Part shown: piece by piece, positions 1 to 64,000 of the stretch
How positions within the stretch are numbered: the stretch's first letter is position 1
How the letters are laid out: the number at the start of each line of letters is the position of its first letter
DNA from: an uncultured bacterium
GTDB lineage: Bacteria > Patescibacteriota > Minisyncoccia > Phycocordibacterales > PALSA-1337
Assembly: GCA_963848635.1 (NCBI GenBank)
Contig: CAWKEA010000005.1
Span: forward strand, 352,585-416,584
DNA length: 64,000 bases
Direction: 5' to 3'
Notes under the pieces: model-generated
Database searches by the model: none
What the model was told of the DNA's origin: nothing
The model's input: the letters and a program-made list of their open reading frames with translations, nothing else
Translations under genes and position numbers: made by a program

Positions 1-17
1 CCACTTCAGGCTCGACT

Positions 18-539
18 ATGTATTCCTTCAAGAAAGACGAATGGATCAAGGAATACGCGCACGACCTTTCTTCCGCCGAAAAAGAAAAAATATATGCCTC
101 ATTCAAGGAAGCCGTGAACGAATCAGGCGAGAAGATGCCGATAGAGACATACGGACCAGTCGCAGAGGATCGCGGCGGACAGATCACGTTCTCGGCCGAT
201 GGCCAGGAGGCACCCGTCACGGTGAAAGCAGAATGGGACCCCACTGAAAAGAAGCGCCTGCATATCGTCTCGTTCCTTTCGCCGCTTTTGCCTGAATTCT
301 CCATCGGCATCGGCGGCATGACTTCGATCGACGTGACGAAAAAAGGCATCGATAAGGCTTTCGGCGTTCGCATGATCTGCGAATATACAAAGATCCCTAT
401 CGAACGGGCGCTCTATGTCGGCGACGCGCTCTTTCCCGGAGGCAATGATTATGCCGCGCGAGCGAGCGGCGTAGAATGCTTTGAGGTAAAAAGCGTAGAC
501 GATACGAAGCGGCTCATCGAAAAGATAGTCGGCGTATAA
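18..539 (+). CDS. HAD-IIB family hydrolase, eukaryotic-type phosphomannomutase-like C-terminal region (possibly 5' truncated at window edge)
   Basis: C-terminal YVGDALFPGGNDYAA resembles PMM/HAD-IIB GDxxxPGGNDxE motif; ORF begins 17 nt from window start. Confidence 0.45.
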   Translation: MYSFKKDEWIKEYAHDLSSAEKEKIYASFKEAVNESGEKMPIETYGPVAEDRGGQITFSADGQEAPVTVKAEWDPTEKKRLHIVSFLSPLLPEFSIGIGGMTSIDVTKKGIDKAFGVRMICEYTKIPIERALYVGDALFPGGNDYAARASGVECFEVKSVDDTKRLIEKIVGV

Positions 540-592
540 TTCATCGACACGAGCCACGCCGCTGATACAACGTCTCTCCCGGTATAGGATTT

Positions 593-898
593 TTACGCAG
601 AATGCGTATGATCGTGCGCGTGTTCGCGATGCGAGGCATCAGCTTTGCCCGGCCACTTCTTCAAGAAGAAGACTATGTAGACGAGCTCGAGGATGCCGAG
701 CGTATTAAAGACGAGCAAAGCGATGAACCACCATACCTTGCCGAGCTTAGCGGCATTCCACAAAGCATAGCCTTTGAGGACGACGGTAAAGACAAGCCAC
801 AGCGCCGCGATGAGAAAAAAGACCGAGCCGAATATGCCGAATCCGAAAGGGCTCCACACTTGAGGACCGAACATCGAATATGAATGGTAATACATCAT
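593..898 (-). CDS. small hydrophobic membrane protein, unknown function
   Basis: 101 aa ORF with two predicted TM helices and His-rich C-terminal tail. Confidence 0.35.
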   Translation of the reverse strand: MMYYHSYSMFGPQVWSPFGFGIFGSVFFLIAALWLVFTVVLKGYALWNAAKLGKVWWFIALLVFNTLGILELVYIVFFLKKWPGKADASHREHAHDHTHSA

Positions 899-986
899 GT
901 TTTTGATTGATTATTTGTATAGGTAATTGACTGACGCTATTAGTGTAGCATAGAAAAATGCTTCCCTGCCGATGGTGTTGGTTGGG

Positions 987-1487
987 TCACACGAGCTTCT
1001 GAATGCATTTGATATAAGCATCGGTCATCCTATGTTTAGTCTTGGGAACAAGAAAATCAGCAGGCATATGTTTCTCGAATTCTCCTGCCAGACTTACATA
1101 AGGGACTTTTAGGCCTTCCAGAGAAACCTTTATCTTTTTGATATCGGCGGCGATCTCTTCCGCAAGACTTTTTGGCATATGCTCCGAATAATCTTCAACA
1201 AGACTCTTGAAAGAAAACTCGTGGAGGGGTGAAATCGAAGCAAAAATCGCCTTTTTACAAGGATATTTTTTGGCGACGAGATAGGCCAAAATAGCTCCAA
1301 AAGAAAAACCGCACACGACAGCATTTTTCCCAACCGCAAAAACCTGCGACGAGAGAGGTTTGTACCAGTCCGGATTTACGCAGTTGACTTTATACCCTTT
1401 GGCTCTCAAGGAGGCTGCAAGTTTCTTGTATCGCGCTTCCGTGCATGTTTCTCCAAGACCGGGAATTATGTAAATTATTTTTTTCAT
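987..1487 (-). CDS. alpha/beta hydrolase fold protein
   Basis: GFSFGA nucleophile elbow (GxSxG); compact 166 aa serine-hydrolase-like ORF. Confidence 0.5.
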   Translation of the reverse strand: MKKIIYIIPGLGETCTEARYKKLAASLRAKGYKVNCVNPDWYKPLSSQVFAVGKNAVVCGFSFGAILAYLVAKKYPCKKAIFASISPLHEFSFKSLVEDYSEHMPKSLAEEIAADIKKIKVSLEGLKVPYVSLAGEFEKHMPADFLVPKTKHRMTDAYIKCIQKLV

Positions 1488-1571
1488 GTGATTCTGCTCT
1501 AAATAAACTACCTCACAGCAACATCCTCTAACAATTCATCGAACCATTTCTGTTTGATATCTGCCATCGTT

Positions 1572-1880
1572 TTATAGTTTTTCTATCTTGCCAGTGTCGC
1601 CGTCGACTAAAACGAGATCGCCGTCTTTTAAACGATCAAGAAGCTCTTTCACCCCGACAACACAGGTCTTTTTTATTTCCCTGCAAAATATCGCCGCATG
1701 TGACAATAAGCCGCCGTTCTCTGTGACCACCCCTCCTGCGCTCAGGATCTCCACACACATTTCAGGACTCGTGCTCTTTGAGATCAGAATGTCTTCGTTG
1801 GAATACGAAAGGCCTTTTGAGTAGACCTTGACTCTGCCCCTTACCGAACCGCCTGAAGCCGCAATGCCTTGTAACGTCAT
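1572..1880 (-). CDS. PEP-utilizing enzyme mobile (phosphohistidine swivel) domain protein
   Basis: GGLLSHAAI matches the GG(R/L)xSHAAI phospho-His motif of PEP synthase/PPDK swivel domain. Confidence 0.6.
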   Translation of the reverse strand: MTLQGIAASGGSVRGRVKVYSKGLSYSNEDILISKSTSPEMCVEILSAGGVVTENGGLLSHAAIFCREIKKTCVVGVKELLDRLKDGDLVLVDGDTGKIEKL

Positions 1881-1885
1881 ACGAG

Positions 1886-2779
1886 TTATTTTATTAGATT
1901 AAGTATGCCCTTTTCTAATTGACCAACAGGTATCGAACAAGTCTTGATATACATTTCCTTTACCGCGTCAGGAAACGGATAGCTGAGAAACAACGATTGC
2001 TCATTCGGTATCTCGAACCCGAAAGAGCTGTAAATCTGCTGAATCACATACGCTCTATCAAAGACGCTCGAATCCTTTACGTCGCCGATTTTATGTATCA
2101 ATTTTTTGTTTAAATCGCCTACATCGATACCGCTCAGTATGCCACCTTTCTCCACATACACTTTCGAGGAATCAAGATCCTCTGGATTCATTATATGCTC
2201 AAAATAATCAACGGCCATGCCCTCTTTCAAAGATTTAACTACAACATTAAAATCTAAGCCTGTTCTATGGTAATAGCGATACACGTATGCGTCGTCAAAA
2301 AACAATTGGACGCCGAATGACCTGAAAATAGGGTTCACCATCTCGACCAAGTTATCAAGGAGGAAAACGGTCGGCCTTGCTGATACCTCATCCGCATCGT
2401 TATCGATCACCCATTGAGGCTTGACGGTTGGACCGTTTTTTCTCAACGAAGGATCGTCTTTTCGAGATGCTGATATTTTTTGAATTATCGAACTGAGCAA
2501 ATGTGAATAATTCTCAGCACCCATGATTTCCTTCGCTTTTTCATTGAGAAAGTAAAAAATGAGGTTTGAAAGCTTGCCAGGATACAATCCCTTTTTAAAG
2601 AGATCATCAGCCGAATCGCCGGACTCTAGAATGCTTTCAGGCAATAATTTCATGAAGAAAGGACCCGAATAATACATCGCCTCGACTGAGCTTATTGGCC
2701 ACTGTGACAATATATCAGAATTATGTTGTATTTTAGCGACATCCTCAGATATGCTGATTTTGACGTTTTTTATGTCCAT
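1886..2779 (-). CDS. PEP synthase/PPDK N-terminal nucleotide-binding (PPDK_N-like) domain protein
   Basis: 297 aa ORF ends 6 nt upstream of the swivel-domain ORF on the same strand; pairing matches the PEP-synthase/rifampin-phosphotransferase layout without a PEP-binding barrel. Confidence 0.45.
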   Translation of the reverse strand: MDIKNVKISISEDVAKIQHNSDILSQWPISSVEAMYYSGPFFMKLLPESILESGDSADDLFKKGLYPGKLSNLIFYFLNEKAKEIMGAENYSHLLSSIIQKISASRKDDPSLRKNGPTVKPQWVIDNDADEVSARPTVFLLDNLVEMVNPIFRSFGVQLFFDDAYVYRYYHRTGLDFNVVVKSLKEGMAVDYFEHIMNPEDLDSSKVYVEKGGILSGIDVGDLNKKLIHKIGDVKDSSVFDRAYVIQQIYSSFGFEIPNEQSLFLSYPFPDAVKEMYIKTCSIPVGQLEKGILNLIK

Positions 2780-2965
2780 ATTTGTTGCTTAGATCAGACA
2801 ACGCTAAGATAATAACACATCCATCGGAACTACTTAAAAGAAATGATCCGGCTTCTCCAGTATAATCCGAACAATATCGGGACGACGAGAATGATGACAT
2901 CAGAAGATAGCTGTCGGAAGTCAGAAAAAAGACTCATAAAGAAACTTGCCGGCTGGTTCGGAGAT

Positions 2966-3160
2966 TCAGACGCTGAAGATTGGCGTATTCGATTCTTGAT
3001 ATGCGAGTATTGTTGCACGGAAAGTGTTGTACAAGTCGTTCACTGTGTTCCGATTGAGTCCCGTTAGATGAGCCGCCTGCGTTGCGTTTACATCCTCGGC
3101 AAAACAGCTCAAAATCCGGCGCCGTTTCTTTTCTGAAATTCTTCTGAATTTGTAAGGCAT
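2966..3160 (-). mobile_element. IS1595 (ISXO2-like) family transposase N-terminal fragment (remnant)
   Basis: 64 aa ORF with helix-turn-helix region CFAEDVNATQAAHLTGLNRNTVNDLYNTFR typical of IS1595/IS1016 transposase N-termini; no full transposase follows. Confidence 0.4.
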
Positions 3161-3260
3161 TTCTAGAGTTTAGCATTGATTTGCTAGTCTAGAGCCTATA
3201 AATTACAGCATGCGACTGACATTTTTATTACCCAATACTGAACTTTATTTAATCCCAGAT

Positions 3261-3737
3261 TTATTGTTTATTATTCAGTTTTTCAATATTTTTCATTAAT
3301 TCTTTTAGCGGCGCTATATTATATATTTTCCTTTCCTCATCGGTAGTCCGTGAATCGACAGGCAATATTTTCCATTTACTCTGCGGATCTTTCTTCCGAT
3401 ACTGAGTGCCGAATTTTTGTCTCTTACCTCTCTTAATGAGTAATCTGTCCAAACATGTAGCATAAAATGCTAGGGCTTTTTTGTATCCAAGTTTATGGCT
3501 TTTTTCAGAAAGATTAACCGCTTTGATAGAATCATGAATACCAGAACCGTGATGAAATATCATTGCCGCAAGATAGTAATCTTTTGCCGAAAGAAGTTTA
3601 TTTTTACGAATAATATCCTGTACAATTTTCTTTCTAGCCTTATCATTTTTTGTAAGTAAGGTTCCGTCATTACGTATTACAGGATCGTGCCGGTCTTTCT
3701 GATCATCATCAAATATTTTTTGCAACTTCTTGTTCAT
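3261..3737 (-). CDS. hypothetical protein, paralog of 18650..19102
   Basis: shares the ...(K/E)GK(R/K)Q.(F/Y)GTQ(Y/F)...(I/V)LPV(D/K)..(T/S)...(R/K)R...(P/G)LKE... pattern with ORF 18650..19102. Confidence 0.4.
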   Translation of the reverse strand: MNKKLQKIFDDDQKDRHDPVIRNDGTLLTKNDKARKKIVQDIIRKNKLLSAKDYYLAAMIFHHGSGIHDSIKAVNLSEKSHKLGYKKALAFYATCLDRLLIKRGKRQKFGTQYRKKDPQSKWKILPVDSRTTDEERKIYNIAPLKELMKNIEKLNNKQ

Positions 3738-3804
3738 ATATGGATTCTAACATAAAAAAAGCCGCGCCAAGAAATTTGTTGTTTCAGGGTGCGGCTGTGT
3801 TATT

Positions 3805-4011
3805 TTATATCTTGCCAGCAATTAGAGTTTTTGCGATGGATACTGATATCGGCTGTTTTGTCATTGCCTCAATCCATGCCCATTGACCATTGCAATTGAT
3901 TTCCAAGAATACCAACTGGTTTTCTGGAGTAACAATTGCATCTATAGTTGCAAAATTCAGATTCATTTTTCTGGCGAGTCGAAGGCACTTTTTCTTAACT
4001 GATGGACTCAA
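3805..4011 (-). pseudogene. ATP-grasp enzyme C-terminal fragment
   Basis: 68 aa ORF LNFATIDAIVTPENQLVFLEINCNGQWAWIE resembles the C-terminal strand region of RimK/glutathione-synthetase-type ATP-grasp domains; no N-terminal part present. Confidence 0.35.
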
Positions 4012-4212
4012 CAGATGTTCTTCATGGTGAAGTTTTTTGAAATCCTCTTTTCTCCAATCAGTTTTCGCTCGCTTATTTGCCTGCGAATCTATTTTTGTCG
4101 CAAAAACTTTCTTTCCAACAACAGTAATTCGATTTCAAACAGTTTCGGTATGTGCGGTTGGAAATTCTCCCCTTGCCAAAAAATGAATAATGTTGTAGAT
4201 TCATAAATAGAA

Positions 4213-4245
4213 GCTCGTTCGTTGACATAATGTCGCGAAAAGTGA
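4213..4245 (+). promoter_or_regulatory. conserved upstream element shared by the tandem paralogs (AAGCTCGTTCGTTGACA...CGAAAAGTGAG)
   Basis: near-identical copy at 5557..5592 upstream of the intact paralog; contains TTGACA -35-like hexamer. Confidence 0.3.
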
Positions 4246-4282
4246 GATCTGAAAACCAACCAACAAAAAGAAAAGCTAGCGT

Positions 4283-5430
4283 ATGAAAATAACCAGTCTG
4301 ATGTCGGTAATCTTGGTCACCACGGTTTCGATCCTGGTGCAAGCAAAACCTATTGTCGTCCCGCCGCCACTGCCTCCGTCATACCTGATCCCGCCGACGA
4401 ATACGGTCAAGAGGACGGTGATTGCCGCCGCCGCAAACACAAAAACGGTTTCGGTAAAGCAGGATGGGACATCTCCTGAACCAGATATTCCTTCGCCTGT
4501 TCCAGACATTCCCGCCCCTGCTTATGTGTTCCCTGCGATCGGCACCTTGCAAAAGGTGTCGGATTCGGCAGCAAAGAGCGTGAACAGGATTTTCCTGTTC
4601 GGATGGGCGTACAGCACAATGGCTCATTCATTTCGATTGGCAGCATATCCTATTTGCCTTCGAATTATCCATTCACCAATAAAGTCGGGATGGATCAATT
4701 CATTGCTGCACAGATAATCTCAAATGCACTCTACTTTGTGGCAACGAATACAAGTGCTACTTTGGACAAGAGCAAAGGGGTACTCATAGAGATTGATTGC
4801 CTCATATCAGCAAACTAGGCAAGTCAGCCAAGATATATTCAGCTATAAGAGCACTATCACGCTGGCTCAATCGAACGGGATATACTCCGTTCCTGATCTA
4901 TCCTGGTTCTCGACGACCTTATCGAGTTCAATTCCCTTCAACGTCCCACTGCCTTTCCCATGGGCACACGTTGAAGTCGGTAACAAGGGCAATCAGTCCC
5001 GACTGAAATTGACGACCCTCATTGGACAAACAATCCAGTCGGTTCGGACGGTTTCCTGTACTTATCAACAAGCGACATAACTAATTCCGCCTCGTCTGGT
5101 GGAAGCTTGTGGATGAAGATCACTCTGTTCGATACGAACAGGTTCCAGATCTTCGATGGTGACGGCAACAGCGTTCCGGAACACCTTATGAAACTCGCCG
5201 TGAGTAAAAATGGCACCGGCGATCTCATCACCGTAACCAACGGCGATTCCGGCCGGGGATTCTACCTGCAAGGTTCGACAAATCTGGCAAACGCGAATTC
5301 ATGGATCAATTGCAGTCCCGTCACCTTTGTTTCCCCGACAAACGGGATGCCAAGCCTCTTCAATGTCTCAAGGACTAATGCCTACATGTTTTTCCGCACG
5401 GCTACGACAAATACACCGCCGACGTACTGA
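4283..5430 (+). pseudogene. secreted beta-rich protein, decayed tandem paralog of 5649..6728 (at least 3 frameshifts)
   Basis: four consecutive ORFs (4283-4717, 4603-4818, 4793-5080, 5107-5430) align colinearly with the 5589..6728 product, e.g. AIGTLQKVSDS, MDQFIAAQIISNALYFVATNTSATLDKSKGVL, SVPDLS.FST.L.SSIPF.VP.PF.WAHVEVG, SLWMKI.LFD..RFQ.F.GDG, and the end FRTATTNTPPTY. Confidence 0.6.
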
Positions 5431-5448
5431 ACAACACTAATAACACAA

Positions 5449-5478
5449 GGCCCGCAACGTAGTGCGGGCCTCTTTTTA
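5449..5478 (+). terminator. rho-independent terminator
   Basis: GGCCCGCAACGTAGTGCGGGCC hairpin followed by TCTTTTTAT. Confidence 0.7.
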
Positions 5479-5556
5479 TCCCCAGGTTACCCACAGAAAT
5501 CGATATTTACGCCCCCTTGCCAAAAACAGAGCAGTATGATATACTACTGGACAGTA

Positions 5557-5592
5557 AGCTCGTTCGTTGACAATGTGTCATACGAAAGTTGA
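5557..5592 (+). promoter_or_regulatory. conserved upstream element, second copy (AAGCTCGTTCGTTGACA...TCATACGAAAGTTGAG)
   Basis: duplicate of 4213..4245; the 15-mer TCATACGAAAGTTGA recurs at 51133..51147 upstream of ORF 51168. Confidence 0.3.
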
Positions 5593-5648
5593 GTCTTCCG
5601 GTTAACCTGCCGTGTTCTCGAACATGGCGCAAAAAAGAAAGGAGTCGT

Positions 5649-6728
5649 ATGAAAACGATTCGTAGTATTGCAGAGATTATTGCAGTGGCGACGACCATCT
5701 TCCTTGCGTCGTGCAAGGAAGCAAAGGCGGCTATCATAGTGCCGACATACTCAATGCCGGCAATCGGCACCTTGCAAAAGGTGTCGGATTCGGGTGCTGG
5801 AAGTATCACGCGAATTATTTATTTCGCGTGGGCATATGGAACAAATGGGCAAGCAATAGCTATCGGGAACATACCTGTAAGCTACATACCAACCACAAGT
5901 CCATTCGCCAGCAAAGCCTTGATGGATCAATTTATCGCAGTACAGACCATTTCTAATGTGCTGTATTTCATAGCGACAAACACAAGCACATCCCTGGACA
6001 AAAGTAAGGGAGTATTAGTTGAAGTTGACTGCCGCATGGTCCAAGACGGTCAAGACAGTCAGGACGTATTTAGCTATAGAAATGCGATCCAACTTACAGA
6101 AAATGTAAGCGGAACATATTCCGTTCCCGACCTTTCGGGATTCTCGACAAGCCTTGCGAGTTCAATCCCTTTCTACGTTCCGGCACCCTTCACATGGGCT
6201 CATGTCGAGGTTGGGTATAAAAACAACCCTTACCCGTTTGAACTTGACGACCTTCACTGGACAAATAATCCGATAGCTTCGGACGGCTATCTATACTTCA
6301 ATGCCGGTGATATAACAAATTCATCGTCATCAAACGGAAGTTTATGGATGAAGATATCCCTCTTCGACAACGGTAGGTTCCAAACCTTCAACGGCGACGG
6401 TGGCAAGCAAATCGCCCCGACGCCGATGGTCCTCGGGATCAGCAACGTGATATCTGGCAGTTACCAGGTCATCGTAAAAAAACGTATCGTTGTTATAGGA
6501 ACGAGCACAAACGTGCTTGTGTCGGTGACAAAGGGTGATGCCGGTATCGGCTTCATTCTGCAAAGCTCAACGAACCTATTGACATGGAGCAATGTCACAG
6601 GGACGAACTTCGTCTCTGCGACGAACGATGTCCAGGGCGCGATACCGTACTCACTCCCCTGGCCATTTACGAATACGAGTACATTCTTTAGGACATTGTT
6701 GGTGACGAATGCGCCGCCAACCTACTGA
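5649..6728 (+). CDS. secreted (possibly lipo-) protein, beta-rich, unknown function
   Basis: AAAGGAGTCGT-ATG Shine-Dalgarno; signal peptide MKTIRSIAEIIAVATTIFLASC; Asn/Ser/Thr/Gly-rich; ends ...VTNAPPTY as does its decayed paralog. Confidence 0.6.
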   Translation: MKTIRSIAEIIAVATTIFLASCKEAKAAIIVPTYSMPAIGTLQKVSDSGAGSITRIIYFAWAYGTNGQAIAIGNIPVSYIPTTSPFASKALMDQFIAVQTISNVLYFIATNTSTSLDKSKGVLVEVDCRMVQDGQDSQDVFSYRNAIQLTENVSGTYSVPDLSGFSTSLASSIPFYVPAPFTWAHVEVGYKNNPYPFELDDLHWTNNPIASDGYLYFNAGDITNSSSSNGSLWMKISLFDNGRFQTFNGDGGKQIAPTPMVLGISNVISGSYQVIVKKRIVVIGTSTNVLVSVTKGDAGIGFILQSSTNLLTWSNVTGTNFVSATNDVQGAIPYSLPWPFTNTSTFFRTLLVTNAPPTY

Positions 6729-6744
6729 AGTTTCCGAAAACCAA

Positions 6745-6777
6745 AAACCCGCAACGAAAGTTGCGGGTTCTTTTTTA
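6745..6777. terminator. bidirectional rho-independent terminator between convergent genes
   Basis: AACCCGCAACGAAAGTTGCGGGTT hairpin flanked by A-run upstream and T-run downstream. Confidence 0.7.
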
Positions 6778-6803
6778 TATGCACTCTCCTATTATCTATT
6801 TGT

Positions 6804-8111
6804 TTATTGCTCCTGAATAGATGAAGGAACCACATCTATCTCTACAGTATTACTGGTAATAGCTGAAGAAGCTTCTGCTGGTTTACCAATTAGATCATTA
6901 ACAAGCGACATAAAGAAACCTGCACGACTAGAAGAGTTTGAACATATCATATTAACCTTATAAATACCACTCGAAGTATAACTGAAATTTGTTAATCCGA
7001 TATTAGTAATCAAGACGAGAGATTGTGACCAACTTGATGGAGTCCAGTCAACTGGTGAAACAACTTTGCCACTGCAAGTCATACCACTCGGCCATGAGTA
7101 AGCGACAGTAGCACTGCCTCCAGTGTGAATAGTAGTCTTTGTAGTACAGCTCCCCAATGTCCCATTGGTATTAAAGCTCGATACACAATTAGCATCAGTC
7201 GCGGAAGACGTATGGACAAACAAGACCGGGGCGTTTGCGGCTGGGGCGACCGGAGTTAAGGCCGGGATGGTGACGCTACCGCAAGAGATGCCGCTGACGG
7301 TCGCATGAGTCGGGGTTGCGCTGTCTGTCACACTTCCCGTGACGGATATGGTCTGTTGATAAGAGCTTGCCGATTCCGCATATGGTCCGAGATTCTGCGA
7401 TTGAGCTGTGGAACCATTACTCCATGAATAGGTATATGGGCCAGTGCCGCCGTTAGGAGCGAGCAAGACATTGATATTGGCGTTGGTGCCCGAAGAACTG
7501 ACAGAGCTCAAACACGAGGCGGTCAAAGAAGTCGAGGTGCCCTGAGCTGGATTTGGTCCGACCGTGACGGCCGACGAAGAGCTCGTATTGAATTGCAACC
7601 AACCGACCACAGTGCTTCCCCAGGCATAGCCGATGAATTGGCCATTTGACGGCACGAATGTAACGCCGTTGTTTCCCTGAGTATCCCCTGTCAGATGGTT
7701 CGTTCCCGCAAGCTGGATCCAACCGTCCCAACCGTCAGTCCTTGCAGTAGAAGTCGAGCAATCCCCCGCCGCAGATCCAGCGCAGGCACGTGCCCAGCCA
7801 GAGACGGCACCTGTCGACATATTTACGGTCGCGGGACACGAGCCAGTTGGACAGCCCGTCGTGTCGGCGGCATTGAAGGAAACCCAGCCGATATTCGATG
7901 ACCAGGCATAGCCGGAAAGACAGGCGGCAGTCGTCGAACAAGGCGTCGACGTGGACAATTGAACAGTAGCGCCGTCAGCCGGATTGAAGCTCAGCCAACC
8001 GACATTTGGCGACCAAGCATAGCCCGAGAGAGAGGTGGCGGCAGAGGCCGAAGCCGCAGAGAGGAGCGCGACGGCGGAAACGGCCAGAGCGAACGATATT
8101 TTTTTGAGCAT
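6804..8111 (-). CDS. secreted repeat protein with four G-Y-A-W-(S/G)-x-N-(V/I)-G-W-(L/V)-(S/Q)-F-N repeats
   Basis: signal peptide MLKKISFALAVSAVALLSAASASA; repeats SGYAWSPNVGWLSFN, SGYAWSSNIGWVSFN, DGWDGWIQL, IGYAWGSTVVGWLQFN; Ser/Thr-rich C-terminal half. Confidence 0.55.
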   Translation of the reverse strand: MLKKISFALAVSAVALLSAASASAATSLSGYAWSPNVGWLSFNPADGATVQLSTSTPCSTTAACLSGYAWSSNIGWVSFNAADTTGCPTGSCPATVNMSTGAVSGWARACAGSAAGDCSTSTARTDGWDGWIQLAGTNHLTGDTQGNNGVTFVPSNGQFIGYAWGSTVVGWLQFNTSSSSAVTVGPNPAQGTSTSLTASCLSSVSSSGTNANINVLLAPNGGTGPYTYSWSNGSTAQSQNLGPYAESASSYQQTISVTGSVTDSATPTHATVSGISCGSVTIPALTPVAPAANAPVLFVHTSSATDANCVSSFNTNGTLGSCTTKTTIHTGGSATVAYSWPSGMTCSGKVVSPVDWTPSSWSQSLVLITNIGLTNFSYTSSGIYKVNMICSNSSSRAGFFMSLVNDLIGKPAEASSAITSNTVEIDVVPSSIQEQ

Positions 8112-8443
8112 GATTATGGTGTTGGCTTTATGTTATTAAAGTATGAAAAACCCGTGAGTCCATTGTATCAAGAATCGTCCCGGAATGCGCCTTGGAGTTA
8201 TCAACAAGGGGAAGGGAGCGCTTCATACTTGAAAGCTTACTTAAAAAGCCGCGTTCGATCTTTAAAACCTAATTATTTGTGTGCCACAACATCAATCACA
8301 TCATCCTCGATGTCATACATCAATATTTCTTCCACTTCAGGATCTCGGAGCGGCCTTTCTTGTGCAAGAGAAACGAGCCTATCTTCAGTGACTTTTTCCG
8401 AGTTTGGCTCCGCTTCATTTGAAGGAAATTTATCCATATTTTC

Positions 8444-9904
8444 TTATTTTCCCTTCCCTTTTTCCTTCTTTTCCTTTAACTGGAGGCCGAGCTCGTCGAG
8501 CTGTTTTGGAGATATCTCGGCTGGCGCTTTCATCATGAGGTCCTTGCCTTCGCCGTTCTTTGGGAAAGCGATGACTTCGCGGATGTTCGGCTCGTTCTCG
8601 AGGAGCATGACGGTGCGGTCGATGCCGGGAGCAAAGCCGCCGTGCGGAGGCGTGCCGTAGGTGAAGGCTTCGAGCATGTGGCCGAAGCGGGCCTTTTGGT
8701 CTTCGGACGAAATATTGAGATATTCGAAAACTTTTTGTTGCATCGCCGCCTGGTGGATACGGATCGAACCAGAGCTGAGCTCATAGCCGTTCAAAACAAG
8801 GTCATACGAGTTGGCGCGCACCGAAAAGATATCCTTGCCGGTCATGAATTTTTCGGTGTCTTCCTCCTTGATCGAGCAGAATGGATGATGCGCCGCCTGA
8901 ATGTTCCCTTCCTTATCCTTTTCAAACATCGGAAAATCAACGATCCACGCGAAGGCGAGCTCGTCCGGGTCTGCCTTGTCCTTGCGCAAATCAGGCTTGT
9001 CGGAGCCGTATTTTTCCATCGATTCCTTGTAGGTCAAGATAGGAAAAGGGGTCGAGGTGATCTTCTTGTTCGGATAGAGCTTTTGGACTAATTCGATGAA
9101 CATCGCCTCGGTATACGAAAGGACGTCCTCGCGCGTGACGAACGACATCTCGAAGTCGAGCTGGGTGAATTCAGGCTGGCGGTCGCCGCGGCTGTCCTCG
9201 TCGCGCATGCAACGAGCGATTTGGAAGTACTTCTCGAAGCCCGCAACCATGAGGAGCTGTTTGAATTGCTGAGGCGATTGCGGCAGAACATAGAATTTGC
9301 CGTTCTCGAGGCGGGACGGCACGACATATTCACGCGATCCCTCAGGTGTGCCTTTCATCAAAATAGGCGTCTCGATCTCGACGAAATCATGCTTGTGCAT
9401 GTATTCCCTGAAAAAAGTGATGATCTTGTCGCGATTGCGGATGTTTTTTTGCATCCTTGTGCGGCGCAGGTCGAGGTACCGGTATTGGAGGCGCAGTTCT
9501 TCATTGAAATCCACTCCGTCGCCTTTGATATCAATCGGTGGCGTAACAGCCGAGTTGAGGACTTTTATTTCGAGCATCTCGAGCTCAACAGCGCCATTCG
9601 CATCGTTTTTATTCACTGTTTTTGGAGGTCTCTCATTTACTTTTCCTTTTACCTCAACAACCCATTCGGATCTGAGGGACGAAGCGACAACCCCGACCTC
9701 CTTGTGATTCGGCAAAGCGACTGCCTGGACGCGGCCGGTCATGTCGCGAAGGTCCAAAAAGATGAGCTTGCCCATGTCGCGGCGCACGTCGACCCAGCCT
9801 TTGATAATGATCTCCTTGCCAATATTAGCAGGGATGTCTTTGATATATGTTCGGTTCATGGGACGTATCGTAGCATGAATAAACCTTAAATTAAAGTAAG
9901 ACAA
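8444..9904 (-). CDS. aspS: aspartate--tRNA ligase, short form lacking the bacterial GAD insertion
   Basis: N-terminal OB fold; FYVLPQSPQQFKQLLMVAGFEKYFQIARCMRDEDSRGDRQPEFTQLDFE class II motif 2 region; C-terminal GTPPHGGFAPGIDRTVM motif 3; 486 aa. Confidence 0.85.
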   Translation of the reverse strand: MSYFNLRFIHATIRPMNRTYIKDIPANIGKEIIIKGWVDVRRDMGKLIFLDLRDMTGRVQAVALPNHKEVGVVASSLRSEWVVEVKGKVNERPPKTVNKNDANGAVELEMLEIKVLNSAVTPPIDIKGDGVDFNEELRLQYRYLDLRRTRMQKNIRNRDKIITFFREYMHKHDFVEIETPILMKGTPEGSREYVVPSRLENGKFYVLPQSPQQFKQLLMVAGFEKYFQIARCMRDEDSRGDRQPEFTQLDFEMSFVTREDVLSYTEAMFIELVQKLYPNKKITSTPFPILTYKESMEKYGSDKPDLRKDKADPDELAFAWIVDFPMFEKDKEGNIQAAHHPFCSIKEEDTEKFMTGKDIFSVRANSYDLVLNGYELSSGSIRIHQAAMQQKVFEYLNISSEDQKARFGHMLEAFTYGTPPHGGFAPGIDRTVMLLENEPNIREVIAFPKNGEGKDLMMKAPAEISPKQLDELGLQLKEKKEKGKGK

Positions 9905-9947
9905 AAAAACCCTGCTGGTCCTGCTCGGTCATGGCTCCCTCGAGCGC

Positions 9948-11546
9948 TTATGCCGCAGGCAATTCGACGATGAATTTTGAGCCTTTGCCTTCGCCCGCTG
10001 ATTCGGCCCAGACGCGGCCATGGTGGGCGTTGACGATCTCGCGCACGATGAAAAGTCCGAGGCCAGTGCCGTGGATGTTCTGCTTGTTGGCATTATCGGC
10101 ACGGGAGAATTTCTGGAAAAGCTTCGGCATGACCAGGGGCGCGATGCCGATGCCGGTATCCGTGACGCTGAATCGTATAGGTATGGTGCCGTCCTTGTTC
10201 GGCACGCGCCCGAGAGCGACCGCAAGTGAGCCCGACGGCGTATATTTGACCGAATTGTCTATGATATTGGCAACGACTTGCTTTAGCTTGTCAGGATCGG
10301 CCGAGACCGTCCATGGGCCTTCGCCGATCGTTTTGAAATCGAATTTCAAGCCTGCTTTATCGATATTCGGCTTCAATTCTGCCACGACATCGCTGACGAG
10401 CGTCTTCATGTCGAGCGGCTCAAGTTCGTATTTCATACTGCCGAGCTCGATGCGGGAGACGTTCAAATAATCGTCGACGACCGACGTCATCGTTTTCGCC
10501 GATTCGAACATGCGCGACACTGCATCGCTCACTTTCCCGGAAACCTCTCCGAGGTCGCCTTCGACGATGAGCGAGGCGTAGCCTTTCATGGCTGTGAGCG
10601 GCGCGCGCAACTGGTGGCTGGCGAACGAGATGAACTCCGTCTTCTGGACATCGAGCTCGCGCAGGCGGTCGTTGGCTTTTTGGAAGTCGATAGTTAATTT
10701 TTCAGCTTTTTCTCGAGATTCTACTTCTTTGATGACACTCCTTATGAGAAAGATGCCGAGCAGGACTGACAAAAGGAAGATGCCTGTATCAAAGACTATC
10801 TCCAGCATATCGTTCGCAAAAAAGATCCTGATCACTAAAACGATCCAAATGAACAGTGTTAAGATCTGCGTTAGGATGTTCTTTGAATTGAGAAACTTTT
10901 GCCAAAATATGAGATAAAATATGGCAAGAATACAAGGAAATATCATTACATTCGCCAATGGCAAGACCTCGATCCCAAATACCGGAAGATACGACGAGCA
11001 ACCCCCGATGAATGCCACGGTAAAGATAACGAATAGATATCGGATCCTCATTCTCTCTGAAGGGTCGCTCGATGAGATGTATTTTTTGAACAGAAGATAT
11101 ATCGAATATGCCGACATGATCACGAACAGTACGATAAAGCTCGTAAAGATATCGGACCTGCCGATATAGTAAAAAGAATTGAATGCGTATCTCACATTGG
11201 TGACGTACAGATTGGTAAAGACATCGAAATACAGGTAGATCCCTCCCGAAAGATATACGAGCGCCAATATCGCTTTTTGGCGTATCTTGAGATACTCGAC
11301 GATGAAGTTGAAGAAAAATACCGGTATGAGGATCACGCCGATTTCTGCCACTTTCCACCAAAATAGCGCATCGGGTTCCAAGGTCGATGTCGCGATCTTG
11401 TAAATGCCAAAGCCCCAGAACGCGACGGCAAGCGAGAAAGCGCTCCAGATGTAATGCTCCAGCTTCTTGCCGCTGATGATGCCATACAGGCCGAGCATCG
11501 TCGAAGAGAATAATATTATCAATCCCACTATTGCGAAAGAGTTCAT
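9948..11546 (-). CDS. sensor histidine kinase (polytopic membrane sensor, HisKA, HATPase_c)
   Basis: six or more TM segments; H-box FASHQLRAPLTAMKGY; C-terminal G1/G2 boxes GTGLGLFIV; start overlaps stop of upstream ORF by 4 nt (ATGA). Confidence 0.8.
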   Translation of the reverse strand: MNSFAIVGLIILFSSTMLGLYGIISGKKLEHYIWSAFSLAVAFWGFGIYKIATSTLEPDALFWWKVAEIGVILIPVFFFNFIVEYLKIRQKAILALVYLSGGIYLYFDVFTNLYVTNVRYAFNSFYYIGRSDIFTSFIVLFVIMSAYSIYLLFKKYISSSDPSERMRIRYLFVIFTVAFIGGCSSYLPVFGIEVLPLANVMIFPCILAIFYLIFWQKFLNSKNILTQILTLFIWIVLVIRIFFANDMLEIVFDTGIFLLSVLLGIFLIRSVIKEVESREKAEKLTIDFQKANDRLRELDVQKTEFISFASHQLRAPLTAMKGYASLIVEGDLGEVSGKVSDAVSRMFESAKTMTSVVDDYLNVSRIELGSMKYELEPLDMKTLVSDVVAELKPNIDKAGLKFDFKTIGEGPWTVSADPDKLKQVVANIIDNSVKYTPSGSLAVALGRVPNKDGTIPIRFSVTDTGIGIAPLVMPKLFQKFSRADNANKQNIHGTGLGLFIVREIVNAHHGRVWAESAGEGKGSKFIVELPAA

Positions 11547-12706
11547 GTGGTGATATGGAAGCCGTCCTCGGGCACTTTGGTTATTATATTGCCTCTACCC
11601 TGCGATATCTTTGTGCCGTTCGGTATCTCCCGCCCAGGCGCGACAACACAGCCACCACCGAGATACACGTCGTCACCGAGACAGCAGCCTAGGAATGTAG
11701 AGCCGGTATCGATTTTTTTCCCTTTATCTATGACAGTAATATTTTTGTGATCAAACCGAAAATCGGTGAGAACTGCCCCTGACCCGACAAAACACCTCTC
11801 GCCAACAAGGCTCGCAGATAAAAAATGTGTCACTGAAAAAACCTCAGACATGAAGACCGACTGTAGGATGTGTCCGTTTAATATGACACATTTGTCGCCT
11901 ATCACTGATGATTCGACGGTAACCGAATTTCCTAAGATTGAATCATTTCCTATCACAGAGTGCCTTACGACGGTATTCGCTCCAATAATCACATTATCTC
12001 CAATGATTGATCCTTCGACGTACGCTGTATGGTGTATATCGCAATTCTTTCCAATCGTATTCATCGTGCTCAAAATTTTCCATTTGTTGCGCGACATTTT
12101 TGTGACGGCAGACAAGAACAAACGTATTTTCTTGTTCTCCTCGACTTCTTTGAGGTGCGACAAGATATTAATTAAATTTGCTGACCACAGATTTGACCAA
12201 TGATGCATCTCAACAATCATTCTCGTGTCATAAGGCGCAACATATTTACCATCGATACACATATGCTCAGGAAAGACGAGAGTTTGTGTCGAGACATCTA
12301 GATCAAACAAAATGGGCTGAACCTCCTGTCGAGATAATGGACGGACATATGAGAGACCGTATTGTATGTGCCCACCCACATCTCTTGAGTTTTGCGTCGC
12401 AACAATCGTTTTTGCAGTATAGTTCCCTTTTTTGACAGTGCATATGGTGCTTGTAGCCATATTTTTTGAACGATCAGTGAACTCTTTGAAAAGTGCTTTG
12501 GTTAAGAAAACACTGCCGTCAAGAATAATATGATCATTCAGATCATCGATCTGTGATATCGATTCCTTTCGCTCATATTGAAAACCAAGCGACATCGCAC
12601 AAGCAATTTGATGATCAAGGATTGACAGGTTTCCAACCATAACATCAGCTGCCGATCTTCCAAACGGGCTGATTTTGTTGCTGTTTGTGATAATGTAAAC
12701 TTTCAT
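11543..12706 (-). CDS. left-handed beta-helix (hexapeptide repeat) protein, putative sugar-nucleotide or acyl transferase
   Basis: C-terminal half rich in [LIV]-G-x-x-x-x hexapeptide repeats (IGDNVIIGANTVVRHSVIGNDSILGNSVTVESSVIGDKCVI); N-terminal domain not confidently assigned. Confidence 0.45.
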   Translation of the reverse strand: MKVYIITNSNKISPFGRSAADVMVGNLSILDHQIACAMSLGFQYERKESISQIDDLNDHIILDGSVFLTKALFKEFTDRSKNMATSTICTVKKGNYTAKTIVATQNSRDVGGHIQYGLSYVRPLSRQEVQPILFDLDVSTQTLVFPEHMCIDGKYVAPYDTRMIVEMHHWSNLWSANLINILSHLKEVEENKKIRLFLSAVTKMSRNKWKILSTMNTIGKNCDIHHTAYVEGSIIGDNVIIGANTVVRHSVIGNDSILGNSVTVESSVIGDKCVILNGHILQSVFMSEVFSVTHFLSASLVGERCFVGSGAVLTDFRFDHKNITVIDKGKKIDTGSTFLGCCLGDDVYLGGGCVVAPGREIPNGTKISQGRGNIITKVPEDGFHITT

Positions 12707-12796
12707 GATTGAAACTGAGCGTCATAATTTATTGATAACTCAATAATCGATCAAGGCGTTCCCCTCATATCAGTCCTCATTAGTATATCATTTATA

Positions 12797-13951
12797 TCAC
12801 AGATTGGTTGTGACTTTAGAATCGATTTCGAATCTTTTTTTAAATGAGTTAACCAATTCGTATATATAACTATCACTAAAATCAAAATATGTATCAGTAT
12901 CGACACCAATAACGCTCTTGACATTGCTTTGATCATACGACGCATGTTTGAGCATGTACCACTTGAAATATTTAATCTTTCTCGCCACAGATCTGAGAGG
13001 TTTTATGCATGAACCGCAAAAGATGAACAATGATAAATAAGGCAGTGCAAGAAATCTTGGAACACCAATAACTGGGATTTTTATGGCAAGTGCCTGAAAA
13101 GTCTGTTTGAGAATATCTCCTACAAAAAAGGGCTTCGGATTGGTTATGTGAAATATCTTTCGCGAAGATTTTTGACTTTTTGATATTTCAAGCATCAATC
13201 GTACTGCAATATCTATTGGCATAAGATTCAGTAAGGAATTTGAACAATAAATAACAGGAATGGGTAGTAAAATATTTTTTTTATCAGAAAGATTCATTGA
13301 CTTCCTCAAGTATATAAGACTTTGGACAAAAGAGTAGTACCCAAAATTGCTTATCCGTTCAACATTGTGATCTATTAATATACTCAATCTGAATATCACA
13401 GCGTCGACGTCTGCGGTATTTTGTACAAGCAATTCTGCGTCGTATTTACTTTCCTCATAGGGGTTGTTAAAGATAGCAGGTCTTTCTCCTATTTTTTCAA
13501 ATTCAAGCCCTGAACTTCGCCCGTGGACATATGCAGTGCTCATGTAATATAAGCGACATTTGAAATGTCGTGCTACAGCAAGCATCGATTTTGCTCCGCC
13601 GATATTAGTTTTGAAAACCCGTTCCTTATTTTCAGTTTTAAAACTCAAGTCAGCCGCCAGATGCCATATTCCATCGATATTACCGATCGGTATGACTGAT
13701 TTCAAAAGCTCTTCTGGATCAGACGATATATCAGCCTCAATATATTTTATACGTCCAGGAATATAGTCGCCAATATTTTTTGAAATTCTGTTTTCCAAAG
13801 AAACTCCATTTTTCGATCTGCCAAGAAAAATAATAGTATTCCCTTCCGCTAAAAGTTTTTTTGAAAGATATGATCCAAGAAAGCCTGTCCCCCCTGTTAA
13901 TAAATAAGTTTTCACTCTTAAATAATAACAAATACGAATGAATGCGGCCAT
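12797..13951 (-). CDS. SDR-family NAD(P)-binding protein, thioester-reductase/male-sterility (NAD_binding_4)-like, with hydrophobic C-terminal extension
   Basis: LLTGGTGFLGSYL Rossmann motif; YxxxK-type region (YEESKYDAE); likely start at Met7 of the listed ORF. Confidence 0.55.
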   Translation of the reverse strand: MAAFIRICYYLRVKTYLLTGGTGFLGSYLSKKLLAEGNTIIFLGRSKNGVSLENRISKNIGDYIPGRIKYIEADISSDPEELLKSVIPIGNIDGIWHLAADLSFKTENKERVFKTNIGGAKSMLAVARHFKCRLYYMSTAYVHGRSSGLEFEKIGERPAIFNNPYEESKYDAELLVQNTADVDAVIFRLSILIDHNVERISNFGYYSFVQSLIYLRKSMNLSDKKNILLPIPVIYCSNSLLNLMPIDIAVRLMLEISKSQKSSRKIFHITNPKPFFVGDILKQTFQALAIKIPVIGVPRFLALPYLSLFIFCGSCIKPLRSVARKIKYFKWYMLKHASYDQSNVKSVIGVDTDTYFDFSDSYIYELVNSFKKRFEIDSKVTTNL

Positions 13952-14088
13952 TGGTGTTTTGTGTTTCATCTTACAGATCGAAATAAGTAAAAACAGATGA
14001 GTCTTTTATCTAATTCTATACATAACTAAAAAACATTCTCATTTCGTTATTATTTATGACTCTGGAAAGTATTCAATAAGGTGTATAA

Positions 14089-15774
14089 TTGCAGATTATG
14101 GATATATCCATATATTCGACGATTATCTGGATAACAGCAATAACTATAGCTAGTCTTGATCTAGTTATAATTATAGGAAGTAAGAGTTTGTCATCTTGGA
14201 CATTTGCACTACTAAGTTTTATTACAGCAGTGTGGGTGACTTCTCAGGGATTTTTTGTCTCTATATCTGACCCTGCATTAGCAAATTTACTCATTCGTTT
14301 GCAATATGTTTTAGGTCTATCAATAGCTATTGGTTTCTACCAATTTTCAATTATCTACCCTCACAATAAAAAAATCCGTCTAATATCAATAATATTAACG
14401 TTAAGTATAATTGCCTGCTTTTCTTACTTATATATATTTACTGATCTATTTATTATAAGTATTTATCGAAATGGGAGTATCGCTCGTTGGGCATGGAATT
14501 TTGGAAATCTACATTTGCTTTTTGACTTAGTTTTTTGCTCGCTTTGGATCAATGCATTATGGCGACTATATTTTACTTATCGAGAATCAGAAGGTATTTT
14601 AAAAATAAATCTTAGAACCATGTTCTTTGGATTATTACTTGGAATAATTCCACCTACACTCGCAAATATAATATTGCCCACATTAGGATACTACGAATTC
14701 AATTGGATTGGTCCAATTACGAGCGCCATTTGGATTTTAATCATTGGTTATTCAGTTGTTCGTTATCGCCAAATGAATGTTCGCACAGTCATCACAGAAG
14801 TCTTAGCGATCGCTATAACATCGATATTCTTTATAAACATATTTATTGGAGTAAATCCAAATATAGCATTACGTATATTTATATTCTGTGTATTTATTAT
14901 ATTGGCCTATTACCTCATAAAAATATCCCTGCGCGAATCACGCCAAAAAGAGCAATTATCCGACCTCAACCTCCACCTCTCGCAAAAAGTGGCGGAGCAG
15001 ACAGCGGACATACAGCGCGCGTATGAAGCGGAAAAGAAAGCTCGTCGCGATCTGGAAAAGCTCAATGACAGCAAGAACCAATTCATCATGATCACCCAGC
15101 ATCACTTGCGCGCGCCGACGACGACCATCGACCGGGAGTTGGAAGCCATGCAGAGCGGCGCTTGCGGTGAGATCACACCGGAGCAAAGAACATCCATCCG
15201 GAATGCGCGCTCGGCTTCACAGCGGCTCTCGCACATCATCGACGACTTTCTCAAGATCGCCGCCTTGAAGCCTGGCGGGAGCATGTTGAACTTGTCGCGG
15301 CAGAGCCTCTTGCCGGCCATCGATGACATCCTCGACGAGCTCAAATTGGACCTTGCCAGACTGCACATCAGCGTGAATTATTCGCGCGACGCCACCGATT
15401 GGCTAGAGCTTTCCGTCGATTTCACCAAGATGCGCGAGATCCTCCTTATCGTCATGGAAAACGCCGTCAAATACAACTGCGACCGCGGATCGATCGACGT
15501 CACCACGCGCACGCACACAGGTATGTTCGAGATTTCGATAAAGAATTCCGGCATCGGCATCACCCGCGAAGAAGCCGAAAAGATCGGTTCCGCCGTCTGT
15601 TATCGCGGTAACTGCGCGCGCTCGCAGAACCCGACCGGCATGGGCATCGGCCTCTCGGTGGTAAAAGCGATCGTCCGCGCGCATCACGGAACATTTTCGA
15701 TCGCTTCTCGTGGCAAGGGAAAAGGCGCACTTGTGGTCATTTCCCTGCCCTTGAAACAGACGTTTGGGGAGTGA
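14089..15774 (+). CDS. sensor histidine kinase (multi-TM sensor, HisKA, HATPase_c)
   Basis: roughly 270 aa polytopic N-terminus; coiled coil; H-box ITQHHLRAPTTTIDRE; C-terminal GMGIGLSVVKAIVRAHHGTF. Confidence 0.75.
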   Translation: MQIMDISIYSTIIWITAITIASLDLVIIIGSKSLSSWTFALLSFITAVWVTSQGFFVSISDPALANLLIRLQYVLGLSIAIGFYQFSIIYPHNKKIRLISIILTLSIIACFSYLYIFTDLFIISIYRNGSIARWAWNFGNLHLLFDLVFCSLWINALWRLYFTYRESEGILKINLRTMFFGLLLGIIPPTLANIILPTLGYYEFNWIGPITSAIWILIIGYSVVRYRQMNVRTVITEVLAIAITSIFFINIFIGVNPNIALRIFIFCVFIILAYYLIKISLRESRQKEQLSDLNLHLSQKVAEQTADIQRAYEAEKKARRDLEKLNDSKNQFIMITQHHLRAPTTTIDRELEAMQSGACGEITPEQRTSIRNARSASQRLSHIIDDFLKIAALKPGGSMLNLSRQSLLPAIDDILDELKLDLARLHISVNYSRDATDWLELSVDFTKMREILLIVMENAVKYNCDRGSIDVTTRTHTGMFEISIKNSGIGITREEAEKIGSAVCYRGNCARSQNPTGMGIGLSVVKAIVRAHHGTFSIASRGKGKGALVVISLPLKQTFGE

Positions 15775-15779
15775 ACAAG
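15709..15779 (+). repeat. direct repeat copy A (histidine-kinase 3' terminus)
   Basis: about 85% identical to 18552..18622 (encodes RGKGKGALVVISLPLKQTFGE-stop). Confidence 0.7.
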
Positions 15780-15803
15780 TCGCGGCCATCCTCAATTTTT
15801 ATA

Positions 15804-16514
15804 TCATTTTAAAATCAATTCTAAATTTGACTCATTTATATCGTTCAATGAATGTGCCATCGGAAGTCTGTAAACTATTGGAGAATATTTTTTAACTAAA
15901 AAATCAATCTCAGTTGGCGGTATTACATTGTCTTGTAAACCAATAACAACAGTTAAATCACTACTTTCCGTCGGATATTTAACGCTTTTCAATTCCTTTA
16001 TTATTTTTGATACATTAAGTCGATAAACATTAGGATAGCCCCTATAGAGAAACTGAAATGTATGTTCCAAGTCTTCTCCACTGCCGCCAGCTGTATGATA
16101 TGCCATATTTACAAAAGGGCACACTAATATTTTCTTTGCATTGCTTTTAGACAGTAAAACTGGTAAAGCTCCAAAACTAAAACCAATTAAATAAACCGGT
16201 AAATTACTTTGCCACAACACTTCAGACGTATTAAAAGATTCGGTGGCTTTACCTAATTTAATTATTTCTAGTGTCTGATCAATTGTTTTGATGCAATTTT
16301 TAAGAGAAAAGTTACCATCACTCTCCCAACTACCAATATATCTTGGAGTAAAGATGTTATATCCCATTTCAGAGAACTTTTTTATAACAGAATGGTGCTT
16401 ATCAATATATTGTGGCAAACCAGGAGAAATGATGACATTCCCCTTATTGCCATTAAGCCATAGACCAATCAGTGTGTTTTTAAACTTAATCCTTAATTCC
16501 ATAATATTGACCAA
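15804..16514 (-). CDS. alpha/beta hydrolase fold protein
   Basis: GFSFGA nucleophile elbow; 236 aa; start overlaps the upstream ORF by 29 nt. Confidence 0.5.
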   Translation of the reverse strand: MVNIMELRIKFKNTLIGLWLNGNKGNVIISPGLPQYIDKHHSVIKKFSEMGYNIFTPRYIGSWESDGNFSLKNCIKTIDQTLEIIKLGKATESFNTSEVLWQSNLPVYLIGFSFGALPVLLSKSNAKKILVCPFVNMAYHTAGGSGEDLEHTFQFLYRGYPNVYRLNVSKIIKELKSVKYPTESSDLTVVIGLQDNVIPPTEIDFLVKKYSPIVYRLPMAHSLNDINESNLELILK

Positions 16515-17730
16515 AATATAAAAATCTTAACTCATTCAAAAAAGACTTCTCATTTGGATGAATAGATCTATTTGGTAATTTATTTTCTAATAATTTTATT
16601 ATCATAACCATTTTATCATAAGCTATACCATAATAAAAATTATTTATAGCTTCAAGTAATTCCTTTTTAAGCTCTACAAAGCTAGCGGATAAAGGCGAAA
16701 ATAGCTCATATTTTAAAATAGTATCTATTCTCTCTCTTAATATCTCCTGCTCCTTAAGACTATTTTTAATAGTTTCAAAATTAATAATGACATCTTTTGA
16801 AACATTTCTTTTAAGGAAAAAAGATCGCAGATAACTTGGGGACAGTTCATTGAATAAGTTTGTCACCTCTTCGATATTGTTTTGCCACTTAAATTTTCTA
16901 CCATATTTATCAAGAAGAACACCATGACACACAATGTTAGTAGGAAGAAATTTGCTTGGCAAATGACATAAAGAATAATAGCTGAATTTCTTTATTATAT
17001 CACCATGAAAATATATTCTTTTAGAATACGTGCCTTGAACAAGGGCCGGAGTAAGCATAACTATGAAGCGAGGATCCAAACTATAACCATCATACGTAAT
17101 CGTATATTCTCTATTCTTAGTAAGACAGATATTATATTTTTCAGGCATCAGGTTACAAAATGTGACCAATTCTTTTTTAGCTCCAATTGGATAGATTTTT
17201 ATTCTTGATATTGTTTCCAGAATTTCATTTTTTGATATTTTTTGGTAGATAACGTTTTGATCTTTCATATCAACACTTCCGCCACATATTTTACACAAGG
17301 TAATCGTTACGTCTGTACCAAAATCAGAATTACATTTATTGCAAGTCGCAATTGGGATTGATCCTTTTATAATATTTGACTTGCAATGCATATTAACGAA
17401 ATCGGAAAGAATTGTGCTTATTTTATCATCTCTGATTTGTTCGTCAAAATCTATACAATATTTTTTTAATGCTTTAACGCCTTCTTGTATGCATTTATCA
17501 ACGAATTCTTCTCTCGTAGTTTTCGAGACAATTATGTTTTCCCTTTGCATCATTTTCAAAACTGGTAACCCATTTACATTCCAAAGCAATGGGAGACAAA
17601 CTTTTATATCCTGGAAGCGTCGTGATTTTACATAAAAATCCATCAGGATTAAATCGTAAATATTGCCCGGACTCAGTACTTTTTTCACTTGTACTGGAGC
17701 CATTATGACTATTTCATTTTCTAGTTCCAT
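16486..17730 (-). CDS. methionyl-tRNA synthetase catalytic-core paralog with degenerate HIGH and KMSKS motifs (predicted pseudo-aaRS)
   Basis: colinear with the MetRS core: N-terminal block IVIMAPVQVKKVLSPGNIYDLILMDFYVKSRRFQDIKVCLPLLWNVNGLP versus [51 protein letters not shown] (HIGH replaced by PGNIY); zinc knuckle CNKCNS...CKICGG; YFHGDIIKKFSYYSLCHLP versus HFIGKDIVYFHSLFWPAML; KMSKS replaced by KFKWQ; C-terminal anticodon-binding region truncated. Confidence 0.55.
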   Translation of the reverse strand: MELENEIVIMAPVQVKKVLSPGNIYDLILMDFYVKSRRFQDIKVCLPLLWNVNGLPVLKMMQRENIIVSKTTREEFVDKCIQEGVKALKKYCIDFDEQIRDDKISTILSDFVNMHCKSNIIKGSIPIATCNKCNSDFGTDVTITLCKICGGSVDMKDQNVIYQKISKNEILETISRIKIYPIGAKKELVTFCNLMPEKYNICLTKNREYTITYDGYSLDPRFIVMLTPALVQGTYSKRIYFHGDIIKKFSYYSLCHLPSKFLPTNIVCHGVLLDKYGRKFKWQNNIEEVTNLFNELSPSYLRSFFLKRNVSKDVIINFETIKNSLKEQEILRERIDTILKYELFSPLSASFVELKKELLEAINNFYYGIAYDKMVMIIKLLENKLPNRSIHPNEKSFLNELRFLYFGQYYGIKD

Positions 17731-18547
17731 ATATTTTTCTGTATTCTTTAGTTATGGACAACTGCAATTCAGAAAGAAAATTATATGCCATACTAAGACC
17801 TGACATTGTAATGTCATTAGTATGTTCAGATTTGTATTCCAAAAATATGCTTGGATCAATTTTCTGAGGAAACATCTTATGAAAAGTCTGCGAAGCTTCT
17901 TTTCTTGTTTCTGGATATATCTTCCAAAATGCTAGATAATACATGACACCATAAATGCACCATTTCATCATTGTGATTCGTTTTTTTGCATTCAGATCAC
18001 TGTTTACGAGCAGCTTCCGAGCTTGATACGTCAAGGAGCTAATAACTCTTACCACTTCAAGACGCAGATCATCGAGATTAATGTTTTTATTTTCAAATGA
18101 ATTTTTTCCAATCAATTGTCTACCATACATAGACAACTCAATCTGCATGTATAAAGATCTGTTGTTATGCCAAAAAGTTTCTTTTCTTCTCTTGGGCGTT
18201 TCATTATACGTATGAACATTAAAATCTAAATCAAAACCACTCGAATCGTATTTTTCTTTGATTTTCCTTAATATTTTTAATGATTCATTGTCAGCGATTT
18301 TGAGAACTATTAGTATGTCTATATCACTTAGAAAGCAATAATCATCAGACAATGAGCTTCCGTAAACAACAGCGCTTACAATATTTTCTTTCAACAACTT
18401 TTTAAGATGAATTTTTATCGGCAATAATATATTCTCCCTCTCTTCTAAACTATGCATATTAGTATTATACATATAAAAATCTAACTTGCTATTTGCACAA
18501 TCAACAAGCACATTTTCAATTTTTAAGACATTTCCTTTTTTGATCAT
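17714..18547 (-). CDS. Pol-beta superfamily nucleotidyltransferase with C-terminal helical domain (AadA/ANT-like architecture)
   Basis: VVYGSSLSDDYCFLSDIDILIV matches the hG[GS]x9-13Dh[DE]h NTase motif; likely start at MIKKGN (18547), since the listed ORF start overlaps the kinase 3' remnant. Confidence 0.55.
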   Translation of the reverse strand: MIKKGNVLKIENVLVDCANSKLDFYMYNTNMHSLEERENILLPIKIHLKKLLKENIVSAVVYGSSLSDDYCFLSDIDILIVLKIADNESLKILRKIKEKYDSSGFDLDFNVHTYNETPKRRKETFWHNNRSLYMQIELSMYGRQLIGKNSFENKNINLDDLRLEVVRVISSLTYQARKLLVNSDLNAKKRITMMKWCIYGVMYYLAFWKIYPETRKEASQTFHKMFPQKIDPSIFLEYKSEHTNDITMSGLSMAYNFLSELQLSITKEYRKIYGTRK

Positions 18548-18551
18548 GTCA

Positions 18552-18617
18552 CGTGGCAAGAAAAAAGGCGCGCTCACGACCATTTCCCTGCCCTTGAAAC
18601 AGGCGTTTGAGGAGTGA
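18552..18617 (+). pseudogene. histidine kinase 3' terminal remnant (direct repeat copy B)
   Basis: encodes RGKKKGALTTISLPLKQAFEE-stop, about 85% nt identity to the 3' end of the kinase gene at 15709..15779; no upstream kinase ORF. Confidence 0.6.
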
Positions 18618-18649
18618 GGACAAGAGAAAAGATACTCAAAACCGATTCC

Positions 18650-19102
18650 TTATAGGATCTCTTTTAACCCCGCCCTCTTCCTCCTCTTGTTGAGCTGAGA
18701 CGGGTCTTTTACTGGCCGAAGAACAGGTTTATTGTTTTTACCAAGTTTACCAGTGAACTGCGTGCCGTATAATTGTTTTTTGCCTTCATTCAGCAAAATC
18801 CTGTCTTCCAAATGTGCGGCATTCGATGGAGAGAAAACACACTTCTTGAAGCACTGCTTTTGAAGCGCCACATCTTGATCTTGGTGCTGTATAAGCAGCC
18901 AGAATTTATGCATATCCTTCACGCCTACATTCTTTGTGGTGGGGTATCCATGCTCACGTATCAACTCCTTTATTCTGTAGTTATGATAGCCGTCACAGAG
19001 ATACACCATATAGTTGAAAATACCGGCGCTTCCCTTCTGGGATTCTTGCATCTTTTTTTTCAGCGTGAAATCGCAAGGCTTGGTCGACCTGGTACATTTC
19101 AC
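18650..19102 (-). CDS. hypothetical protein, paralog of 3261..3737
   Basis: shares GTQ(F/Y) and (L/I)(R/L)PV(K/D) and RR...GLKE blocks with ORF 3261..3737. Confidence 0.4.
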   Translation of the reverse strand: MKCTRSTKPCDFTLKKKMQESQKGSAGIFNYMVYLCDGYHNYRIKELIREHGYPTTKNVGVKDMHKFWLLIQHQDQDVALQKQCFKKCVFSPSNAAHLEDRILLNEGKKQLYGTQFTGKLGKNNKPVLRPVKDPSQLNKRRKRAGLKEIL

Positions 19103-19237
19103 TGATTATATTCGATATGATTTTTGATTTCATGATATTAAAGTTAATTTGTCGATATTACCTTACCCCCCCATTTCATTTTAATAAAAATTATGCTATC
19201 AATTCACCAGACAATAAAGTAAATCTATCTAAATACT

Positions 19238-19630
19238 ATGACACATCGACAATTCGCCCTATTCCTATGCGGCCTGGTCGCGCCATCGCTCTACCAGCGC
19301 ATCAAATTCGCCCTTCATCGCAGATCATTCTATACCACACGACTTCGCGATATAAGCGGCCTCAATCTCCATCACGGCCATTGGGGGCTCCTATTCGTGT
19401 TCGTTTCGACATGGATGCTCGCCTTTGGCCTACACAGCATCGTCTCGATTGGCCTCGCGGGATTTGGCTGGGGGCTCATCCTCGACGAGATCGTGCCCCT
19501 CCTCAAGATGCCTTCTCCCGGCCGGGACATCGAGCTCGACGTCTATGCGCGATCGAGGAATGCGACTTTCGTCTTTATTTCGATAGTCATCATTCTTTCG
19601 ATCGTCATATTTGCTAACTTCTGCCGATAG
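19238..19630 (+). CDS. integral membrane protein, unknown function
   Basis: 130 aa with 3-4 hydrophobic helices; followed by a terminator. Confidence 0.4.
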   Translation: MTHRQFALFLCGLVAPSLYQRIKFALHRRSFYTTRLRDISGLNLHHGHWGLLFVFVSTWMLAFGLHSIVSIGLAGFGWGLILDEIVPLLKMPSPGRDIELDVYARSRNATFVFISIVIILSIVIFANFCR

Positions 19631-19649
19631 CACTTGCTTTCAATTCAAA

Positions 19650-19674
19650 GCACCGGAATGCCGGTGCTTTTTCT
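19650..19674 (+). terminator. rho-independent terminator
   Basis: GCACCGGAATGCCGGTGC hairpin followed by TTTTTC. Confidence 0.65.
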
Positions 19675-19684
19675 TATCCCTTTC

Positions 19685-20311
19685 TTATCCCTTGTCGCAT
19701 AATCCGACGATAGTATCGTAGAACAATGTCGTGGTCGCTTCTGGTAGCGCATCATAGCTCACATGGATTGGCTCCCCGACATGTATGGTTAGCCTCCTGC
19801 GCAAAAGACCCCTTTGACCGAGATGCACCGAAATTGGCAAAACTGGAGCGCCAGTTTGCGAAGCCAGCACTGCCGCACCAAGCTTGAAAGGAGCGACTTC
19901 GTGCTCGGACACGATCTTGCCTTCAGGATAGATGACGATGTTCTCGCCCTCGCTGATGAGCCGCTTTGCTTCCTCGAGATTCTTTTGCAGGCCTTGGCCG
20001 GGCACGACGATAAAAACGCCAAAAAGGCTATAAATAAAGGATATCACACCGATTTCAGAGAGAAAATTGAGCCACTTCCAATCAAACCTGTTTACGGCCA
20101 TGAATCGCAGGGGCAAGTGAGGCGTAGAAAAGCCGAGTATGAGGCGAAAGATGAAGCTGTCCGCAAAGCTGAAATGATTGGCGATGATGATGAACGGCCT
20201 GTTTACTTTTTTCAGATTCTCCCGATCGTTGATTTTGAGGCGAAAAAAGATATTAAAGTATGCATACGAGATGGGCCATGTCAGAAATTGCGAAACTTTC
20301 AATAGTTTCAT
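19685..20311 (-). CDS. plsC: 1-acyl-sn-glycerol-3-phosphate acyltransferase family protein
   Basis: HxxxxD acyltransferase motif IIIANHFSFADSF and IVIYPEGK motif. Confidence 0.75.
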   Translation of the reverse strand: MKLLKVSQFLTWPISYAYFNIFFRLKINDRENLKKVNRPFIIIANHFSFADSFIFRLILGFSTPHLPLRFMAVNRFDWKWLNFLSEIGVISFIYSLFGVFIVVPGQGLQKNLEEAKRLISEGENIVIYPEGKIVSEHEVAPFKLGAAVLASQTGAPVLPISVHLGQRGLLRRRLTIHVGEPIHVSYDALPEATTTLFYDTIVGLCDKG

Positions 20312-20368
20312 GATATTTTAGCGTATATCGAATGATACACCCGAATTTGTCCTGCGTACAGAGCGATT

Positions 20369-20959
20369 TTACTGCTTCTTTGCTTTTTCTACCGGAGCAT
20401 CGATGACTGCATTTTCTTTCTTGAGAGGAAAACCGAGGTATTCGAGAAGAGCGAGAGTATGATTCTTGTCTTTTGACGTCGTGACGATAGTAGCGGCAAG
20501 ACCAAAGACGTCTTTGAGGTCTTCATCTGCCGTCTCCGGGAAAATAGTGTGCTCTTTTATGCCGAGAGTATAATTGCCCATTTCATCGACAGTGCGAGTA
20601 AGCCCACGGAAGTCCTTGGTGCGCGGCAGTGCGATATGCACGAGGCGATCGAGAAAATCATACATCCTGGTTCCTCGCAATGTGATCTGATAGGCCAGAG
20701 GGTCTCCGGTGCGCGTCTTGTAGGTGGCGATCGATTTTTTGGCAGTGCGGGTGGCAGGCTTTTGGCCGGTTATGCGCGAAAGGCGCTCGGCAATGAGCTC
20801 TATCTTTCTCTTGTCTTTGGTCGAGCCGAAGCCGACGTTGACGACCACTTTTTCTATGCGCGGAGTCTGCATGGCGTTCTTGATATGCAAAGATTCCTTC
20901 AGGCTCGTGAAGGCATGGCCGGCTTTTTCTTTCATTGTTTCAAAAGTTTCTTTTTTCAT
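20369..20959 (-). CDS. rplE: 50S ribosomal protein L5
   Basis: MQTPRIEKVVVNVGFG and overall colinearity with uL5. Confidence 0.85.
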   Translation of the reverse strand: MKKETFETMKEKAGHAFTSLKESLHIKNAMQTPRIEKVVVNVGFGSTKDKRKIELIAERLSRITGQKPATRTAKKSIATYKTRTGDPLAYQITLRGTRMYDFLDRLVHIALPRTKDFRGLTRTVDEMGNYTLGIKEHTIFPETADEDLKDVFGLAATIVTTSKDKNHTLALLEYLGFPLKKENAVIDAPVEKAKKQ

Positions 20960-20960
20960 G

Positions 20961-21040
20961 GATTTAAGATTGAAGATTGTAAGGTTTAAAGATTGTCGTT
21001 TTTGTCATTTTTTCAATCTTACAATTTTTCAATTCATTTA
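20961..21040. repeat. AT-rich intergenic spacer with short inverted repeat (ATTGTAAG / CTTACAAT)
   Basis: between rplE start and rplX stop. Confidence 0.4.
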
Positions 21041-21271
21041 TTTTTTCTTTAAATTCTCGACATTGGCGACATTCGACGCCTGGAGCGGCATGGCCCGCTC
21101 GACTACCTGGCCCTTCTGGCCCTCTTTCCTTGCGCGTTCGTGCTTTTTGTACATGTTTACGCCTTCAACAAGGACTTTATTCTCTCTTGGGTATGCCTTC
21201 AAGACTTTTCCTGTCTTGCCCTTGTCCTTGCCGGTCAATATTTTTACGGTGTCTCCTTTTTTGATATGCAT
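21038..21271 (-). CDS. rplX: 50S ribosomal protein L24
   Basis: MHIKKGDTVKILTGKDKGKTGKVL KOW motif. Confidence 0.85.
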   Translation of the reverse strand: MHIKKGDTVKILTGKDKGKTGKVLKAYPRENKVLVEGVNMYKKHERARKEGQKGQVVERAMPLQASNVANVENLKKK

Positions 21272-21275
21272 GGTA

Positions 21276-21379
21276 TTAATTTAACTCAAAATGCAAAACG
21301 CAAAACCGAAATGCGGCGATATTTGTATTTGCTTTTGAATTTAAGTTTTGCATTTTGATTTTTGAGTTTTGCATTTGAT
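21276..21379. repeat. family-1 intergenic hairpin repeat (arms ACTCAAAATGCAAAACGCAAAAC / GTTTTGCATTTTGATTTTTGAGTTTTGCATTT; conserved loop GAAATGC...TATTTGT.TTTGAATT)
   Basis: long imperfect inverted repeat filling the rplX-rplN spacer; homologous copies at 22768..22870 and 23527..23640. Confidence 0.8.
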
Positions 21380-21751
21380 TTACACTATTTCAGACGCCTT
21401 CGACGCGATTGTCTGAAAGCCCTTTTCCTGGAGCTCTCGCGGTATCGGGCCAAAGATACGTCCGGCGATCGGCTCTTTTTTGCCTTTTTCGATGATGACA
21501 ACCGCATTCTCGTCAAAGCGTATATATGATCCGTCCAAGCGGCGGAACGCCTTTGTCTGGCGGACGACGACTGCCTGGAGGACGTCTTTCTTTTTGACGG
21601 CTTTGCGCGGCTCGGCCTTTTGGACCGATAGGACGACCATCTCGCCGATCTCGGCATAGCGCTTCTTTGACGAGCCGAGCACCTTGAAGACGCGGCCTAT
21701 CTTTGCGCCACAGTTGTCGGTTATTTTTACAATTGTGCGTGGTTGGATCAT
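21380..21751 (-). CDS. rplN: 50S ribosomal protein L14
   Basis: MIQPRTIVKITDNCGAKIGRVFKVLGSSKKRYAEIGEMVVLSV. Confidence 0.9.
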   Translation of the reverse strand: MIQPRTIVKITDNCGAKIGRVFKVLGSSKKRYAEIGEMVVLSVQKAEPRKAVKKKDVLQAVVVRQTKAFRRLDGSYIRFDENAVVIIEKGKKEPIAGRIFGPIPRELQEKGFQTIASKASEIV

Positions 21752-21755
21752 GTTT

Positions 21756-22064
21756 TTATGCTATGACTTTGAACGCCTTATGCTTCGACATCGGTCGGCA
21801 CGACTCGATCGTCACTTTATCGCCGATCTTTTTCGTGTTTCCAGCGTCGTGGGCTTTGAGACGCAAAGTCTTCTTCATGAATTTGTGATATTTCGGATGC
21901 TTGACATAGCGCTCAACTGTCACGACGACAGTGTCTTTCATTTTGTCGGAAGCGACGATGCCCGAAAGCTGCATACGGCGAGGCTCGTGCGTAGCTTGAG
22001 CCGCGGCAAGATTGGCTGCTTGCGCTTTGTCTTTTGTATTCTTTTGTACAGTTTCTTTTGCCAT
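21756..22064 (-). CDS. rpsQ: 30S ribosomal protein S17
   Basis: VVTVERYVKHPKYHKFMKKTLRLKAHD. Confidence 0.85.
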   Translation of the reverse strand: MAKETVQKNTKDKAQAANLAAAQATHEPRRMQLSGIVASDKMKDTVVVTVERYVKHPKYHKFMKKTLRLKAHDAGNTKKIGDKVTIESCRPMSKHKAFKVIA

Positions 22065-22081
22065 GCTATATGTTTCTTTTG

Positions 22082-22300
22082 TTATTTCGTGCGCTTGTTC
22101 TTTTCAGCCTTTGCCGCTTCGTTCTTTTGCGCGGAAAGTGTGGTCATGATGCGAGCGATCTCGGTGCGATGGCTCCTGCCCTCCTTGACGTTCTTTGCCT
22201 TGCCGCCCGTCGAACCGAAACGGAAACTGCGCAGAGCCGTACGCTTCTCCACAAGGAGGTTCGCGAGGTCTGGTGCGGTTTTATTGAGGTAATCTTTCAT
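22082..22300 (-). CDS. rpmC: 50S ribosomal protein L29
   Basis: 72 aa helical protein in the conserved position between rplP and rpsQ. Confidence 0.75.
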
Positions 22301-22330
22301 AGGAGTCTTTATACTACGGATATCTGGAGA

Positions 22331-22762
22331 TTATGCAAGCTCTCTCGATACGATCTTTGTTTTGACCGAGATCTTCGTCCCAGCCTTGCGGAGGGCTTCA
22401 ACCGATTCTTTGTCGCCGACTCCGTCGATCTCAAAAAGGATGCGCCCCGGCTTGATCTCCGCCACGAAGCCGACCGGCTCACCTTTTCCCTTGCCGAGCT
22501 TCACTTCAGGAGGCTTTTGGGTGTACGGCCTGTCTGGGAAAATACGGACCCATACTTTGCCCGCTTTGGTCGCGTAACGGCTCATGACTTTCCTGGCGGC
22601 CTCGATCTCGTTCGACGTGATGCGGCCGAATTTAGTAGCCTTCAATCCATACGAACCGAAAGCGAGCGCGATACCGCGAGTCTCGACGCACGTGTCGAGC
22701 TTTTTCTGGTTCCTGCGACCAGTGTGCCACTTTCTGAATTTTACTTTTTTAGGGAATAGCAT
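22331..22762 (-). CDS. rplP: 50S ribosomal protein L16
   Basis: [16 protein letters not shown]; start taken at MLFPKK rather than the upstream in-frame Met. Confidence 0.9.
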
Positions 22763-22767
22763 GGTAG

Positions 22768-22870
22768 TAAATTTAAAATGCAAAACTCAAAACGCAAAAC
22801 TGAAATGCTGCAATGCACGTATTTGTCTTTGAATTATGCTTTTGCATTTTGAGTTTTGACTTTTGAGTTA
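22768..22870. repeat. family-1 intergenic hairpin repeat; right arm encodes the C-terminal tail of rpsC
   Basis: AAAATGCAAAACTCAAAACGCAAAAC ... GCTTTTGCATTTTGAGTTTTGACTTTTGAG; rpsC stop codon lies inside the element (gaaTTAtgc) and 22837..22866 encode ...VKTQNAKA. Confidence 0.8.
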
Positions 22871-23523
22871 TTAAATATATCTCCCTTGTAGATCCAGACC
22901 TTTATGCCGATGTCGCCATAGGTCATGTGCGCGCGCTCGCGGGCAAAATCGATGTCGGCACGCAAGGTCTGGAGAGGGATGCGGCCTTTCTTGAGCTCCT
23001 CGGAGCGGGCGATATCCGTGCCGCCGAGGCGTCCTGACAGACGAATGCGGGCGCCGCCGACATCGCGGTTCGCCGTGATCTTCTCGATCGATTGCTTCAA
23101 GACGCGGCGGAACGGAAGGCGCTTTTCGAGGCTTTCGGCGATCATCATTGCGGCGATCGCGGCGTTTGACTCCGGGCTACGGACTTCTTCGATGTCTATC
23201 TTGAGCTCCTGCCCTGCTAGGTCTATCTTGTTCTTTTTGAAGAGCTTGAGGATCTTGTCTCGAAGCGCTACCATCCCTTCGCCCTGACGGCCGATGATCG
23301 TGCCTGGGCGCGAAGTGCGAATGGTGACTTTGACTGATTTCTGGTTGCGCTCGATTGCGACGTCGGAAAGGTAATTCGCTCGCAATTCCTCGACCAAAAA
23401 TTCTCGCAAAATGAGATCGGCTTTCAAGGAACTGCGATAATTCTTGCCCGTGCCGAACCAGCGGCTCTTCCAGTCGCGGATGATCCCAAGGCGGTGTGAA
23501 TATGGATGTACGGAGTGTGACAT
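22834..23523 (-). CDS. rpsC: 30S ribosomal protein S3
   Basis: KH domain and S3 C-terminal domain; C-terminal tail SKVKTQNAKA encoded by the repeat arm. Confidence 0.9.
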   Translation of the reverse strand: MSHSVHPYSHRLGIIRDWKSRWFGTGKNYRSSLKADLILREFLVEELRANYLSDVAIERNQKSVKVTIRTSRPGTIIGRQGEGMVALRDKILKLFKKNKIDLAGQELKIDIEEVRSPESNAAIAAMMIAESLEKRLPFRRVLKQSIEKITANRDVGGARIRLSGRLGGTDIARSEELKKGRIPLQTLRADIDFARERAHMTYGDIGIKVWIYKGDIFNNSKVKTQNAKA

Positions 23524-23526
23524 GTT

Positions 23527-23640
23527 AATTAAAGTTAAAACTCAAAACGCAAAGTTCAAAACTAAATGCGCTATCAGAATTATTGTATTTTGAATTAAAG
23601 TTTTGCATTTTGAGTTTTGAGCTTTGAGTTTGCTTTCTCG
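23527..23640. repeat. family-1 intergenic hairpin repeat; right arm encodes the C-terminal tail of rplV
   Basis: AAAACTCAAAACGCAAAGTTCAAAAC ... AGTTTTGCATTTTGAGTTTTGAGCTTTGAGTTTGC; rplV stop at 23595 inside the element; tail ...KANSKLKTQNAKL. Confidence 0.8.
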
Positions 23641-23969
23641 ACGCGTGGCGCGAGGACAAGGCTGATATTGCTCGTGCGCTTCTTTATCGGGTTGGCCATG
23701 CCGCGAGAACGAGGCATGCTACGCTTGAGCACTTGGCCGCCATCGACGCGCAATTCCTTGACCATCAATGTCTCGCGCTCTATTTGAAAATTATTCTTTG
23801 CATTGGCGATAGCGCTCTCGATAAGGGTAACGAGAGGATCGGCGCCTTTTTTCGCCGTGTGCGAAAGTATCAAAATCGCCTGATCGGCTGATTTTCCCCT
23901 GACGAGATTGGCCGCTACGCGGATTTTGCGGGGAGAGATGCGATGATTTTTAAGCGATGCGGTGATCAT
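23595..23969 (-). CDS. rplV: 50S ribosomal protein L22
   Basis: MITASLKNHRISPRKIRVAANLVRGKSADQAI. Confidence 0.85.
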   Translation of the reverse strand: MITASLKNHRISPRKIRVAANLVRGKSADQAILILSHTAKKGADPLVTLIESAIANAKNNFQIERETLMVKELRVDGGQVLKRSMPRSRGMANPIKKRTSNISLVLAPRVEKANSKLKTQNAKL

Positions 23970-23974
23970 GGAAA

Positions 23975-24328
23975 TTATTTCTTGTCGGCTGAAGCGGTCG
24001 TGGCGGCCTCTTTGGCGGATTTTGCGGCATTGACTTCAGCCTCCTTTGCCTTGAGCTCGATCTCCTTTTGCATCTTGCCTCCATGGCGGAGGAATTTCTT
24101 TGTAGGCGAAAATTCACCGAGGCGGTGTCCAACCATGTCCTCGGTGACCAAAACGTCGATATGCTGTTTGCCGTTGTATACGCCAAAAGTAAATCCGACC
24201 ATTTCAGGAGAAATGGCCGAGCGACGATACCACGTCTTGATTGACGCTGTCGTGGCGGCTTTTTTGCCGGCTATCTTCTTGAGAAGCCGTTCTTCGACGA
24301 ATATGCCTTTTTTGAGCGATCGTGCCAT
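23975..24328 (-). CDS. rpsS: 30S ribosomal protein S19
   Basis: [16 protein letters not shown]...[27 protein letters not shown]. Confidence 0.9.
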
Positions 24329-24437
24329 GAATTATAGATATTCTAGATAAAAAACGAGCTCGGACGAGCTTGCTTGCATCTTAACAGAGCCTTGATTTGA
24401 AGTCAATACATCGTGCTATACTGATGGTTAAACATCA

Positions 24438-25220
24438 ATGTCATCGATCACCCCAGAAGTCATGCAGGCTTTCCTTATCGCCCTCCTCATACTGCTCATA
24501 GGCTTTTCATTGTGGCGCAAACTGCACGAGAACGAATCCCTCAAATACGAGTTCATAACCATCATCACCCATAAATTCCGCACGCCGATGACGCATATCA
24601 AATGGATCCTGGCGGACTTGATCCAAAGCGAGACTGATCCATACCGCAAAGAGAGCCTGACAAAGCTCGAGAGGTCGAACGACGACTTGGTCCAGCTCGT
24701 CAGCGCCCTCATCGAGGTCACCGATACTCCAAAAAAAGGAAAGGCATCATACCAATTCGAACGCGTTAACCTCGTCGATCTGACCAGGGGCGTCTTCAAT
24801 CTTTTCGACCATTCTTTCAAAGAAAAGAACATATCGATCACGCTCGACTTCCGTACCGCGGACATATTCGTCAAAGTTGACCGTTCTCGATTGGAATTCG
24901 TCCTTTCGACCATCATCGAAAACGCCTCTATGTATACGTCCACAGGGCAGAAAGTATTGATCTCAGTCGGATCAAAATGGAGAAAGGCAATTGTAACAGT
25001 CGCGGATGAAGGCATAGGCATGAGCTCGCTCGACATGCACAATGTCGGCACGAAATTCTTTCGGGCAAAGACTGCGCGGGCAATGGACACCAGCGGGTTC
25101 GGGATCAATCTATATCTGGCCAGATCCATAATCAGGCGCCTCCATGGCAAGCTCGAGATCTATTCTGCGGGATTAAAGACTGGCTCGACATTCAAAGTTA
25201 TATTATCAAAAGTCACGTGA
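24438..25220 (+). CDS. sensor histidine kinase (single TM, HisKA, HATPase_c)
   Basis: H-box ITHKFRTPMTHIKW; C-terminal GFGINLYLARSIIRRLHG. Confidence 0.7.
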   Translation: MSSITPEVMQAFLIALLILLIGFSLWRKLHENESLKYEFITIITHKFRTPMTHIKWILADLIQSETDPYRKESLTKLERSNDDLVQLVSALIEVTDTPKKGKASYQFERVNLVDLTRGVFNLFDHSFKEKNISITLDFRTADIFVKVDRSRLEFVLSTIIENASMYTSTGQKVLISVGSKWRKAIVTVADEGIGMSSLDMHNVGTKFFRAKTARAMDTSGFGINLYLARSIIRRLHGKLEIYSAGLKTGSTFKVILSKVT

Positions 25221-25280
25221 AGGCACATTGACAAGAGCAAGCGGAAAAATAAAAATTAAATCGTTCAGTGATCGCGCCTC

Positions 25281-26580
25281 CTATTCATATCTCAAAGCCT
25301 CGATCGGGCTCTTTTTGCTCGCCTGCCGCGCGGGATAGCCGCCAAAGACGAGGCCAATGACTGCAGAGACAGTGATGCCGAGGATAGCGCCTGACCACGG
25401 AAAGACGAATTGCCAATTGATCGCAAGAGCATGCGAAAGGATAAAGGCGATCAGAAACGCGAGACCAGAGCCGAGCAGAATGCCGACGACACCGCCGATA
25501 ACAGTCAACAAAACCGCTTCGAGGAGGAATTGCGATAGAATGTCGCGATTTTTCGCACCGAGCGCCTTGCGCAAACCGATCTCGCGCGTGCGCTCGGTCA
25601 CGGAGACGAGCATGATATTCATGATGCCGACGCCGCCGACGAACAATGCGATAGAGGCGACTGCAACGAGGAACCATGTGAGCGCCGAGGTGATCGTGCC
25701 GAGAGTATTGGCCAAACTTTGCTGCGTCTCGACAGTGAAGTCATCCTTTGTCGGATCGGTTATGCCGTGCGACTCCTCGAGAGTCAATTTTATATTAGCG
25801 GCAGTGACCGGGACAGTCTGGTCGGATGATGCTTGGGTTATGACGCGATTGTAATACTTTTGGCCCGTGACGTACGTCATGGCTGTCGTGTATGGCATGA
25901 TGACCATCGAGTCAAAGTCGAACAATGTGCCCCCGCCTGATTTCGGCAGCACAGCGACGACGCGAAAATTTCGTCCCTTTATCGTTATGTTCTGATTATA
26001 CGGATCCTGATTCTCAAACAGATAATTCGCTACATCAGCTCCAATGACGACGACGCTCGACATAGAATCGACATCGCTCTGGTCAAAGAACTGCCCTTCC
26101 GAAGGAGTGATGTTGAAAATGCTGGCCATGAGGTCAGTGCCGCCGAATATTGTGACCTGGTAAGTGTTCGGGCCATATGAAGCGGCGTCAGAGCCGATGA
26201 CCACAGGCATGATGGATATGAGGTCGGGCACATTTGCTTTGCTCATGAGAGCGGTCACATCCTTTGGCTTCAGCGAGTCGCTGTAGAGCGCAGAGGCGCC
26301 TGCTCGACGGGCTCGTGGATACTTGGCCCGGAATGATGGCGATAGTGTTCGTGCCGAGGCCCTGGACCTCGCCAAGAATAAGGTTCTGCGCGCCCGCCCC
26401 GAGCGACACGACCAACATGATGGCCGTGATGCCGATGACGATGCCGAGGATGGTCAAAATCGACCGCGAACGGTTCGTGCGCAGGCCGGTGAATGAGGTT
26501 TTAAATAAATGGCGGATGGTCATGGTTTTATTGTGTAAGCAACTTGAAAGCAGTATTAAATGCTTCATCGGCAGTTTCAA
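25281..26580 (-). CDS. ABC transporter permease, FtsX/MacB family (frameshifted near 26330)
   Basis: N-terminal TM plus periplasmic domain in ORF 26188..26580 continues in ORF 25281..26375 after IIPG; C-terminal four-helix FtsX domain. Confidence 0.7.
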
Positions 26581-26600
26581 ATGTTTGATATCCGTACTTA

Positions 26601-27098
26601 TCAGCTCTCTTCTTTATAACGCGGCCGTTCGACATTAAAGAAAGAGTTTGCTTCCATTTCTTGCAAATGACGGGTGTTGCCCCATCGTGGATCTTCAATA
26701 TTGCGCTTTAGTATGTCTTCGTACGACTTACCAAGAAGCACAATGCCCGGAAAATCTAAATCTTTCTTGGCAAGATGAGGTAACAGGTTAACGCATTCAA
26801 AAATTACTGGCATTTTCTCTTCTTTAAATGAATTTATTTTTTCAAGGAAAACCGGCCACAAACCTTCTGATTGCAAGACGATATTATTCCATTGCTTGTC
26901 CTTGCTGGTTTCAGTGTAGTATTTTTCCTCATTCTTATCCAAGAAAAAGTTGACCCATTTCCCGTACCTACCATCTGAAGCCAACGATTCTCTGAAATCA
27001 TCGAGAGAAACGATAATGCCGCCTGTCTTTTTAGCAAGTTTTTTTGCGAGATATGATTTGCCCGAAGCTGGAATTCCTGTGATAAATAGTTTATTCAT
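26601..27098 (-). CDS. P-loop NTPase/kinase-like protein
   Basis: Walker A GIPASGKSYLA at N-terminus; 165 aa. Confidence 0.5.
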   Translation of the reverse strand: MNKLFITGIPASGKSYLAKKLAKKTGGIIVSLDDFRESLASDGRYGKWVNFFLDKNEEKYYTETSKDKQWNNIVLQSEGLWPVFLEKINSFKEEKMPVIFECVNLLPHLAKKDLDFPGIVLLGKSYEDILKRNIEDPRWGNTRHLQEMEANSFFNVERPRYKEES

Positions 27099-27146
27099 AA
27101 TATTAAATTTGAGTTATACACAATGTCGTCTTGAATCATGCTATAC

Positions 27147-28091
27147 TTAATCCATCTGGGCTCCCGCAGATGCGGGACTCAGAGAGTTGCCCAGCAAAGA
27201 CGGTTGCTTCTCGTGATAATGCTGAGCTATTCTCTTGGTCCTACCCGATAAACCTGGTATGTACTTTTTGACAGCGACTATGTTGATTTCATTATAGTGC
27301 CTTCTGTTCAAGGTTTTGTGAATGCCTTTAAACGATATCGAGTTCTTTAGCTGTGCGCTAATTTGCTTCGTACCTTTCTTGTTTTGAAGAAAATATAGAT
27401 TACAAGTATAGGCAATTATATCAGCCAATTCCAATCCAGCAGATAGGACCTCTTTGTTGGCAAAAGATATAGATACTACAGATTTCTTTAAAGACTTAGC
27501 CAAGCTTACTAAATGTTTATTCTTGAAAGAATTTCTATCTGCAACCAAGTTATAGTTCCTAATAGTAAAAGGGTCGCCTGCCCTGCTTTCAAAAACAATT
27601 TTTAATCTTCCATTATTTTTTAATTCCCTCACAGCCCAGTGATAAAGGGCATTAACACCAACATCCAAAGGAAGTTGGTTATCGACTCGGGAATAAAATC
27701 TCTTTGTAGCAATCCAACTGTCTCCTTTATCAGGATATTTTTTGAAAGACAAACATCTTCTGACTAAATCTTTTGGCACACAAACCGCAAGATAGGTGAC
27801 GTTGTATCCTTTTATCAAATCCCATATTTCCTCTTGAAACTTTTTTCTTAAATCTTTTTTACTTCTTTTACGTGTAGTGCCTAAATAGCTTTCTGTATAA
27901 TCATTCTCAAATATATCTACCGCATGTATATGTTCATCCGGAGATAAATTATACTTTTCTTTCAATCTTTTGATCAAAAAAAGGAAATTCCCTTCATTAA
28001 CTTCGTCAATCAAAACACCACAAACAATGGTAAATTTGTCCTTCGAAGAAAGTTCTGGCGTTCCTGATTCATCTATATACAATATTTTCAT
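27147..28091 (-). CDS. DUF3800 domain protein
   Basis: N-terminal MKILYIDESG signature typical of DUF3800; 314 aa. Confidence 0.5.
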   Translation of the reverse strand: MKILYIDESGTPELSSKDKFTIVCGVLIDEVNEGNFLFLIKRLKEKYNLSPDEHIHAVDIFENDYTESYLGTTRKRSKKDLRKKFQEEIWDLIKGYNVTYLAVCVPKDLVRRCLSFKKYPDKGDSWIATKRFYSRVDNQLPLDVGVNALYHWAVRELKNNGRLKIVFESRAGDPFTIRNYNLVADRNSFKNKHLVSLAKSLKKSVVSISFANKEVLSAGLELADIIAYTCNLYFLQNKKGTKQISAQLKNSISFKGIHKTLNRRHYNEINIVAVKKYIPGLSGRTKRIAQHYHEKQPSLLGNSLSPASAGAQMD

Positions 28092-28147
28092 AAATTTTTA
28101 TTTCACCCAGTAGGCGACTCAATAGAGTCGTGTTCTGGACTAAATTG

Positions 28148-28876
28148 CTATTTCACATATTCCGCATCCGCGGAAAGCCTATTTTTTACCTTCACATCGC
28201 TGTCGATCGCGCCGTCCATAAGGCGGATGATGCGCTCGGAATGCTCGGCTGTGGCCGTTTCGTGCGTGATGAGAACGATCGTCTTGCCCTCTTTTTCATT
28301 TAATTTTTGAAGGATGGACATGATATTCTTGCCGGATTTACTATCGAGATTACCCGTCGGCTCGTCAGCGAAAATCACGTCCGGGTCAGTGACGAGGGCA
28401 CGCGCGATTGCCACGCGCTGCCGTTCGCCGCCGGAGAGCTCGCTCTGGTCATGGTTGAGTCGGTTGCCGAGGCCGACCGATTCGATCGCCTTCGTGGCTC
28501 GCTCGTTCCATTCATGTTCGGGAATATTGTCAGAATAGACGAGCGGCAATTTTACGTTCTCGAGCACGCTCGTGCGGGCGAGGAGATTGAAAGCCTGAAA
28601 GACAAAGCCGAGCTTTTGGTTGCGCAGATACGCCAATTCGTTCGAGTCATACGAAGTGATATTCTTGCCGTCAAAATGATATGTGCCAGACGTCGGCGTA
28701 TCGAGGAGGCCAAGGAGGTGGAGCAATGTCGATTTGCCAGAGCCTGACGGCCCCATGATGGCCATGAATTCGCCTTTGCGCACATTAAAGGTCACTCCGG
28801 CCAATGCGACTGTCGCCTCGCTGCCGTCGCTGTACGACTTCCTCAGATTTTTAACTTCTATTATGTTTTCTGCCAT
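28148..28876 (-). CDS. ABC transporter ATP-binding protein (MacB/LolD-type)
   Basis: Walker [10 protein letters not shown], signature [15 protein letters not shown], Walker [13 protein letters not shown]. Confidence 0.85.
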
Positions 28877-28885
28877 TGAAAAATG

Positions 28886-30431
28886 TTAGGAACCAATATA
28901 CGTCACCACTTTGTCTCCAGGCTTCAAGCCAGAGAGGATCTGCACTGAGCCATCGGAGCCTTTGAGGCCTGTCGTGACGGGAACGCTTGAATACATCAGA
29001 CCATTCGTGGAGACGAGCCGTACATCGGTTGATGTTGAAGTGATCAAGAGCGCACGATACGGGATCTCGAGGACATTATCTGTCTCGTGGGTCAATATCT
29101 CGATATTCGAGGTCATGCCGCTCTTTATACGGCTGTCCGGAGAGATGAATTGGAGGGTGACCTTGTATGTCGGTACGCCCTCGAGAACGGTTTCGGCAGG
29201 ATCGATCATGACCACCTTCTCTGGGAAGTTAACGTATGCGCCGTATGCATCGAGCGTGCTCGACGCTAGGTCTCCGACAGCCACCTTGGCGATGTCAGCC
29301 TCGGCGACGTATGCCTCGACTTTGAATCCGCTATTCTGCACTGCAAAGCCGCTCTGCCCCGGCGCCACATATTCGCCGACATTAGGGTCTTCTTGCGTGA
29401 CGATGCCGTCGATAGGCGAAACGAGAGTATCTTCCGCGAGGACAGCTTGCACCTGCGCGACTTTTGCAGCCTGGGCGGCGATCGCATTTGGAGTCGATCC
29501 GGATTGCTGGAGCGTGAAGGTGTTTTCCGCCTGTGCATATCCAGATTCAGCGCTCTTTAATTCCGTATCAGCCGCAGAGATCGTACCGATCGCCTGGTTC
29601 AAAGGTAGAAAGAGATGTATTCATGGTCGCCACGGCAGAATCGATAGCGGATTGCGGTAGACCAGAGTTGCCAGGGCTCAGATTGTTCACAATGACAGAA
29701 AGATCGGTCAAGTAGCTCTTGATAGTCGATAGATATCCTTTCGCATTAGAGATGAGCTGGCTCGTATTGGTCGCATCTGCGTTGCTTGAATCGATCTGCC
29801 AGTCATCGAGCACGGTTGCGATCTGCAAACGTTCGTTATTTATGGAAAGCGAGATAGTGTTCGATTGTGTGCGCACATTTATCGTCGGATTTGCAGTCTG
29901 TGGATTGGTAAAGAAGGTATCGCCATAGTTCACGACAGCACTTTGTGCCTGCACATAGCCGGTATGTATGGCATTTACCGCATCAGATAGGGCGTTTGCA
30001 AGGCTTGTGGAAGCTGAACCGACGGCAGATTGATCTGCGGCGTATTGTGCCGACGTAAGGCCGCTCGACATATCGGCGAGAGTCGCTTGTGCCGATGCGA
30101 CCGCCGCTTGGTCGTCGGCGCTGTCGAGAGATGCGATGGGATCGCCTGCCTTGACTGTATCGCCGACATTGACGTAGATCTTTGAGATGACGCCCCCTTT
30201 TTCAAAGGCGAGCGCGGCAGACGAGACCGGCGAGACAGTGCCAGTGACGCTGACCTGCTCAACCACGTTGCCGATCTGTGCAGTCGCATACTGGAAATTC
30301 GGCTTCTTCGGCTTTTCTTTTTCATAGACGATACCAGCGATGATGAGAACGATGACGATGCTCATGATGACCCATTTGTTTTTCAAGTGACGGAAGTGCG
30401 ATTTTTTCATATGCAAAATTATAACATACAA
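28886..30431 (-). CDS. HlyD/MacA-like periplasmic adaptor (membrane fusion protein), frameshifted near 29570-29600
   Basis: N-terminal TM and coiled-coil in ORF 29568..30431; beta-barrel/lipoyl-like C-terminal half in ORF 28886..29602; ORFs overlap 35 nt. Confidence 0.65.
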
Positions 30432-30517
30432 GCCGTTAGCCGACTATTTTTATTTCACTTTTTTAGGCAAAGAAAAAGCCGGGCTGGATCGCGCCAGCGC
30501 GGCTGTGACTGATAATT

Positions 30518-31804
30518 TTAGAACTTGAGGACGTGCTCCGGACCGGAGAGCTCGGTATAGCGATGCGCGAGATCCTCCTGCGTCTCGCCATGACCGATAC
30601 GAATGACACTGCCGTCTTCGCAAAGCATCAACTCTTGCGGCCGTAGGCGGCCATTATAGTTGAAACCCATAGCTATCCCGTGCGCGCCAGTATCATGCGT
30701 GACGACGAAGTCTCCTCTGTAAGCAGTCGGCAGTGGCATGTTGCGCGCCAATACGTCGCATCCTTCGCAGATAGGCCCAGCGACAGTTTGCGGCTTGATG
30801 TCAGCGGTCCGTTCGACGCCCGAGGGATCGAGTATCGTGCAATGGTGGTATGCGCTCGGATAGATTCCTACTCGCATGAGACCTGGCATCGCAGTCGGCA
30901 CACCGATGAAATCGCCATATTTGCGATAGATATTGATAACGGGATTCACGAATACGCCGTGAGGACCCGTTATGTACCTGCCGCTTTCGGCGAATAGCTT
31001 TGGCGTGTAGCCATACGTGCGGGCGAACTGATCCAATATCGACCTGCATCCGATCGCATAGCTATCAAGATCGAACTCAGATTCATTCAAACGATATGGG
31101 ATGCCGAAACCGCCGCCGACGTCGATGAATTCGAGGGAAATCTTGAGACGATTACTGATTCCACCTCCAACCTCAGCCAAGAGGTTTAAGCTCTTCAACA
31201 GATTCAAGTAGTCCAGATCGTTAGAAAAGAACATACCGTGGATACCGAACCTCTTTACGCCGCGATCCTTTGCCCGGCTGACGAGTGCCATCATCTGCTC
31301 GAGAGGCACGCCATATTTCGAGCTCGTGTCGATCTTGCCGCCGCCCTGGGACGGATTCCTGTCGCCTGAGTTAAGCCGGAAACAAAGAAGCTCGGGAAGC
31401 GGACCAGAAAGTTCGCCCAGAAAGATCTCGTCATCGAGATTGATGATCGATCCACCCTCGGAAAGCGCTTCTTGGAATTCCTCAGACGACGTGTCGTTCG
31501 ATGTAAAGATGATGTATTCAGGCCGAGCGCCCGCGTCACGCGCTAAGTCCAATTCACGGATCGAGCTACAGTCAAAACCACAGCCTTCGCTCTTGATTAT
31601 GTCCATGATGGCCGGATTCGGAAGGGCCTTGACCGCAAAGAACTCCTGAAAAAGGATTTCCCTTTGCGAAAATGCATGCTTAAACCGTCGTATGGTCTCC
31701 CGTATCCCTCTTTCATCATATATATGGAAGGTCGGCCCGAATCTTTCGGCTATTGCCGGCAGTTTCGGAAAAAGACGCTGTTTGAAGCTTTCTGACATCG
31801 GCAT
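30518..31804 (-). CDS. PLP-dependent Orn/DAP/Arg decarboxylase family protein (putative diaminopimelate decarboxylase)
   Basis: FIDVGGGFGIPY, ESGRYITG and GPICEGCDV motifs of fold-III decarboxylases. Confidence 0.65.
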   Translation of the reverse strand: MPMSESFKQRLFPKLPAIAERFGPTFHIYDERGIRETIRRFKHAFSQREILFQEFFAVKALPNPAIMDIIKSEGCGFDCSSIRELDLARDAGARPEYIIFTSNDTSSEEFQEALSEGGSIINLDDEIFLGELSGPLPELLCFRLNSGDRNPSQGGGKIDTSSKYGVPLEQMMALVSRAKDRGVKRFGIHGMFFSNDLDYLNLLKSLNLLAEVGGGISNRLKISLEFIDVGGGFGIPYRLNESEFDLDSYAIGCRSILDQFARTYGYTPKLFAESGRYITGPHGVFVNPVINIYRKYGDFIGVPTAMPGLMRVGIYPSAYHHCTILDPSGVERTADIKPQTVAGPICEGCDVLARNMPLPTAYRGDFVVTHDTGAHGIAMGFNYNGRLRPQELMLCEDGSVIRIGHGETQEDLAHRYTELSGPEHVLKF

Positions 31805-32063
31805 ACTATCTCCTTCGTTGTTTGTTGTTGTGCAGTATTGGTTGTAAAAGACCGACTCAAAGACTGCTTTTTTGCTTTGTGTCTGAATCGAACATTACTC
31901 GTAAGTATCAATGATGTCAAGGTGAACGAGTTGACAGAACTACTTTTACGCGCTAAAAAGGACTTAGAATTATCGCACAATCGCCGTTCCGAAAGGAATG
32001 GCTTTTTATTTCAAGAAAAAACCGCCGAGCTTGTGAAAGCCCGGCGATATGAGATTACGTAAT

Positions 32064-33437
32064 TCAGAATTCCAATTTGGTTTCCTTGAGCCTGCGAACG
32101 ACTTCGGCGATGACCGACCCATGGTCCGGCAGACCATATTCCGGCTGAGGAAATATCGTCACAGCCCAACGCAACCACGCATTGCCCGAGATCGTCACTG
32201 GCATGAGCGAGATACGCTTGTGCTGTCGGAGCCAAATAGTGCACTCGGTCGCATTCGAAAAGACGACGCCATCGGCCGATACGGGTGCTTTGGTCAGAAG
32301 GCACAGCCCTGCCTCAGGCATAGAGGCTCCAAATCCAGTTTCCGCAAGCCCCGCGATCAAGCCGCCGTGCAACTCATAATAATGGTTGCGCATGCTCACC
32401 GCAAACTCGGGATTCTTGAGGCACCAGAGCATTGAAGCGATGCTCGGTCCAAAGCCGCCGGAATCCTTTACATCAGTGATCTTGCGGATGGCCTTGATGA
32501 GGGTCGGGTGAGCGATCATCCATCCCATGCGCAATCCCGTGGCATTCCAACCCTTGCTCACGCTCTGCAAAACGATGCAACAGTGCTCCCAACCGGCAAT
32601 ATCGAGAACGCTCACGCTATCGTTATAGCGCAGATGGGTATATGCCTCGTCGACGACGACGATGACGTCGTTTTTCGTCGCCCACGCGATGAGGTTATCC
32701 CAGTCCGATAACGAGAACGTCGTACCAGTCGGGTTATGCGGGATGTTGAGATACAGCACTGTTCTCCTTAACCCGGCCGACGCCGATGCTTCAACGAGGT
32801 AGGTCATCCTACCGTAGTCGATATAGTAACGTCCACCAGACAAGACGAGAGGTATGTCCTCTATCTTCGCTTGCAAGCTATTTATATCGCTCTTCACGAC
32901 GGCGTAGCTCGGATTCGGGAAGAGCAGGAGCGTTTCGCCATCGAGCAGTAATGATGGTATGTATTCAGCCAGCGCCCGTTTGATCGAACCGGGAGAATAT
33001 TGGACCCAGTCTGGGGTGAATACCACATCTGAATAAGGGTGCATCATGTTCAAGAAATCAGCGATGGCTTCATGCGTGCCAGGGATGCCGTTATTGTCGG
33101 TATAGCGCGTCGCCTGAGGGTTCGAGCTATAATATTCCATCGCCGCTTCCATCGCCTCGAGAGGCATCTTTACCGTAGGATCGGCGACTGACAGGCAACA
33201 AAGCGCAGAAGAGGGATTACTAGGGATGCTTTGCATGGCCAACTCCCGCTCTGCGCTAAGAACCGCACTGAATGAATATCCCGTGCCTGGCTTGTCGAAT
33301 TCGGCGCCACCATAACGAGAAAGCATGTGCCGCCGCCAGAATGTATCAAGATCTGACATAATATGTTTAAGTTTTAAGTCAATGAACTGCATGGGTTCTG
33401 AGACCGATATGCGCCGGAAGAACCCGTTCCGAAGCAC
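32064..33437 (-). CDS. class I/II PLP-dependent aminotransferase (possibly LL-diaminopimelate aminotransferase-like)
   Basis: NPTG and SKGWNATGLRMGW lysine-motif region; true start probably an internal Met. Confidence 0.6.
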   Translation of the reverse strand: MLRNGFFRRISVSEPMQFIDLKLKHIMSDLDTFWRRHMLSRYGGAEFDKPGTGYSFSAVLSAERELAMQSIPSNPSSALCCLSVADPTVKMPLEAMEAAMEYYSSNPQATRYTDNNGIPGTHEAIADFLNMMHPYSDVVFTPDWVQYSPGSIKRALAEYIPSLLLDGETLLLFPNPSYAVVKSDINSLQAKIEDIPLVLSGGRYYIDYGRMTYLVEASASAGLRRTVLYLNIPHNPTGTTFSLSDWDNLIAWATKNDVIVVVDEAYTHLRYNDSVSVLDIAGWEHCCIVLQSVSKGWNATGLRMGWMIAHPTLIKAIRKITDVKDSGGFGPSIASMLWCLKNPEFAVSMRNHYYELHGGLIAGLAETGFGASMPEAGLCLLTKAPVSADGVVFSNATECTIWLRQHKRISLMPVTISGNAWLRWAVTIFPQPEYGLPDHGSVIAEVVRRLKETKLEF

Positions 33438-33551
33438 TTTCTGAACATCACCCTACAAAATATCCGATATAATGTCAAGAAAAACACGGGTCTTTGCCCG
33501 TGCCGTTCTTTTGTAAAAAATTTTGAATCGTTCAAACCGGCCTCCCTCTTC

Positions 33552-34400
33552 CTACTCTGCCTTCTTCTTGCCGACTTGTCTGCGCGAGACGATGAAGATG
33601 TTCGAGTATTTCTTTGGGGTGCGGGTCTTTTGACCCTTGCCGGCAGGCTTGCCCCAACGGGTCTTCAGACGGCGTAGACCGCGTCCGGTGCGTTGCTCGC
33701 CTCCGCCATACGGATGGTCCACAGGATTTTGAGCCGAGCCGCGGACTGTCGGACGGATGCCCATCCAGCGCGACCGTCCCGCTTTGCCGATAGTGACCAA
33801 ACGATTTTCGTCATTCGACACAGCGCCGATAGAAGCCCATGCAGTATCGATGATCTTGCGGATCTCGGTCGAGGGCATTTTTATGTGCGTATAGCCGGCG
33901 TCATTGGCGATGACTTGGGCAAAAGAACCAGCAGAACGGACGAGACGTGCACCCCCTTTTGGCTTTATTTCTATGTTGTATATAAAAGAGCCGACGGGAA
34001 TATTGCGGAGAGGCAGGCGATTTCCCGAAGAGATCTCCGCTTTTTCCGAGACGAGGAGCTGTGAGCCGACTTTGACGTCTTTTGGAAGGAGCACGTAGCG
34101 CCTTTCACCGTCAGTGAACTGAACAAGACCGATAAAGCCTGTGCGGAAGGGGTCATATTCGACAGTCTTCACGATAGCAGGCATGTCTTTTTTATCATAT
34201 TTGAAATCGACGAGGCGATAGAGCTTCTTATGACCGCCGCCCTGGTGGCGCACCGTGATACGGCCTTGGTTGTTTCGAGCGGCATCGCGCTTGAATCCGA
34301 CGGTCAACGGCTTGTAAGGCTTCCGAAACCGTCACATGATCCTTGAACGAGATCGTGGTCATATGCCGGCGCGATTTTGTGAATGGTGGGTAGTGTTTCA
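33552..34400 (-). CDS. rplB: 50S ribosomal protein L2 (frameshift near 34310 separates the first ~28 codons)
   Basis: N-terminus MKHYPPFTKSRRHMTTISFKDHVTVSEA read from 34400; remainder YKPLTVGFKRDAARNNQGRITVRHQGGGHK... in ORF 33552..34307. Confidence 0.85.
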
Positions 34401-34411
34401 TGTTAATTAAT

Positions 34412-34837
34412 TTAAACGAATTCGATCTTCTCTCCCTTCTTGAGATATACCATCGCCTTTTTCACGGCATTCGATGTACCGCGCTTGCCTCTGACAAAAA
34501 CACGTTTGGCTGGAAGGTTCACTATCCTGACTTTGACCGGCGTAACTTTGTACAAAGCTTTGATAGCGTGTGCGATCATCGGCTTATTGGCATTCTCGCG
34601 CACCTCAAAAGTATAGACGCCCGAGCTCTCGCTCATGATGCCTGATTTTTCGGTGATGCGCGGACGGAGGATGATATCGTGGTGTTGGCCGCGATGAATA
34701 GCCAGCGCATCTGAGACCTTTTCGGCGCCAGGAATAGTGGCGACCTTGGCTTTCTTGGCCACGACTTTCTTTTCCTTCTTGACTGAAGTGTCCTTGATGG
34801 CGACCTCCTTATTCTTTTTTGATCCAAATAGCGCCAT
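34412..34837 (-). CDS. rplW: 50S ribosomal protein L23 (with Lys-rich N-terminal extension)
   Basis: ILRPRITEKSGIMSESSGVYTFEV. Confidence 0.8.
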   Translation of the reverse strand: MALFGSKKNKEVAIKDTSVKKEKKVVAKKAKVATIPGAEKVSDALAIHRGQHHDIILRPRITEKSGIMSESSGVYTFEVRENANKPMIAHAIKALYKVTPVKVRIVNLPAKRVFVRGKRGTSNAVKKAMVYLKKGEKIEFV

Positions 34838-34843
34838 GGTGGT

Positions 34844-35632
34844 TTATTTTTTAGTTACGGGCTTCTTTGCAGTCATGTGCGCATGAGCCATCGTTGAAGA
34901 TTTTACAGGAGCGGGCTTTTTTGCGATGGCAGGCTTTTCAGTATCGGCTTTCGCTTCTTTCTTCGCCTCTGCTTTTGCTTCGGCTTTGACTCCAGCAAAG
35001 ATCTTCCCTGCCCCAGCGATCACGATATATTTGCAATTCAAGGCCATCAGAGGATTCATGTTGCGGTATTCCTCGATCGATATGTTTCCGAAATTATTGA
35101 AGCCTTTGACCGCGTTATCGCCCTTTTCGTTCATAGCGATGACGGCGGCGTTCTTTGGTTTGGTAGCGAGCTTCTCGAAGCCTTTTATCGTAGCGAGGTC
35201 GAGGACGACTTCTTTGGCTTCCTTTGTCTTTGGGTTCTCCAGAGCCAAGCTGTCGAGGAAAAGGATCTCATTATCGCGGAACTTCTTTGAGAGGATGACA
35301 TTGAGCGCCTTTGACTTTGCCTGCTTGTTGACCTTGCGGTCGTAGTTCTTGTCGTTGCGCGGGCCATGAGTGACGCCGCCGCCTACCCATATAGGAGATC
35401 TGATGGAACCGTGACGGGCCTTGCCGAGGCCCTTCTGTTGCCACGGCTTCCTTCCACCGCCTCTCACCTCGCCTCGCGTCTTTGTGTGCGCTATTGGGTC
35501 GCGTGCTGACGAGCGGAGAGAATTGACGACTTGGTAAACGAGGTCGGCGTTCCACGGCAAACCGAAGATGGCTTCCGGCAGAGCGATCGTCCCAGCTTCC
35601 TTACCCTTTTGATTGTAGATTTTTGTTTCCAT
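34844..35632 (-). CDS. rplD: 50S ribosomal protein L4 (with Ala/Lys-rich C-terminal extension)
   Basis: TRGEVRGGGRKPWQQKGLGKARHGSIRSPIWVGGGVTHGP. Confidence 0.85.
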   Translation of the reverse strand: METKIYNQKGKEAGTIALPEAIFGLPWNADLVYQVVNSLRSSARDPIAHTKTRGEVRGGGRKPWQQKGLGKARHGSIRSPIWVGGGVTHGPRNDKNYDRKVNKQAKSKALNVILSKKFRDNEILFLDSLALENPKTKEAKEVVLDLATIKGFEKLATKPKNAAVIAMNEKGDNAVKGFNNFGNISIEEYRNMNPLMALNCKYIVIAGAGKIFAGVKAEAKAEAKKEAKADTEKPAIAKKPAPVKSSTMAHAHMTAKKPVTKK

Positions 35633-35650
35633 GATGATGCTATGCGTTGC

Positions 35651-36262
35651 TTATTTGGCCATGATCTCGAGCAGAGTGCCACGATGACCTGGAACAGCTC
35701 CCGAAAGATACAGTATGTTGGCTGCTTCGTCAATGTGAACGACCTTCAAATTCTTGACTGTGACGCGATCGCCGCCCATGCGGCCGGCCATGCGCATCTT
35801 CTTAGGCACTTTGTTGCGCAGACCTCCGCCGATGCTCCCTGGCTCGCGCTCGCTGTGCTTTTGGCCGTGGGTGCGAGGGCCCCCATGGAAGCCGTGCCTC
35901 TTGACCACGCCTTGGAATCCCTTGCCCTTTGAGATGCCGGATACCGAGACCTCATCGCCTTCCTTGAATTGAGCGAGCTCGATCTTGTCCCCGACCTTGA
36001 AAGGAGTGACATCGCCGACTCGGAACTCCTTTACCGCCTTGAACGATCCAAGATCCTTCCATTCGTCCTTTTGAGGCTTGTTGATGTTCTTTGTTTTGCG
36101 CGTGCCAGCGCCGATCTGGATGGCGGTATAGCCGTCAGAGTCCTTTGATTTGACACGGGTTATGACGTTCGGCGATACGAGGACTGCCGTGGCAGGATGA
36201 ACGATCCCGTCTTTATCGAAGAGTTGTGTCATATTCAGTTTTGTGGCAAGAATGAATTTCAT
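35651..36262 (-). CDS. rplC: 50S ribosomal protein L3
   Basis: GKGFQGVVKRHGFHGGPRTHGQKHSEREPGSIGG. Confidence 0.9.
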   Translation of the reverse strand: MKFILATKLNMTQLFDKDGIVHPATAVLVSPNVITRVKSKDSDGYTAIQIGAGTRKTKNINKPQKDEWKDLGSFKAVKEFRVGDVTPFKVGDKIELAQFKEGDEVSVSGISKGKGFQGVVKRHGFHGGPRTHGQKHSEREPGSIGGGLRNKVPKKMRMAGRMGGDRVTVKNLKVVHIDEAANILYLSGAVPGHRGTLLEIMAK

Positions 36263-36265
36263 GTT

Positions 36266-36273
36266 GGGGGGGG
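36266..36273. repeat. G8/C8 homopolymer 3 nt upstream of the rplC start codon
   Basis: minus strand reads CCCCCCCCAAC-ATG; occupies the expected Shine-Dalgarno position. Confidence 0.8.
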
Positions 36274-36356
36274 TAGAAGTAGAAAATAGAAGTAGAAATC
36301 AGAACGGATGCAAGCATGCTCGCATTATTCTGTTTTCTATTTCTATTTTCTCTGAT
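36274..36356. repeat. family-2 intergenic hairpin repeat (arms GAAGTAGAAAATAGAAG / CTTCTATTTTCTACTTC-like; loop with GCAAGCATGCTCGCAT)
   Basis: imperfect inverted repeat in the rpsJ-rplC spacer; homologous copies at 46318..46389 and 46826..46902. Confidence 0.75.
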
Positions 36357-36365
36357 CTGTATTTC

Positions 36366-36767
36366 TTACATCATCTTCACATCAATGTTCACGCCGGACG
36401 GGAGGCTCAGATTCGTTAACGCATCGATCACCTTTGGATTCGGGTTGATGATGTCGACAAGCCTTTTGTGGACACGCATCTCGAATTGTTCTCGAGCGTT
36501 TTTATGGACGAACGAGGAGCGGTTGACGGTGTACTTCTTTATCTCCGTCGGCAATGGGACTGGACCAAAGAATTCTGCGTCATACCTGGCCGCCGTGTCC
36601 ATTATCTGCTTCAGGCTGGCATCGAGGATCTTGTGCTCATAAGCGCGGATCCGGATCCGAAGCTTTGGCAATTCTGCCGCTTCGGCCGCTGCTTTCTTTG
36701 CGCGCGGCGCTTTGGTGACCGCCGACTTGGCAGGAGCCTCATTTTTAATTGTGTGTGTGGTTGGCAT
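36366..36767 (-). CDS. rpsJ: 30S ribosomal protein S10 (N-terminal Ala/Lys-rich extension)
   Basis: KLRIRIRAYEHKILDASLKQIMDTAARYDAEFFGPVPLPTE. Confidence 0.85.
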   Translation of the reverse strand: MPTTHTIKNEAPAKSAVTKAPRAKKAAAEAAELPKLRIRIRAYEHKILDASLKQIMDTAARYDAEFFGPVPLPTEIKKYTVNRSSFVHKNAREQFEMRVHKRLVDIINPNPKVIDALTNLSLPSGVNIDVKMM

Positions 36768-36777
36768 GGATTGCGGT

Positions 36778-37965
36778 TTACGCGACGACTTTCGTTACGA
36801 CTCCAGCGCCGACTGTCTTGCCTCCTTCACGGACTGCAAAGCGTTGCTTGTCCTCGAGGGCGACTGGTGCGACGAGTTTGACCTTGAAGGTGACTGTGTC
36901 GCCTGGCATGACCATCTCTACCTTTTCAGGCAATGTGACCTCGCCAGTGACGTCTGTCGTGCGGATATAGAACTGAGGCTTGTAACCGGTGAAGAATGGG
37001 GTGTGACGGCCTCCCTCTTCCTTTTTCAAAACGTAGATCTCTGCTTCGAATTCTGTGTGAGGCTTGACTGCGCCGGTCTTTGAGAGGACCATGCCGCGTG
37101 TGACGTCATCCTTGCCTGTTCCACGGAGCAGAAGCCCAGCATTGTCGCCAGCGAGGCCTTCCTTGAGCGATTTATTGAACATTTCGATGCCGGTGATGGT
37201 CGTCTTTGCGGTATCGCGGAAGCCGATGATCTCGACTTCCTCGCCTACTGAGATTTTTCCTCGTTCGATGCGTCCTGTGACGACGGTTCCGCGGCCTTCG
37301 ATCGAGAAGATGTCTTCGATCGGCATGAGGAACGGCTTGTCGACTTCACGGACAGGCTCTGGGATATAGGTATCGAGTGCGTTCATGAGATCGTCGATCT
37401 TTGAAACCCATTCCGCGTTGCCTTCGATAGCGCCGGTAGCTGAGCCGCGGATGACTGGGACACCCTTGCCGTCAAAGCCATTCTTTGTCAAAAGCTCGCG
37501 GACTTCCTCCTCGACGAGATCGAGAAGGTCTTTTTCTGGGACGAGGTCGCACTTGTTGAGGAAAACGAGGATCTTTGGAACACCGACTTGGCGAGCGAGG
37601 AGAACGTGCTCGCGAGTCTGTGGCATGACGCCGTCCATGGCTGAGACGACGAGAATGGCCCCGTCCATTTGGGCGGCGCCGGTGATCATGTTCTTGACAA
37701 AGTCAGCGTGGCCTGGGCAGTCGATGTGAGCATAGTGGCGCAGAGGTGTCTCATATTCGACGTGAGAGAGGGCGATAGTGACGGTCTTTGTCGCGTCACG
37801 AACTGTTCCGCCCTTTGTGATATCAGAATAAGCTTTGACTTCTGCAAGGCCTTTCTTTGATTGTACGACCAAAATAGACGCGGTGAGCGTAGATTTGCCG
37901 TGGTCGATGTGTCCGATAGTACCGACATTGACATGCGGCTTTGTGCGATTGAATTCTTTTGCCAT
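36778..37965 (-). CDS. tuf: translation elongation factor Tu
   Basis: [11 protein letters not shown]1 motif, [12 protein letters not shown]; 395 aa. Confidence 0.95.
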
Positions 37966-38113
37966 GATATTTTTGTTAGTGCTTTTTTATCATATTTCAG
38001 GCCAGACGGCCAAAAAATAGAACAAAAAAGATAATCGTGTAAAAAATTACTTGTTAAAGGTAGGCCTCTTTTGAGCAAAGGCATACTTAGCCAACGCAAA
38101 ATGCGTACTGGGC

Positions 38114-38142
38114 ATACTAGCAAATGGGCGTTCAGGTGTCAA
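38114..38142 (-). promoter_or_regulatory. candidate sigma70-type promoter for the tuf/S10 operon
   Basis: minus strand TTGACA-17nt-TAGTAT about 140 nt upstream of tuf. Confidence 0.4.
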
Positions 38143-38248
38143 ATTTTACAGCCATTTAATATTTTAGTAATAAAATAGCTACATCAAGTCCAAATTATGT
38201 TGATTGACAAGTTAATACATTTAAACCATCATTTGTATATCTAATAAT

Positions 38249-39287
38249 ATGTCGTTCAAGATATCATACCAAATAAAAGATAAAGACATCAGAAATCTAG
38301 AACTTATATCTAAAACTGATGGGTATTTACAAGTATTAAGAATGAACCCCGTATGGTCAACTTTGCTCGAAAAAGAAGCTAGGATAACGGAAGCGGTAAG
38401 TTCCATCGGAATAGAAGGAACGATAATTTCCATTGAGCAAGCAAACGCAATCACTGTTGGTGAAGAAAACGTACATGTTGGGGAAAAGGAAAAGAGAGAA
38501 TTTCTCGGCTATTATGAGTCATTAAACTATATTAGAGGTGAAATCGATAGCCCACTAACACTGCAATTACTCCTTAAAATCCATGGAAAGATTACAGCTG
38601 GTGATCCAAAAGCTTCTCCTGGCAAAATAAGAACTGATTTGAGGGCTGTCGCAAAAGATGGAAAAGTCATATACAAAGCACCTCCACCAGAACACCTCAG
38701 TTTTCTTTTAAGAAGCTTCATTGAATGGTTCAATAATACCGCTTCAGACAAGGCTATTTCACCAGTTATAGCGGCTGCAATATGTCATTTTTGGTTTGTA
38801 TGGATACATCCATTCTGTGATGGTAACGGGAAGAGTTGGAAGATTACTTACAACGTTTCTACTATTGAAAAAGAAGTCTGAGGGAGTTAAATATTTTGCT
38901 CTCTCAAATGATTACAATAAGGAAAAAGATGGATATTATGACTCTTTAAAAAAGACTAACGTATGCGATCCAGAGGTTCCATCAATGAATTTTGACAACG
39001 ACTTATCACTCTGGATAACTTATTTTATATATTCATACTTAGTTCAGATGGAAGATATAAAAGAGGTTACAAATCGGATATTACAATTGAATATAAAAAT
39101 TGAACATCTCAGAGAGGATGGCTTAATTACTTCAACTCACAACAAAGCACTCGCATTTTTATCATCAAGAAAAAAGACATCTTACCAAGAATTTGAAGGG
39201 GCACTTAAAATTTTCTGCTCCGAGAGTAAATCAAATATTAAAACCCCTCCGCTCAGCACGTATACTTGTCGAGGAACAGATAGGTAA
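38249..39287 (+). CDS. Fic/Doc family protein (frameshift inside the Fic motif near 38845)
   Basis: HPFCDGNG in ORF 38249..38881 continues as RVGRLLTTFLLLKKK in ORF 38796..39287, together forming HPFxDGNGRxxR. Confidence 0.65.
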
Positions 39288-41260
39288 AACCGTATGGTTT
39301 AAGTTAGGATCCCCAGAAGACGAATAACCTGCAGGACATTGGCTAGGATTAGTGTACGTAGTTGTTGGGTAAGGATAATTAGTAGGACTCATAACAGTAA
39401 AGTAATTGTCGCTGTAGTCGTAGGCTTGAAGCACTGGTTCCGGAACACAACCAACATAACCAGCAGGACAAGTCGTACCGGCAGGAAGCGAAGTTTGCAA
39501 GGTAGCATATATCTTGTCTTGTCCAAGATAATTCGTAGGCAGAACTACTTGGAACGACTTCAACCCTGTGGTGCCGTTTATCGAACCGCCCCCAAGCGAA
39601 TATCCATTGCTTAGATCGCCGTTACCATTTGAATTTTCCAAGTAAAGAGCAACGCCGCTAGTGGTGACTTTCGTCGGGTCTCCGGTGACATTAACTGTAA
39701 CTGTTTGGGTTGTTCCTGCTTGCCACACCTCTCCTCCATTCGGCGAGACGATGTTTATGTCAGGCAAGTTTGAAGTCTGGCTTGAAGTTATCGTGAACGT
39801 ATTGTCGCTCGAATCGCAATTGCTCGTGCCTGATTAGGCAGATTTGAACAGTGTACTGGCCGTCTGGAATCGATTGAGATGTGCCAGAATAATTCGTCGC
39901 TGTGCCCACATTCCAATTATATGAATTCTGATTGATCGGAATATTCGTGGCGATGGTATAAGGGGCATACGCGATCGCCGGACAAACCTGCGTCGTGCAG
40001 ACATACTTTTGAGTGATCTTCAGATCTGCATACGCTGCCGCGAAATAATACGGCGACGTCCATGTTATCTGTTGGTTCATGCCGCGAGCCCATACTTCTC
40101 CGCCATTCGGTGAGATGATACGGAGCGAGCCTGCAGTATTGCTGCTGCCAACAACGACCGTCGAGCTTGTCTGCGCCTGCAAACCAGAACTATTTCTCAC
40201 GGTAAAAGTGACTGTATAGGTACCAGCGCTCGAGTATGAATGGGTAAAGGTCGTGCTCTGATTGAACTGAGGCGAAGCAATGCCTGACACATATGCTGCA
40301 GTCGGATTAACCACATCTCCCCAATCCACAGAATAATTTAGGGTTCCATTCAAAGGATCAGTAGCATGCACCGTCCATGTCCCCGTTTGATTTACAGTGA
40401 GCGACGTCGGCGCATCTATGCCGCTTATGACGGGAGTTTGGCTGTTCGAAACGCTCGATGAAGAGATGGTAAAGTTGTTGTCGCTCTCGGCACACTGCGT
40501 GCTGTTGTTTACATTTGTCGGACATATTTGGATTTTGTATTGACCAGTAGTCGCTGTACCGCTGCAATATGAAGTTCCGTTAGAATTCGTGTACATGGTA
40601 GCAAGCGCTGGGCATCCGAAAGATTGAATATTTCCGACATTCCATACATACGAACCTGAATTCAGGCTTACTCCGCTCGCAATAGTTTGTGGTGCGAGGA
40701 CCGCTATCATGCAGCGCGGATTTGCTCCCGGCAACGCACACGCAGGCAGCGCATGCTCGAGCTTGATGTCTCCTGTTTGGTTGAGAATGTTTGAAAGATC
40801 CTGTCCAAGTAATATTTTGCGTCGTCCCCAAAGCCCACGCCTCGCCCCCATTCGGCGAAATCACGCGAAATGAAGTTCCAGAATTACCACCCTGGTTGCC
40901 TCCGTTACCATAATGACTGCTCCAATAGGCGCGAGTGATCGGTCCAAAAAACCCGTACGCCGGGAGACCCGCTGCGGTCTGATATGCTTCTACGGCAGCC
41001 ATCGTCTGAAAACCATAATATCCCTTTGTATTTGCACCGGAACTTATGGACGGTATGTTGTAGCCATTGGCGATGAGCCAAGTCTGTAAATTAGCAACAT
41101 CCTGACCTGTGTTGCCAAGGCGGAGATCGTTGTTGAAGGTGTAGGTTTGGGCCTCTGTTGTAGTGCCAACAACGCAAACGATTGCAAAAAAGAAACAAGC
41201 GAATATAAGCGATTTTTTCATGTTTGTATATTGGGTTATGCTTGATGACGAATGATTCAA
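39231..41260 (-). CDS. secreted protein with peptidoglycan-binding domain and repeated Kre9/KNH-like Ser/Thr-rich modules (two frameshifts, near 39815 and 40845)
   Basis: signal peptide; PG_binding_1-like LRLGNTGQDVANLQTWLIANGY...YYGFQTMAAVEAYQTAAGL; repeats (R/I)ISPNGGE(V/A)W..G..Q.ITW and GQY.(V/I)QIC across three overlapping ORFs. Confidence 0.55.
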
Positions 41261-41352
41261 GCAATTATTTCAGCCAAGCAAAGCTTAGCACTACCGAACA
41301 ATAAAGAAAAGCCCTAGTATAGGGCTTTTCAAAATGATATACCATTAGGTTC

Positions 41353-43521
41353 CTACTTCCCCCTTTCCGCGACGATCTCTTTTTCTATATTCGGCGGAAC
41401 GACGTCGTAGTGATCGAATTCCATAGTGGCAGAGCCTTGACCGGATGTCATTGAGCGGAGCGCTGTCGTATAGCCGAACATCTCTGACAGAGGGACTTTT
41501 GCGTGGAGGACCTTTGCCTGGCCGCGCTCAGTCATTTCTTCGATGGTACCGCGTTTTGACGAGATCGATCCTGTTATATCGCCCATGTATTTGTCCGGGA
41601 AGAGGACCTCGATCTTCATGATAGGTTCGAGGATGACAGGTCGAGCGCGCTTCGCGGCTTCTTGGAAAGCTTGCGATGCGGCGATCTTGTAAGCGATTTC
41701 AGATGAGTCGACATCGTGATATGAACCGTAGGTCAGCTCACATGAGATATTGACCATTGGGAAACCTGCGACAATGCCGCGAGCCATGGCTTCGTGCACG
41801 CCTTTTTCGACGGCTGGAATGAATTCCTGCGGAATGACGCCGCCTTTGATCGAGTTGACGAATTCAAAGTCGTCATAACGAGAGATATTCTTCGGAATCT
41901 TTGCGTCTTTTTCAAGAGGCTCCATCGGCTTGATGTTCAGTTTGACGTGACCGTACTGGCCCTTGCCTCCTGTCTGCTTGATATATTTGTGCTCCGCCTC
42001 TGCTGTGCCCATGATAGTCTCGCGATATGCCACCTGTGGCTCGCCTGTATTGGCTTCGACGCCGAATTCGCGCTTCATGCGGTCGACCATGATCTCGAGC
42101 TGGAGCTCACCGACGCCAGCGATGATAGTCTCGCCTGTTTCCTGATTGGATAGGACATGGAATGTTGGATCCTCAATCGTAAGTTTACGCAGAGCCAGGC
42201 CCATTTTCTCCTGGTCTGCCTTTGTCTTCGGCTCGATGCGGAGCGACACGACAGGTTCCATGAATTTGATGGCTTCGAGTGTGATCGGATTGTTCTCGTC
42301 GCAGAACGTGTCTGACGTGCGGGCGTCTTTCAAGCCGACTGCGGCGGCGATCTCGCCTGCAAAGACTTTCTTGACCTCTTCACGCTTGTCAGCCTGGAGA
42401 CGGACGATGCGGCCGAGACGCTCTTTCTTGCCCGTTCTGGAATTATAGATGTATGTTCCTGCCTCTATCGTTCCTGAATAGACTCGAAAGAACGTAAGCG
42501 CTCCGACGAACGGGTCGTTTTGCAATTTAAAGGCAAGCGCGCAGAAAGGATCGGAATCAGAAGGATGGCGTTCGATTTCTTCTCCCGTGTCAGTATTCTT
42601 GCCTTTTGTGGCGGGCATATCCAATGGCGATGGCAAATAGTCGACGACAGCATCCAAAATGAGCTGAACGCCGCAGTTTTTGAGTGCTGAACCGGTGAAG
42701 ACCGGGAAGATCTTGTTGTCGATGACTGCTTTTCTCGCTGTAGCCTTGAATTCTTCGATGCTGACTTCCTTGCCCTCGAGGAATTTCTGCATGACTGCAT
42801 CGTCATATTCGACGACTTTTTCGAACATCTCCGTGCGATATTTCTTTGCGTCAGCGAGCATATTCTCCGGGATCTCCTTTTCGACGATCTTGCTTCCCAT
42901 TTCCCCTTCAAAATAATATGCTTTCATCTGGAGAAGATCGACAACGCCCTTATGCTCGCCTTCGAGACCGATAGGCAACTGGAAACGCACTGCGTTCTTG
43001 TTGAGGCGTTCAAGGATGGATTTATATGAATTCTCAAAAGAAGCGCCCATGCGGTCGAGCTTGTTGATGAAGCAGAGGCGTGGCACTTTTGCCTCGTCGG
43101 CATAGCGCCAGTTGGTCTCGGATTGAGGTTCGACGCCTGCGACTCCGTCAAAGACGACGACAGCGCCGTCCAAAACGCGCAACGACCTCTTGACCTCGAC
43201 GGTAAAGTCGATGTGTCCTGGGGTGTCGATGATATTGAAACGGACTTTCTTTGAAAAATCGGGCTGCCCTTCCTTCGTCAGGGTCTTCGACATGTACGTC
43301 GGATTCCAGAAACAAGTGATAGCTGCGGCGGTGATCGTGATGCCGCGCTCGCGCTCCTGTTCCATCCAGTCCGTCGTCGTATTCCCGTCATGGACCTCGC
43401 CGATCTTGTGGGTCATGCCGGTGTAATACAAAATGCGCTCCGATGTGGTCGTCTTGCCAGCGTCGATGTGAGCGATGATGCCGAAATTTCGTACTTTGTC
43501 GAGTGAATAGTCGCGGTTCAT
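41353..43521 (-). CDS. fusA: translation elongation factor G
   Basis: [16 protein letters not shown]1, [13 protein letters not shown]; 722 aa. Confidence 0.95.
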
Positions 43522-43893
43522 GATAAGTTAATGATTAATCAAGCTTTTCAGGGCTATTTTTCTTAATAAATTAAAGAATACTTTCTTTCGTCTTCGCTCG
43601 GACGATATATCCGCTAGCGGCTACATCGATCCTCGCTAGCCGAAATAAAAAAGCGTCGAGGCTTTTAGGTAAGGCGATTGTACAGGAAATGAGCGGAAAA
43701 TGCAAAAATCACCTCGGCAATCGCTTTGATTCTTTTTTCTTGCCCTTGTATTTAGCTAAAATCCTTTCTGAGACAAGATTAAAAGATTTCTATCAGTTCT
43801 TCATGCAAATGATCGAACTTATCAATATTCGATTCATCGGACCATTTATTGCCTTTGGCAAATTCTTTGACCAAAATCTGTGCTTGCGATATT

Positions 43894-44337
43894 TTAATTA
43901 CTTTTTTCATAAAAATGGTTTAGAAAATCAGTGAAACTTTTTACTAGATCATCTGGCTTACTGAAAAGTGCGACTGTATAATTGTCTTTTGAGACACCTC
44001 TCAACAATTTTGATACGTTGCTAAGGTCCATAACACCGACCATGGTCGGTGTTTTACGAAGCTCTGTCATATAACCGATCTCATAACCTAGACCTGTTCC
44101 TGGATAATCGCCTAACGCTAGCAAGCAATCCGCAGACTTTAAACATTCAATGTCGTAACCATAGACCTCTTTCGGTTCTGGATTCTCCTTGATTGCAGAA
44201 AGAAAATCTATTACATTATACCCTTTTCTTTTGAGTTCCTCTTTCACATTATCCAGTAACGAAGCAAAGGCTTGTTTTTGCTCGCTTGGAACATGTGTGA
44301 GCGCGCAAGCGACATATACTTTAATAGAGGCTTTCAT
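43894..44337 (-). CDS. nucleoside 2-deoxyribosyltransferase-like protein
   Basis: KVYVACALT and LGDYPGTGLGYEIGYM resemble the NDT-family Rossmann-like fold motifs (D..GTafE.G.a). Confidence 0.5.
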   Translation of the reverse strand: MKASIKVYVACALTHVPSEQKQAFASLLDNVKEELKRKGYNVIDFLSAIKENPEPKEVYGYDIECLKSADCLLALGDYPGTGLGYEIGYMTELRKTPTMVGVMDLSNVSKLLRGVSKDNYTVALFSKPDDLVKSFTDFLNHFYEKSN

Positions 44338-44397
44338 GACGTCATGGTATCACTTCTTTAATTCAGCGCAATTATTTTGAAATCCGACCTCTGTAGA

Positions 44398-44943
44398 TCA
44401 CTTTTCGACATTAAACCCCATCTTCCCTTCTTCTTTGACTGGCTCAGCCGTCAATTTCTTGAGCGCGCCGTAGATGTTGACCAGATGTTGGCTGTGCTTT
44501 CTCTGCTCACGCTCGAGCTCGGCAATTTTTTGAGCAAGATCTTTGTTTGTGGCAAGCAATTCACGTATTCTGATAAATGCACGGATGATTGATATATTCA
44601 TTTCCACTGCATGCCTGTTTTTCAGAACCGATGATAGCATTGCTACGCCATGCTCAGTAAAAGCATAAGGTTTAAAACGAGGATCTCTGTGTTTTTGGGA
44701 ACCGGTCACAAATTGTGACCGGTTGATTTGCTCAAATTCATCACCCGAAAGCTGAAACATGAAATCTGTAGGGAAACGATCCATATTCCTTTTAACTGCC
44801 TGATTCAAGACTTTCGTCGATACGCCGTAGAGTTCTGCCAAGTCTTTGTCGAGTATTACTTTTACCCCTCGAACGATAAAAATCCGTTGGACTATCCGCT
44901 CAACAGGAATTTCAATTTTTACAAGAGATTTTTCTTCTTTCAT
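44398..44943 (-). CDS. ORF6N (KilA-N-like) domain DNA-binding protein
   Basis: RGVKVILDKDLAELYGVSTKVLNQAVKRNMDRFPTDFMFQL matches the ORF6N domain; C-terminal coiled coil. Confidence 0.6.
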   Translation of the reverse strand: MKEEKSLVKIEIPVERIVQRIFIVRGVKVILDKDLAELYGVSTKVLNQAVKRNMDRFPTDFMFQLSGDEFEQINRSQFVTGSQKHRDPRFKPYAFTEHGVAMLSSVLKNRHAVEMNISIIRAFIRIRELLATNKDLAQKIAELEREQRKHSQHLVNIYGALKKLTAEPVKEEGKMGFNVEK

Positions 44944-45074
44944 TCCTTAATTATATCAAGCAATAATAGTTTTAGATTGCAATTTTCAACCTCAAAAGTG
45001 CACATTATGTGGAAAATCTTGATGTTTCAATTTGCGATATCAGAACCTATCACAATCTGCGATAGGTTCAAATT

Positions 45075-45620
45075 TCAATTCCCCATCCAAATCGCCCAGT
45101 TCAGGTATCCGGCAAAAGTGACCCAGATGATATAGGGCAAGAGAAGCCACGCGGCGGCTTTCGAGACGCGATAGAAATTTATGATGAGGTAGAGAATGGA
45201 GAACCATAGGGCAAGCAGTTCAAAGAAAGCAAGCCCGGGCTGGTGCAGGCCAAAAAATATGTACGACCACAAAACATTCAAGACAAGCTGGACCGCAAAT
45301 ATCGCGATGATGTTCTGCCTCTGCCAATCGCCGCTCCAAAATCGGCGCGTCCAAGGATTCCAGCCGCGATCGCGATCGGTGAGCATTTGGTTCTGCACTT
45401 TCCAATCCTTTTTCCAAACAACATAAAGCGCGATGCCCATAAGGATAAAAAGCATCGTCCACACCGGACCAAAGACCCATGCTGGCGGATTTAAAGACGG
45501 CTTTGCGAGAGTCGCGTACCAAGAGCCGATCGAAGGCAAAGTGACGAGCGAACCGACCCAGCCAGCGAAGAGAGGGACGAAAAGCGAAACGATGAGCTTT
45601 AACCAATCAGATTTCTTCAT
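45075..45620 (-). CDS. tspO: TspO/MBR family tryptophan-rich sensory protein
   Basis: five TM helices, Trp-rich (PAWVFGPVWTMLF, NVLWSYIFF); start taken at MKKSDWLK rather than the listed upstream extension. Confidence 0.7.
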   Translation of the reverse strand: MKKSDWLKLIVSLFVPLFAGWVGSLVTLPSIGSWYATLAKPSLNPPAWVFGPVWTMLFILMGIALYVVWKKDWKVQNQMLTDRDRGWNPWTRRFWSGDWQRQNIIAIFAVQLVLNVLWSYIFFGLHQPGLAFFELLALWFSILYLIINFYRVSKAAAWLLLPYIIWVTFAGYLNWAIWMGN

Positions 45621-45750
45621 GGAAAAAGTATAGCACATACTACTAGCCTTTCTTGAGGCAGGCGGAGATACAAAAGCAGATCTTATACAAGAAAAACCCT
45701 TTCGGGACCTTTTCTTTTCTGAAATTTTGGCGATATGAGGCTTACCAGGA

Positions 45751-45847
45751 CTTACCAGGCAAAATGGGCGCACCCATGCGGGCATGCTCCATTTTGCAGC
45801 TGGAATTGCTTCGCTATCGCTCGCAATTACCAGGCAAAATGGGCAAA
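45751..45847. repeat. short direct duplication of the rpsG 3' end (TTACCAGGCAAAATGGGC x2, about 80 bp apart) plus inverted partial copy
   Basis: 45751..45767 and 45831..45847 identical 17-mers; CCATTTTGCAGCTGG at about 45798 is a reverse-complement-like copy. Confidence 0.6.
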
Positions 45848-46297
45848 TGCCTTGTTGGCTTCGGCCATCTTGTGCATGGTCTCGCGCTTCTTGACGGCTT
45901 CGCCTTCGTTCTTTGACGCGGCAATGATCTCGTCTGCGAGCTTTTCGTGCATCGGCTTGCCTTTCTTGTTGCGAGCGGCTTCGACGATCCATTTCATCGA
46001 GAGAGCGCTCGAGCGCGCCGGGCGCACTTCGCGCGGAACCTGGTAGTTCGCACCGCCGACGCGGCGTGAGCGGACTTCCATGGCAGGAGTCGTGTTCTTG
46101 AGGGCCGCCTCGAAGAGCTCGACTGGATTCTCTACTTTTGCCTTTTCTTTCAAAAGGTCGAACGTGCTATAGACGATCTCGCGGGCCGTGCTCTTCTTGC
46201 CTGAATCCATGCAGTAATTGATGAACTTGCTTATTTTGACTGATTCATAGCGCGAGTCAGGGCGGATGATCGGTTTATTCTTTATTTTGCGTCTCAT
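45827..46297 (-). CDS. rpsG: 30S ribosomal protein S7
   Basis: [17 protein letters not shown]...[13 protein letters not shown]. Confidence 0.9.
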
Positions 46298-46317
46298 GAT
46301 TTTGTTTAGAATTAGAT

Positions 46318-46389
46318 ACTAGAAGTAGAAAATAGAAGGAATTCAAGCAGTTTTGGAAAATTCTGATTCTATTTTCTATTTCTACTTTC
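46318..46389. repeat. family-2 intergenic hairpin repeat (rpsL-rpsG spacer)
   Basis: GAAGTAGAAAATAGAAGG ... TTCTATTTTCTATTTCTACTTTC. Confidence 0.75.
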
Positions 46390-46393
46390 TTTA

Positions 46394-46810
46394 TTATTTA
46401 GCCGCTTTCGGCTTCTTGTTGCCGTACTGACTGCGACCTTTTCTGCGGGCTTCGACGCCTGCGCAGTCGAGAACTCCGCGAACGACTGAATAGCGCAGAC
46501 CGACGTCCTTGACGCGGCCTCCGCGAAGGAGGACGACTGAGTGTTCCTGGAGGTTGTGGCCCATGCCGGGAACGTAGGCTGTGACTTCCATGCCGTTCGA
46601 AAGGCGCACGCGGGCGATCTTGCGGATGGCGGAGTTAGGCTTTTTCGGAGTCTTTGTCGTGACTTTGATGCAAACACCGCGTTTGAAAGGCGCTGGGAAG
46701 AAGCTCGGACGGTTCTCGATCGAGTTGAATGTGCGGGTGAGGGCGACAGACTTCGACTTTCTCTTGAAGCTGACGCGGCTCTTCTTTGTGAGCTGGTTTA
46801 TTGTTGGCAT
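46394..46810 (-). CDS. rpsL: 30S ribosomal protein S12
   Basis: [10 protein letters not shown]...[18 protein letters not shown]. Confidence 0.9.
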
Positions 46811-46825
46811 TGATTAAAGGATTAA

Positions 46826-46902
46826 GAGAATAGAAGTAGAAAATAGAAGGGGTGCAAGAATGCTCGCATCCTCCTTATTCCATTTTCTATTTCTACTTTC
46901 TG
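46826..46902. repeat. family-2 hairpin repeat (upstream of rpsL)
   Basis: GAATAGAAGTAGAAAATAGAAGG-GGTGCAAGAATGCTCGCATCC-...CCATTTTCTATTTCTACTTTC. Confidence 0.75.
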
Positions 46903-47045
46903 TTGGTTCCGCCTGACTTTTTCACTCGATCTCCCCTTGAGATGTGAGGAGATGAATTACTCATGCGAAACCGTTATTAATTACGTGCTTCTTTCTAAAG
47001 AAGCAGTGGGGGCAGTCTACTTTATTTTAGGGGAAATGGCAAATT

Positions 47046-48152
47046 TTACCTCAGTTCCTGGACAAGCGCCGCGATGCTCTTTGAATACATATCGAAATAA
47101 TCTTGTTCCGTCCTTTTATCTTTCTCCAGCGTATTGACGACGTCCATATGATACCTGCTCATCATAAGAGATGAACGGATCACTCCCAGCCTCATGCCGG
47201 CTTTTATCATTTCAACCGAATCCGGATACATGTTTGAGCCGACTTCCAACATCGCTTTGTCCAAGATATTTTGGAAAGAGGTCGAAGACCACGCGCGAGC
47301 GCGCAGATTTCCGTAATCATACATAATCGCTACGACTGGATCGTCGACTCTGCCGACCCATTCAAAATCCAAAAGCTCAAAATCTCCGTTCTGATGCTTG
47401 TAGACATTGTCTATCTGCATATCGGCGTGGACAAGATAAAAGCCTTTATTGGTCCTTGAATTTATCACTTGAATAAAATCATCTTCAAGAATCTGCATGA
47501 GCCTGGCGCGTACATTCGGCATTCCAGCATAAAGAACGAGCAATTCTTCCACACTTTTTGTGGTTTCATTTCCGTCTTTCGATCTATGTATGATCTCTGT
47601 GCCGAGCAATTTGGAAAATTCTTTTTTGTAGAATCTGATGCTCGAATGGATCAACCTGGTCAGCTTCAGCGTGCTTTGCCGTATGCCGAATCCTGCCTGA
47701 TGGAATGAACAGATGACCTTTACGAGCTTTTGTATCTGCTCTTCAGTGCAGCTCCCATAAAAAGCCGGGTCATCATGCATGAATCCGAATCCGTTCCCGT
47801 CTTCGCGAGTCTCAAAGACAGCATAAGGGACCGGCGGCTTGAAAGAATGTTTTATCACCTCCAGAGTCGGCGAATGAAAATCTTTATCGTCATGGAGTGC
47901 GGACGCGATCTTCACTTGCCTTTCAAATAATTTGAAAGTCCTTTGGGTGCCGTCGAGCATGATTTTGATAAAGCGCTTCTGCCTTCCACCCGCCTCAACC
48001 CGTTCAAGGACCATATTCCCATACCTAACCCCTTTTTGATTGCCCTTTAACAGACTTTGTACATCTGCATCTTCAAAAATGAATCCTTCCGCCTTCAGGA
48101 TCAAAGAAATCCTGTCATAGTTTGCTTTTCGAATAAAAAATCTTTTGAACAT
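47046..48152 (-). CDS. aminoglycoside-phosphotransferase/protein-kinase-like fold protein
   Basis: catalytic-loop-like LVHADMQIDNV and DFEW (DFG-like) motifs. Confidence 0.5.
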   Translation of the reverse strand: MFKRFFIRKANYDRISLILKAEGFIFEDADVQSLLKGNQKGVRYGNMVLERVEAGGRQKRFIKIMLDGTQRTFKLFERQVKIASALHDDKDFHSPTLEVIKHSFKPPVPYAVFETREDGNGFGFMHDDPAFYGSCTEEQIQKLVKVICSFHQAGFGIRQSTLKLTRLIHSSIRFYKKEFSKLLGTEIIHRSKDGNETTKSVEELLVLYAGMPNVRARLMQILEDDFIQVINSRTNKGFYLVHADMQIDNVYKHQNGDFELLDFEWVGRVDDPVVAIMYDYGNLRARAWSSTSFQNILDKAMLEVGSNMYPDSVEMIKAGMRLGVIRSSLMMSRYHMDVVNTLEKDKRTEQDYFDMYSKSIAALVQELR

Positions 48153-48160
48153 ACAATTGA

Positions 48161-48760
48161 TTAAACCCCCGTCAGTGCATGAGTGATGATACCGATAAGC
48201 GGACTGACCAACGGCCAAATGACGAGGAGTGCAATGAGAAGAAAGAAGATCGAGTAGCGTTCAATGGCCATGCGGACGCTGACGAGGCGTGGCGGCAAGA
48301 GAGAAAAAAGGATGTGCGACCCGTCCAAAGGCGGCAGAGGCACGAGATTAAAAAGAGCAAGGACGACGTTGATCGTGACGACATAATAGGATATTTCGAT
48401 GAACGGCAAGGAAAATGGAGTAAAACGGACAAAAAGGCTAAAGACGAGGGCGATGAGAAGGTTACAAGCAGGACCCGCGGCGGCGATGAGAAGCTCGCCG
48501 GAACGCGGATTCTTCAGATTATATGGATTCCACTGGACCGGCTTTGCCCAGCCAAATGTAAAGCCGAACAGCGATGTGACGATCGGCACGACAACGGAGC
48601 CGATGGGATCAATGTGCTTCAATGGATTCAGCGTCAGTCTGCCCTGGATTCGCGGCGTCGGGTCGCCGAGGGCCACAGCGGCATAGCCATGCGACAGCTC
48701 GTGGAGCACCACGGACATGATGAGGATGATTATGGAAAAGATGAGGGAAATGGGGTCCAT
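48161..48760 (-). CDS. site-2 protease family (M50) metallopeptidase
   Basis: HELSHGYAA HExxH in TM helix; multiple TM segments; second metal-ligand region LDGSHI. Confidence 0.7.
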   Translation of the reverse strand: MDPISLIFSIIILIMSVVLHELSHGYAAVALGDPTPRIQGRLTLNPLKHIDPIGSVVVPIVTSLFGFTFGWAKPVQWNPYNLKNPRSGELLIAAAGPACNLLIALVFSLFVRFTPFSLPFIEISYYVVTINVVLALFNLVPLPPLDGSHILFSLLPPRLVSVRMAIERYSIFFLLIALLVIWPLVSPLIGIITHALTGV

Positions 48761-48807
48761 ATTTGCAAAAATACAATAGCATGATATCATCAATCCCACT
48801 AACAAAC

Positions 48808-49050
48808 ATGGCCAAAGTATGCGCGATAACAAAGAGGGGCTCGATGATGGGTGGCGGATATTCGAACCGCACCCGCGCCACACAGTTCAATCCGACCGGA
48901 TCTGTGCGCCGCTACCCCAACCTGCAAAAAAAGCGCATCTACATCCCTGAGCTCAAAAAGACCATGATCCTCACCATCTCGACCCGCGCTCTCAAAACTA
49001 TCCAAAAGAACGGCGCTTACAAGACTTTGAAGAAAGCGGGGTTGATATAA
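48808..49050 (+). CDS. rpmB: 50S ribosomal protein L28
   Basis: MAKVCAITKRG...RRYPNLQKKRIYIPE...RALKTIQKNG. Confidence 0.75.
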   Translation: MAKVCAITKRGSMMGGGYSNRTRATQFNPTGSVRRYPNLQKKRIYIPELKKTMILTISTRALKTIQKNGAYKTLKKAGLI

Positions 49051-49162
49051 TCAAGGTTAATTCTTTGATCTAAAAAAGAAGCTCTAAGGCTTCTTTTTGT
49101 TTTTACTTGCAAATAATAAACATGGCGCTACACTTGATTCAGCACTGAACAAAAGGAAAATT

Positions 49163-49522
49163 ATGCCGAAAGCAAAAGAAATATTTGATCCCAAGCCGGG
49201 ACAGCACAAATTGCGCGATATATGGACAGGATCTCTGACAAAAAACCTCGAATTCTTTCGAAAAACATATTCTGTCACGACAGCAGAAGAACTTGTTTCG
49301 TGTATCACCGCAGGCTTTGCCGGACCAAAGACGATTAGTGAAAAAGAGTGGAATAAACTTGTCGCTTTGGCCGAAAGAGCGCTCCCTCCAAAAACATTGG
49401 GGGCATGCAAAAAACTTCCGAAGCGGAGATTCCCTGCTTGTGGAGCGATGGTAGATCCAAACAGTTTCGCTGTTCGCGAAGCATCTTTCAAGAAATTTCA
49501 AAAAGGCACTCGAAAACTTTAG
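49163..49522 (+). CDS. hypothetical protein
   Basis: basic 120 aa ORF; start uncertain. Confidence 0.3.
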   Translation: MPKAKEIFDPKPGQHKLRDIWTGSLTKNLEFFRKTYSVTTAEELVSCITAGFAGPKTISEKEWNKLVALAERALPPKTLGACKKLPKRRFPACGAMVDPNSFAVREASFKKFQKGTRKL

Positions 49523-49595
49523 GGAGACCTATTTCCAGGATCCCCTTATCCTCGTTAGATTTCCCTGCAAACCAAGCGTCCAGACATATCTGGCG

Positions 49596-49640
49596 CTTTT
49601 TCTTTTTATGTACGAGATGTCATCTTGACATGCTATAATC
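49596..49640 (+). promoter_or_regulatory. candidate sod promoter (extended -10 TGCTATAAT) overlapped by palindrome GAGATGTCATCTTGACA
   Basis: TGCTATAAT at 49628..49636, about 40 nt upstream of the sod start; palindromic AGATG-T-CATCT immediately upstream. Confidence 0.3.
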
Positions 49641-49676
49641 ATTCAACCTCTTACTAACTAACATAAATAAGAAACT

Positions 49677-50273
49677 ATGACAAAATTTGAAGAAAAAAAG
49701 TTCGACATACCGGCGCTCAAAGGCATTTCAGCGAAAACGATCGAAGAGCATTTGAAGCTCTACGCAGGCTATGTAAAGAACTTGAACGGAATATATGATT
49801 CGTTGATAAAATACAACGCCGATCCAGTTGCAAATGCGTACAGTATAGACGAGCTATATCGACGTCTCAGCTTTGAATACAACGGCATGCGCAATCATGA
49901 GGCGTATTTTTCTTTGTTTGAAGGAGGACCAAAGCAATTGTCGGAAAAAAGCCCCCTCAAAAAAGCGATCGAAGCAGAGGCCGGCTCGCTCGACACATTT
50001 ATAAGTCATTTCAAAGCGATGGCCGCCACGACACGAGGCATCGGCTGGGCGGTTCTGTGGTACGACTGCAAAGCAAAATCTTTGATCGCCTCATGGGTCG
50101 ACGAACAGCATCTCGGCCAATTGCAGGACTGCGTCATGATCCTTGGCCTTGATATGTGGGAGCACTCATACGTTGCCGACTATCAGCCGTCTGGTAAAAA
50201 GCAATATATCGAAGATTTCTTCGCCAATTTGAACTGGGAAGTAGTTGAAAAAAGGTTCAAGGATGCGCAATAA
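49677..50273 (+). CDS. Fe/Mn superoxide dismutase family protein
   Basis: C-terminal DMWEHSYVADYQ matches D-x-W-E-H-[AS]-Y-Y; 198 aa. Confidence 0.75.
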   Translation: MTKFEEKKFDIPALKGISAKTIEEHLKLYAGYVKNLNGIYDSLIKYNADPVANAYSIDELYRRLSFEYNGMRNHEAYFSLFEGGPKQLSEKSPLKKAIEAEAGSLDTFISHFKAMAATTRGIGWAVLWYDCKAKSLIASWVDEQHLGQLQDCVMILGLDMWEHSYVADYQPSGKKQYIEDFFANLNWEVVEKRFKDAQ

Positions 50274-50405
50274 AAAGCCAACGGATAAACGGATACGATG
50301 CCGCATCGTCTGGCTTCGTCCTTGTTTTGAGGATATACACCCCAAGCAAAAATCGTCCCGATTGGATTTATACAGACTAGGGTTGGCTATATCTCAAAAC
50401 CTTCA

Positions 50406-50435
50406 TGTTTACAATGTATATACATTGTAAACATC
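50406..50435. repeat. 30-bp perfect palindrome ATGTTTACAATGTAT|ATACATTGTAAACAT (terminator-like or operator)
   Basis: exact reverse-complement symmetry; followed at 50463..50473 by a C11 homopolymer inside CTAGC...GCTAG. Confidence 0.6.
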
Positions 50436-50543
50436 GACAAAAAAAGAATACTCTAGCCTCCTCCCCCCCCCCGCTAGTTTTCGTGAATAATTTGTCTCGT
50501 TTTCCTTTTCTCTAAAGGTTTCCTGAACTGATTATTCAACAAA

Positions 50544-51044
50544 TTATTTTTGGCGAAGCTCAATCGGCGCATTGTCCGCAAAAGATGTCGCGATAACGTC
50601 TGCGCGCTCGTTGTATTCGACGCCGCTATGACCGAGGACGACTTTCCACTCGATATTTTTTCCATTGGCCGCCTTTAACAATTCCTGCCAAAGATCCTGA
50701 TTCAGAACGGGCTTTTTTGCCGCCGTGCGCCAATTTTTAGCCTGCCAGCCCTTTATCCATAAGGTCATCCCCTTGACCACATACTCCGAATCAGCGATGA
50801 GATCGATCTTTGAGCCGGCCGGCACTGCCTTCAGCCCTTCGATGGCCGCTTTCAATTCCATCCTATTATTCGTCGTATGGTCTTCCCTGCCCCCGATCTC
50901 CTTGACTGCATGACCGCTATTTTCTGCTCCCGTCCCTCCATTTTGATTTTTGATTTTTGAATTTTGAATTAGTATCGCCGCCCAGCCACCCGGTCCTGGA
51001 TTGCCTCGCGACGAACCGTCGGTATATATGGTGTATTCTTTCAT
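50544..51044 (-). CDS. rnhA: ribonuclease HI (with an in-frame low-complexity insertion QNSKIKNQN)
   Basis: TDGSSRGNPGPGGWAAIL ... TTNNRMEL ... IADSEYVV ... LGHSGVEYNERAD. Confidence 0.8.
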   Translation of the reverse strand: MKEYTIYTDGSSRGNPGPGGWAAILIQNSKIKNQNGGTGAENSGHAVKEIGGREDHTTNNRMELKAAIEGLKAVPAGSKIDLIADSEYVVKGMTLWIKGWQAKNWRTAAKKPVLNQDLWQELLKAANGKNIEWKVVLGHSGVEYNERADVIATSFADNAPIELRQK

Positions 51045-51167
51045 GAGAGATATAGTACCACATAAAAAAACGTGCCCCGCCGAGCTGGCCGTGAACTTGC
51101 TGTCACGCTTCCAAATAGCGGGTAAAAACTTTCATACGAAAGTTGATATACACAACTTCCGCTGAAA

Positions 51168-51659
51168 ATGCAGATAGAAAATGGTACGATATATGATATG
51201 GAACCCATCATAACTTGGGATACGCCGGAGCGGCATTATATGGAAAAGAATTCCGATTGGTATTGGGCCGTCGGCATCATATCGTTCACGGCGGCCGCAC
51301 TTGCTTTTATGTTCGGCCAAGTCATTTTCGGCGTGCTCATCATCGTCTCGGCGGTAGCGCTCACTCTCCATGCATCGACCGCCCCGCGCGTCATCCATGT
51401 GGAGATAAACGATCGCGGCCTCATCCTCGACAAGACCTTGTACCCGTTCCTCCACCTCGAATCGTTCTGGATCGATCCAAACAACTATCCCCCGAAAATA
51501 ATACTCAAATCGCAAAAGAATTTCATGCCGTATCTGCATGTCCACATAGCCGAAGACATCGATCCGGAAAGCGTGCGCCAATTGCTTTTGACGTATATCG
51601 CCGAAACAGAGCATGAAGAGCCTCTGACGATAAAGCTGATGGAGAGGCTCGGGTTCTAG
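51168..51659 (+). CDS. hypothetical membrane protein
   Basis: 163 aa with two adjacent TM helices; preceded by the TCATACGAAAGTTGA motif. Confidence 0.4.
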   Translation: MQIENGTIYDMEPIITWDTPERHYMEKNSDWYWAVGIISFTAAALAFMFGQVIFGVLIIVSAVALTLHASTAPRVIHVEINDRGLILDKTLYPFLHLESFWIDPNNYPPKIILKSQKNFMPYLHVHIAEDIDPESVRQLLLTYIAETEHEEPLTIKLMERLGF

Positions 51660-51700
51660 ATCTTGATTCAAAGCACCAGGCTTGCTTTGGCGCTTTATAA

Positions 51701-51775
51701 TGGTGCCCCCGAGAGGAATCGAACCTCTATTGCAAGATCCGCAATCTTGCGTCCTATCCGTTGAACGACGAGGGC
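51701..51775 (-). tRNA. tRNA-Arg (anticodon GCG), CCA encoded
   Basis: hand-folded cloverleaf: acceptor GCCCTCG/CGGGGGC, D arm GTTC-AACGGATA-GGAC, anticodon stem CAAGA/TCTTG with loop TTGCGGA, T arm AGAGG-TTCGATT-CCTCT, discriminator A plus CCA. Confidence 0.65.
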
Positions 51776-51833
51776 GTCGAATTTACGAAGACTTTTCCCG
51801 TGGCAAGACGGAAGCCAGTGCTAGCGGGCTAGC

Positions 51834-52097
51834 CTAGCCGAGCTTCTTGAGCGCTTTCATCAAGCGTGACTTTCTACGGGAGGCCGTGTTGGCCTTGATG
51901 GCGCCTGTTTTGGCGGCTTTGTCGAGAGCTTTGTAGAGAGCGGGGATCAGCAATTGGGCATCTTTTGCTTTTTTTGCGAGAACGAGCTTTTTAAATTGGC
52001 GGAGAGGCGTCTCGATGGCCGTCTGTCGGCGCAGGTTGAAGACATGCCTTCGCTTTCCTGCACGCAGAGCTTTTTTTGCCGATGAAGTTATTGCCAT
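51834..52097 (-). CDS. rpsT: 30S ribosomal protein S20
   Basis: MAITSSAKKALRAGKRRHVFNLRRQTAIETPLRQFKK; start taken at MAITSS. Confidence 0.75.
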   Translation of the reverse strand: MAITSSAKKALRAGKRRHVFNLRRQTAIETPLRQFKKLVLAKKAKDAQLLIPALYKALDKAAKTGAIKANTASRRKSRLMKALKKLG

Positions 52098-52266
52098 AAG
52101 TGTTGTGCGGGAAAGAATAGCATAGGGCAAAATAAAAGTAAAGAAATACTGCTCCGTACATAGCACATAGCAACTTTTCCTCGTGCCAAGTACGATTCTG
52201 CTGAATCGCCTGCGAAACTCGCGTCGTAAAATCGTAAGCCACAGTCTAATCTGTTATACTTTACAT

Positions 52267-52845
52267 ATGATCGCCAAACTCACCGGCATTGTTTCGGATA
52301 TCGGCAACCGGTTTGTCGTCTTGGGCGTTGGTGGCGTCGGCTACAAGGTATTTGTCACCGATGACACTCTCCATCGCCTAAAGATCGCTGACGAGGCTTC
52401 CCTCTTGACCTATCTAGCCGTTCGCGAGGACGCGCTCGACCTGTACGGTTTCCCTTCAAAAAAAGAAAGGGATTTTTTCGAGCTCTTGATCGGCATTTCG
52501 GGCATCGGCCCAAAGAGCGCTCTGAACATCCTTTCGCTCGTATCTGCTGACGCCCTCGCCTCTTCGATTCAGACCGGCTCTGTGGCGCATCTCGTAAAGG
52601 TGTCGGGCATCGGCAGAAAGACGGCAGAAAAGATCGTGCTGGAATTGAAAGACAAGCTCGGCGGCATTTCCGACGGGTCAGGAGCATTCTCGGCCGGCAT
52701 GTCGAGCGATATCGATGCCATCATGGCTTTGCAGGCTCTCGGCTATGATTCAGACGAAGCGAGAGAAGCCTTGAAGAAAGTCGGGAAAGACGTGCGGGAC
52801 ATAGGCGAAAAGGTGAAAGCGGCGTTAAAGGTATTGGGGAAATAG
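52267..52845 (+). CDS. ruvA: Holliday junction DNA helicase RuvA
   Basis: MIAKLTGIVSDIGNRFVVLGVGGVGYKVFV; HhH motifs ISGIGPKSALNIL and VSGIGRKTAEKIV. Confidence 0.8.
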   Translation: MIAKLTGIVSDIGNRFVVLGVGGVGYKVFVTDDTLHRLKIADEASLLTYLAVREDALDLYGFPSKKERDFFELLIGISGIGPKSALNILSLVSADALASSIQTGSVAHLVKVSGIGRKTAEKIVLELKDKLGGISDGSGAFSAGMSSDIDAIMALQALGYDSDEAREALKKVGKDVRDIGEKVKAALKVLGK

Positions 52846-52937
52846 TGGGGATAAGTGTCCATTGACAAAATAAGCTTTGAATGCTAAGCTTTCCGCAGAA
52901 CGTGCAGGTAGTGAACCAATAAATTTGAAAGGAAAAT

Positions 52938-53312
52938 ATGAAGATAATCGTAAAAATGAGGCCAGTTAAACTGACTCTATTTGTAACCCTGGCGGCAGTA
53001 TGCATCTCATGCATTTACGGAGCGACTGTCCTCTCCGTCCTCGTTTGGGGTCATCAGGCTGCGTTTTATAACGGGGCCGGACACATGAAAGACGGGACGG
53101 TGATCAAGGCCAGTTTCGAGTGGGGATGGTTTGGACGAGCCGTACTTGTTACGATCGTCAAACCAACCTTTGAATTCTTGGCGACATTTGCTATCGGGAT
53201 GTTTACCCTGAAAGTATTAAATGCGGCAAGCGAAAAAAAATCCCGCTTGCCGCAACAGCAGCCATCGTTCCGATGGTATCAATTCCGGTGGCATCACAAG
53301 CCACAGACCTAA
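52938..53312 (+). CDS. hypothetical membrane protein
   Basis: 124 aa with N-terminal TM segment; followed by a strong terminator. Confidence 0.35.
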   Translation: MKIIVKMRPVKLTLFVTLAAVCISCIYGATVLSVLVWGHQAAFYNGAGHMKDGTVIKASFEWGWFGRAVLVTIVKPTFEFLATFAIGMFTLKVLNAASEKKSRLPQQQPSFRWYQFRWHHKPQT

Positions 53313-53332
53313 AGCGGCACCAAGCCGCCCAG

Positions 53333-53365
53333 GACCCGACTGATTCGTCGGGTCTCTTTTTTTTA
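53333..53365 (+). terminator. rho-independent terminator
   Basis: GACCCGACTGATTCGTCGGGTC hairpin followed by TCTTTTTTTTT. Confidence 0.75.
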
Positions 53366-53448
53366 ATGAGAATGTATTTCACACATAAATACAGATTATG
53401 ATGTGTGTCAATATGTGATACAAAGTATTAATAAGGCATACTTTAGCC

Positions 53449-54771
53449 ATGTTTGAATCGTTTCTCTCAAAAATAAGGCTTTTCATTCCCAAATTTATCT
53501 TTAGTTTTTTTAATCCCCCGTATCATTATTTGCTCGCGTTTTTCGGCGCTCTCATCTATCGCTTCCCTTCCCGAAAGATCAAGGTGATCGCCGTCACCGG
53601 CACAAAAGGCAAAAGCTCGACCGTAGAGATATTGAATGCGATCCTCGAAAAGGCGGGCAAAAAGACCGCCCTGACGAACACCATCCGTTTCAAGATCGGC
53701 GATGAATCTCGGCCGAACCTGTACAAGATGTCCATGCCCGGCAGATTTTTCATGCAAAAATTCTTGCGGGATGCGGTCGATGCGCGATGCGACTGCGCTA
53801 TATTGGAGATGACATCGCAAGGCTCGCTCACCTATCGTCACAGATTCATCGACCAGGACGTTTTCGTCTTTACCAATATTTCACCGGAGCATATCGAGGC
53901 GCACGGCTCGTACGAAAAATATCTGAAAGCAAAGCTCAACATACTATGCGATGGTTTGGCAAAGTCAAAAAAAACGGGCCGATCGGCTATCGTGAACGGC
54001 GACGACAAAGAGAGCCAGCATTTTTTAGACTGCTTGTATGGAAAGGATATACGCAAGCAAGATATAGCCTGAGTGATGCCGAGCCTTATGATATAAAGAA
54101 GGAAGGCATAGATTTCACCTGGCATGGCAAGAAAGCAAGTTCGCCTCTTTCCGGTCTCTTTAACCTGTACAATATTTTGGCGGCGGCTACAGCGGCCAAA
54201 GGCTCTGGGTATTTCGGACGACGTCATCCTTGGTGCGATTAAAAGATTCGGCGATATTCCGGGTCGCGTTGAAAAGATAGAGGCGAAAGGCCCCGATGGC
54301 CGCGCGCAAGATTTTACGGTCGTCGTCGATTACGCGCACACGGCCGACTCGCTCGAAAAGCTGTACAAAGTCTTCCGGCCTGATCCGGAAGCGCCGCGCG
54401 GCAACAAAAGACTCATCGCGGTGATCGGAGGCACCGGAGGCGGTCGTGACCATTGGAAGCGCGTCGAAATGGGCAGGCTCGCGGATACGTATTGCGACGA
54501 GGTGATATTGACTGACGAGGATCCTTATGACGAAGATCCAAAAAAAATCGTAGACGATGTGGCCAAAGGGATTGTCTCGAAGAAACCAAAGGTCATCATG
54601 GACCGAAGGCTCGCCATCCGCGAGGCGATCGCCCTCGCAAAAAAAGGCGACACGGTCTTGATCACCGGCAAAGGAACCGACCCTTATATCATGGGGCCAT
54701 ATGGGACAAAGACGCCCTGGAGCGACGCGGATATCGCGCGCGAAGAGCTTGAAAAGGCCTGGGTAAAGTAA
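53449..54771 (+). CDS. murE: Mur ligase, MurE-like (two frameshifts, near 54065 and 54195)
   Basis: VIAVTGTKGKSST P-loop; ILEMTSQG; DYAHTADSLEKL and GGTGGGRD C-terminal domain; product spans ORFs 53449-54072, 53787-54242 and 54124-54771. Confidence 0.65.
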
Positions 54772-54799
54772 AGCGGCCGGCAAGCAGGGCTCCGAATCG

Positions 54800-54810
54800 T
54801 CCCCCCCCCC
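54800..54810. repeat. C10/C11 homopolymer about 35 nt upstream of the mutM start
   Basis: TCGTCCCCCCCCCCTTCATT. Confidence 0.8.
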
Positions 54811-54844
54811 TTCATTTTAATTTTTCAAATCCATATTTATCATC

Positions 54845-55747
54845 ATGCCCGAACTTCCCGAAGTGCAAACGACAGTCAACGGACTCAATAAACGGATACA
54901 AGGCTTGAAAATCAGCGACGTTTGGACAGATTATAATAGCCCGTTTCATACAGGAAAAGACTCGATAAAGGACCCTGCTTACTTCAACTATTTCAAGAAA
55001 GAAGTGACAGGCGCAAAAGTGCTCGGCGCGTCGAGGTTGGCAAAGAACGTCCTTGTAAACATACGGAAAAATAACAAGGATCTTGTTATTTTGATCCATA
55101 TGAAAATGACCGGGCACCTCATGTACGGCGATTACGACCGTGCAGATCCCTTTAACCGTTTCATTCATCTCGTCTTCACTTTCAACAATGGCAAAACTCT
55201 TGAGCTTTCCGACATGAGAAAATTCGCCAAGGTGACGCTCATTTCAAAAGATCATATCGCGGAAGGTTTGGAACAATCCCTTCACCTTGCACATATCGGT
55301 CCGGATCCGCTCGATAAAAGTTTTTCTTTTCCTTTATTTAAAGAAAGAACAAGCAAGAGACCAAACGGCCGCATCAAGACTGTCCTTATGGATCAGAGCA
55401 TCATAGCCGGCGTCGGCAATATCTACAGCGATGAGGCCTTGTGGCGGGCAGGCTTGAATCCGGAAGAACGGGTGAGAGACATCCCTGATCTATCTTTAAA
55501 AAAGCTGTATGCGGGTTTGAAAGATGTTCTAAAAAAAGGCATCGACTTCGGCGGCGATTCGATGTCCGACTACCGCAACATCGATGGCAAGCGAGGAAAA
55601 TTCCAAGGACAGCATAAGGTATATAGGAAGACCGGACAGACATGTTCAAAACCAGGTTGCAAAGGGATCATCTTGAGAAAAGTGGTCGGCGGACGGAGCG
55701 CGCATTTTTGTAGCGTGCATCAACGTTTGCTCAGATCAAGGGAATAG
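54845..55747 (+). CDS. mutM: formamidopyrimidine-DNA glycosylase
   Basis: N-terminal MPELPEV catalytic Pro2-Glu3; C-terminal zinc finger C..C...C..C. Confidence 0.85.
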   Translation: MPELPEVQTTVNGLNKRIQGLKISDVWTDYNSPFHTGKDSIKDPAYFNYFKKEVTGAKVLGASRLAKNVLVNIRKNNKDLVILIHMKMTGHLMYGDYDRADPFNRFIHLVFTFNNGKTLELSDMRKFAKVTLISKDHIAEGLEQSLHLAHIGPDPLDKSFSFPLFKERTSKRPNGRIKTVLMDQSIIAGVGNIYSDEALWRAGLNPEERVRDIPDLSLKKLYAGLKDVLKKGIDFGGDSMSDYRNIDGKRGKFQGQHKVYRKTGQTCSKPGCKGIILRKVVGGRSAHFCSVHQRLLRSRE

Positions 55748-56221
55748 ATCAAAGAGCCTGAAAAGGAACACTCCCGCGGCCACTCCGACATTCAACGATT
55801 CCTTCTTGCCCTTCATGGGTATCTCAGCGACGACATCAGCTAGTTTGAGCACATCTTTCGAGACGCCCTCAACCTCGTTGCCAAGGACGACTAACGTCTT
55901 TCTTTTAGCCTTGATCTTTCTATAATCAATGGAGTTCTTTGCCTGTTCGAGGGCTATGATAGCGAACCCTTCTTTCTTCAGATTTTTTATAAGAGGAACC
56001 ATCGATTCGACATGCTCCCAAGCGATCATATCCTCAGCGCCGAGAGAGACTTTCGCGAAATCTTTGCGTTTTCGGCCGAAGCGATCAATCGGAACCGGCG
56101 TTGTGCCGGCACAATATATCCTTGATATACCCAGCGTCTCGGCCGTGCGGAATATCGAGCCGACGTTATGGACGCTCCTGATATTGTCTAAGGCCACGCA
56201 TACGCGATGAGATGATTTCAT
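55736..56221 (-). CDS. SpoU-family RNA 2'-O-methyltransferase (TrmH/TrmL-like)
   Basis: ALDNIRSVHNVGSIFRTAETLG and LVLGNEVEGVS motifs; start taken at MKSSHRV. Confidence 0.7.
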   Translation of the reverse strand: MKSSHRVCVALDNIRSVHNVGSIFRTAETLGISRIYCAGTTPVPIDRFGRKRKDFAKVSLGAEDMIAWEHVESMVPLIKNLKKEGFAIIALEQAKNSIDYRKIKAKRKTLVVLGNEVEGVSKDVLKLADVVAEIPMKGKKESLNVGVAAGVFLFRLFDLFP

Positions 56222-56334
56222 GATTGGTGGAAATTGAAAAATGTAAAGACAGCAAGAGCCAAAAAAATGATACCGATGGTAAAAATGATCTTGCCGCCCA
56301 TAATCTTCCAATATTTCAATAAATACCATATACT

Positions 56335-56736
56335 ATGCCCATACCAATAACAAGCATCATTATGCATACCCTTTCGATCTTCCCGTATCTTCTGTCGTAT
56401 CAACAGCTATCGCCGTTCCTCATCCGCATCGTCCTCGGCGTGACTCTGGCGTATTTCGGCTATCACAAGACATTGGGCAACGGTCAAAGCTCTGGTTCGA
56501 ACAGCAAGATATATGGGGTGCTCGAGATAGTCGTCGCCGTCTTTCTCATCATCGGACTTTGGACCCAGCTTGCGGCCATGCTGAATGCCATCATTCTCGT
56601 CATCAAGCTCGGTTTCAAAGCAAAAGAAAAGAAATTCCTGACCGATGGAGTGAATTATTATATCCTGCTCCTCGTCATGGCGATTTCGCTCATATTCACC
56701 GGTCCAGGATTCTTGGCGATTGATTATCCGCTATAA
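56335..56736 (+). CDS. DoxX-family membrane protein
   Basis: 133 aa, four TM helices, LRIVLGVTLAYFGYHK. Confidence 0.5.
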   Translation: MPIPITSIIMHTLSIFPYLLSYQQLSPFLIRIVLGVTLAYFGYHKTLGNGQSSGSNSKIYGVLEIVVAVFLIIGLWTQLAAMLNAIILVIKLGFKAKEKKFLTDGVNYYILLLVMAISLIFTGPGFLAIDYPL

Positions 56737-56779
56737 AGTGCTATATTTTGCGGTATGCGTCCATATGCGGCGCATATAC

Positions 56780-56852
56780 GCGCCCGTAGCTCAGTCGGTA
56801 GAGCATCTCCCTTTTAAGGAGTGGGTCGTTGGTTCGATTCCAACCGGGCGCA
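56780..56852 (+). tRNA. tRNA-Lys (anticodon UUU)
   Basis: GCGCCCGTAGCTCAGTCGGTAGAGCATCTCCCTTTTAAGGAGTGGGTCGTTGGTTCGATTCCAACCGGGCGCA; anticodon loop CTTTTAA. Confidence 0.85.
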
Positions 56853-56853
56853 C

Positions 56854-57891
56854 ATGGAAAACAAAAAATTAGAGCTCGTCCTGTTCTCGGCGCTCATCGT
56901 CATCCTGACGGTCCTGATGTTCTTCGTATTCCGGCCGTTTATCAGCATCATCGTCCTCGCGGCGGTGCTGTCAGTCCTCTTCCATCCGCTCAATGAGCGG
57001 CTCGTAAAGGCCTTCAAAGGAAGAAGGAGCCTTGTCGCCTGCCTACTGGTCATCGTCGCGTTCGTCTTTCTGATCATACCGATCATGTTCTTTGGGCTCC
57101 AGATATTCGGACAGGCGCAAAGCTTCTTTTCCTTGACGCAAGTCGACCAGGGACAGTATATTCAGTCTTTCGAGCAGAACGTGGACACGCTCGTCCAACA
57201 TTTCATGCCGAGCTTCTCTCTGGATATATCAGGCACGGTCGACAACATCCTATCCTATGTATCCGCGAATATCGGCTCCCTTATTTCCCAGACCGCATAT
57301 GTGTTCTTTCAGATATTCTTCCTGCTGTTGGCTTTCTTTTTCTTCCTCCGAGACGGAACCGCAATGCTCAATTCGTTCATTTCATTGAGCCCTTTCGAAA
57401 AAGAGCAGAATAAAAAGGTCATCGACTCGACTTCGATGATGATCATCTCCGTAATCCGAGGAACGCTCTTTGTCGGATTGATACGGCTGATATTGATAAC
57501 GATCGTCTTCTACCTTCTCGGCATTCCCGACGCGCTTCTCTGGGGAAGCATCGGAGGGGTCATTGCCATGGTCCCTGGCCTCGGCACGTTTTTCGTCATC
57601 GTTCCAGCTTGTCTGTACCTTTTGCTGTACGGTAACATATTTCTCGTCATTGGCATGGCCGTCTTTGGCATCCTCATATTCTTCTTCGTGGATAATGTGC
57701 TTTCGACGCGCTTTTTCGGCAGAGGCTTGCATGTCCAACCGCCATTCATCCTCTTTTCCATCATCGGCGGCGTTATTTTCTTCGGCCCGCTCGGCTTCAT
57801 ATTCGGCCCTATAGTCTTGTCGCTCTTCATCTCGACAGTGAACGTCTACAGGATCCTCGTATTGCACAAGCCGTCGGATGCCGTCAAATAG
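56854..57891 (+). CDS. AI-2E family transporter (UPF0118/PerM-like permease)
   Basis: polytopic membrane protein; start taken at MENKKLELV immediately after the tRNA (the listed ORF start lies inside the tRNA). Confidence 0.65.
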   Translation: MENKKLELVLFSALIVILTVLMFFVFRPFISIIVLAAVLSVLFHPLNERLVKAFKGRRSLVACLLVIVAFVFLIIPIMFFGLQIFGQAQSFFSLTQVDQGQYIQSFEQNVDTLVQHFMPSFSLDISGTVDNILSYVSANIGSLISQTAYVFFQIFFLLLAFFFFLRDGTAMLNSFISLSPFEKEQNKKVIDSTSMMIISVIRGTLFVGLIRLILITIVFYLLGIPDALLWGSIGGVIAMVPGLGTFFVIVPACLYLLLYGNIFLVIGMAVFGILIFFFVDNVLSTRFFGRGLHVQPPFILFSIIGGVIFFGPLGFIFGPIVLSLFISTVNVYRILVLHKPSDAVK

Positions 57892-58618
57892 TCAACGCGA
57901 ATTCTTCTAGAGACAGCGAGATGTCTGAAAGCCCTCGGCGGGAATCGTGGGCCATGCATATGAGGCTTTCCAAAAGCTCGCCGCTTTCCTTTTCTGAAAA
58001 ATTATTCGCGTATGATTTCGCTCGCGAAAAGGGAAATTCTTTCATGCCGGCTTCTTTTGCGTTCTTTGCTTGTTTGGCCAGGGCTATTGATTTCGCTTGC
58101 CAAAAGAGAGTGCCATGGATCTCTTCGGGCGAAATATCCTCGAGAAGGGCGCGGCGATAGAGGACCCATAGGTTCTTGCGGTCTCGCTTGCCCATTGCTT
58201 CGGCGAGCGAAAACACATTGAATCGCTCCTTTGATTTCGCGGTCGCCATCTTTTGCGCGGTGGTTTCCTCGAACTCCTGGACTTTTTCCGCGTGCTTTTC
58301 GAATTTTTTCAAGGAATCCCCGTCGAGCTTGCCCTCAAGGACGACAAAAACGTTCGGCGATGCCGCTATTTTGTCTATTTGTTCAAGGAAAACAGGCGCA
58401 ATATCCTCATCATCCATCAAATGGTCGAGTACGATTATGAATTTATTCTCAAAAAGCCCCTGACCGCCGCAATATTCCTCCAATTCCGCCTGATCCCAAT
58501 GTTCCGCGTCCATTTTGAAATACGCAGCATCAGGCTTCTTTTTCTTTAACGAATCAGCCAGCTCGTGCATTTTGAGCCGTGATTTATCAGTATCCGCGCC
58601 GTGAAGGAGGTAGATCAT
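57884..58618 (-). CDS. holA: DNA polymerase III delta subunit-like (HolA) short form
   Basis: MIYLLHGADTDKSR N-terminus and overall helical clamp-loader delta architecture; weak assignment. Confidence 0.5.
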   Translation of the reverse strand: MIYLLHGADTDKSRLKMHELADSLKKKKPDAAYFKMDAEHWDQAELEEYCGGQGLFENKFIIVLDHLMDDEDIAPVFLEQIDKIAASPNVFVVLEGKLDGDSLKKFEKHAEKVQEFEETTAQKMATAKSKERFNVFSLAEAMGKRDRKNLWVLYRRALLEDISPEEIHGTLFWQAKSIALAKQAKNAKEAGMKEFPFSRAKSYANNFSEKESGELLESLICMAHDSRRGLSDISLSLEEFALTI

Positions 58619-58627
58619 GAACGTATT

Positions 58628-60270
58628 TTAACTCTTCCCCCAGTTCTTTCCAATGCTACAGCCGACGACGAGCGGCACGCCCTTTGTTTCATCGAGGGAG
58701 ACGACTGTCTCCATTATCTTCTGTATCTCCGGTACGACCTTGGTCAAGATGTCATCTCGTACTTCAAGCACAAGCTCGTCATGCACTTGGAGGAGCAAGT
58801 AAACCGAATTCTCAAACTTGTTCGTTCTTTATATATTCAAATATCTTGACCATGGCGAGCTTGACGATGTCGGCTTCGGTGCCTTGGATCGGCGCATTTA
58901 TTGCCATGCGCTCGGCGCTGGCACGGATAAATGGGATAGGTGAAGCGATGTCGCCAAAATAGCGCCGGCGGCCAAAGAGAGTCTCGGTGTATCCTTTCCT
59001 CTTTGCTTCTGCTTTGACCGAATCGAGGTAGCGCGCGAGGCCGCTGAATGCTTGAAAATAATGGTTGTAGAATTCTTGCGCTTCGGGACGCGTGCCGCCC
59101 AAATTCTGCGCGCAAAGCGTTCACCCCCATGCCGTACATGACGCCGAAATTGATGACTTTCGCCTTGCGGCGCATCTCGGGCGTGATCTGGTCAGCCGGC
59201 ACGCCGAAGACCTTTGCGGCAACCTCCCTATGCACATCGCGGCCGCCTTTAAAGATCTTCATGAATTCCTCGTCATTGGCCAAAAATGCTGCGATGCGCA
59301 ATTCGATCTGCGAATAGTCGAGCGATACGAGAGAGAAGCCTTTTTCTGCGATGAAAGCGTCGCGGATGCGGCGGCCCTCTTCTGTTTGGATCGGTATATT
59401 CTGCAGATTCGGATTATTGGATGACATGCGGCCGGTCACCGCGCCCGTCTGATCGAACGTCGCATGCAGACGATCGTTGTCATCGAGAAGCGGCGGGATC
59501 GCGTCGATATACGTGCCGACAAGCTTTGCCAACTGCCGATAGTCGAGGATCTTTTTTACGATAGCATGCTCGGACAGCTTTAAAAGCTCGGACTCTTTTG
59601 TCGATCGGGCGCCGCCTGCAGTCTTCTTCATCCTGGGCACGCTCAACTGCAGCTTGTCGAAGAGAATGTCGCCGAGCTGTTTCGGTGAATTGATGTTGAA
59701 TTCTTGGCCAGCGAGCTGATAAATACCTTTTTCAAGCTCGCGAATCTTGCCATTATATTCCTTTGACAATTTTTCCATATATGCGCGGTCGATCTTTATC
59801 CCGCGCTCTTTCATGGCGTCGAGGACAGGTATAAGAGGAAGCTCGACCTCGTCATAAACTCGCGACAAGTTGCGTTGCTTTATCCCTTCAAGCACTGCTT
59901 TTTTCGCATCATCCCAATCTTTTGCATTCGTTATCGCGAGGACGTCCTCGTAGGTTGGACCTGTGTAGTTCGAATCGAGAAGCCAAGCGCCGACAGCGAT
60001 CGGACGGAGCTCCTCAAGCGGCACTGGCGATTCGATGGCTTTCTTCTTCTCTTTTTTAGCTGGAAGATCCTCGTCATATTCGAGGGTTGCAGAATTTTCG
60101 GCTTTTCCTTTACTTTTATTTTTTATATTCCCTTCATCTTTGAGTTTTGAATTTTGAGTTTTGACATTCTCACCCCTTCCACCACCGCTTTCACCCTCGC
60201 TCCAAGCGTCCTGAACTCGAGCTCTTTGAACAAAGTTTCTATTTTGCCGAAGTCGAAATCCTCGCGCCAT
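58628..60270 (-). CDS. polA: DNA polymerase I polymerase domain, Taq-like without active 3'-5' exonuclease domain (frameshifts near 59100 and 58805)
   Basis: motif A SLDYSQIELR, motif B RRKAKVINFGVMYGMG, then out-of-frame continuation ...LFGRRRYF...INAPIQGTEADIVKLAM... and final LLQVHDELVLEV...GKNWGKS. Confidence 0.75.
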
Positions 60271-61112
60271 TTTTTCGCTGGCAATTGGAAATCGATCGGC
60301 GCATCGCGGCGTATCGTAGCAAGCATCTTTGAGAACATGGCCTCTTCCTTGCCATTCTTGAGAAGCTCGATGATGCGCGCCTTGATCCCGGCGTCCAGGA
60401 GTTTTTTGTCGCTGTTCTTATCTTTTTCCAAGACTTTGTAAATGTCTTCGACCGACCCAAAATTGGTCATGAGGTCTGTAGCCGTCTTTTCTCCGATGCC
60501 TGCGATGCCGATGATGTTGTCCGACGGATCGCCGCGGAGGCCCTTGTAGTCAGGAATGAGCTTTGGCCCAAAGCCGAATCGCGCCATGACCGCTTTTTCG
60601 TTGTAGATGATCGTGTCCTTGATGCCTTTTTTCAAGGTATACACGCGCACATGATCGTCATCGATGAGTTGCATCGTGTCCATGTCGCCGGATGCGATGA
60701 TGATGTCTGCTTTTATCTTTTTCACTTCGACTTGCTCGACGATCGTGCCGAGAATATCGTCTGCCTCGAAACCAGGCACCGAATATTCCGGAATATTAAA
60801 GGCAGAAATCAGATCGTGCGATCGTTTGATCTGCGCCACGAGTTCCGGCGCCGTCTTTGGTCTGCCGGCTTTGTATGCCTTGTAAGCCTCATGCCGATAT
60901 GTCGGTCCTGGCAAGTCATACGCCGCGACGATGTAATCGGGCTGAAGCTCGTTCGCAATGCCGATCAACATGAGGGCAAGCCCATACAATCCGCCCGTTG
61001 GCTCGCCTTTCGACGAAGCAAAGTCAGGTATTGCGTGATACGCGCGGTGCAATATCGCGTGTGTGTCGAGGAGGACGAGGGTCGGTGATTTGGCGGTTTC
61101 TTTCTTTTTCAT
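60123..61112 (-). CDS. polA: Pol I-type 5'-3' exonuclease (FEN) domain, separate ORF or frameshifted N-terminus of polA
   Basis: LVLLDTHAILHRAYHA, GIAGIGEKTA HhH2 region; ORF terminates inside a family-1-like repeat tract (SKLKIQNSKMKGI) and overlaps the polymerase ORF by 148 nt. Confidence 0.8.
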   Translation of the reverse strand: MKKKETAKSPTLVLLDTHAILHRAYHAIPDFASSKGEPTGGLYGLALMLIGIANELQPDYIVAAYDLPGPTYRHEAYKAYKAGRPKTAPELVAQIKRSHDLISAFNIPEYSVPGFEADDILGTIVEQVEVKKIKADIIIASGDMDTMQLIDDDHVRVYTLKKGIKDTIIYNEKAVMARFGFGPKLIPDYKGLRGDPSDNIIGIAGIGEKTATDLMTNFGSVEDIYKVLEKDKNSDKKLLDAGIKARIIELLKNGKEEAMFSKMLATIRRDAPIDFQLPAKKWREDFDFGKIETLFKELEFRTLGARVKAVVEGVRMSKLKIQNSKMKGI

Positions 61113-61179
61113 ATCTCCATTGTACCCTAAATAAAGGGAAACCCGTCACAATGGATATTTCCTGTTGTGACGGGCTGTT

Positions 61180-61386
61180 TCAACCGACATAGAAACCATG
61201 GCCGTTTTCTTTTTCGGCTTTTTTGATAAAGGCTTGCCTTTCTCGTTCGGGGAGCCGTGCTAGCTCTTGATCAAAGTTCTGCTGCCGAACAATAGCGGCG
61301 AATTGCCCCCAGGCTACTCTTTCATTAGCTCTGCGCTCGTGCCATTCCATTTCAAGGTCGGACTGTCTCTTGCTTTTTCTTGGCAT
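61180..61386 (-). CDS. hypothetical small protein
   Basis: 68 aa charged ORF. Confidence 0.3.
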   Translation of the reverse strand: MPRKSKRQSDLEMEWHERRANERVAWGQFAAIVRQQNFDQELARLPERERQAFIKKAEKENGHGFYVG

Positions 61387-61448
61387 ACAGAATCCTTTTG
61401 TTCGTTTTACGAAGATTACAACAAGTTCAGTAAACTAACAAGGAGGTT

Positions 61449-61886
61449 TTACTCAAACCCGTACTCCCTCTCCGTCTCGCTCACAAATTCGCATTTAATT
61501 GTATGTGCGCCTTCTGGCAAGATTTCTTTCACATTCTCCGGCCATTCGATCAATATCAAATTATTTGGATCTTCGACAAGCTCCTCGAAATTCAAAACTT
61601 CGAGCTCGCGCGCCGATTCGAGGCGATATGCGTCAATATGGACAAGCCGAGGAAAATCAGAGTTTTTGGTCTTATATATTTTTTCAATGACGAACGTCGG
61701 GCTTGTCACCATCTCGTCAACCCCGAGCGCCGCGGCGACAGCTTTCACGAAAGCCGTTTTGCCTGAGCCGAGATTGCCAGACAATCCGACGACGAGCGCT
61801 TCAGTTTCTTTCTTTTCAAGAGAGGCAAGCCAATCGTCTGCGACGCGCGCTGTAGCGTCAAGAGATTTAGACAAAATTTTCTTCAT
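61449..61886 (-). CDS. tsaE: tRNA threonylcarbamoyladenosine biosynthesis protein TsaE
   Basis: LSGNLGSGKTAFVKAVAAALG Walker A and SPTFVIEKIY motif. Confidence 0.75.
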   Translation of the reverse strand: MKKILSKSLDATARVADDWLASLEKKETEALVVGLSGNLGSGKTAFVKAVAAALGVDEMVTSPTFVIEKIYKTKNSDFPRLVHIDAYRLESARELEVLNFEELVEDPNNLILIEWPENVKEILPEGAHTIKCEFVSETEREYGFE

Positions 61887-61904
61887 ACAAAGACTATAGT
61901 ACAA

Positions 61905-61938
61905 GGTCGGACCTTGTACAAGATGTCATCTTGGCAAG
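61905..61938. promoter_or_regulatory. adjacent perfect palindromes TACAAGGTC-G-GACCTTGTA and CAAGATG-T-CATCTTG
   Basis: upstream of tsaE; the second palindrome recurs at the sod promoter (49611..49625) and at 58735. Confidence 0.4.
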
Positions 61939-62017
61939 ATTCGGCTTGACGACGCCCCTCATAACAAAAAACCGGCCTCGCTCGAAAGCAAGACCGGATG
62001 GGAAGCAAGACTCCTGA

Positions 62018-62458
62018 TCAACGTCGCCGACCGCCGCTATAACTATAACGATAGTTCACAGCAGGACCGGAGACGACCACCCCTTGGGTATATCCGCCGC
62101 AACCGCCATAGCTGTAATCGACACCGCCACCACCGTAGCACTCGGTGCCCGGAACGACTACCTCGTTATCGACATGGCCACAGCCGCCGAGGAAACCCCG
62201 TAGGCCTGATCCAATCCATACGAACGGATTGATGTCGTAAGATGAATGGTGTTCGTAACTTTCGGATCCATTGACAACCGGTTGCGAAGGGCTGTTTGTG
62301 GCACAACCTGTTCCAACAGGACCGTTGCCAGGAGGCATGAAGGCTAAGGGGTTCGTATAATGTTTCTCATAACTGCCCCCGAACGAGATACATCCCGTGC
62401 CAATAACCGCAAGCACCGCAAGCAGACAAGCCATTAGACAGACTTTCAATATTTTCAT
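62018..62458 (-). CDS. secreted Gly/Cys/Tyr-rich small protein
   Basis: signal peptide with possible lipobox (AVIGTGC); repetitive GG, CG, YSY composition. Confidence 0.4.
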   Translation of the reverse strand: MKILKVCLMACLLAVLAVIGTGCISFGGSYEKHYTNPLAFMPPGNGPVGTGCATNSPSQPVVNGSESYEHHSSYDINPFVWIGSGLRGFLGGCGHVDNEVVVPGTECYGGGGVDYSYGGCGGYTQGVVVSGPAVNYRYSYSGGRRR

Positions 62459-62646
62459 ATGTGTTTCCTTTCAATGTTCATGCCACTTATGCTCTATTGA
62501 GCGGGTTTAAAGGTGAAGTGACGCACCGTATATTCTCTGAGGGTATTATAGCACACCTGATTATATTGTCAAGCACTGCAAATTCGAGACCGGTCTGTGC
62601 AAAAAGGGCCGTTTTTGCACGCCAAAAGTGCGCTATACTCATAGCA

Positions 62647-64000
62647 ATGATCCAATTTGACGAGGAAAAGCAAAAACAGAAGATCAGCCTGCTTTTACAC
62701 AAAGAAGAAGAAGATCTCGTGCAAGTCTTGTCTGACAAATACAATCTTCCGTATGTTGACCTTTCTTCGATTGCTGTAAACACCGATGCATTGCGGTATA
62801 TAGAGGAGCACAGCGCTCGAGAGGCAAAGGCCGCGGCTTTCGCCATAGTCAACAAAAAATTGAGCATCGCCGTGCGCGATCCTTCCCTGCCAAAACTGGC
62901 AGAGGTTCTTGAGAATATAAAAGGCAAAGGCTATGAGCCGGAACTGTATCTCGCTTCCATGGCAAGCCTCGAAAAGGCATGGGATCTCTACAAGGAGCTG
63001 TCGTTCGCTTCCGAAACAAAATCAGGATCGCTCGAGATATCGAGCGATGAGATCGAAGCGATCGTAAAAGAGGCCAAGGACCTGGCTACAGTCATCTCGA
63101 TCCTGACTAATACTGTTTCCTTGAAAAAAAGCTACCGGGTCTCCCGGATACTGGAGACTTCTATCGCCGGTGCACTGTCAACCGGAGCATCGGATATCCA
63201 TATCGAACCCGAAGAAACCTATGTGCGACTTCGTTACCGATTGGATGGCGTTCTCGTCGAAATCATAAGATTCGATACTGAGACATACGACTTGCTCTTG
63301 TCCCGCATCAAGCTTCTTTCCGGCATGAAGCTCAATCTCAAAAAACAGTCACAGGATGGCCGATTCAGCATCCATGTGAATAATTCTGACATCGAGATGC
63401 GCGTATCAGTCCTGCCGGGAGCATACAATGAATCTATCGTCATGCGCATCCTCAATCCGAAAAGCATTTCCGTGCCGCTCGAAGAGCTCGGCATACCTCC
63501 AAAGCTTCTCGCGATACTCTTGAAAGAGCTGGACAAGCCGAACGGCATGATACTGACGACAGGGCCGACAGGCTCCGGCAAGACGACGACGCTGTACGCA
63601 TTTTTGAAGAAAGCATACAATCCGGGAGTCAAGATAATCACGATCGAAGATCCTGTGGAATATCACTTGCCCGGCATCACCCAGACTCAAGTCAACGATA
63701 AAGGCTACAACTTCCTCGAGGGACTGCGCGCGGCGGTCCGACAGGATCCGGATATCATCATGGTCGGCGAGATCCGCGACGACGAGACAGCTGACATCGC
63801 CATAAACTCTGCCTTGACCGGCCACCTGGTGTTCTCCACACTGCATACCAATTCCGCCGCCGGGGCATTCCCTCGCCTCATCGACCTGCATGTCAATCCA
63901 AAAGTCATCACCTCGGCCTTGACCATCAGCATGGCTCAACGCCTCCTGCGCCGCCTCTGCCCTTTTTGCAAGAAAGAAACAGTGATCGACGGCGAAGTAA
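62647..64000 (+). CDS. type II secretion/type IV pilus assembly ATPase (GspE/PilB family), 3' partial at window edge
   Basis: Walker A GPTGSGKTTT, Asp box, Walker B IIMVGEIRD, His box TGHLVFSTLHTN, tetracysteine start CPFC; not in the ORF table because no stop codon occurs within the window. Confidence 0.8.
   Translation, partial: MIQFDEEKQKQKISLLLHKEEEDLVQVLSDKYNLPYVDLSSIAVNTDALRYIEEHSAREAKAAAFAIVNKKLSIAVRDPSLPKLAEVLENIKGKGYEPELYLASMASLEKAWDLYKELSFASETKSGSLEISSDEIEAIVKEAKDLATVISILTNTVSLKKSYRVSRILETSIAGALSTGASDIHIEPEETYVRLRYRLDGVLVEIIRFDTETYDLLLSRIKLLSGMKLNLKKQSQDGRFSIHVNNSDIEMRVSVLPGAYNESIVMRILNPKSISVPLEELGIPPKLLAILLKELDKPNGMILTTGPTGSGKTTTLYAFLKKAYNPGVKIITIEDPVEYHLPGITQTQVNDKGYNFLEGLRAAVRQDPDIIMVGEIRDDETADIAINSALTGHLVFSTLHTNSAAGAFPRLIDLHVNPKVITSALTISMAQRLLRRLCPFCKKETVIDGEV

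Follow-up and report, generated by a model that had tools for sequence, protein, structure and literature searches.

In E. coli, the S10 operon from rpsJ to rpsQ is read as one transcript and is subject to L4-mediated leader attenuation. Insertions into the larger ribosomal super-cluster have been described as well; in the portions of that literature available to us, few genes are inserted, the sites are operon boundaries, mostly those between classical operons, and the inserted genes may later have been lost or the cluster may have separated fully. Another related system is the hypervariable region HVR2 of SAR11, located between the 23S and 5S rRNA genes (PMC2217521). Flexible-genome hotspots are a known kind of locus, and the junction between rplB and rpsS (rplB|rpsS) in Patescibacteria, analyzed here, is a further example.

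The Patescibacteria site resembles HVR2 in its conserved translation-gene flanks, content that varies markedly among relatives, a streamlined host, cargo rich in surface and envelope functions, and the lack of bounding mobile-element genes (PMC2217521). Unlike HVR2, it lies between two S10 ribosomal-protein genes rather than rRNA genes, is smaller (inserts of 0.6 to more than 18 kb) and coincides with a predicted conserved internal promoter and terminator. With the described super-cluster insertions it shares the small number of inserted genes and the position at an operon boundary, and the cluster studied here is also broken after rplE. However, our site lies inside the classical S10 operon and, compared with the same portions of the literature, stands apart in recurring across a clade (30 of 66 species) and in being multi-allelic. 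Relative to the E. coli operon, gene order is kept, whereas contiguity is lost, with a predicted terminator after rplB, a predicted promoter ahead of rpsS and another ahead of rplD where an insert is present there.

Gene content of the rplB-rpsS interval

According to Pfam scans, the window (the whole stretch of 64,000 nucleotides analyzed) keeps the order rpsJ-rplC-rplD-rplW-rplB-rpsS-rplV-rpsC-rplP-rpmC-rpsQ. Downstream of rpsS, rplV, rpsC, rplP, rpmC, rpsQ, rplN, rplX and rplE follow on the minus strand, and after rplE the cluster is interrupted again. The rplB-rpsS interval itself (24329-33551) comprises 9223 bp of non-ribosomal genes. The features are:

36767-36366, minus strand: rpsJ, followed by rplC, rplD, rplW and rplB (Pfam scan)
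33552..34307, minus strand: rplB (uL2), at the end of the upstream ribosomal unit (Pfam Ribosomal_L2_N + Ribosomal_L2_C)
32064..33437, minus strand: class I/II aminotransferase, DapL-like, start codon uncertain (Pfam Aminotran_1_2)
30518..31804, minus strand: fold-III PLP decarboxylase, LysA-like (Pfam Orn_Arg_deC_N + Orn_DAP_Arg_deC)
28886..30431, minus strand: MacA/HlyD-type adaptor (Pfam HlyD_3/HlyD_D23 and NCBIfam)
28148..28876, minus strand: MacB/LolD-type ABC ATPase (Pfam ABC_tran; best NCBIfam matches LolD and MacB)
26533..28147, minus strand: putative nested insertion, placed precisely at the junction of the ABC stop codon with the FtsX ATG
27147-28091, minus strand: DUF3800 gene (Pfam)
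26601-27098, minus strand: AAA_33-like P-loop protein (Pfam)
25281..26523, minus strand: MacB-type permease (Pfam MacB_PCD + FtsX)
24438..25220, plus strand: minimal histidine kinase (Pfam HisKA + HATPase_c)
23975..24328, minus strand: rpsS (uS19), at the head of the downstream ribosomal unit (Pfam Ribosomal_S19)

A preliminary description of this DNA had reported that some 9 kb of other genes separate rplB from rpsS, canonically neighbors, which is unusual against bacteria generally, and that most inserted genes are co-oriented with the ribosomal genes. Our results agree on all these points (8 of 9 ORFs run with the ribosomal genes, the histidine kinase being the only plus-strand gene), and Pfam confirmed the gene identities. 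The count of nine genes holds for ORFs only, because the adaptor gene is split by a frameshift and eight genes remain; similarly, the span 24438-33437, given as the insert, has the starts of the kinase and aminotransferase genes as its ends and falls short of the whole interval. The gene list in that description was not in positional order; from rplB, the minus-strand order is aminotransferase, decarboxylase, MacA adaptor, ABC ATPase, DUF3800, P-loop protein and FtsX permease.

Variation at rplB|rpsS among relatives

We compared the locus with the best 80 species representatives of 364 Patescibacteria relatives (L-numbers denote their loci), in which rplB is 76-94% identical to that of the window. 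The preliminary description had considered that relatives might uniformly share the arrangement; they do not. The rplB|rpsS distance exceeds 300 bp in 30 of 66 loci (27 of them >1 kb) and is <=300 bp in the other 36. As a control, we used 14 junctions from tuf to rplE, including rplB|rpsS. Distances >300 bp were found at rplC|rplD in 6 of 68 loci, at rplP|rpmC in 2 of 59, at tuf|rpsJ in 1 of 62, and at ten more junctions in none. The rplE|rpsZ junction is variable too.

ORFs in the rplB|rpsS gap form >70 clusters, mostly singletons. Recurrent cargo modules include the kinase only, the exporter with or without the kinase, aminotransferase-c7-decarboxylase (c7 being an antisense gene of 164-176 aa) and many others. 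Dozens of singleton cargos are unrelated, e.g. A2M+PBP1, alginate lyase, VanY and a DEAD helicase, and other envelope-type cargo comprises peptidoglycan-binding proteins, a pilin-like protein, glycosyltransferases and an ABC-2 exporter. The module order of the window is shared by L087 and L088. Thus, the site combines constant flanks, variable content, concentration of the variation at one junction and evidence of exchange, as is typical of flexible-genome hotspots.

Ribosomal-protein strings serve as the most stable markers of synteny and phylogeny, in particular for binning and placement of CPR genomes. With the S10 string routinely cut at one junction, its contiguity cannot be assumed in marker extraction or scaffold checks. 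The rplB|rpsS junction also offers a concrete place to study the flow of genes and the variation of cell surfaces among uncultured Patescibacteria.

A predicted transcription-unit boundary

Several candidate signals accompany the interval:

33483..33504, minus strand: intrinsic-terminator-like hairpin with U-run, 48 nt past the rplB stop (-17 kcal/mol, z = -5.2)
32021..32048, minus strand: predicted strong intrinsic terminator after the aminotransferase (-18.9 kcal/mol, z = -7.0)
31983-32002, opposite strand: terminator-like hairpin adjoining the aminotransferase terminator
31892..31920, minus strand: weak promoter-like site TTGACA-17-TAATGT, 5' of the decarboxylase, below the promoter scan threshold and a candidate only, read off the sequence
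24378..24406, minus strand: predicted extended -10 promoter of rpsS, TTGACT-N17(TGT)-TAAGAT (motif scan)
24349..24370, minus strand: conserved element of the rpsS leader, beginning 8 nt past the -10 with an AGCUC-GUCC-GAGCU hairpin and continuing into a U-run

Promoter and terminator calls are consensus-level predictions, from which we infer action in vivo. Terminator-like hairpins occur within 150 nt 3' of rplB in 25 of 80 loci; of the other 14 genes scanned, 13 have only 0-7, the exception being rplE (22 of 51 loci). An extended -10 motif lies <=150 nt 5' of rpsS in 61 of 66 loci, compared with 0-2 for 12 other ribosomal genes. It is present also in loci with no insert but with a spacer (gaps of ~40-280 bp), and is absent from four loci with 1-27 bp gaps and from L068. 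Within the window, five extended -10 matches were observed against 0.35 expected, four of them just upstream of genes. At rplC|rplD, all six insert-bearing loci have an intergenic promoter of the same type before rplD. In tight loci this motif falls within the rplC coding sequence, and coding constraints may account for its conservation. The decarboxylase has an AAGGAG ribosome-binding site.

Judging from these motifs, rplB|rpsS looks like a transcription-unit boundary, and the 9223 bp gap, the terminator hairpins and the conserved predicted rpsS promoter do not fit a canonical one-unit S10 operon. The insert had been described as probably co-transcribed with the ribosomal-protein genes; the predicted terminators after rplB and the aminotransferase, together with the rpsS promoter, conflict with this, and co-transcription is therefore not supported. 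Read-through may occur, given the eight co-oriented ORFs.

Composition and origins of the inserted modules

The core genes of the insert have GC of 0.49-0.55 and GC3 of 0.58-0.66, equal to those of the ribosomal genes. The core is native in codon usage as well, and only the DUF3800 and P-loop genes deviate, in GC (0.36 and 0.39) and GC3 (0.34 and 0.40), whereas their neighbours have ~0.53 and 0.6. No integrase, recombinase or transposase was detected among the nine ORFs (Pfam, NCBIfam, PADLOC), repeat searches at the block yielded only short direct or terminal inverted repeats at chance level, and there is no tRNA gene at the site, the nearest lying at 51.7 and 56.8 kb. An integrative mobile element or classical genomic island was rejected in view of the missing integrase and att-type repeats and the native core composition.

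The 1.6 kb DUF3800 and P-loop segment appears to be a recent nested insertion and the only recent-looking part of the island. L090 has 4 nt between its ABC and FtsX genes, and in L001 other genes occupy the same spot. DUF3800 homologs elsewhere adjoin a tyrosine integrase or an HTH_17 protein. A Logan contig matches the window with 100% identity over 26609-28337 (ABC-DUF3800-P-loop).

All parts of a putative MacAB-type exporter are present, namely, a membrane-fusion adaptor, an ABC ATPase and a permease with a MacB periplasmic core domain and FtsX helices, although NCBIfam MacA and MacB matches score below the equivalog cut-offs. The gene row, with its HlyD-family adaptor, LolD/MacB-like ATPase and MacB-core + FtsX permease, resembles MacAB (type VII) exporters and Gram-positive YknXYZ-like systems. 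It differs from these in that the ATPase and permease are separate genes and that, in the present assembly, +1 frameshifts affect two of its three genes; a TolC-type partner would not be expected in the phylum Patescibacteria. The adaptor falls into two ORFs (30431-29568 and 29602-28886) owing to a +1 nt frameshift near 29601/29602, seen as a single extra base in the alignment to L001, whereas in L001, L027 and L087 the gene is one unbroken frame. The permease ORF spans 26375-25281, yet homology begins at 26523 (~413 aa); the +1 nt frameshift near 26302/26303 is seen as a frame switch in tblastn against the L001 ortholog and as one extra base in the DNA alignment, and after correction the protein shares 97% identity with P0027. 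The polA gene in the same window is likewise frameshifted. Both exporter frameshifts are probably assembly errors.

The exporter family is plentiful and conserved in Patescibacteria (3481 hits at E<=1e-80), and the ATPase is 98% identical to that of L090 and 90-93% to those of L001 and L087. MacA/ABC/FtsX occupy the same place in L001, L002, L087 and L088. Between the window and L001, nucleotide identity is 77% in the flanks and 74-79% in MacA/ABC/FtsX. Given this equal divergence and the native composition, the exporter core was presumably inherited vertically with the flanks.

The histidine kinase exposes 7 aa, crosses the membrane once as a helix and continues into DHp and catalytic domains; it has no sensor domain. 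HATPase_c scores above the cut-off and HisKA below it (23.5 bits vs 26.9). The H-box ITHKFRTPMT is conserved in an alignment with 20 homologs from the same junction. The kinase gene neighbors that of an FtsX-family permease in the window, L027, L041, L074 and L090, whereas most relatives with the kinase lack the exporter. The kinase tree correlates with the ribosomal-protein tree (Spearman 0.63), which is consistent with vertical inheritance with the flanks. However, the window kinase is placed inside the second clade of the tree and not as its sister, and with neighbor-joining trees from short alignments rooted at the midpoint, transfer may also have occurred.

In BceS/BceAB systems an intramembrane-sensing kinase with two helices is coupled to an FtsX-type transporter, whose permease BceB has 10 helices. 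The window kinase, which has no extracellular sensor domain and lies beside an FtsX-family permease gene, resembles BceS, a likeness that we take as a lead only. We rejected a Bce-type transporter-kinase module: the kinase has one helix, the permease (~413 aa) is of the 4-helix MacB type, and tblastn with CheY and PhoB found no receiver domain or response regulator in the 64 kb window.

The aminotransferase best matches LL-DAP aminotransferase PRK06290 in NCBIfam (183.7 bits, below the cut-off of 585), and the decarboxylase matches lysA TIGR01048 (223.8 bits, below 297.9). DapL/LysA equivalog assignment was rejected on these scores, leaving the two functions putative. The aminotransferase is 57-58% identical to the L067/L073 cassette and 26-28% to that of L071/L080/L087. 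The decarboxylase is 53-54% identical to L071/L080, 40% to L067/L073 and 35% to L087. Relatives carry c7 between the two genes, which the window does not, and in L081 the pair also occurs away from ribosomal genes. Between L071 and L073 the flanks are 87-90% identical, whereas the cassettes are 67-73% identical or unalignable; L087 and the window share 93% identity in rplB and in ABC/FtsX, but only 26% in the aminotransferase and 35% in the decarboxylase. At least three very divergent cassette alleles are thus found between near-identical flanks, which indicates exchange between lineages, not loss alone.

Evolutionary scenario and alternatives

The 9.2 kb is best explained (probability roughly 0.75) as a long-resident modular island at a recurrent variable site bounding two predicted transcription units. 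The window derives from a Paceibacteria/Taylorbacteria-like genome of the Patescibacteria (CPR). In this clade, the S10 string would have been split into separate transcription units, one cut lying at rplB|rpsS, with rplB closing with an intrinsic terminator and rpsS starting from its own strong extended -10 promoter. The genes on the rpsS side would not depend on read-through, and the boundary would therefore tolerate added DNA, having become the main flexible-gene hotspot of the ribosomal cluster. Alternatively, the rpsS promoter could be a relic of ancient inserts instead of their precondition. The island would be a mosaic of three old modules (aminotransferase/decarboxylase, MacA/ABC/FtsX exporter and sensor-less one-helix kinase), with one recent foreign cassette, DUF3800 and P-loop, landing between the exporter ATPase and permease genes. 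Exporter and kinase would have descended vertically, while cassettes such as aminotransferase/decarboxylase were swapped between lineages, most likely through homologous recombination that uses the strongly conserved ribosomal genes as anchors, a route favored by the lack of any integrase, transposase or flanking repeats.

The preliminary description regarded the block as an insertion. A rival view on these lines is a single recent horizontal arrival of a 9 kb mobile or foreign element in a working S10 operon. The block is indeed large and mostly co-oriented, rplB-rpsS adjacency is the rule in bacteria, and 36 of 66 relatives have a short gap. However, the core matches the ribosomal genes in GC, GC3 and codon usage, integrase, transposase, tRNA and flanking repeats are missing, MacA/ABC/FtsX sit at the same place in four relatives and have diverged as much as the flanks, modules occur separately or in other groupings in relatives, and only the 1.6 kb DUF3800/P-loop segment behaves as a recent acquisition; we consider a single event very improbable. 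Even less credible is a mis-join at 24330-24440 and/or 33440-33550, the artifact that had been named as fatal to the observation. The contig is metagenome-derived, and several single-base frameshifts in conserved genes point to an imperfect consensus, yet every junction type is found again in assemblies made independently from other samples, which excludes a chimera for practical purposes: rplB to aminotransferase in L067, L073, L087 and L088, decarboxylase to MacA in L087 and L088, ABC-FtsX-antisense kinase in L090, and antisense kinase or FtsX to promoter to rpsS in many loci, including L001. The Logan contig repeats ABC-DUF3800-P-loop without a mismatch.

Two further explanations, each improbable to the same degree, accept the island as resident. 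One holds that it is a functional extension of the operon, read from the S10 promoter, which would tie the exporter, the kinase and the amino-acid enzymes to growth rate. The co-orientation and short intergenic gaps fit this, and intrinsic terminators are seldom 100% efficient; the strong predicted hairpins after rplB and the aminotransferase, the independent conserved predicted promoter of rpsS, the antisense kinase and a content that differs among close relatives, unlike that of a conserved co-regulated unit, do not. The other places aminotransferase-c7-decarboxylase-MacA-ABC-FtsX-kinase in the common ancestor, followed by differential loss with no exchange. Native composition, the module order shared with L087/L088, and kinase and exporter trees that broadly track the ribosomal-protein tree are in line with it. 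Loss does not readily account for cassette alleles 26-35% identical where rplB is 93% identical, the unalignable L071/L073 cassettes between similar flanks, the dozens of unrelated singleton cargos or the low-GC nested insert.

If the modular-island reading is right, internal promoters that split an operon can make a hotspot of a 'forbidden' site, and tiny genomes would store part of their scarce envelope-related accessory genes beside ultra-conserved genes, where homologous recombination can swap them. As a tentative generalization, which we regard as possible but not probable, the super-cluster of the Paceibacteria-like clade may have been re-cut into promoter-driven units, with rplB|rpsS, rplE|rpsZ and the rarer rplC|rplD as main hotspots of envelope genes whose cassettes would be swapped across species by ribosomal-gene-anchored recombination, a counterpart of the SAR11 region; the invariant rpsS leader hairpin (GCUC-N4-GAGC + U-run) could then be an undescribed autoregulatory attenuator of the rpsS-rplE unit. 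Rfam returned no ribosomal leader for the window. Among 32 distinct leaders, changes in the hairpin are only from U-A to U-G, with no covariation, and 93% of cells pair; the window hairpin folds at -6.3 kcal/mol.

Organization of the interrupted ribosomal cluster

According to the ORF listing and Pfam annotation, the minus strand carries an upstream ribosomal run of tuf, rpsJ, rplC, rplD, rplW and rplB (34307-33552) and a downstream run that starts with rpsS (24328-23975) and continues with rplV, rpsC, rplP, rpmC, rpsQ, rplN, rplX and rplE. Between rplB and rpsS there are 9223 bp with nine non-ribosomal ORFs, so that the break of about 9 kb seen in the preliminary description is real; its gene calls and coordinates were likewise correct. 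The Pfam-annotated features of this interval are:

33437-32064, minus strand, class I/II aminotransferase
31804-30518, minus strand, fold-III PLP decarboxylase
30431-29568 and 29602-28886, minus strand, HlyD/MacA adaptor in two overlapping ORFs
28876-28148, minus strand, ABC ATPase
28091-27147, minus strand, DUF3800
27098-26601, minus strand, AAA_33-like P-loop protein
26523/26375-25281, minus strand, MacB_PCD+FtsX permease
24438-25220, plus strand, HisKA+HATPase_c kinase

Over the whole window, Rfam at gathering threshold returned two tRNAs only and no ribosomal leader. The ribosomal cluster ends at rplE (20369-20959), and the spc genes beyond it (rpsZ, rpsH, rplF, rpsE, rplO and secY) are absent from the 64-kb window. 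Downstream of rplE, the region 12000-20311 encodes an acyltransferase, a plus-strand hypothetical gene, DUF6624, a Pol-beta-type nucleotidyltransferase and two overlapping low-GC ORFs (GC 0.30-0.32). In relatives, the junction between rplE and rpsZ-rpsH is a second variable junction.

Integrity of the assembly

Every type of junction is found again in assemblies made independently from other samples (relatives' loci L001, L067, L073, L087, L088 and L090), and a 1.7 kb Logan contig from run ERR10755936 matches ABC-DUF3800-P-loop at 100% identity. A mis-join, which would reduce the arrangement to an assembly chimera, is thus excluded for practical purposes. Alignment to intact orthologues shows that MacA and FtsX each contain a single additional base in the window (~29601 and ~26302, respectively); on either side of these frameshifts, the sequence is 80-97% identical to relatives. 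A search for an intact FtsX copy from the same organism retrieved relatives only, at no more than 97% identity. Since polA is also broken in the window, the frameshifts are more likely to represent consensus indel errors than true inactivation. The split polA (58619-61112, minus strand) consists of a 5'-3' exonuclease ORF (60123-61112) overlapping by 148 nt a polymerase ORF (58837-60270), which breaks just before the catalytic QVHDE motif; this motif resumes in a different frame near 58783. The arrangement points to either assembly indel errors or a genuinely fragmented gene.

A clade-wide hotspot between rplB and rpsS

For comparison, we searched with the window's rplB against one genome per species, retained the best 80 of 364 relatives (76-94% identity) and placed the window proteins in these 80 loci by tblastn. 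All 80 come from Patescibacteria MAGs labeled Taylorbacteria, Paceibacterota or Parcubacteria, with Saccharibacteria appearing in some third-party assemblies. A look-up of the exact rplB protein sequence gave no match. Among loci having both genes, the rplB-rpsS gap exceeds 300 bp in 30/66 and 1 kb in 27/66. The same measure was applied as a control to 13 further junctions between tuf and rplE: gaps over 300 bp are present at rplC-rplD in 6/68 loci, at rplP-rpmC in 2/59 and at tuf-rpsJ in 1/62, and at none of the ten remaining junctions. The rplB-rpsS junction is therefore a clade-wide hotspot. The synteny comparison proposed in the preliminary description shows that the window arrangement varies among relatives, but what it reveals is modular cargo at a recurrent site (30/66) and not one insertion.

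Clustering of gap ORFs showed this cargo to comprise several recurrent small families and many singletons. A one-helix histidine kinase, mostly antisense, was found in 21 loci, MacA-ABC-FtsX in about 10, and the aminotransferase and decarboxylase together with a small antisense gene (c7) in 5. The recurrent small families c4, c7, c9, c11 and c12 have no Pfam match. Among the singletons, envelope-related functions predominate according to Pfam (alpha-2-macroglobulin with class A PBP, an alginate-lyase/PG-binding protein, VanY and a pilin-like protein); GH130, a DEAD-box helicase, a methyltransferase and a 23S-IVS protein are also present. In locus L061 (11040-19184), the junction is filled by a classic gene pair encoding a bacterial alpha-2-macroglobulin of 2089 aa and a class A penicillin-binding protein. 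In loci L058 (3501-7567) and L070 (2092-5738), the MacA-ABC-FtsX cassette resides at rplC-rplD instead, while the kinase stays at rplB-rpsS.

For Gammaproteobacteria and Bacilli, insertions into the conserved super-cluster of translation genes are documented, mostly between operons in an 'invasion-separation' pattern (PMC8046335), and in SAR11 rRNA genes flank a surface-related hypervariable region (PMC2217521). In contrast to the known super-cluster insertions, the site in the window lies within the classical S10 operon and is marked by a conserved internal promoter. Full-text searches, which are of limited coverage and hence weak evidence, returned no description of an rplB-rpsS hotspot or of ribosomal-cluster hotspots in Patescibacteria. 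The island is best filed as a flexible-genome hotspot and not as a new kind of system. Operon fission here would be a clean, quantifiable example of the creation of a recombination-accessible hotspot in CPR genomes, and it carries a practical warning for marker-based work on such genomes.

The junction as a putative transcription-unit boundary

Insert-free relatives with a spacer of ~40-280 bp have a near-consensus promoter, TTGACT-N16-17(TG)-TAGTAT, in that spacer, often so near the rpsS ATG that the mRNA would be almost leaderless. When the 150 nt upstream of each gene were scored for TTGAC-N16-18-TAnnnT, the motif was found before rpsS in 61/66 loci, before rplD in 56/73 (where in tight loci it falls within the rplC coding sequence and is hence ambiguous), before tuf in 29/57, and before twelve other ribosomal genes in 0-2 loci. 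In all six loci with an rplC-rplD insert (6/6), an extended -10 promoter precedes rplD in the intergenic space. The motif scan placed the window rpsS promoter, TTGACT-17-TAAGAT, at 24406-24378 (minus strand). The extended -10 pattern has 5 matches in the window against 0.35 expected, 4/5 of them just upstream of genes, and seems to be the strong-promoter type of this organism. Other matches precede tuf and two further genes, at 38114-38142 (minus), 52862-52890 (plus) and 62545-62572 (minus).

Terminator-like hairpins within 150 nt downstream follow rplB in 25/80 loci and rplE in 22/51, compared with 0-7 loci for other genes. In the window, hairpins with U-runs are found 3' of rplB (-17 kcal/mol, z = -5.2) and 3' of the aminotransferase (-18.9 kcal/mol, z = -7.0). 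The conserved promoter together with these hairpins argues against co-transcription of the insert with ribosomal genes, so this earlier suggestion probably does not hold, and the rplB-rpsS junction looks like a transcription-unit boundary. Based on the predicted motifs, five units may be proposed: one running through rplW-rplB to a terminator; the aminotransferase with its terminator; decarboxylase-MacA-ABC-(DUF3800-P-loop)-FtsX; the antisense kinase; and a promoter followed by rpsS and downstream genes.

At 24349-24370 (minus strand) of the window, 8 nt past the rpsS -10 element, there is a hairpin, AGCUC-N4-GAGCU, with a U-run behind it. This element is kept in 32 distinct leaders spanning both major clades, the only changes being from U-A to U-G, and a covariation test gave no support beyond sequence conservation. 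It has no Rfam match and may serve as an attenuator or as a site of protein binding.

Inheritance and exchange of the cargo

In a midpoint-rooted neighbour-joining tree of eleven concatenated translation proteins, three groups could be defined: a large clade nearly always having a short gap; a small clade of the window, L001 and L002 with MacA directly after rplB; and a second large clade in which almost every member has an insert, most commonly the antisense kinase. The kinase tree tracks the ribosomal-protein tree (Spearman 0.63, 21 taxa). Between the window and L001, nucleotide identity is 77% in the ribosomal flanks and 74-79% in MacA/ABC/FtsX, and the aminotransferase, decarboxylase, exporter and kinase genes do not differ from the ribosomal genes in GC, GC3 or codon usage. 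Because its divergence equals that of the flanks and its composition is native, the exporter is an old resident inherited with them; the same is probably true of the kinase. Thus, the idea of a single insertion event is not borne out: the core of native composition is as diverged as the flanks, and the modules occur separately. In the compositional check of the insert, only the DUF3800 and P-loop genes deviate.

The aminotransferase/decarboxylase cassette has a different history. L071 and L073 have flanks 87-90% identical, whereas alignment of their cassettes gives 67-73% or fails altogether. L087 and L088, found by a search with the repaired FtsX protein, share with the window the module order, rplB (93%) and ABC/FtsX (93% identical), compared with aminotransferase identity of 26% and decarboxylase identity of 35%. 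The window cassette itself is mixed, with an aminotransferase of the L067/L073 type (57-58%) and a decarboxylase of the L071/L080 type (53-54%). The cassette is thus multi-allelic, a pattern for which loss alone does not account and which calls for replacement or exchange. No integrase, transposase, tRNA or flanking repeats were found in or around the 9 kb block, and searches for att sites and target duplications around it and around the DUF3800 insert returned repeats at chance level only. The most economical mechanism would therefore be homologous recombination through the conserved ribosomal flanks. A metagenome scan with the aminotransferase yielded no relative closer to the window and one locus, L081, having the decarboxylase-aminotransferase pair away from ribosomal genes. 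In L067, L071, L073, L080 and L087, the cassette spacer contains c7, an antisense gene of 164-176 aa. The window spacer (31805-32063) lacks c7 and has terminators back to back on both strands; c7 was probably deleted, leaving its own terminator behind. In L087 (2595-20745) and L088, the island after rplB exceeds 18 kb without reaching rpsS; the FtsX is 93% identical to that of the window, and in L087 the aminotransferase is truncated to 186 aa.

A nested DUF3800 insertion

The DUF3800 and P-loop genes have GC of 0.36 and 0.39 and GC3 of 0.34 and 0.40, respectively. In L090, whose ABC, FtsX and kinase are 98%, 97% and 70% identical to those of the window, 4 nt separate the ABC stop from the FtsX ATG, and the antisense kinase follows FtsX as in the window. 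At exactly this seam the window has 1.6 kb (26533-28147), without duplication, consistent with a recent nested insertion of the DUF3800 and P-loop segment. The same sub-site is occupied in L001 by other genes, one for a 23S-IVS protein and one an ORF of 107 aa, and L087 and L029 have extra genes between MacA and ABC. Elsewhere, DUF3800 homologues have a tyrosine integrase or HTH_17 gene as neighbour and often lie close to the end of a contig, which fits an accessory or mobile gene. Homologues 53-56% identical directly follow a tyrosine integrase or lie near HTH_17 (excisionase-like) in L083 (5052-6945) and L086 (2453-6948). PADLOC assigned DUF3800 to no defence system and gave no more than weak matches for the P-loop protein (VakA, E = 2e-6) and for the kinase; a defence island was therefore rejected. 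Low-GC islands (0.30-0.38, background ~0.50) are located at 3000-4000, 12000-15000, 16000-19000, 27000-28000 and 38000-39000, suggesting several recent acquisitions besides the DUF3800 cassette.

Predicted functions

The exporter is probably a MacAB-type (type VII ABC) system with ATPase and permease encoded separately, and its family is very common and conserved in Patescibacteria (3481 matches at E<=1e-80). The best matches of the aminotransferase and decarboxylase are DapL and LysA, both below trusted cut-offs, and in L081 the pair lies near murB and secA. A role in DAP/lysine synthesis is a tentative assignment, somewhat short of even odds; otherwise the enzymes may catalyse a related step in the tailoring of amino acids or diamines, possibly for the envelope. 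Envelope tailoring was considered because the alleles are diverse and, in L087, glycosyltransferase and ABC-2 genes lie nearby. There, the region 3' of FtsX encodes an fn3 protein of 1162 aa, an ABC-2 exporter pair and four glycosyltransferases.

According to the alignment of homologues, the kinase starts with seven residues outside the membrane, and its single membrane helix leads directly into the H-box; as predicted, it must sense within the membrane or via a partner. A Bce-like sensing module was rejected on architecture. The kinase adjoins the FtsX permease in five genomes, but in most it is found without the exporter. The 64 kb window contains no response regulator, nor was a receiver domain detected there by tblastn. 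The window has three histidine kinase genes (9948-11546, minus; 14089-15774, plus; 24438-25220, plus), two of them with a 7TM N-terminal domain.

Follow-up and report, generated by a model that had tools for sequence, protein, structure and literature searches.

A low-GC block inserted between MacB-type ATPase and permease genes of an uncultured Patescibacterium, carrying a DUF3800 gene with a conserved structured element at its 3' end

Introduction

What brings two small genes between the ATPase and the permease of an efflux operon, and do they belong together? Within the window, a 64,000-nucleotide stretch of DNA from an uncultured member of the Patescibacteria, a 314-residue DUF3800 protein (27147-28091, minus strand) and a P-loop kinase (26601-27098, minus strand) are encoded between a MacB-type ABC ATPase and its FtsX permease. 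A sequence-only reading had described both open reading frames, one beginning with MKILYIDESG and the other of 165 residues with a Walker A motif, and both were recovered at these coordinates on the minus strand. The same reading suggested that the two form a pair, inserted as a toxin, defence or nucleic-acid-targeting module. The features of the locus are as follows.

28886-30431, minus: MacA/HlyD-type membrane fusion protein (Pfam HlyD_3, HlyD_D23 and Biotin_lipoyl_2)
28148-28876, minus: MacB-type ABC ATPase, intact, 242 aa (ABC_tran, 119.6 bits)
28092-28147, minus: left junction of the insert (from the sequence)
27147-28091, minus: DUF3800 protein, 314 aa, predicted RNase H2-like nuclease (Pfam DUF3800)
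27146-27238, minus: conserved structured element of about 90 nt with three stems (alignment A5, RNAalifold, minimum free energy (MFE) folds)
27099-27146, minus: spacer from the element to the kinase start (from sequences)
26528-27098, minus (assembled reading frame 26601-27098): P-loop kinase of the NMP/small-molecule kinase fold (from fold and homologs)
25281-26523, minus: MacB FtsX permease (Pfam MacB_PCD and FtsX)

The efflux operon that holds the insert itself breaks into the S10 ribosomal operon.

An insertion at a strain-variable junction

The MacB-type ATPase is 88-92% identical to its closest full-length homologs, and relatives bear out the expectation that ATPase and permease genes are normally adjacent. 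Nine relative loci were recovered, with ATPases 89-90% identical, and in seven of them only 3-4 nt separate the ATPase stop from the permease start; of the other two, one ends just within the permease and the other, L067, contains a different insert. Empty sites of this kind are found in relatives L060-L066 and L068, and because such close relatives have the two genes 3-4 nt apart, the DUF3800/kinase block is an insertion. The base composition of the insert is foreign, as the GC content falls to 35.7% in the DUF3800 gene and 38.4% in the kinase gene, compared to 52.9% in the ATPase and 54.4% in the permease. A low-GC block of approximately 1.6 kb (about 26528-28147), comprised of two genes that are probably functionally unrelated, would thus have been acquired horizontally into the 3-4 nt spacer of the operon.

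At the left junction, a second copy of GTGAAATA from the 3' end of the ATPase gene (28149-28156) lies at 28099-28106, possibly extended as GTGAAATA(G), with a short hairpin (GACTC-TATT-GAGTC) between the two copies. Apart from these, the insert bears no clear target-site duplication or terminal repeats, nor was a recombinase seen that would explain the movement of either the block or the DUF3800 unit. The same left junction (caattt...cctactgggtgaaata) also occurs in L067, ahead of a different cassette that encodes a DUF5678-like protein, an aspartic protease, a 23S_rRNA_IVP protein and a 107-residue protein. Since the ATPase protein of L067 is the same as that of five empty-site contigs, the ATPase/permease junction is a recurrent, strain-variable insertion hotspot in this lineage.

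Two further relatives, L026 and L052, are occupied at the same site and carry DUF5678 and aspartic protease genes in place of residues 1-280 of the DUF3800 protein, with the 3' element and the kinase retained (the L026 contig stops at the kinase start). The breakpoint of this replacement is separated by 9-13 nt from stem P0 of the element described below. The protease of the hotspot cassettes in relatives weakly resembles the PADLOC defence candidates PDC-M52B and PDC-M08B. A cassette hotspot is thus kept even in a Patescibacterial genome of only about 0.5 Mb, which bears on accessory-gene exchange in reduced genomes.

The DUF3800 protein

Residues 3-231 of the protein match Pfam DUF3800 (PF12686) with 37.4 bits, where the cut-off is 21, spanning profile positions 1-147 of 149, and the predicted fold is RNase H2-like. 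The candidate catalytic residues form a DEED arrangement (D7, E8, E168 and D224), in which the third acidic residue, E168, is assigned from conservation and secondary structure rather than from a residue-level superposition. Across 24 homologs, E168, E221 and D224 are invariant, and conservation reaches at least 90% at D7 and E8. The N-terminal DE motif of the family is present as D7-E8 in YIDESG, and the C-terminal QxxD appears as ExxD (L-E221-L-A-D224), its Asp invariant and its Gln replaced by an invariant Glu. Where strand 1 ends, the adjacent Asp-Glu pair (IDESG) is similar to the DE motif of RNase HII. Nevertheless, the protein differs from the type 2 RNases H (RNase HII, H2 and HIII) in its identity of only 8-15%, its lack of a Pfam RNase HII match at E<=0.01, a Glu as third acidic residue, extra helical inserts, and its encoding by an accessory rather than a core gene; neither the sequence family nor the DEDD tetrad of that group is found in it. 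A profile search of the PDB with the protein found no RNase H, and PDB sequence searches with this protein and with the kinase returned nothing informative. Published accounts give DUF3800 an RNase H fold and a DEED arrangement, and the DUF3800 proteins of type VII retrons are likewise reported to show this arrangement and to be without the Gln of QxxD. The product, with its RNase H2-like fold, may well be a metal-dependent nuclease, and to this extent the nucleic-acid-targeting part of the earlier suggestion holds for one of the two genes, a predicted nucleic-acid-cutting enzyme.

Members of this DUF3800 subfamily are rare, with only 26 homologs among 5.8 billion clusters and only six representatives at E<=1e-30 among 1.84 billion; relatives were found in none of the phage, plasmid and viral-contig collections searched, and PADLOC gave no match. 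Elsewhere in the Paceibacteria, the genes occur as single insertions among housekeeping genes on the same strand, flanked by RuvB and YebC-RuvC, by MnmA and AlaRS, or by an integrase and NusA, and one locus adjoins a restriction-modification system. In L002, a tyrosine recombinase lies immediately upstream. The GC content of the gene is below that of host DNA in all five loci measured with full flanks, with values of 33-36% against 41-48% upstream in L002, L004, L005 and L038; on the short contig L028 the gene is not lower in GC than its flank. These features suggest a single-gene accessory or mobile unit.

A structured element at the 3' end of the DUF3800 gene

The last 31 DUF3800 codons and the stop codon are overlapped by a conserved element of three stems. 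Stem P0 pairs 27231-27235 with 27181-27185 (AGAGA/UCUCU), stem P1 pairs 27220-27227 with 27189-27196 (GCUCAGCA/UGCUGGGC), and hairpin P2 pairs 27172-27177 with 27162-27167 (UCCCGC-AUCU-GCGGGA) and is followed by a conserved GCCCAG. In alignment A5, which covers 11 loci, 83.6% of cells are compatible with this pairing compared to at most 53% when the partners are slid, and eight pairs have changes on both sides, a number reached by none of 500 shuffles. RNAalifold independently returned the same three stems, all of which are also present in the single-sequence MFE fold of nine of the 11 loci, and the folding z-score is -2.66. Three G-U cells are compatible with the sense strand only. Stem P1 covaries across loci, while P2 is nearly invariant (GAGUCCCGC-N4-6-GCGGGAGCCCAG) and gives no covariation because it never varies. 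The last 90 nt or so of the DUF3800 transcript would accordingly fold into a three-stem structure in which P0 and P1 are kept by covariation. The element was present in all seven loci found by protein homology alone, although its reading frame differs among homologs, lying in any of three frames or past the stop codon, and the residues that it encodes are disordered in the protein model (pLDDT <50).

The window contains a single copy of the element, as does each locus. With a covariance model (R1), no second copy came to light in the window, nor any copy beside the distant DUF3800 genes L006-L018 or beside the DUF3800 gene of L054. Of the 34 loci returned by a motif search of metagenomes, some 27 were GC-rich chance matches lacking a DUF3800 gene, and only L026, L028, L038, L039 and L052 were real. 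Rfam gave no match at E<=1 over 24000-31000 of the window, only chance-level matches (miRNA, snoRNA) at E<=10 on the 281-nt stretch 27050-27330, and none on 15 related loci, among them six other subfamily loci searched at the gathering score. Rfam 15 does include DUF3800-I and DUF3800-IX, and the element is neither. Between the element and the kinase lies a spacer with a box, GTATAGCA (27139-27146), that is semi-conserved in all subfamily loci, along with a -10-like TGTGTATAAC. Counts from a promoter and terminator scan were not clearly above shuffled controls, and P2 is no canonical terminator.

The kinase and the question of a pair

The kinase has a Walker A motif (GIPASGKS) and an AAA_33 match of 27.4 bits, just above the cut-off of 27. 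More than 399 homologs at 60-84% identity are known from the Paceibacteria. Structurally it comes closest to ordinary metabolic enzymes, the shikimate, gluconate, dephospho-CoA, adenylate and UMP-CMP kinases. Zeta toxins do not figure among the leading structural matches, and the Pfam Zeta_toxin score of 16 bits is below the threshold of 22.3; neither an HMM score above cut-off nor a specific structural similarity places it with the zeta toxins or polynucleotide kinases. The only PADLOC matches of the kinase, VakA (26 bits) and Csx3 (13 bits), do not assign it to a known defence family, a match to the PHROG polynucleotide kinase (33 bits) is confined to the N-terminal P-loop, and no NCBIfam equivalog came near its cut-off. 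With kinases of the NMP-kinase fold (shikimate, gluconate, dephospho-CoA, adenylate/UMP-CMP and AK6/CINAP) it has in common the Walker A motif and a lidded P-loop core of five strands, but it is no more than about 18% identical to the solved kinases that rank highest, and its family is found mainly in the Paceibacteria.

Of three other genomic contexts of the kinase that were examined, two are of a housekeeping kind, one beside Gmk/Adk, TsaD and aminoacyl-tRNA synthetases and the other in the order aminoacyl-tRNA synthetase, ASCH, kinase, TatD, S6, SSB and S18. DUF3800 is missing from the kinase contexts L053 and L055, and in L054 the kinase is followed by a 115-residue gene and then by a different, canonical DUF3800 of 214 residues, a recurrence of proximity that leaves room for a loose functional link between the two families. 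Searches by tblastn found the kinase only at the same-site loci L001 and L052. It is absent from all six other contexts of the DUF3800 subfamily with readable flanks (L002, L005, L056, L058, L059 and a JGI contig), the only exceptions among other loci being L026 and L052, at the same site in relatives. The proposed DUF3800-kinase pair thus found no counterpart in other members of the subfamily, and both the housekeeping contexts and the resemblance to metabolic kinases, the two findings that the sequence-only reading had itself named as counting against it, speak against a toxin or defence partner. Of the inserted module that had been envisaged, the insertion, the hotspot and a predicted nuclease stand, while the conserved pairing and any PADLOC match of the DUF3800 protein fall away. 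The kinase would be an ordinary Paceibacterial small-molecule or nucleotide kinase that arrived with or before the DUF3800 gene and stays when the body of that gene is replaced.

Relation to known systems

An association of DUF3800 proteins with at least 11 unrelated structured RNAs, the motifs DUF3800-I to DUF3800-XI, has been known since 2017 (Weinberg et al. 2017, PMC5737381). No paper was found in the literature that gives a function to a DUF3800 protein or to its associated RNAs. The locus resembles these in its HMM score above cut-off, DE motif, RNase H-like fold and a structured RNA beside the gene. It differs from the Pfam family in the 314-residue length of its protein, with a C-terminal extension of about 80 residues past the Pfam domain and ExxD in place of QxxD, and from the 11 motifs in that its RNA overlaps the 3' end of the reading frame where theirs are intergenic, has no Rfam match and is hosted by Patescibacteria. 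DUF3800 has also been recruited by type VII retrons, and TPR-DUF3800 accessory proteins occur in Cas12a2 (V-A2), Cas12a3 and VI-F loci; at the core of all these systems is a non-coding RNA or an RNA-DNA hybrid. Their DUF3800 proteins belong to the same domain family. At the present locus, however, the annotated flanks contain no reverse transcriptase gene and Rfam places no CRISPR repeat family beside it; here the DUF3800 gene stands alone with its own RNA.

Because other branches of DUF3800 are tied to 11 RNA motifs, retron reverse transcriptases and Cas12a2/Cas13 loci, we infer a partnership in which the DUF3800 protein would recognize the RNA sequence-specifically via P2, and protein and RNA together would form a ribonucleoprotein nuclease that acts on nucleic acid in defence or selfish maintenance. 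Loci L026 and L052 have lost the DUF3800 protein yet keep the element, its P1 pairing intact, and a cis-acting, protein-independent role fits this retention at least as well.

Alternative explanations

The account given so far, a foreign block in a hotspot that contains a mobile DUF3800 nuclease with an RNA partner and an unrelated, ordinary kinase, is in its entirety somewhat better than an even prospect. That the two genes constitute a single toxin, defence or nucleic-acid-targeting module, such as a zeta-toxin-like or polynucleotide kinase acting with a nuclease, would accord with their adjacency on one strand, their shared low GC content, the weak VakA, PHROG and Zeta_toxin matches of the kinase, and the second proximity in L054. 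This reading is very unlikely, as the kinase accompanies no other locus of the 314-residue subfamily, belongs to a large and highly conserved family situated among housekeeping genes, fits metabolic kinases in structure with zeta toxins outside its top matches and below the Pfam cut-off, and stays in L026 and L052 where DUF3800 is replaced. A less drastic departure, improbable overall yet the most serious of the alternatives, is that the element is an ordinary cis-acting mRNA signal, be it a 3' stabilizer, a processing site, a terminator lacking a U-tract or a leader for the kinase. The element does sit at the 3' end of a reading frame and 48 nt ahead of the next start codon, its pairing is intact in the two relatives that have lost DUF3800 and kept the kinase, and a 158-nt block that includes spacer and element (27094-27251) is 86% identical to L026 compared to 77-78% in the coding flanks. 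However, the conservation of P2 and its flanks extends to sequence as well as structure across proteins of only about 50% identity, and this despite unrelated downstream genes (NusA, AlaRS, YebC or none), which would be unusual for terminators or stabilizers. Moreover, no T-run follows P2, the terminator scan does not report it, and dedicated RNA motifs are known to go with DUF3800 genes across the family.

An RNase H fold whose gene ends in a structured RNA also invites comparison with the TnpB and IscB nucleases of OMEGA systems and their omega-RNAs, or with free-standing homing endonucleases. Under this reading, the protein and its 3' RNA would be a programmable RNA-guided nuclease of a selfish element, with a scaffold overlapping the end of the reading frame and a guide beyond it. 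The single-gene units of foreign GC content at many loci and the 11 other RNA motifs that accompany DUF3800 genes are consistent with it, and the HEARO and IS605-orfB motifs, from earlier surveys of the laboratory that reported the DUF3800 motifs, reportedly proved later to be the guide RNAs of IscB and TnpB; the Rfam 15 table lists both beside DUF3800-I. The likeness to TnpB and IscB is one of architecture only (a 3' end overlapping a structured RNA, small mobile units), as the protein has neither sequence nor close structural membership in these groups. The analysis showed neither a guide segment nor transposon ends, a TnpA partner was likewise missing, and nothing pointed to a multi-copy distribution, the element being single-copy; nor does the protein have an obvious large lobe for RNA binding or target recognition. 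The RuvC with WED/REC domains, the omega-RNA with guide and the IS200/IS605 ends by which OMEGA systems are recognized are absent, and the reading is accordingly unlikely. More far-fetched still is an attC-like single-stranded DNA recombination site, with the junction as a small cassette array served by a tyrosine recombinase. A promoterless reading frame with an imperfect inverted repeat at its 3' end, cassette turnover at one site, a breakpoint so close to P0 and the recombinase directly upstream of DUF3800 in L002 would suit such a site. Yet no integrase lies next to the window locus, a recombinase occurs in only one of about nine contexts, and neither a nearby IntI nor the R/L boxes of an integron cassette (GTTRRRY) could be found; P0 is AGAGA/UCUCU where GTTRRRY/RYYYAAC core sites would be expected. 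Other cassette genes, including those of L067, have no such element behind them, the G-U pairs favour RNA, and the 5' strand of P0 lies within the conserved RTKRI coding sequence of DUF3800, which indicates that the element belongs to that gene.

The preferred reading, a mobile DUF3800 nuclease with an RNA partner, can be carried one step further, to a compact ribonucleoprotein nuclease of the 314-residue protein and the RNA of about 90 nt, in which P2 is the protein handle and adjacent variable sequence directs the enzyme. This extension is a long shot. If true, it would describe an omega-RNA-like, possibly programmable ribonucleoprotein and would explain both the 11 DUF3800 RNA motifs and the recruitment of the family by retrons and Cas12a2/Cas13 loci. 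In any case, the element would join 11 unexplained DUF3800-associated RNA motifs as a small and clean test case, a 314-residue protein and a 93-nt RNA on the same transcript. With one invariant hairpin as the likely protein handle and two covarying stems, assays of co-expression, binding and cleavage are straightforward.

Frameshifts in the assembly

Three genes of the locus are interrupted in the assembly, each by one extra base. The kinase reading frame is cut short at 165 residues by a +1 base at about 26607, where homologs have about 190, and the missing C-terminal 25 residues (ADKYGYQTFETADEAFNTAFKLLTQ) are found in another frame at 26528-26602. The membrane fusion protein, a single gene of 509-510 residues in relatives, is divided by a +1 base at about 29601, where the window has one C more than L060 and L063; a tblastn search with the protein of L060 places residues 1-273 in frame -3 and residues 273-508 in frame -1. 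Likewise, the permease, a single 413-residue gene in relatives, is split at about 26302 by an extra A relative to three of them, with residues 1-74 in frame -2 and residues 74-413 in frame -3 by tblastn. Decay of the operon was considered for the three shifts and rejected as the preferred reading. In the same window, polA is spread over at least four frames with all of its motifs intact, and the independent short-read contig L001 diverges from the window exactly at the kinase shift, for which reasons that shift is probably an assembly error. Such errors are patchy, as the genes for EF-G and EF-Tu are intact.

The interrupted macAB operon

The DNA of the window is of the Paceibacteria type within the Patescibacteria, and its close homologs all come from such genomes. 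A DUF3800 gene and a P-loop kinase gene had been placed by a sequence-only reading between the MacB ATPase and permease genes on the same strand, an arrangement that is confirmed here:

28886-30431, minus strand, HlyD/MacA-type membrane fusion protein
28148-28876, minus strand, ABC ATPase
27147-28091, minus strand, DUF3800 protein, 314 aa
27146-27238, minus strand, structured element at the 3' end of the DUF3800 gene
26601-27098, minus strand, P-loop kinase
25281-26523, minus strand, MacB_PCD and FtsX permease

The GC contents of the DUF3800 and kinase genes are 35.7% and 38.4%, respectively, compared to 53-54% in the ATPase and permease. The macAB operon, along with a divergent histidine kinase (24438-25220), lies between rplB and rpsS (window 23975-35650; also the relatives' loci L060 and L063), and thus the S10 ribosomal protein operon is interrupted in the window and its relatives; those relatives with longer flanks likewise carry the operon between L2 and S19.

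Homologs of the ATPase share 88-92% identity, and nine loci were recovered around two of them. Seven of the nine (L060, L061, L063-L066 and L068) display the order fusion protein (509-510 aa), ATPase, permease, with only 3-4 nt from the ATPase stop to the permease start (TAA-aac(c)-ATG); L062 stops just within the permease. The DUF3800/kinase block is an insertion whose empty site is documented in relatives. The ninth locus, L067, encodes an ATPase (P0163) identical to that of five empty-site contigs, and its junction carries a DUF5678-like 70-aa gene, a retropepsin-like Asp protease, a 23S_rRNA_IVP four-helix protein and a 107-aa gene. Across the ATPase, kinase and permease, two further relatives, L026 and L052, share 77-78% identity with the window, and there DUF5678 and the Asp protease replace DUF3800 residues 1-280, while approximately the last 34 DUF3800 codons, the spacer and the kinase are retained. 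The ATPase-permease junction is an insertion hotspot, and the block was horizontally acquired into it. The recurrent cassette of the DUF5678-like protein and the 138-aa protease (DSGA motif) occupies L067 3090-3722, L026 548-1180 and L052 1061-1726; its protease gives a weak match (25-26 bits) to the PADLOC defence candidates PDC-M52B and PDC-M08B.

The left junction, caattt...cctactgggtgaaata, is common to the window and L067 despite the different cargo behind it. At this junction (window 28092-28156, minus strand; L067 3011-3044), GTGAAATA(G) of the ATPase 3' end is duplicated and flanks a hairpin, TTTCACC-TACTG-GGTGAAA, which in the window is split by 27 nt that include GACTC-TATT-GAGTC. 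Filled sites have TAG as the stop codon of the ATPase, whereas empty sites have TAA.

The structured RNA element

The structured element at the 3' end of the DUF3800 gene is a new result. Comparison of homolog DNA reveals that CTCTGAGTCCCGC-N4-GCGGGAGCCCAG is conserved as nucleotides while the proteins share only ~50-55% identity. This hairpin sequence reads LSPAxAGAQ in most homologs, but its 5' arm lies in another frame in L058, which has a 6-nt loop, and in L004 the stop codon falls within it; the encoded residues are disordered in the predicted model.

An alignment of 11 distinct loci contains three stems. P0 is AGAGA/UCUCU (GGAGA/UCUCC in L028), reaching 8-10 bp when extended in L002, L028 and L058. 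P1 comprises 4-8 bp and differs in sequence in almost every locus (window GCUCAGCA/UGCUGGGC; L052 GCGAAGC/GCUUCGC; L039 ACGGAA/UUCCGU; L005 CUAAUC/GAUUAG; L002 CGGAAA/UUUCCG), and P2 is a hairpin, nearly invariant across the 11 loci. Paired cells amount to 83.6%, compared to at most 53% with the partners slid, and eight pairs bear two-sided changes (17 cells), a count matched by none of 500 shuffles. Unguided RNAalifold recovers the same three stems, as does single-sequence folding in 9 of the 11 loci, and of 200 shuffles all but one fold less well than the window copy (z -2.66). Three G-U cells are compatible with the sense strand only. All seven loci found by protein alone contain the element, so its presence there was not produced by the pattern search, and a covariance model places it at these DUF3800 genes only, in one copy per locus. 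It matches no family in Rfam, where both DUF3800-I and DUF3800-IX are represented. Every subfamily locus also has a semi-conserved box, TA(T/C)(A/C)(G/C)CA, 12-16 nt 3' of P2 (window 27139-27146, minus strand, and equivalents in L002, L004, L005, L028, L038, L039, L058 and L059), so that the 93 nt of the model may not cover the whole conserved element.

The DUF3800 protein and its proposed function

In 5.8 billion clusters the subfamily is represented by 26 proteins, and in a set of 1.84 billion only six representatives reach E<=1e-30. The protein is RNase H2-like with its acidic residues intact: the candidate catalytic residues D7-E8 are at least 90% conserved, and E168 and D224 are invariant. 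These fit the 'DEED' variant of retron type VII DUF3800 proteins, whereas the QxxD motif of the Pfam DUF3800 family is ExxD here. In L002, L004, L005 and L038 the gene has a GC content of 33-36% compared to 41-48% upstream, and it usually stands alone among same-strand housekeeping genes, as between RuvB and YebC-RuvC (L058), MnmA and AlaRS (L005), or a tyrosine recombinase and NusA (L002). Elsewhere it adjoins a restriction-modification pair (L056) or LexA/PemK, or lies in an HTH_17 region (L059). Searches of phage, viral-contig and plasmid collections gave no relatives, and the protein is without a PADLOC match. The DUF3800 gene is a rare, foreign, stand-alone gene for a predicted nuclease.

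The conserved structured RNA belongs to the DUF3800 gene's own transcript. Because the family is associated with dedicated RNAs (PMC5737381), with retrons and with Cas12a2, Cas12a3 and VI-F loci, we infer that the protein would recognize the invariant P2 hairpin and that the two would act as an RNA-associated nuclease, in a role of defence or selfish maintenance. The chief rival explanation is a cis-acting mRNA signal, favoured by the persistence of the still-paired element in L026 and L052, which have lost the protein; in these loci just 9-13 nt separate the replacement breakpoint from P0, downstream of it. The sequence of P2, however, is strictly conserved even where the downstream genes are unrelated, which argues against a plain terminator or stabilizer. 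Two other readings, an omega-RNA-like guided nuclease and an attC-like DNA site, are less probable; the defining features of both are absent here. Associations of DUF3800 proteins with RNAs are already known, and the present gene, with an RNA that overlaps its ORF, adds a new form of them; its significance is moderate, and would become high only should the RNA turn out to guide or regulate the nuclease.

The kinase and the frameshifts

The kinase has more than 399 homologs (60-84% identity), nearly all ~190 aa, whose named sources are Paceibacteria/Patescibacteria in all but one case, a Nanoarchaeota MAG. In two of the three other contexts examined the neighbours are housekeeping genes, namely a Gmk/Adk fusion, TsaD and tRNA synthetases in L053 and the series aaRS-ASCH-kinase-TatD-S6-SSB-S18 in L055. 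Its Zeta_toxin match falls below the cut-off, and its PADLOC and PHROG matches are weak or confined to the P-loop. This family breadth and context, along with retention of the kinase in L026 and L052 where DUF3800 residues 1-280 are replaced, argue against a paired unit. The kinase is an ordinary gene untied to DUF3800, with the caveat of a second proximity in another Paceibacteria genome (L054 6001-7664), where a member of the kinase family precedes a canonical DUF3800 protein of 214 aa (Pfam 54 bits) at a distance of two genes. What survives of the proposed inserted toxin, defence or nucleic-acid-targeting module is the insertion, the hotspot and one predicted nuclease gene, and not the pairing.

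The 165-aa length of the kinase is probably an artefact, its C-terminal 25 residues lying in another frame past one extra base at ~26607. Compared with relatives in which they are intact, the fusion protein and permease genes each have a single additional base. The window's polA (58600-61145, minus strand) is broken into at least four reading frames with every motif kept; the pieces are the 5'-exonuclease and the polymerase as far as Taq residue 706, after which two further shifts precede an intact QVHDELV motif. This suggests indel errors of assembly; EF-G and EF-Tu are intact. Decay of the locus was considered and is disfavoured, since polA is broken yet motif-complete and an independent short-read contig (L001) and the window part ways precisely where the kinase shift occurs, and all three shifts are therefore treated as likely consensus errors.

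Repeats and low-GC islands

Inverted repeats of CAAAANN heptads occupy spacers between ribosomal protein genes of the window (21281-21370, 22768-22871 and 23537-23625; for example, AACTCAAAAGTCAAAACTCAAAATGCAAAAGC ... GTTTTGCGTTTTGAGTTTTGCATTTT), with 17 matches compared to 0.22 expected; the S3 and L22 ORFs run into them, which gives these ORFs their 'KTQNAKA/L' tails. In L067, repeats of this kind lie on both sides of the 23S_rRNA_IVP and 107-aa gene pair (3723-3770 and 4470-4510). Further low-GC islands (30-42% compared to ~50% elsewhere) are found at window 3261-4134, 12797-14005, 15804-18649, 38225-39287 and 43575-44946, and their content includes a Polbeta-type nucleotidyltransferase, an ORF6N-domain protein, a nucleoside 2-deoxyribosyltransferase and a possibly split Fic-domain ORF.

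Follow-up and report, generated by a model that had tools for sequence, protein, structure and literature searches.

The ribosomal-protein block of an uncultured member of the Patescibacteria raises the question of why three long hairpins of near-identical arm sequence lie before rpsL, rpsG and rplC, three unrelated genes. They might be regulatory RNA structures, or they might belong to a family of repeated DNA. We examined the whole 64,000-nt stretch in which they occur (hereafter the window) together with fetched loci from other Patescibacteria.

Long hairpins at ribosomal-protein gene junctions

An earlier note on this DNA had described the three copies, called family 2, as elements of about 75-85 bp. 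They were found where it placed them and at that size, and its assignment of the neighbouring genes to S12, S7, S10 and L3 was borne out by Pfam. All of these genes lie on the minus strand. Four further hairpins, of families 1 and 3, are present in the window; all seven are listed here with nearby features:

47014..47042, minus strand: promoter-like site TTGCCA-17-TAGACT upstream of the rpsL leader (consensus match only)
46825..46901, minus strand: family-2 hairpin in the rpsL 5' leader; 32 pairs, apex UGCGAGCAUUCUUGCA, stem end 14 nt before the rpsL AUG
46394..46810, minus strand: rpsL (S12; Pfam)
46314..46390, minus strand: family-2 hairpin in the rpsL-rpsG spacer; 27 pairs, differing loop
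45827..46297, minus strand: rpsG (S7; Pfam)
36366..36767, minus strand: rpsJ (S10, with an N-terminal extension of ~35 aa; Pfam)
36275..36358, minus strand: family-2 hairpin in the rpsJ-rplC spacer; 33 pairs, apex UGCGAGCAUGCUUGCA, stem end 18 nt before the rplC AUG
35651..36262, minus strand: rplC (L3; Pfam)
23537..23625, minus strand: family-1 hairpin between rplV and rpsC; arms of NNCAAAA heptamers
22775..22863, minus strand: family-1 hairpin between rpsC and rplP; 5' arm overlaps the end of rpsC
21283..21368, minus strand: family-1 hairpin between rplN and rplX
20969..21033, minus strand: family-3 hairpin between rplX and rplE; 8-nt units AUUGAAAA

The family-2 inserts measure 77-84 nt and form stems of 27-33 bp with 27-36% GC, in which near-continuous pairing is broken by single-base mismatches; RNase III substrates have ~20 bp or more of such double-stranded RNA, a length that these stems reach. 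As described before, the left arms are purine-rich (78-82% purine) and the right arms pyrimidine-rich (18-29% purine), and the loop core TGCAAG(A/C)ATGCTCGCAT is shared by the 36.3-kb and 46.8-kb copies, while the loop of the 46.3-kb copy differs. The arms are near-identical in the three copies and the flanks unrelated. Inverted-repeat arms at 36281-36304/36328-36351 are 92% complementary, those at 46314-46337/46367-46390 88%. A 17-mer, GAAGTAGAAAATAGAAG, is matched exactly in all three copies; at up to three mismatches it has 8 matches against 0.21 expected (8 was reached in 0 of 100 shuffles), and these are the six family-2 arms plus two overlapping registers, nothing else. The matches listed for it in reference genomes were chance ones. 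Minus-strand RNA folds have energies of -33.7, -22.6 and -32.2 kcal/mol for the 36.3-kb, 46.3-kb and 46.8-kb copies, with z-scores of -9.3, -5.1 and -6.4, respectively. The 46.3-kb stem begins 3 nt past the rpsL stop codon and finishes 16 nt before the rpsG AUG, and the 46.8-kb hairpin would lie within a 5' untranslated region of ~200 nt if the promoter-like site is used.

Each element consists of two inverted arms of loose tandem 6-8 nt units which flank a short apex. The units include NNCAAAA, AGAAA(A)T and ATTGAAAA, among others, and each is paired with an inverted array. Periodicity is significant at 7 nt in family 1 and at 8 nt in family 3 (the observed value was reached in 0-1 of 2000 shuffles) and weak in family 2, whose AGAAAGT/AGAAAT/AGAAAAT units are only loosely periodic (p 0.014-0.2, fixed-period test). 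The earlier claim that family 2 is distinct from family 1 stands at the level of sequence but not of kind, as families 1, 2 and 3 are clearly the same kind of element. In total, the window contains seven AU-rich long hairpins (three of family 2, three of family 1 and one of family 3), all extragenic or overlapping gene ends; in the copy at 23537..23625, the 5' arm provides rplV with its final ~10 codons and its stop codon. Within the window, hairpins occupy 7 of 16 ribosomal-protein junctions and 0 of ~59 others (Fisher p = 5.8e-6).

Turnover of the hairpins among relatives

In relatives whose S12 is 96-99% identical, the same junctions contained either hairpins with unrecognisably different arms or an empty gap of 9-21 nt. 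The rpsL-rpsG spacer is filled by a hairpin in the window and in L125, L123, L124 and L119, and is empty (9-21 nt) in L126, L127 and L120/121. Similarly, the rplV-rpsC, rplN-rplX and rplX-rplE junctions, all filled in the window, measure 1-8 nt in L206. Between the window and L125 or L123, third codon positions of rpsL are 78-82% identical; the arms are 26-52% identical, compared with 41±15% for shuffled arms. Even among close relatives, such hairpins have appeared, vanished or been exchanged for others, and their turnover outpaces point substitution. Two observations count against the reading as palindromic repeats that we prefer below: the apex TGCRAGCATKCTYGCA is kept across genomes although the arms differ, and in L205 (95.5% identical) the family-1 hairpins are no more diverged than synonymous sites (3/178 differences vs 15/497).

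The same arms also recur at other places. Arms of the type GACTTTAAGGACTTTATAGACTT were found upstream of rpsL in L123, L127 and L128 and at rpsJ-rplC in L126, and family-1 arms at rpsH-rplF in L125 and at rplD-rplW in L147. Hairpins of the same families occupy non-ribosomal spacers as well (L175 1171-1269, L186 943-1089 and L126 4589-4739). Family 2 itself was seen only three times, a further point against that reading: beyond the window copies, none was detected in other fetched loci or viral contigs. About 20 of 79 Patescibacteria loci carry such a hairpin between rpsL and rpsG, and in many lineages, distant ones included, the same junctions are occupied by hairpins of unrelated sequence.

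Unit arrays were present without a partner arm, too, inside coding genes of the window:

50941..50968, minus strand: solo family-1 heptamer array TTCAAAATTCAAAAATCAAAAATCAAAA in rnhA, in frame, encoding IQNSKIKNQN
60138..60165, minus strand: solo family-1 heptamer array GTCAAAACTCAAAATTCAAAACTCAAAG in polA, in frame, exactly at the overlap of the 5'-exonuclease and polymerase reading frames

The rnhA array has a 15-mer in common with an arm of the rplN-rplX hairpin. In L125, solo arrays lie in frame within recJ and rnhA, and this rnhA has 16 aa inserted when compared with its ortholog in the window. No whole palindrome in frame within a gene was found; rnhA, polA and recJ hold single arms only.

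Readings at the RNA and DNA level

The earlier note had offered autoregulation as one possibility. The motifs would then be bound by S7, S12, L3/L4 or another operon product through mimicry of an rRNA site. S7 of E. coli has its target in the rpsL-rpsG spacer; the position of the 46.3-kb copy fits this site, and two copies flank rpsL. However, one sequence family stands before three unrelated genes, and the arms are unconserved, and the spacer in some cases empty, among the close relatives described above. A gathering-threshold Rfam scan of the whole window returned 2 tRNAs and nothing else, and when 45800-47100 and 36200-36850 were scanned with E-values as high as 10, the only hits were miRNA- or snoRNA-like and far below threshold, with no ribosomal-protein leader family among them. 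On an alignment of orthologous sites, RNAalifold yielded no common structure (0 pairs). We find it barely credible.

Terminators or attenuators within the operons are also highly improbable. The hairpins are strong, with U-rich 3' arms and U-rich sequence downstream, but their AU-rich stems (27-36% GC) are far longer than those of intrinsic terminators, and a terminator scan of the window called none of them, whereas ordinary short GC-rich terminators occur elsewhere in it (for example at 41306-41330 and 5440-5479). Moreover, seven terminators in essential operons would require a dedicated antitermination system.

The hairpins could instead act as selected intercistronic RNA elements defined by shape, i.e. 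i) RNase III sites, ii) 3'-end stabilisers, by which long ribosomal-protein transcripts would be cut into units, or iii) stop-start coupling devices, which would make translation of the downstream gene depend on the upstream one. This is unlikely, yet it deserves serious consideration. The stems are long enough for RNase III (no rnc gene was present among the window ORFs scanned), and they cover the whole spacer from the stop codon to near the AUG: across 35 hairpins, the median stem start lies 2 nt ahead of the stop codon's end and the median stem end ~15 nt ahead of the AUG (~10 nt for the rpsL-rpsG hairpins in this set), with arm 3' ends 6-18 nt from the AUG. A Shine-Dalgarno sequence was found in none of 17 translation genes. 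The enrichment at ribosomal-protein junctions in the window, the occupation of the same junctions by unrelated hairpin sequences in many lineages and the retention of a hairpin while its arm sequence is replaced all favour selection on shape.

Against this, the elements are evidently dispensable, as the junctions are empty (1-21 nt) in close relatives, and the stop-to-start geometry follows trivially if a palindrome is inserted into a very short spacer. The mRNA strand is systematically the weaker folder: the sense-strand fold was weaker than its complement in 26 of 36 hairpins, with 63 A·C mismatches against 31 G·U pairs, matching the background skew of the sense strand (A>T, C>G); on the mRNA, G·U pairs were not over-represented. 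The 5' arms of family 1 lie within the upstream coding region and would hence be melted in each round of translation. The solo arrays in coding genes and the same-family hairpins in non-ribosomal spacers speak against it as well, and a loose cross-locus test of enrichment was not significant (63/295 vs 34/211, p = 0.17).

A related proposal, which we consider decidedly unlikely, is a Patescibacteria-wide cis element defined by geometry, in which a long AU-rich hairpin bridges a ribosomal-protein stop codon and the next start, or closes a leader. In operons lacking Shine-Dalgarno sequences, such an element would impose termination-reinitiation coupling or processing by RNase III. Concerted evolution would hold its arms similar within a genome, and from one genome to another they would be replaced; the repeats inside genes might be spill-over from the arm-renewing mechanism.

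As for the DNA level, the hairpins might serve as binding or recombination sites, such as iteron arrays for a DNA-binding protein, uptake sequences or attC-like recombination sites folded from a single strand. The arms do consist of short direct units, arrayed in opposite orientations. Their structure persists as the sequence changes, and the two strands fold unequally well, a trait also of attC sites. This asymmetry is, however, accounted for by the background base skew. Cores of the form RYYYAAC...GTTRRRY are absent from family 2 and stand in reverse order in L145; Pfam scans of the window revealed neither an integrase nor a cassette organisation; and the units vary between close relatives, with no candidate protein that co-varies. 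Sites of this kind are very improbable here.

A probable reading as palindromic repeats of short units

The best reading is that the hairpins represent a fast-changing class of repeats that fills such gene gaps across the Patescibacteria (CPR), rather than conserved regulatory RNA. More specifically, we lean, by no great degree, towards family 2 being small palindromic DNA repeats, similar to REP, MITE or Rickettsia palindromic elements, with a foldback architecture, local spread and quick turnover. The REP/MITE-like option of the earlier note is supported by the several families in one genome, by presence or absence at orthologous junctions, by the appearance of one arm family at differing junctions, by the solo half-arrays within coding genes and by the copies in non-ribosomal spacers elsewhere.

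According to this explanation, the elements would spread over short range by non-reciprocal copying (gene conversion or some form of transposition), and the arms would change through slippage of units and template switching between both arms. Once transcribed, the 77-84 nt insert would fold on itself into an AU-rich stem of 27-33 bp, so that the upstream stop codon and the next start region would come to lie adjacent at the stem base. The insert would thus be looped out between the stop and start codons, and for this reason it might be tolerated and possibly co-opted. Mean unpaired probabilities over positions -18 to -1 were 0.31-0.74 with a hairpin and 0.45-0.95 without, and this region may be about as open as in hairpin-free genes, which would make the insert tolerable in tight operons without Shine-Dalgarno sequences. 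Effects on the mRNA, such as protection from 3' exonucleases, recognition by RNase III or tighter translational coupling, would then be side effects, some of them perhaps co-opted.

Several observations count against palindromic repeats of this kind. Pfam scans of the ORFs in the 64 kb revealed neither a transposase nor a RAYT or any other mobility gene, and a parent IS with matching terminal repeats was found neither in the window nor beside the copies in the fetched loci (~0.9 Mb). The sites examined displayed no clear or consistent target-site duplication; TAA stands at both ends of the rpsL-rpsG hairpin in the window and in L124, the left one being the rpsL stop codon. In addition, confinement to ribosomal-protein junctions in the window, together with repeated occupancy in distant lineages, might reflect selection and not tolerance or targeting.

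Among known systems, REP, BIME and REPIN sequences of proteobacteria are likewise short imperfect extragenic palindromes, often between co-transcribed genes, which form several families per genome and turn over fast between strains; in REPINs, two inverted units make one long hairpin, and mRNA stabilisation is among the known side effects. They occur in tens to hundreds of copies per genome and are associated with a RAYT (Y1 transposase) gene. In contrast, the arms described here are tandem arrays of 6-8 nt units instead of single 20-35 nt REPs, and a handful of copies, restricted in the window to ribosomal-protein junctions, occurs in a Patescibacteria host with no RAYT seen in 64 kb. Rickettsia palindromic elements resemble the hairpins as selfish palindromes of a reduced genome, located in spacers and in frame within genes, where surface loops are added to the proteins, but they insert as whole palindromes of 100-150 bp, whereas only one arm occurs in genes here, and there is no sequence similarity. 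MITEs of operons (Correia/NEMIS of Neisseria, ERIC and RUP) are inverted repeats of ~100-150 bp, transcribed with the operon into long hairpins, and Correia hairpins are RNase III substrates; they are bounded by defined terminal inverted repeats and TA duplications and derive from a parent IS family, and the present elements show none of these features.

A likeness in action might exist with the RNase III sites between genes in early mRNA of phage T7 and with the inverted repeats at the 3' ends of chloroplast mRNAs, as non-terminating intercistronic hairpins for processing or protection, but those are conserved single-copy functional sites. Foldback (FB) transposons of Drosophila share the architecture only, with inverted arms of tandem sub-repeats in variable number; they are eukaryotic and kilobase-sized. 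TIGR arrays with Tas are known in Patescibacteria and comprise several hairpin units with box C/D motifs beside a Nop-domain Tas gene. The hairpins studied here are single, with no RUGAUGA/CUGA pair and no Nop-domain ORF (Pfam), and we rejected TIGR stem-loop arrays (Tas guide RNAs) as a class for them. Direct repeats of the heptamer TAACTGA are found in Beggiatoaceae, cyanobacteria and Bacteroidetes, a few nt upstream of starts without a ribosome-binding site, including those of ribosomal-protein operons (before L3, S4 and fusA), and a mobile origin has been suspected (MacGregor 2015, PMC4679880). The likeness lies in tandem units just upstream of starts lacking a Shine-Dalgarno sequence, as in the direct GATTTAA array, without an inverted arm, upstream of rpsG in L172. 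The hairpins were nevertheless not assigned to that class, since the TAACTGA unit is fixed and in direct orientation only, while the units here vary by genome and in most cases pair with an inverted array to form a hairpin.

The tiny, streamlined genomes of Patescibacteria are usually described as repeat-poor, and their ribosomal-protein block is a standard marker for phylogeny and binning. Palindromes of 60-135 nt within this block, in up to a quarter of the sampled lineages, change faster than synonymous sites. They also break short-read assemblies (among close relatives, the 596-nt contig of L123 ends inside a hairpin downstream of rpsL, and the 874-nt contig of L124 begins inside one upstream of it) and mislead gene callers, which give S12 as 220-230 aa instead of its true 138 aa. 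Should the hairpins prove to be selected, they would offer a directly testable model for translational coupling in operons without Shine-Dalgarno sequences. Their abundance and fast change, together with the same arrays in RNase H, RecJ and DNA polymerase I, point to an undescribed process that generates or spreads repeats in these bacteria.

Hairpins at the ribosomal-protein junctions of the window

The three repeats of hairpin family 2 were confirmed as real where the earlier note had placed them, and the 17-mer GAAGTAGAAAATAGAAG occurs exactly in all three. When up to three mismatches were allowed, matches in the window were confined to family-2 arms (8 observed versus 0.21 expected). At least 118 single matches to the 17-mer in reference genomes were at chance level and came from unrelated taxa, and neither the family-2 nor the family-1 core was present in the viral contigs searched. 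Each copy folds as a single hairpin (27-36% GC, -22.6 to -33.7 kcal/mol, z-scores -5 to -9). Whichever strand is read, purines predominate in the 5' arm and pyrimidines in the 3' arm; two hairpins have in common the small palindromic apex UGCGAGCAU(G/U)CUUGCA, and, as the earlier note had described, the rpsL-rpsG copy carries another loop. The EF-Tu and EF-G genes are located between the S12/S7 and S10/L3 gene pairs.

Family-2 hairpins (RNA fold, mRNA strand) and adjacent genes (Pfam)
46825-46901, minus strand, hairpin upstream of rpsL, 32 pairs
46394-46810, minus strand, rpsL (S12)
46314-46390, minus strand, hairpin between rpsL and rpsG, 27 pairs
45827-46297, minus strand, rpsG (S7)
36366-36767, minus strand, rpsJ (S10)
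36275-36358, minus strand, hairpin between rpsJ and rplC, 33 pairs
35651-36262, minus strand, rplC (L3)

A sliding-window fold and inverted-repeat scan of the whole window detected these three hairpins and four others of the same design. Family 1, with arms of NNCAAAA heptamers, is present at rplV-rpsC, rpsC-rplP and rplN-rplX, and a third family, built of AUUGAAAA units, at rplX-rplE. Arm periodicity is significant in families 1 (7 nt) and 3 (8 nt), and family 2 is loosely periodic. All seven hairpins lie directly 5' of a ribosomal-protein start codon, and the last codons and stop codon of both rplV and rpsC come from family-1 5' arms. In this window the class shows a preference for ribosomal-protein junctions, being found at 7 of 16 of them versus 0 of about 59 others (Fisher p = 5.8e-6); the remaining spacers contain ordinary short GC-rich terminators. 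No coincidence was observed between the hairpins and the borders of foreign gene blocks interrupting the cluster in the window.

The alternative that these are autoregulatory ribosomal-protein leaders, also raised in the earlier note, was not supported: comparison with known leader motifs gave no Rfam family match, whether the gathering threshold was applied or hits with E-values as high as 10 were admitted. Intrinsic terminators were rejected, since none of the hairpins resembles one; TIGR stem-loop arrays of Patescibacteria do not fit, and attC sites were likewise considered and rejected. Of 36 hairpins, 26 fold less stably on the mRNA strand than on the complement (p = 0.011), and sense A·C mismatches numbered 63 versus 31 G·U pairs, which shows no preferential retention of G·U pairs in mRNA. 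A function on the opposite strand, suggested by the A·C excess, was dropped because the excess is in line with the background skew in base composition on the sense strand; both asymmetries mirror a general sense A>T and C>G skew and thus provide no evidence for function on either strand. As for translation starts, no Shine-Dalgarno sequence was found in the 25 nt upstream of any of 17 translation genes in the window, 15 of the 17 have C at -1 (YCAUG), and accessibility of positions -18 to -1 was about equal with and without a hairpin.

Occupancy and arm turnover in relatives

The closest S12 and S3 relatives of the window are uncultured Patescibacteria/Paceibacterota, whose loci are designated here by L numbers. 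An independent 2-kb assembly (L205, 95.5% identical) contains the same family-1 hairpins, so these are not assembly artefacts; at 3% synonymous divergence, they have changed no more than synonymous sites. In relatives with 96-99% identical S12 (L119, L123-L128), a hairpin is again present upstream of rpsL, flanked by the same conserved leader and the same final ~10 nt before the AUG. The arms of this hairpin are built from units of other families (GATTCAAG, AGTCCATAAAGT, AAGTTAAAAGT and CCGAGTT), and its apex is still TGCRAGCATKCTYGC despite the different arms. Two of these relatives (L123, L124) are contigs of 596 and 874 nt, with one end of each inside a hairpin. Similarly, the rpsJ-rplC hairpin of L126 has the same flanks as in the window and a similar apex, with arms of the family found upstream of rpsL in L123, L127 and L128. 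Family-1-type arms were detected elsewhere, at rpsH-rplF in L125 and rplD-rplW in L147. Identity between arms of the window and those of L125 or L123 is 26-52% (shuffled arms, 41±15%), while identity at the third codon positions of rpsL remains 78-82%. From this, it can be inferred that arms turn over faster than point substitution allows. As arms of orthologous hairpins do not align, covariation analysis on a sequence alignment is ruled out.

Occupancy itself is variable. The rpsL-rpsG junction contains a hairpin with other arms in L125, L123, L124 and L119, and none in L126, L127 and L120/121 (spacers of 9-21 nt). In L206 (S3 94% identical), rplV-rpsC, rplN-rplX and rplX-rplE are empty (1-8 nt); L208 (92%) has a decayed family-1 hairpin at rplV-rpsC in common with the window. 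The rpsS-rplV junction, tight in the window (6 nt), harbours a textbook example of the class in L209 (9500-9620; TTCCAAA/TTCAAAG units, -38.7 kcal/mol).

Across the 79 Patescibacteria loci that contain an rpsL-rpsG pair, the spacers had a bimodal length distribution: about half were at most 21 nt and 28 were at least 45 nt long. About 20 of the 28 long spacers form hairpins of 17 or more Watson-Crick pairs; in nearly all of them the arms are quasi-periodic and built of still other units (CGAAT, ATAAAGTT, CTAAAAC, ACGAAT, TTAGGC). In 35 junction hairpins, the median stem start is 2 nt before the last base of the preceding gene's stop codon, and the median stem end is 15 nt ahead of the AUG (about 10 nt at rpsL-rpsG). 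A loose definition of inverted repeats, applied to junctions across loci, gave no significant enrichment (63/295 versus 34/211, p = 0.17), a noisy comparison in which terminators and chance repeats were counted in and loci were picked around rpsL.

The main rival explanation is that selection acts on the shape of the hairpins, which would serve as RNase III sites, as stabilisers or as devices for coupling. Both the recurrent occupation of the same junctions and the restriction to ribosomal-protein junctions in this window would fit such selection, but the hairpins are dispensable in close relatives, and unit arrays of their arms also occur alone inside coding genes, in sense orientation and in frame. 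We consider this explanation rather unlikely.

Solo family-1 arrays in genes of the window
50941-50968, minus strand, in rnhA, encoding IQNSKIKNQN; exact 15-mer in common with a family-1 hairpin arm
60138-60165, minus strand, in polA; exact 15-mer in common with a family-1 hairpin arm

In L125, solo arrays are present in recJ (KIKIQDSGFKIQEK and GATTCAAG units) and in rnhA; compared with its ortholog in the window, L125 rnhA has an insertion of 16 aa. Upstream of rpsG in L172, only a direct array is present. Other genomes (L175, L186 and L126) also carry same-family hairpins in non-ribosomal spacers, the one in L175 lying between sod and comEC. Together with the solo arrays, these point to a DNA-level phenomenon.

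Leaders, gene blocks and split genes

A conserved leader upstream of rpsL (46903-46970, minus strand; …GAGUAAU…GAGUGAAAAAGUCAGGCGG…) recurs 5' of rpsL in many Patescibacteria loci (L125-L135), has no Rfam match and is a candidate for an undescribed S12-operon leader motif; the family-2 hairpin is placed between it and the start codon. S12 is annotated with 220-230 instead of 138 aa in proteins P0004 (L119 504-1166) and P0007, where gene callers read through the rpsL-upstream hairpin. S10 has an Ala/Lys-rich N-terminal extension of ~35 residues before its Pfam domain. Four relatives have, upstream of rpsS, a conserved promoter-like TTGACT…TAAGAT followed by a GC-rich hairpin, with compensatory changes in its loop, and a U run; a possible role is attenuation of the second half of the S10 operon, which is detached.

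Promoter-like site and hairpin upstream of rpsS
L206, 2130-2272
L207, 2230-2462
L208, 1-134
L209, 9028-9145

Upstream of rpsN in L125 (18706-18785), a palindrome, TCTAATTGAGAATGATTCTCAATTAGA, occurs twice and resembles a Fur/Zur-type operator. One Patescibacteria contig (L181) carries two copies (1804-1959 and 5593-5737) of a ~135-nt inverted-repeat element, CTATGAATTACGAAAT…ATTTCGTAATTCAAGA, which is a more conventional MITE-like repeat.

The ribosomal-protein cluster is broken up by unrelated gene blocks (24400-33500, 38200-40900 and 43900-45000), encoding FtsX/MacB, ABC, HlyD, DUF3800, decarboxylase and aminotransferase between rpsS and rplB, Fic and PKD proteins between tuf and fusA, and ORF6N and nucleoside deoxyribosyltransferase between fusA and rpsG. 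Relatives have different cargo at the same places (RhuM, MazG, SLFN helicase, Fic and holin in L119), and L208 has RhuM between rplP and rplN. Several genes look split or frameshifted (58837-61112, 53449-54771, 34308-34411): the 5'-exonuclease and polymerase parts of polA overlap in different frames exactly at the heptamer array, the Mur ligase coding sequence is divided between two ORFs, and the rplB N-terminus is in a different frame. Genuine pseudogenes, repeat slippage or indel errors in the assembly could each account for this.

Origin and persistence of the hairpins

The REP/MITE-like reading of the earlier note gained support. The simplest account, one that we favour with modest confidence, is that the hairpins are small palindromic repeats of a class resembling REP/REPIN, MITE and RPE elements. 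In full-text literature searches, no account of hairpins like these in Patescibacteria came up. Among published systems, the closest parallel is the TAACTGA heptamer direct repeats of Beggiatoaceae, located just upstream of starts lacking a ribosome-binding site, also inside ribosomal-protein operons (PMC4679880).

According to the palindromic-repeat account, the elements would arise by insertion into the very short gaps between stop and start codons in translation operons, or by growth inside these gaps, and then be copied to neighbouring ones. We infer such copying because family 2 occupies three junctions in the str/S10 region and family 1 three junctions 2.3 kb apart; no mobility gene for it was seen in the window. 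The arms would subsequently change through unit slippage and exchange between arms. This account and selection for shape are not mutually exclusive. The hairpins may persist because a self-folding insert keeps the stop and start codons adjacent.
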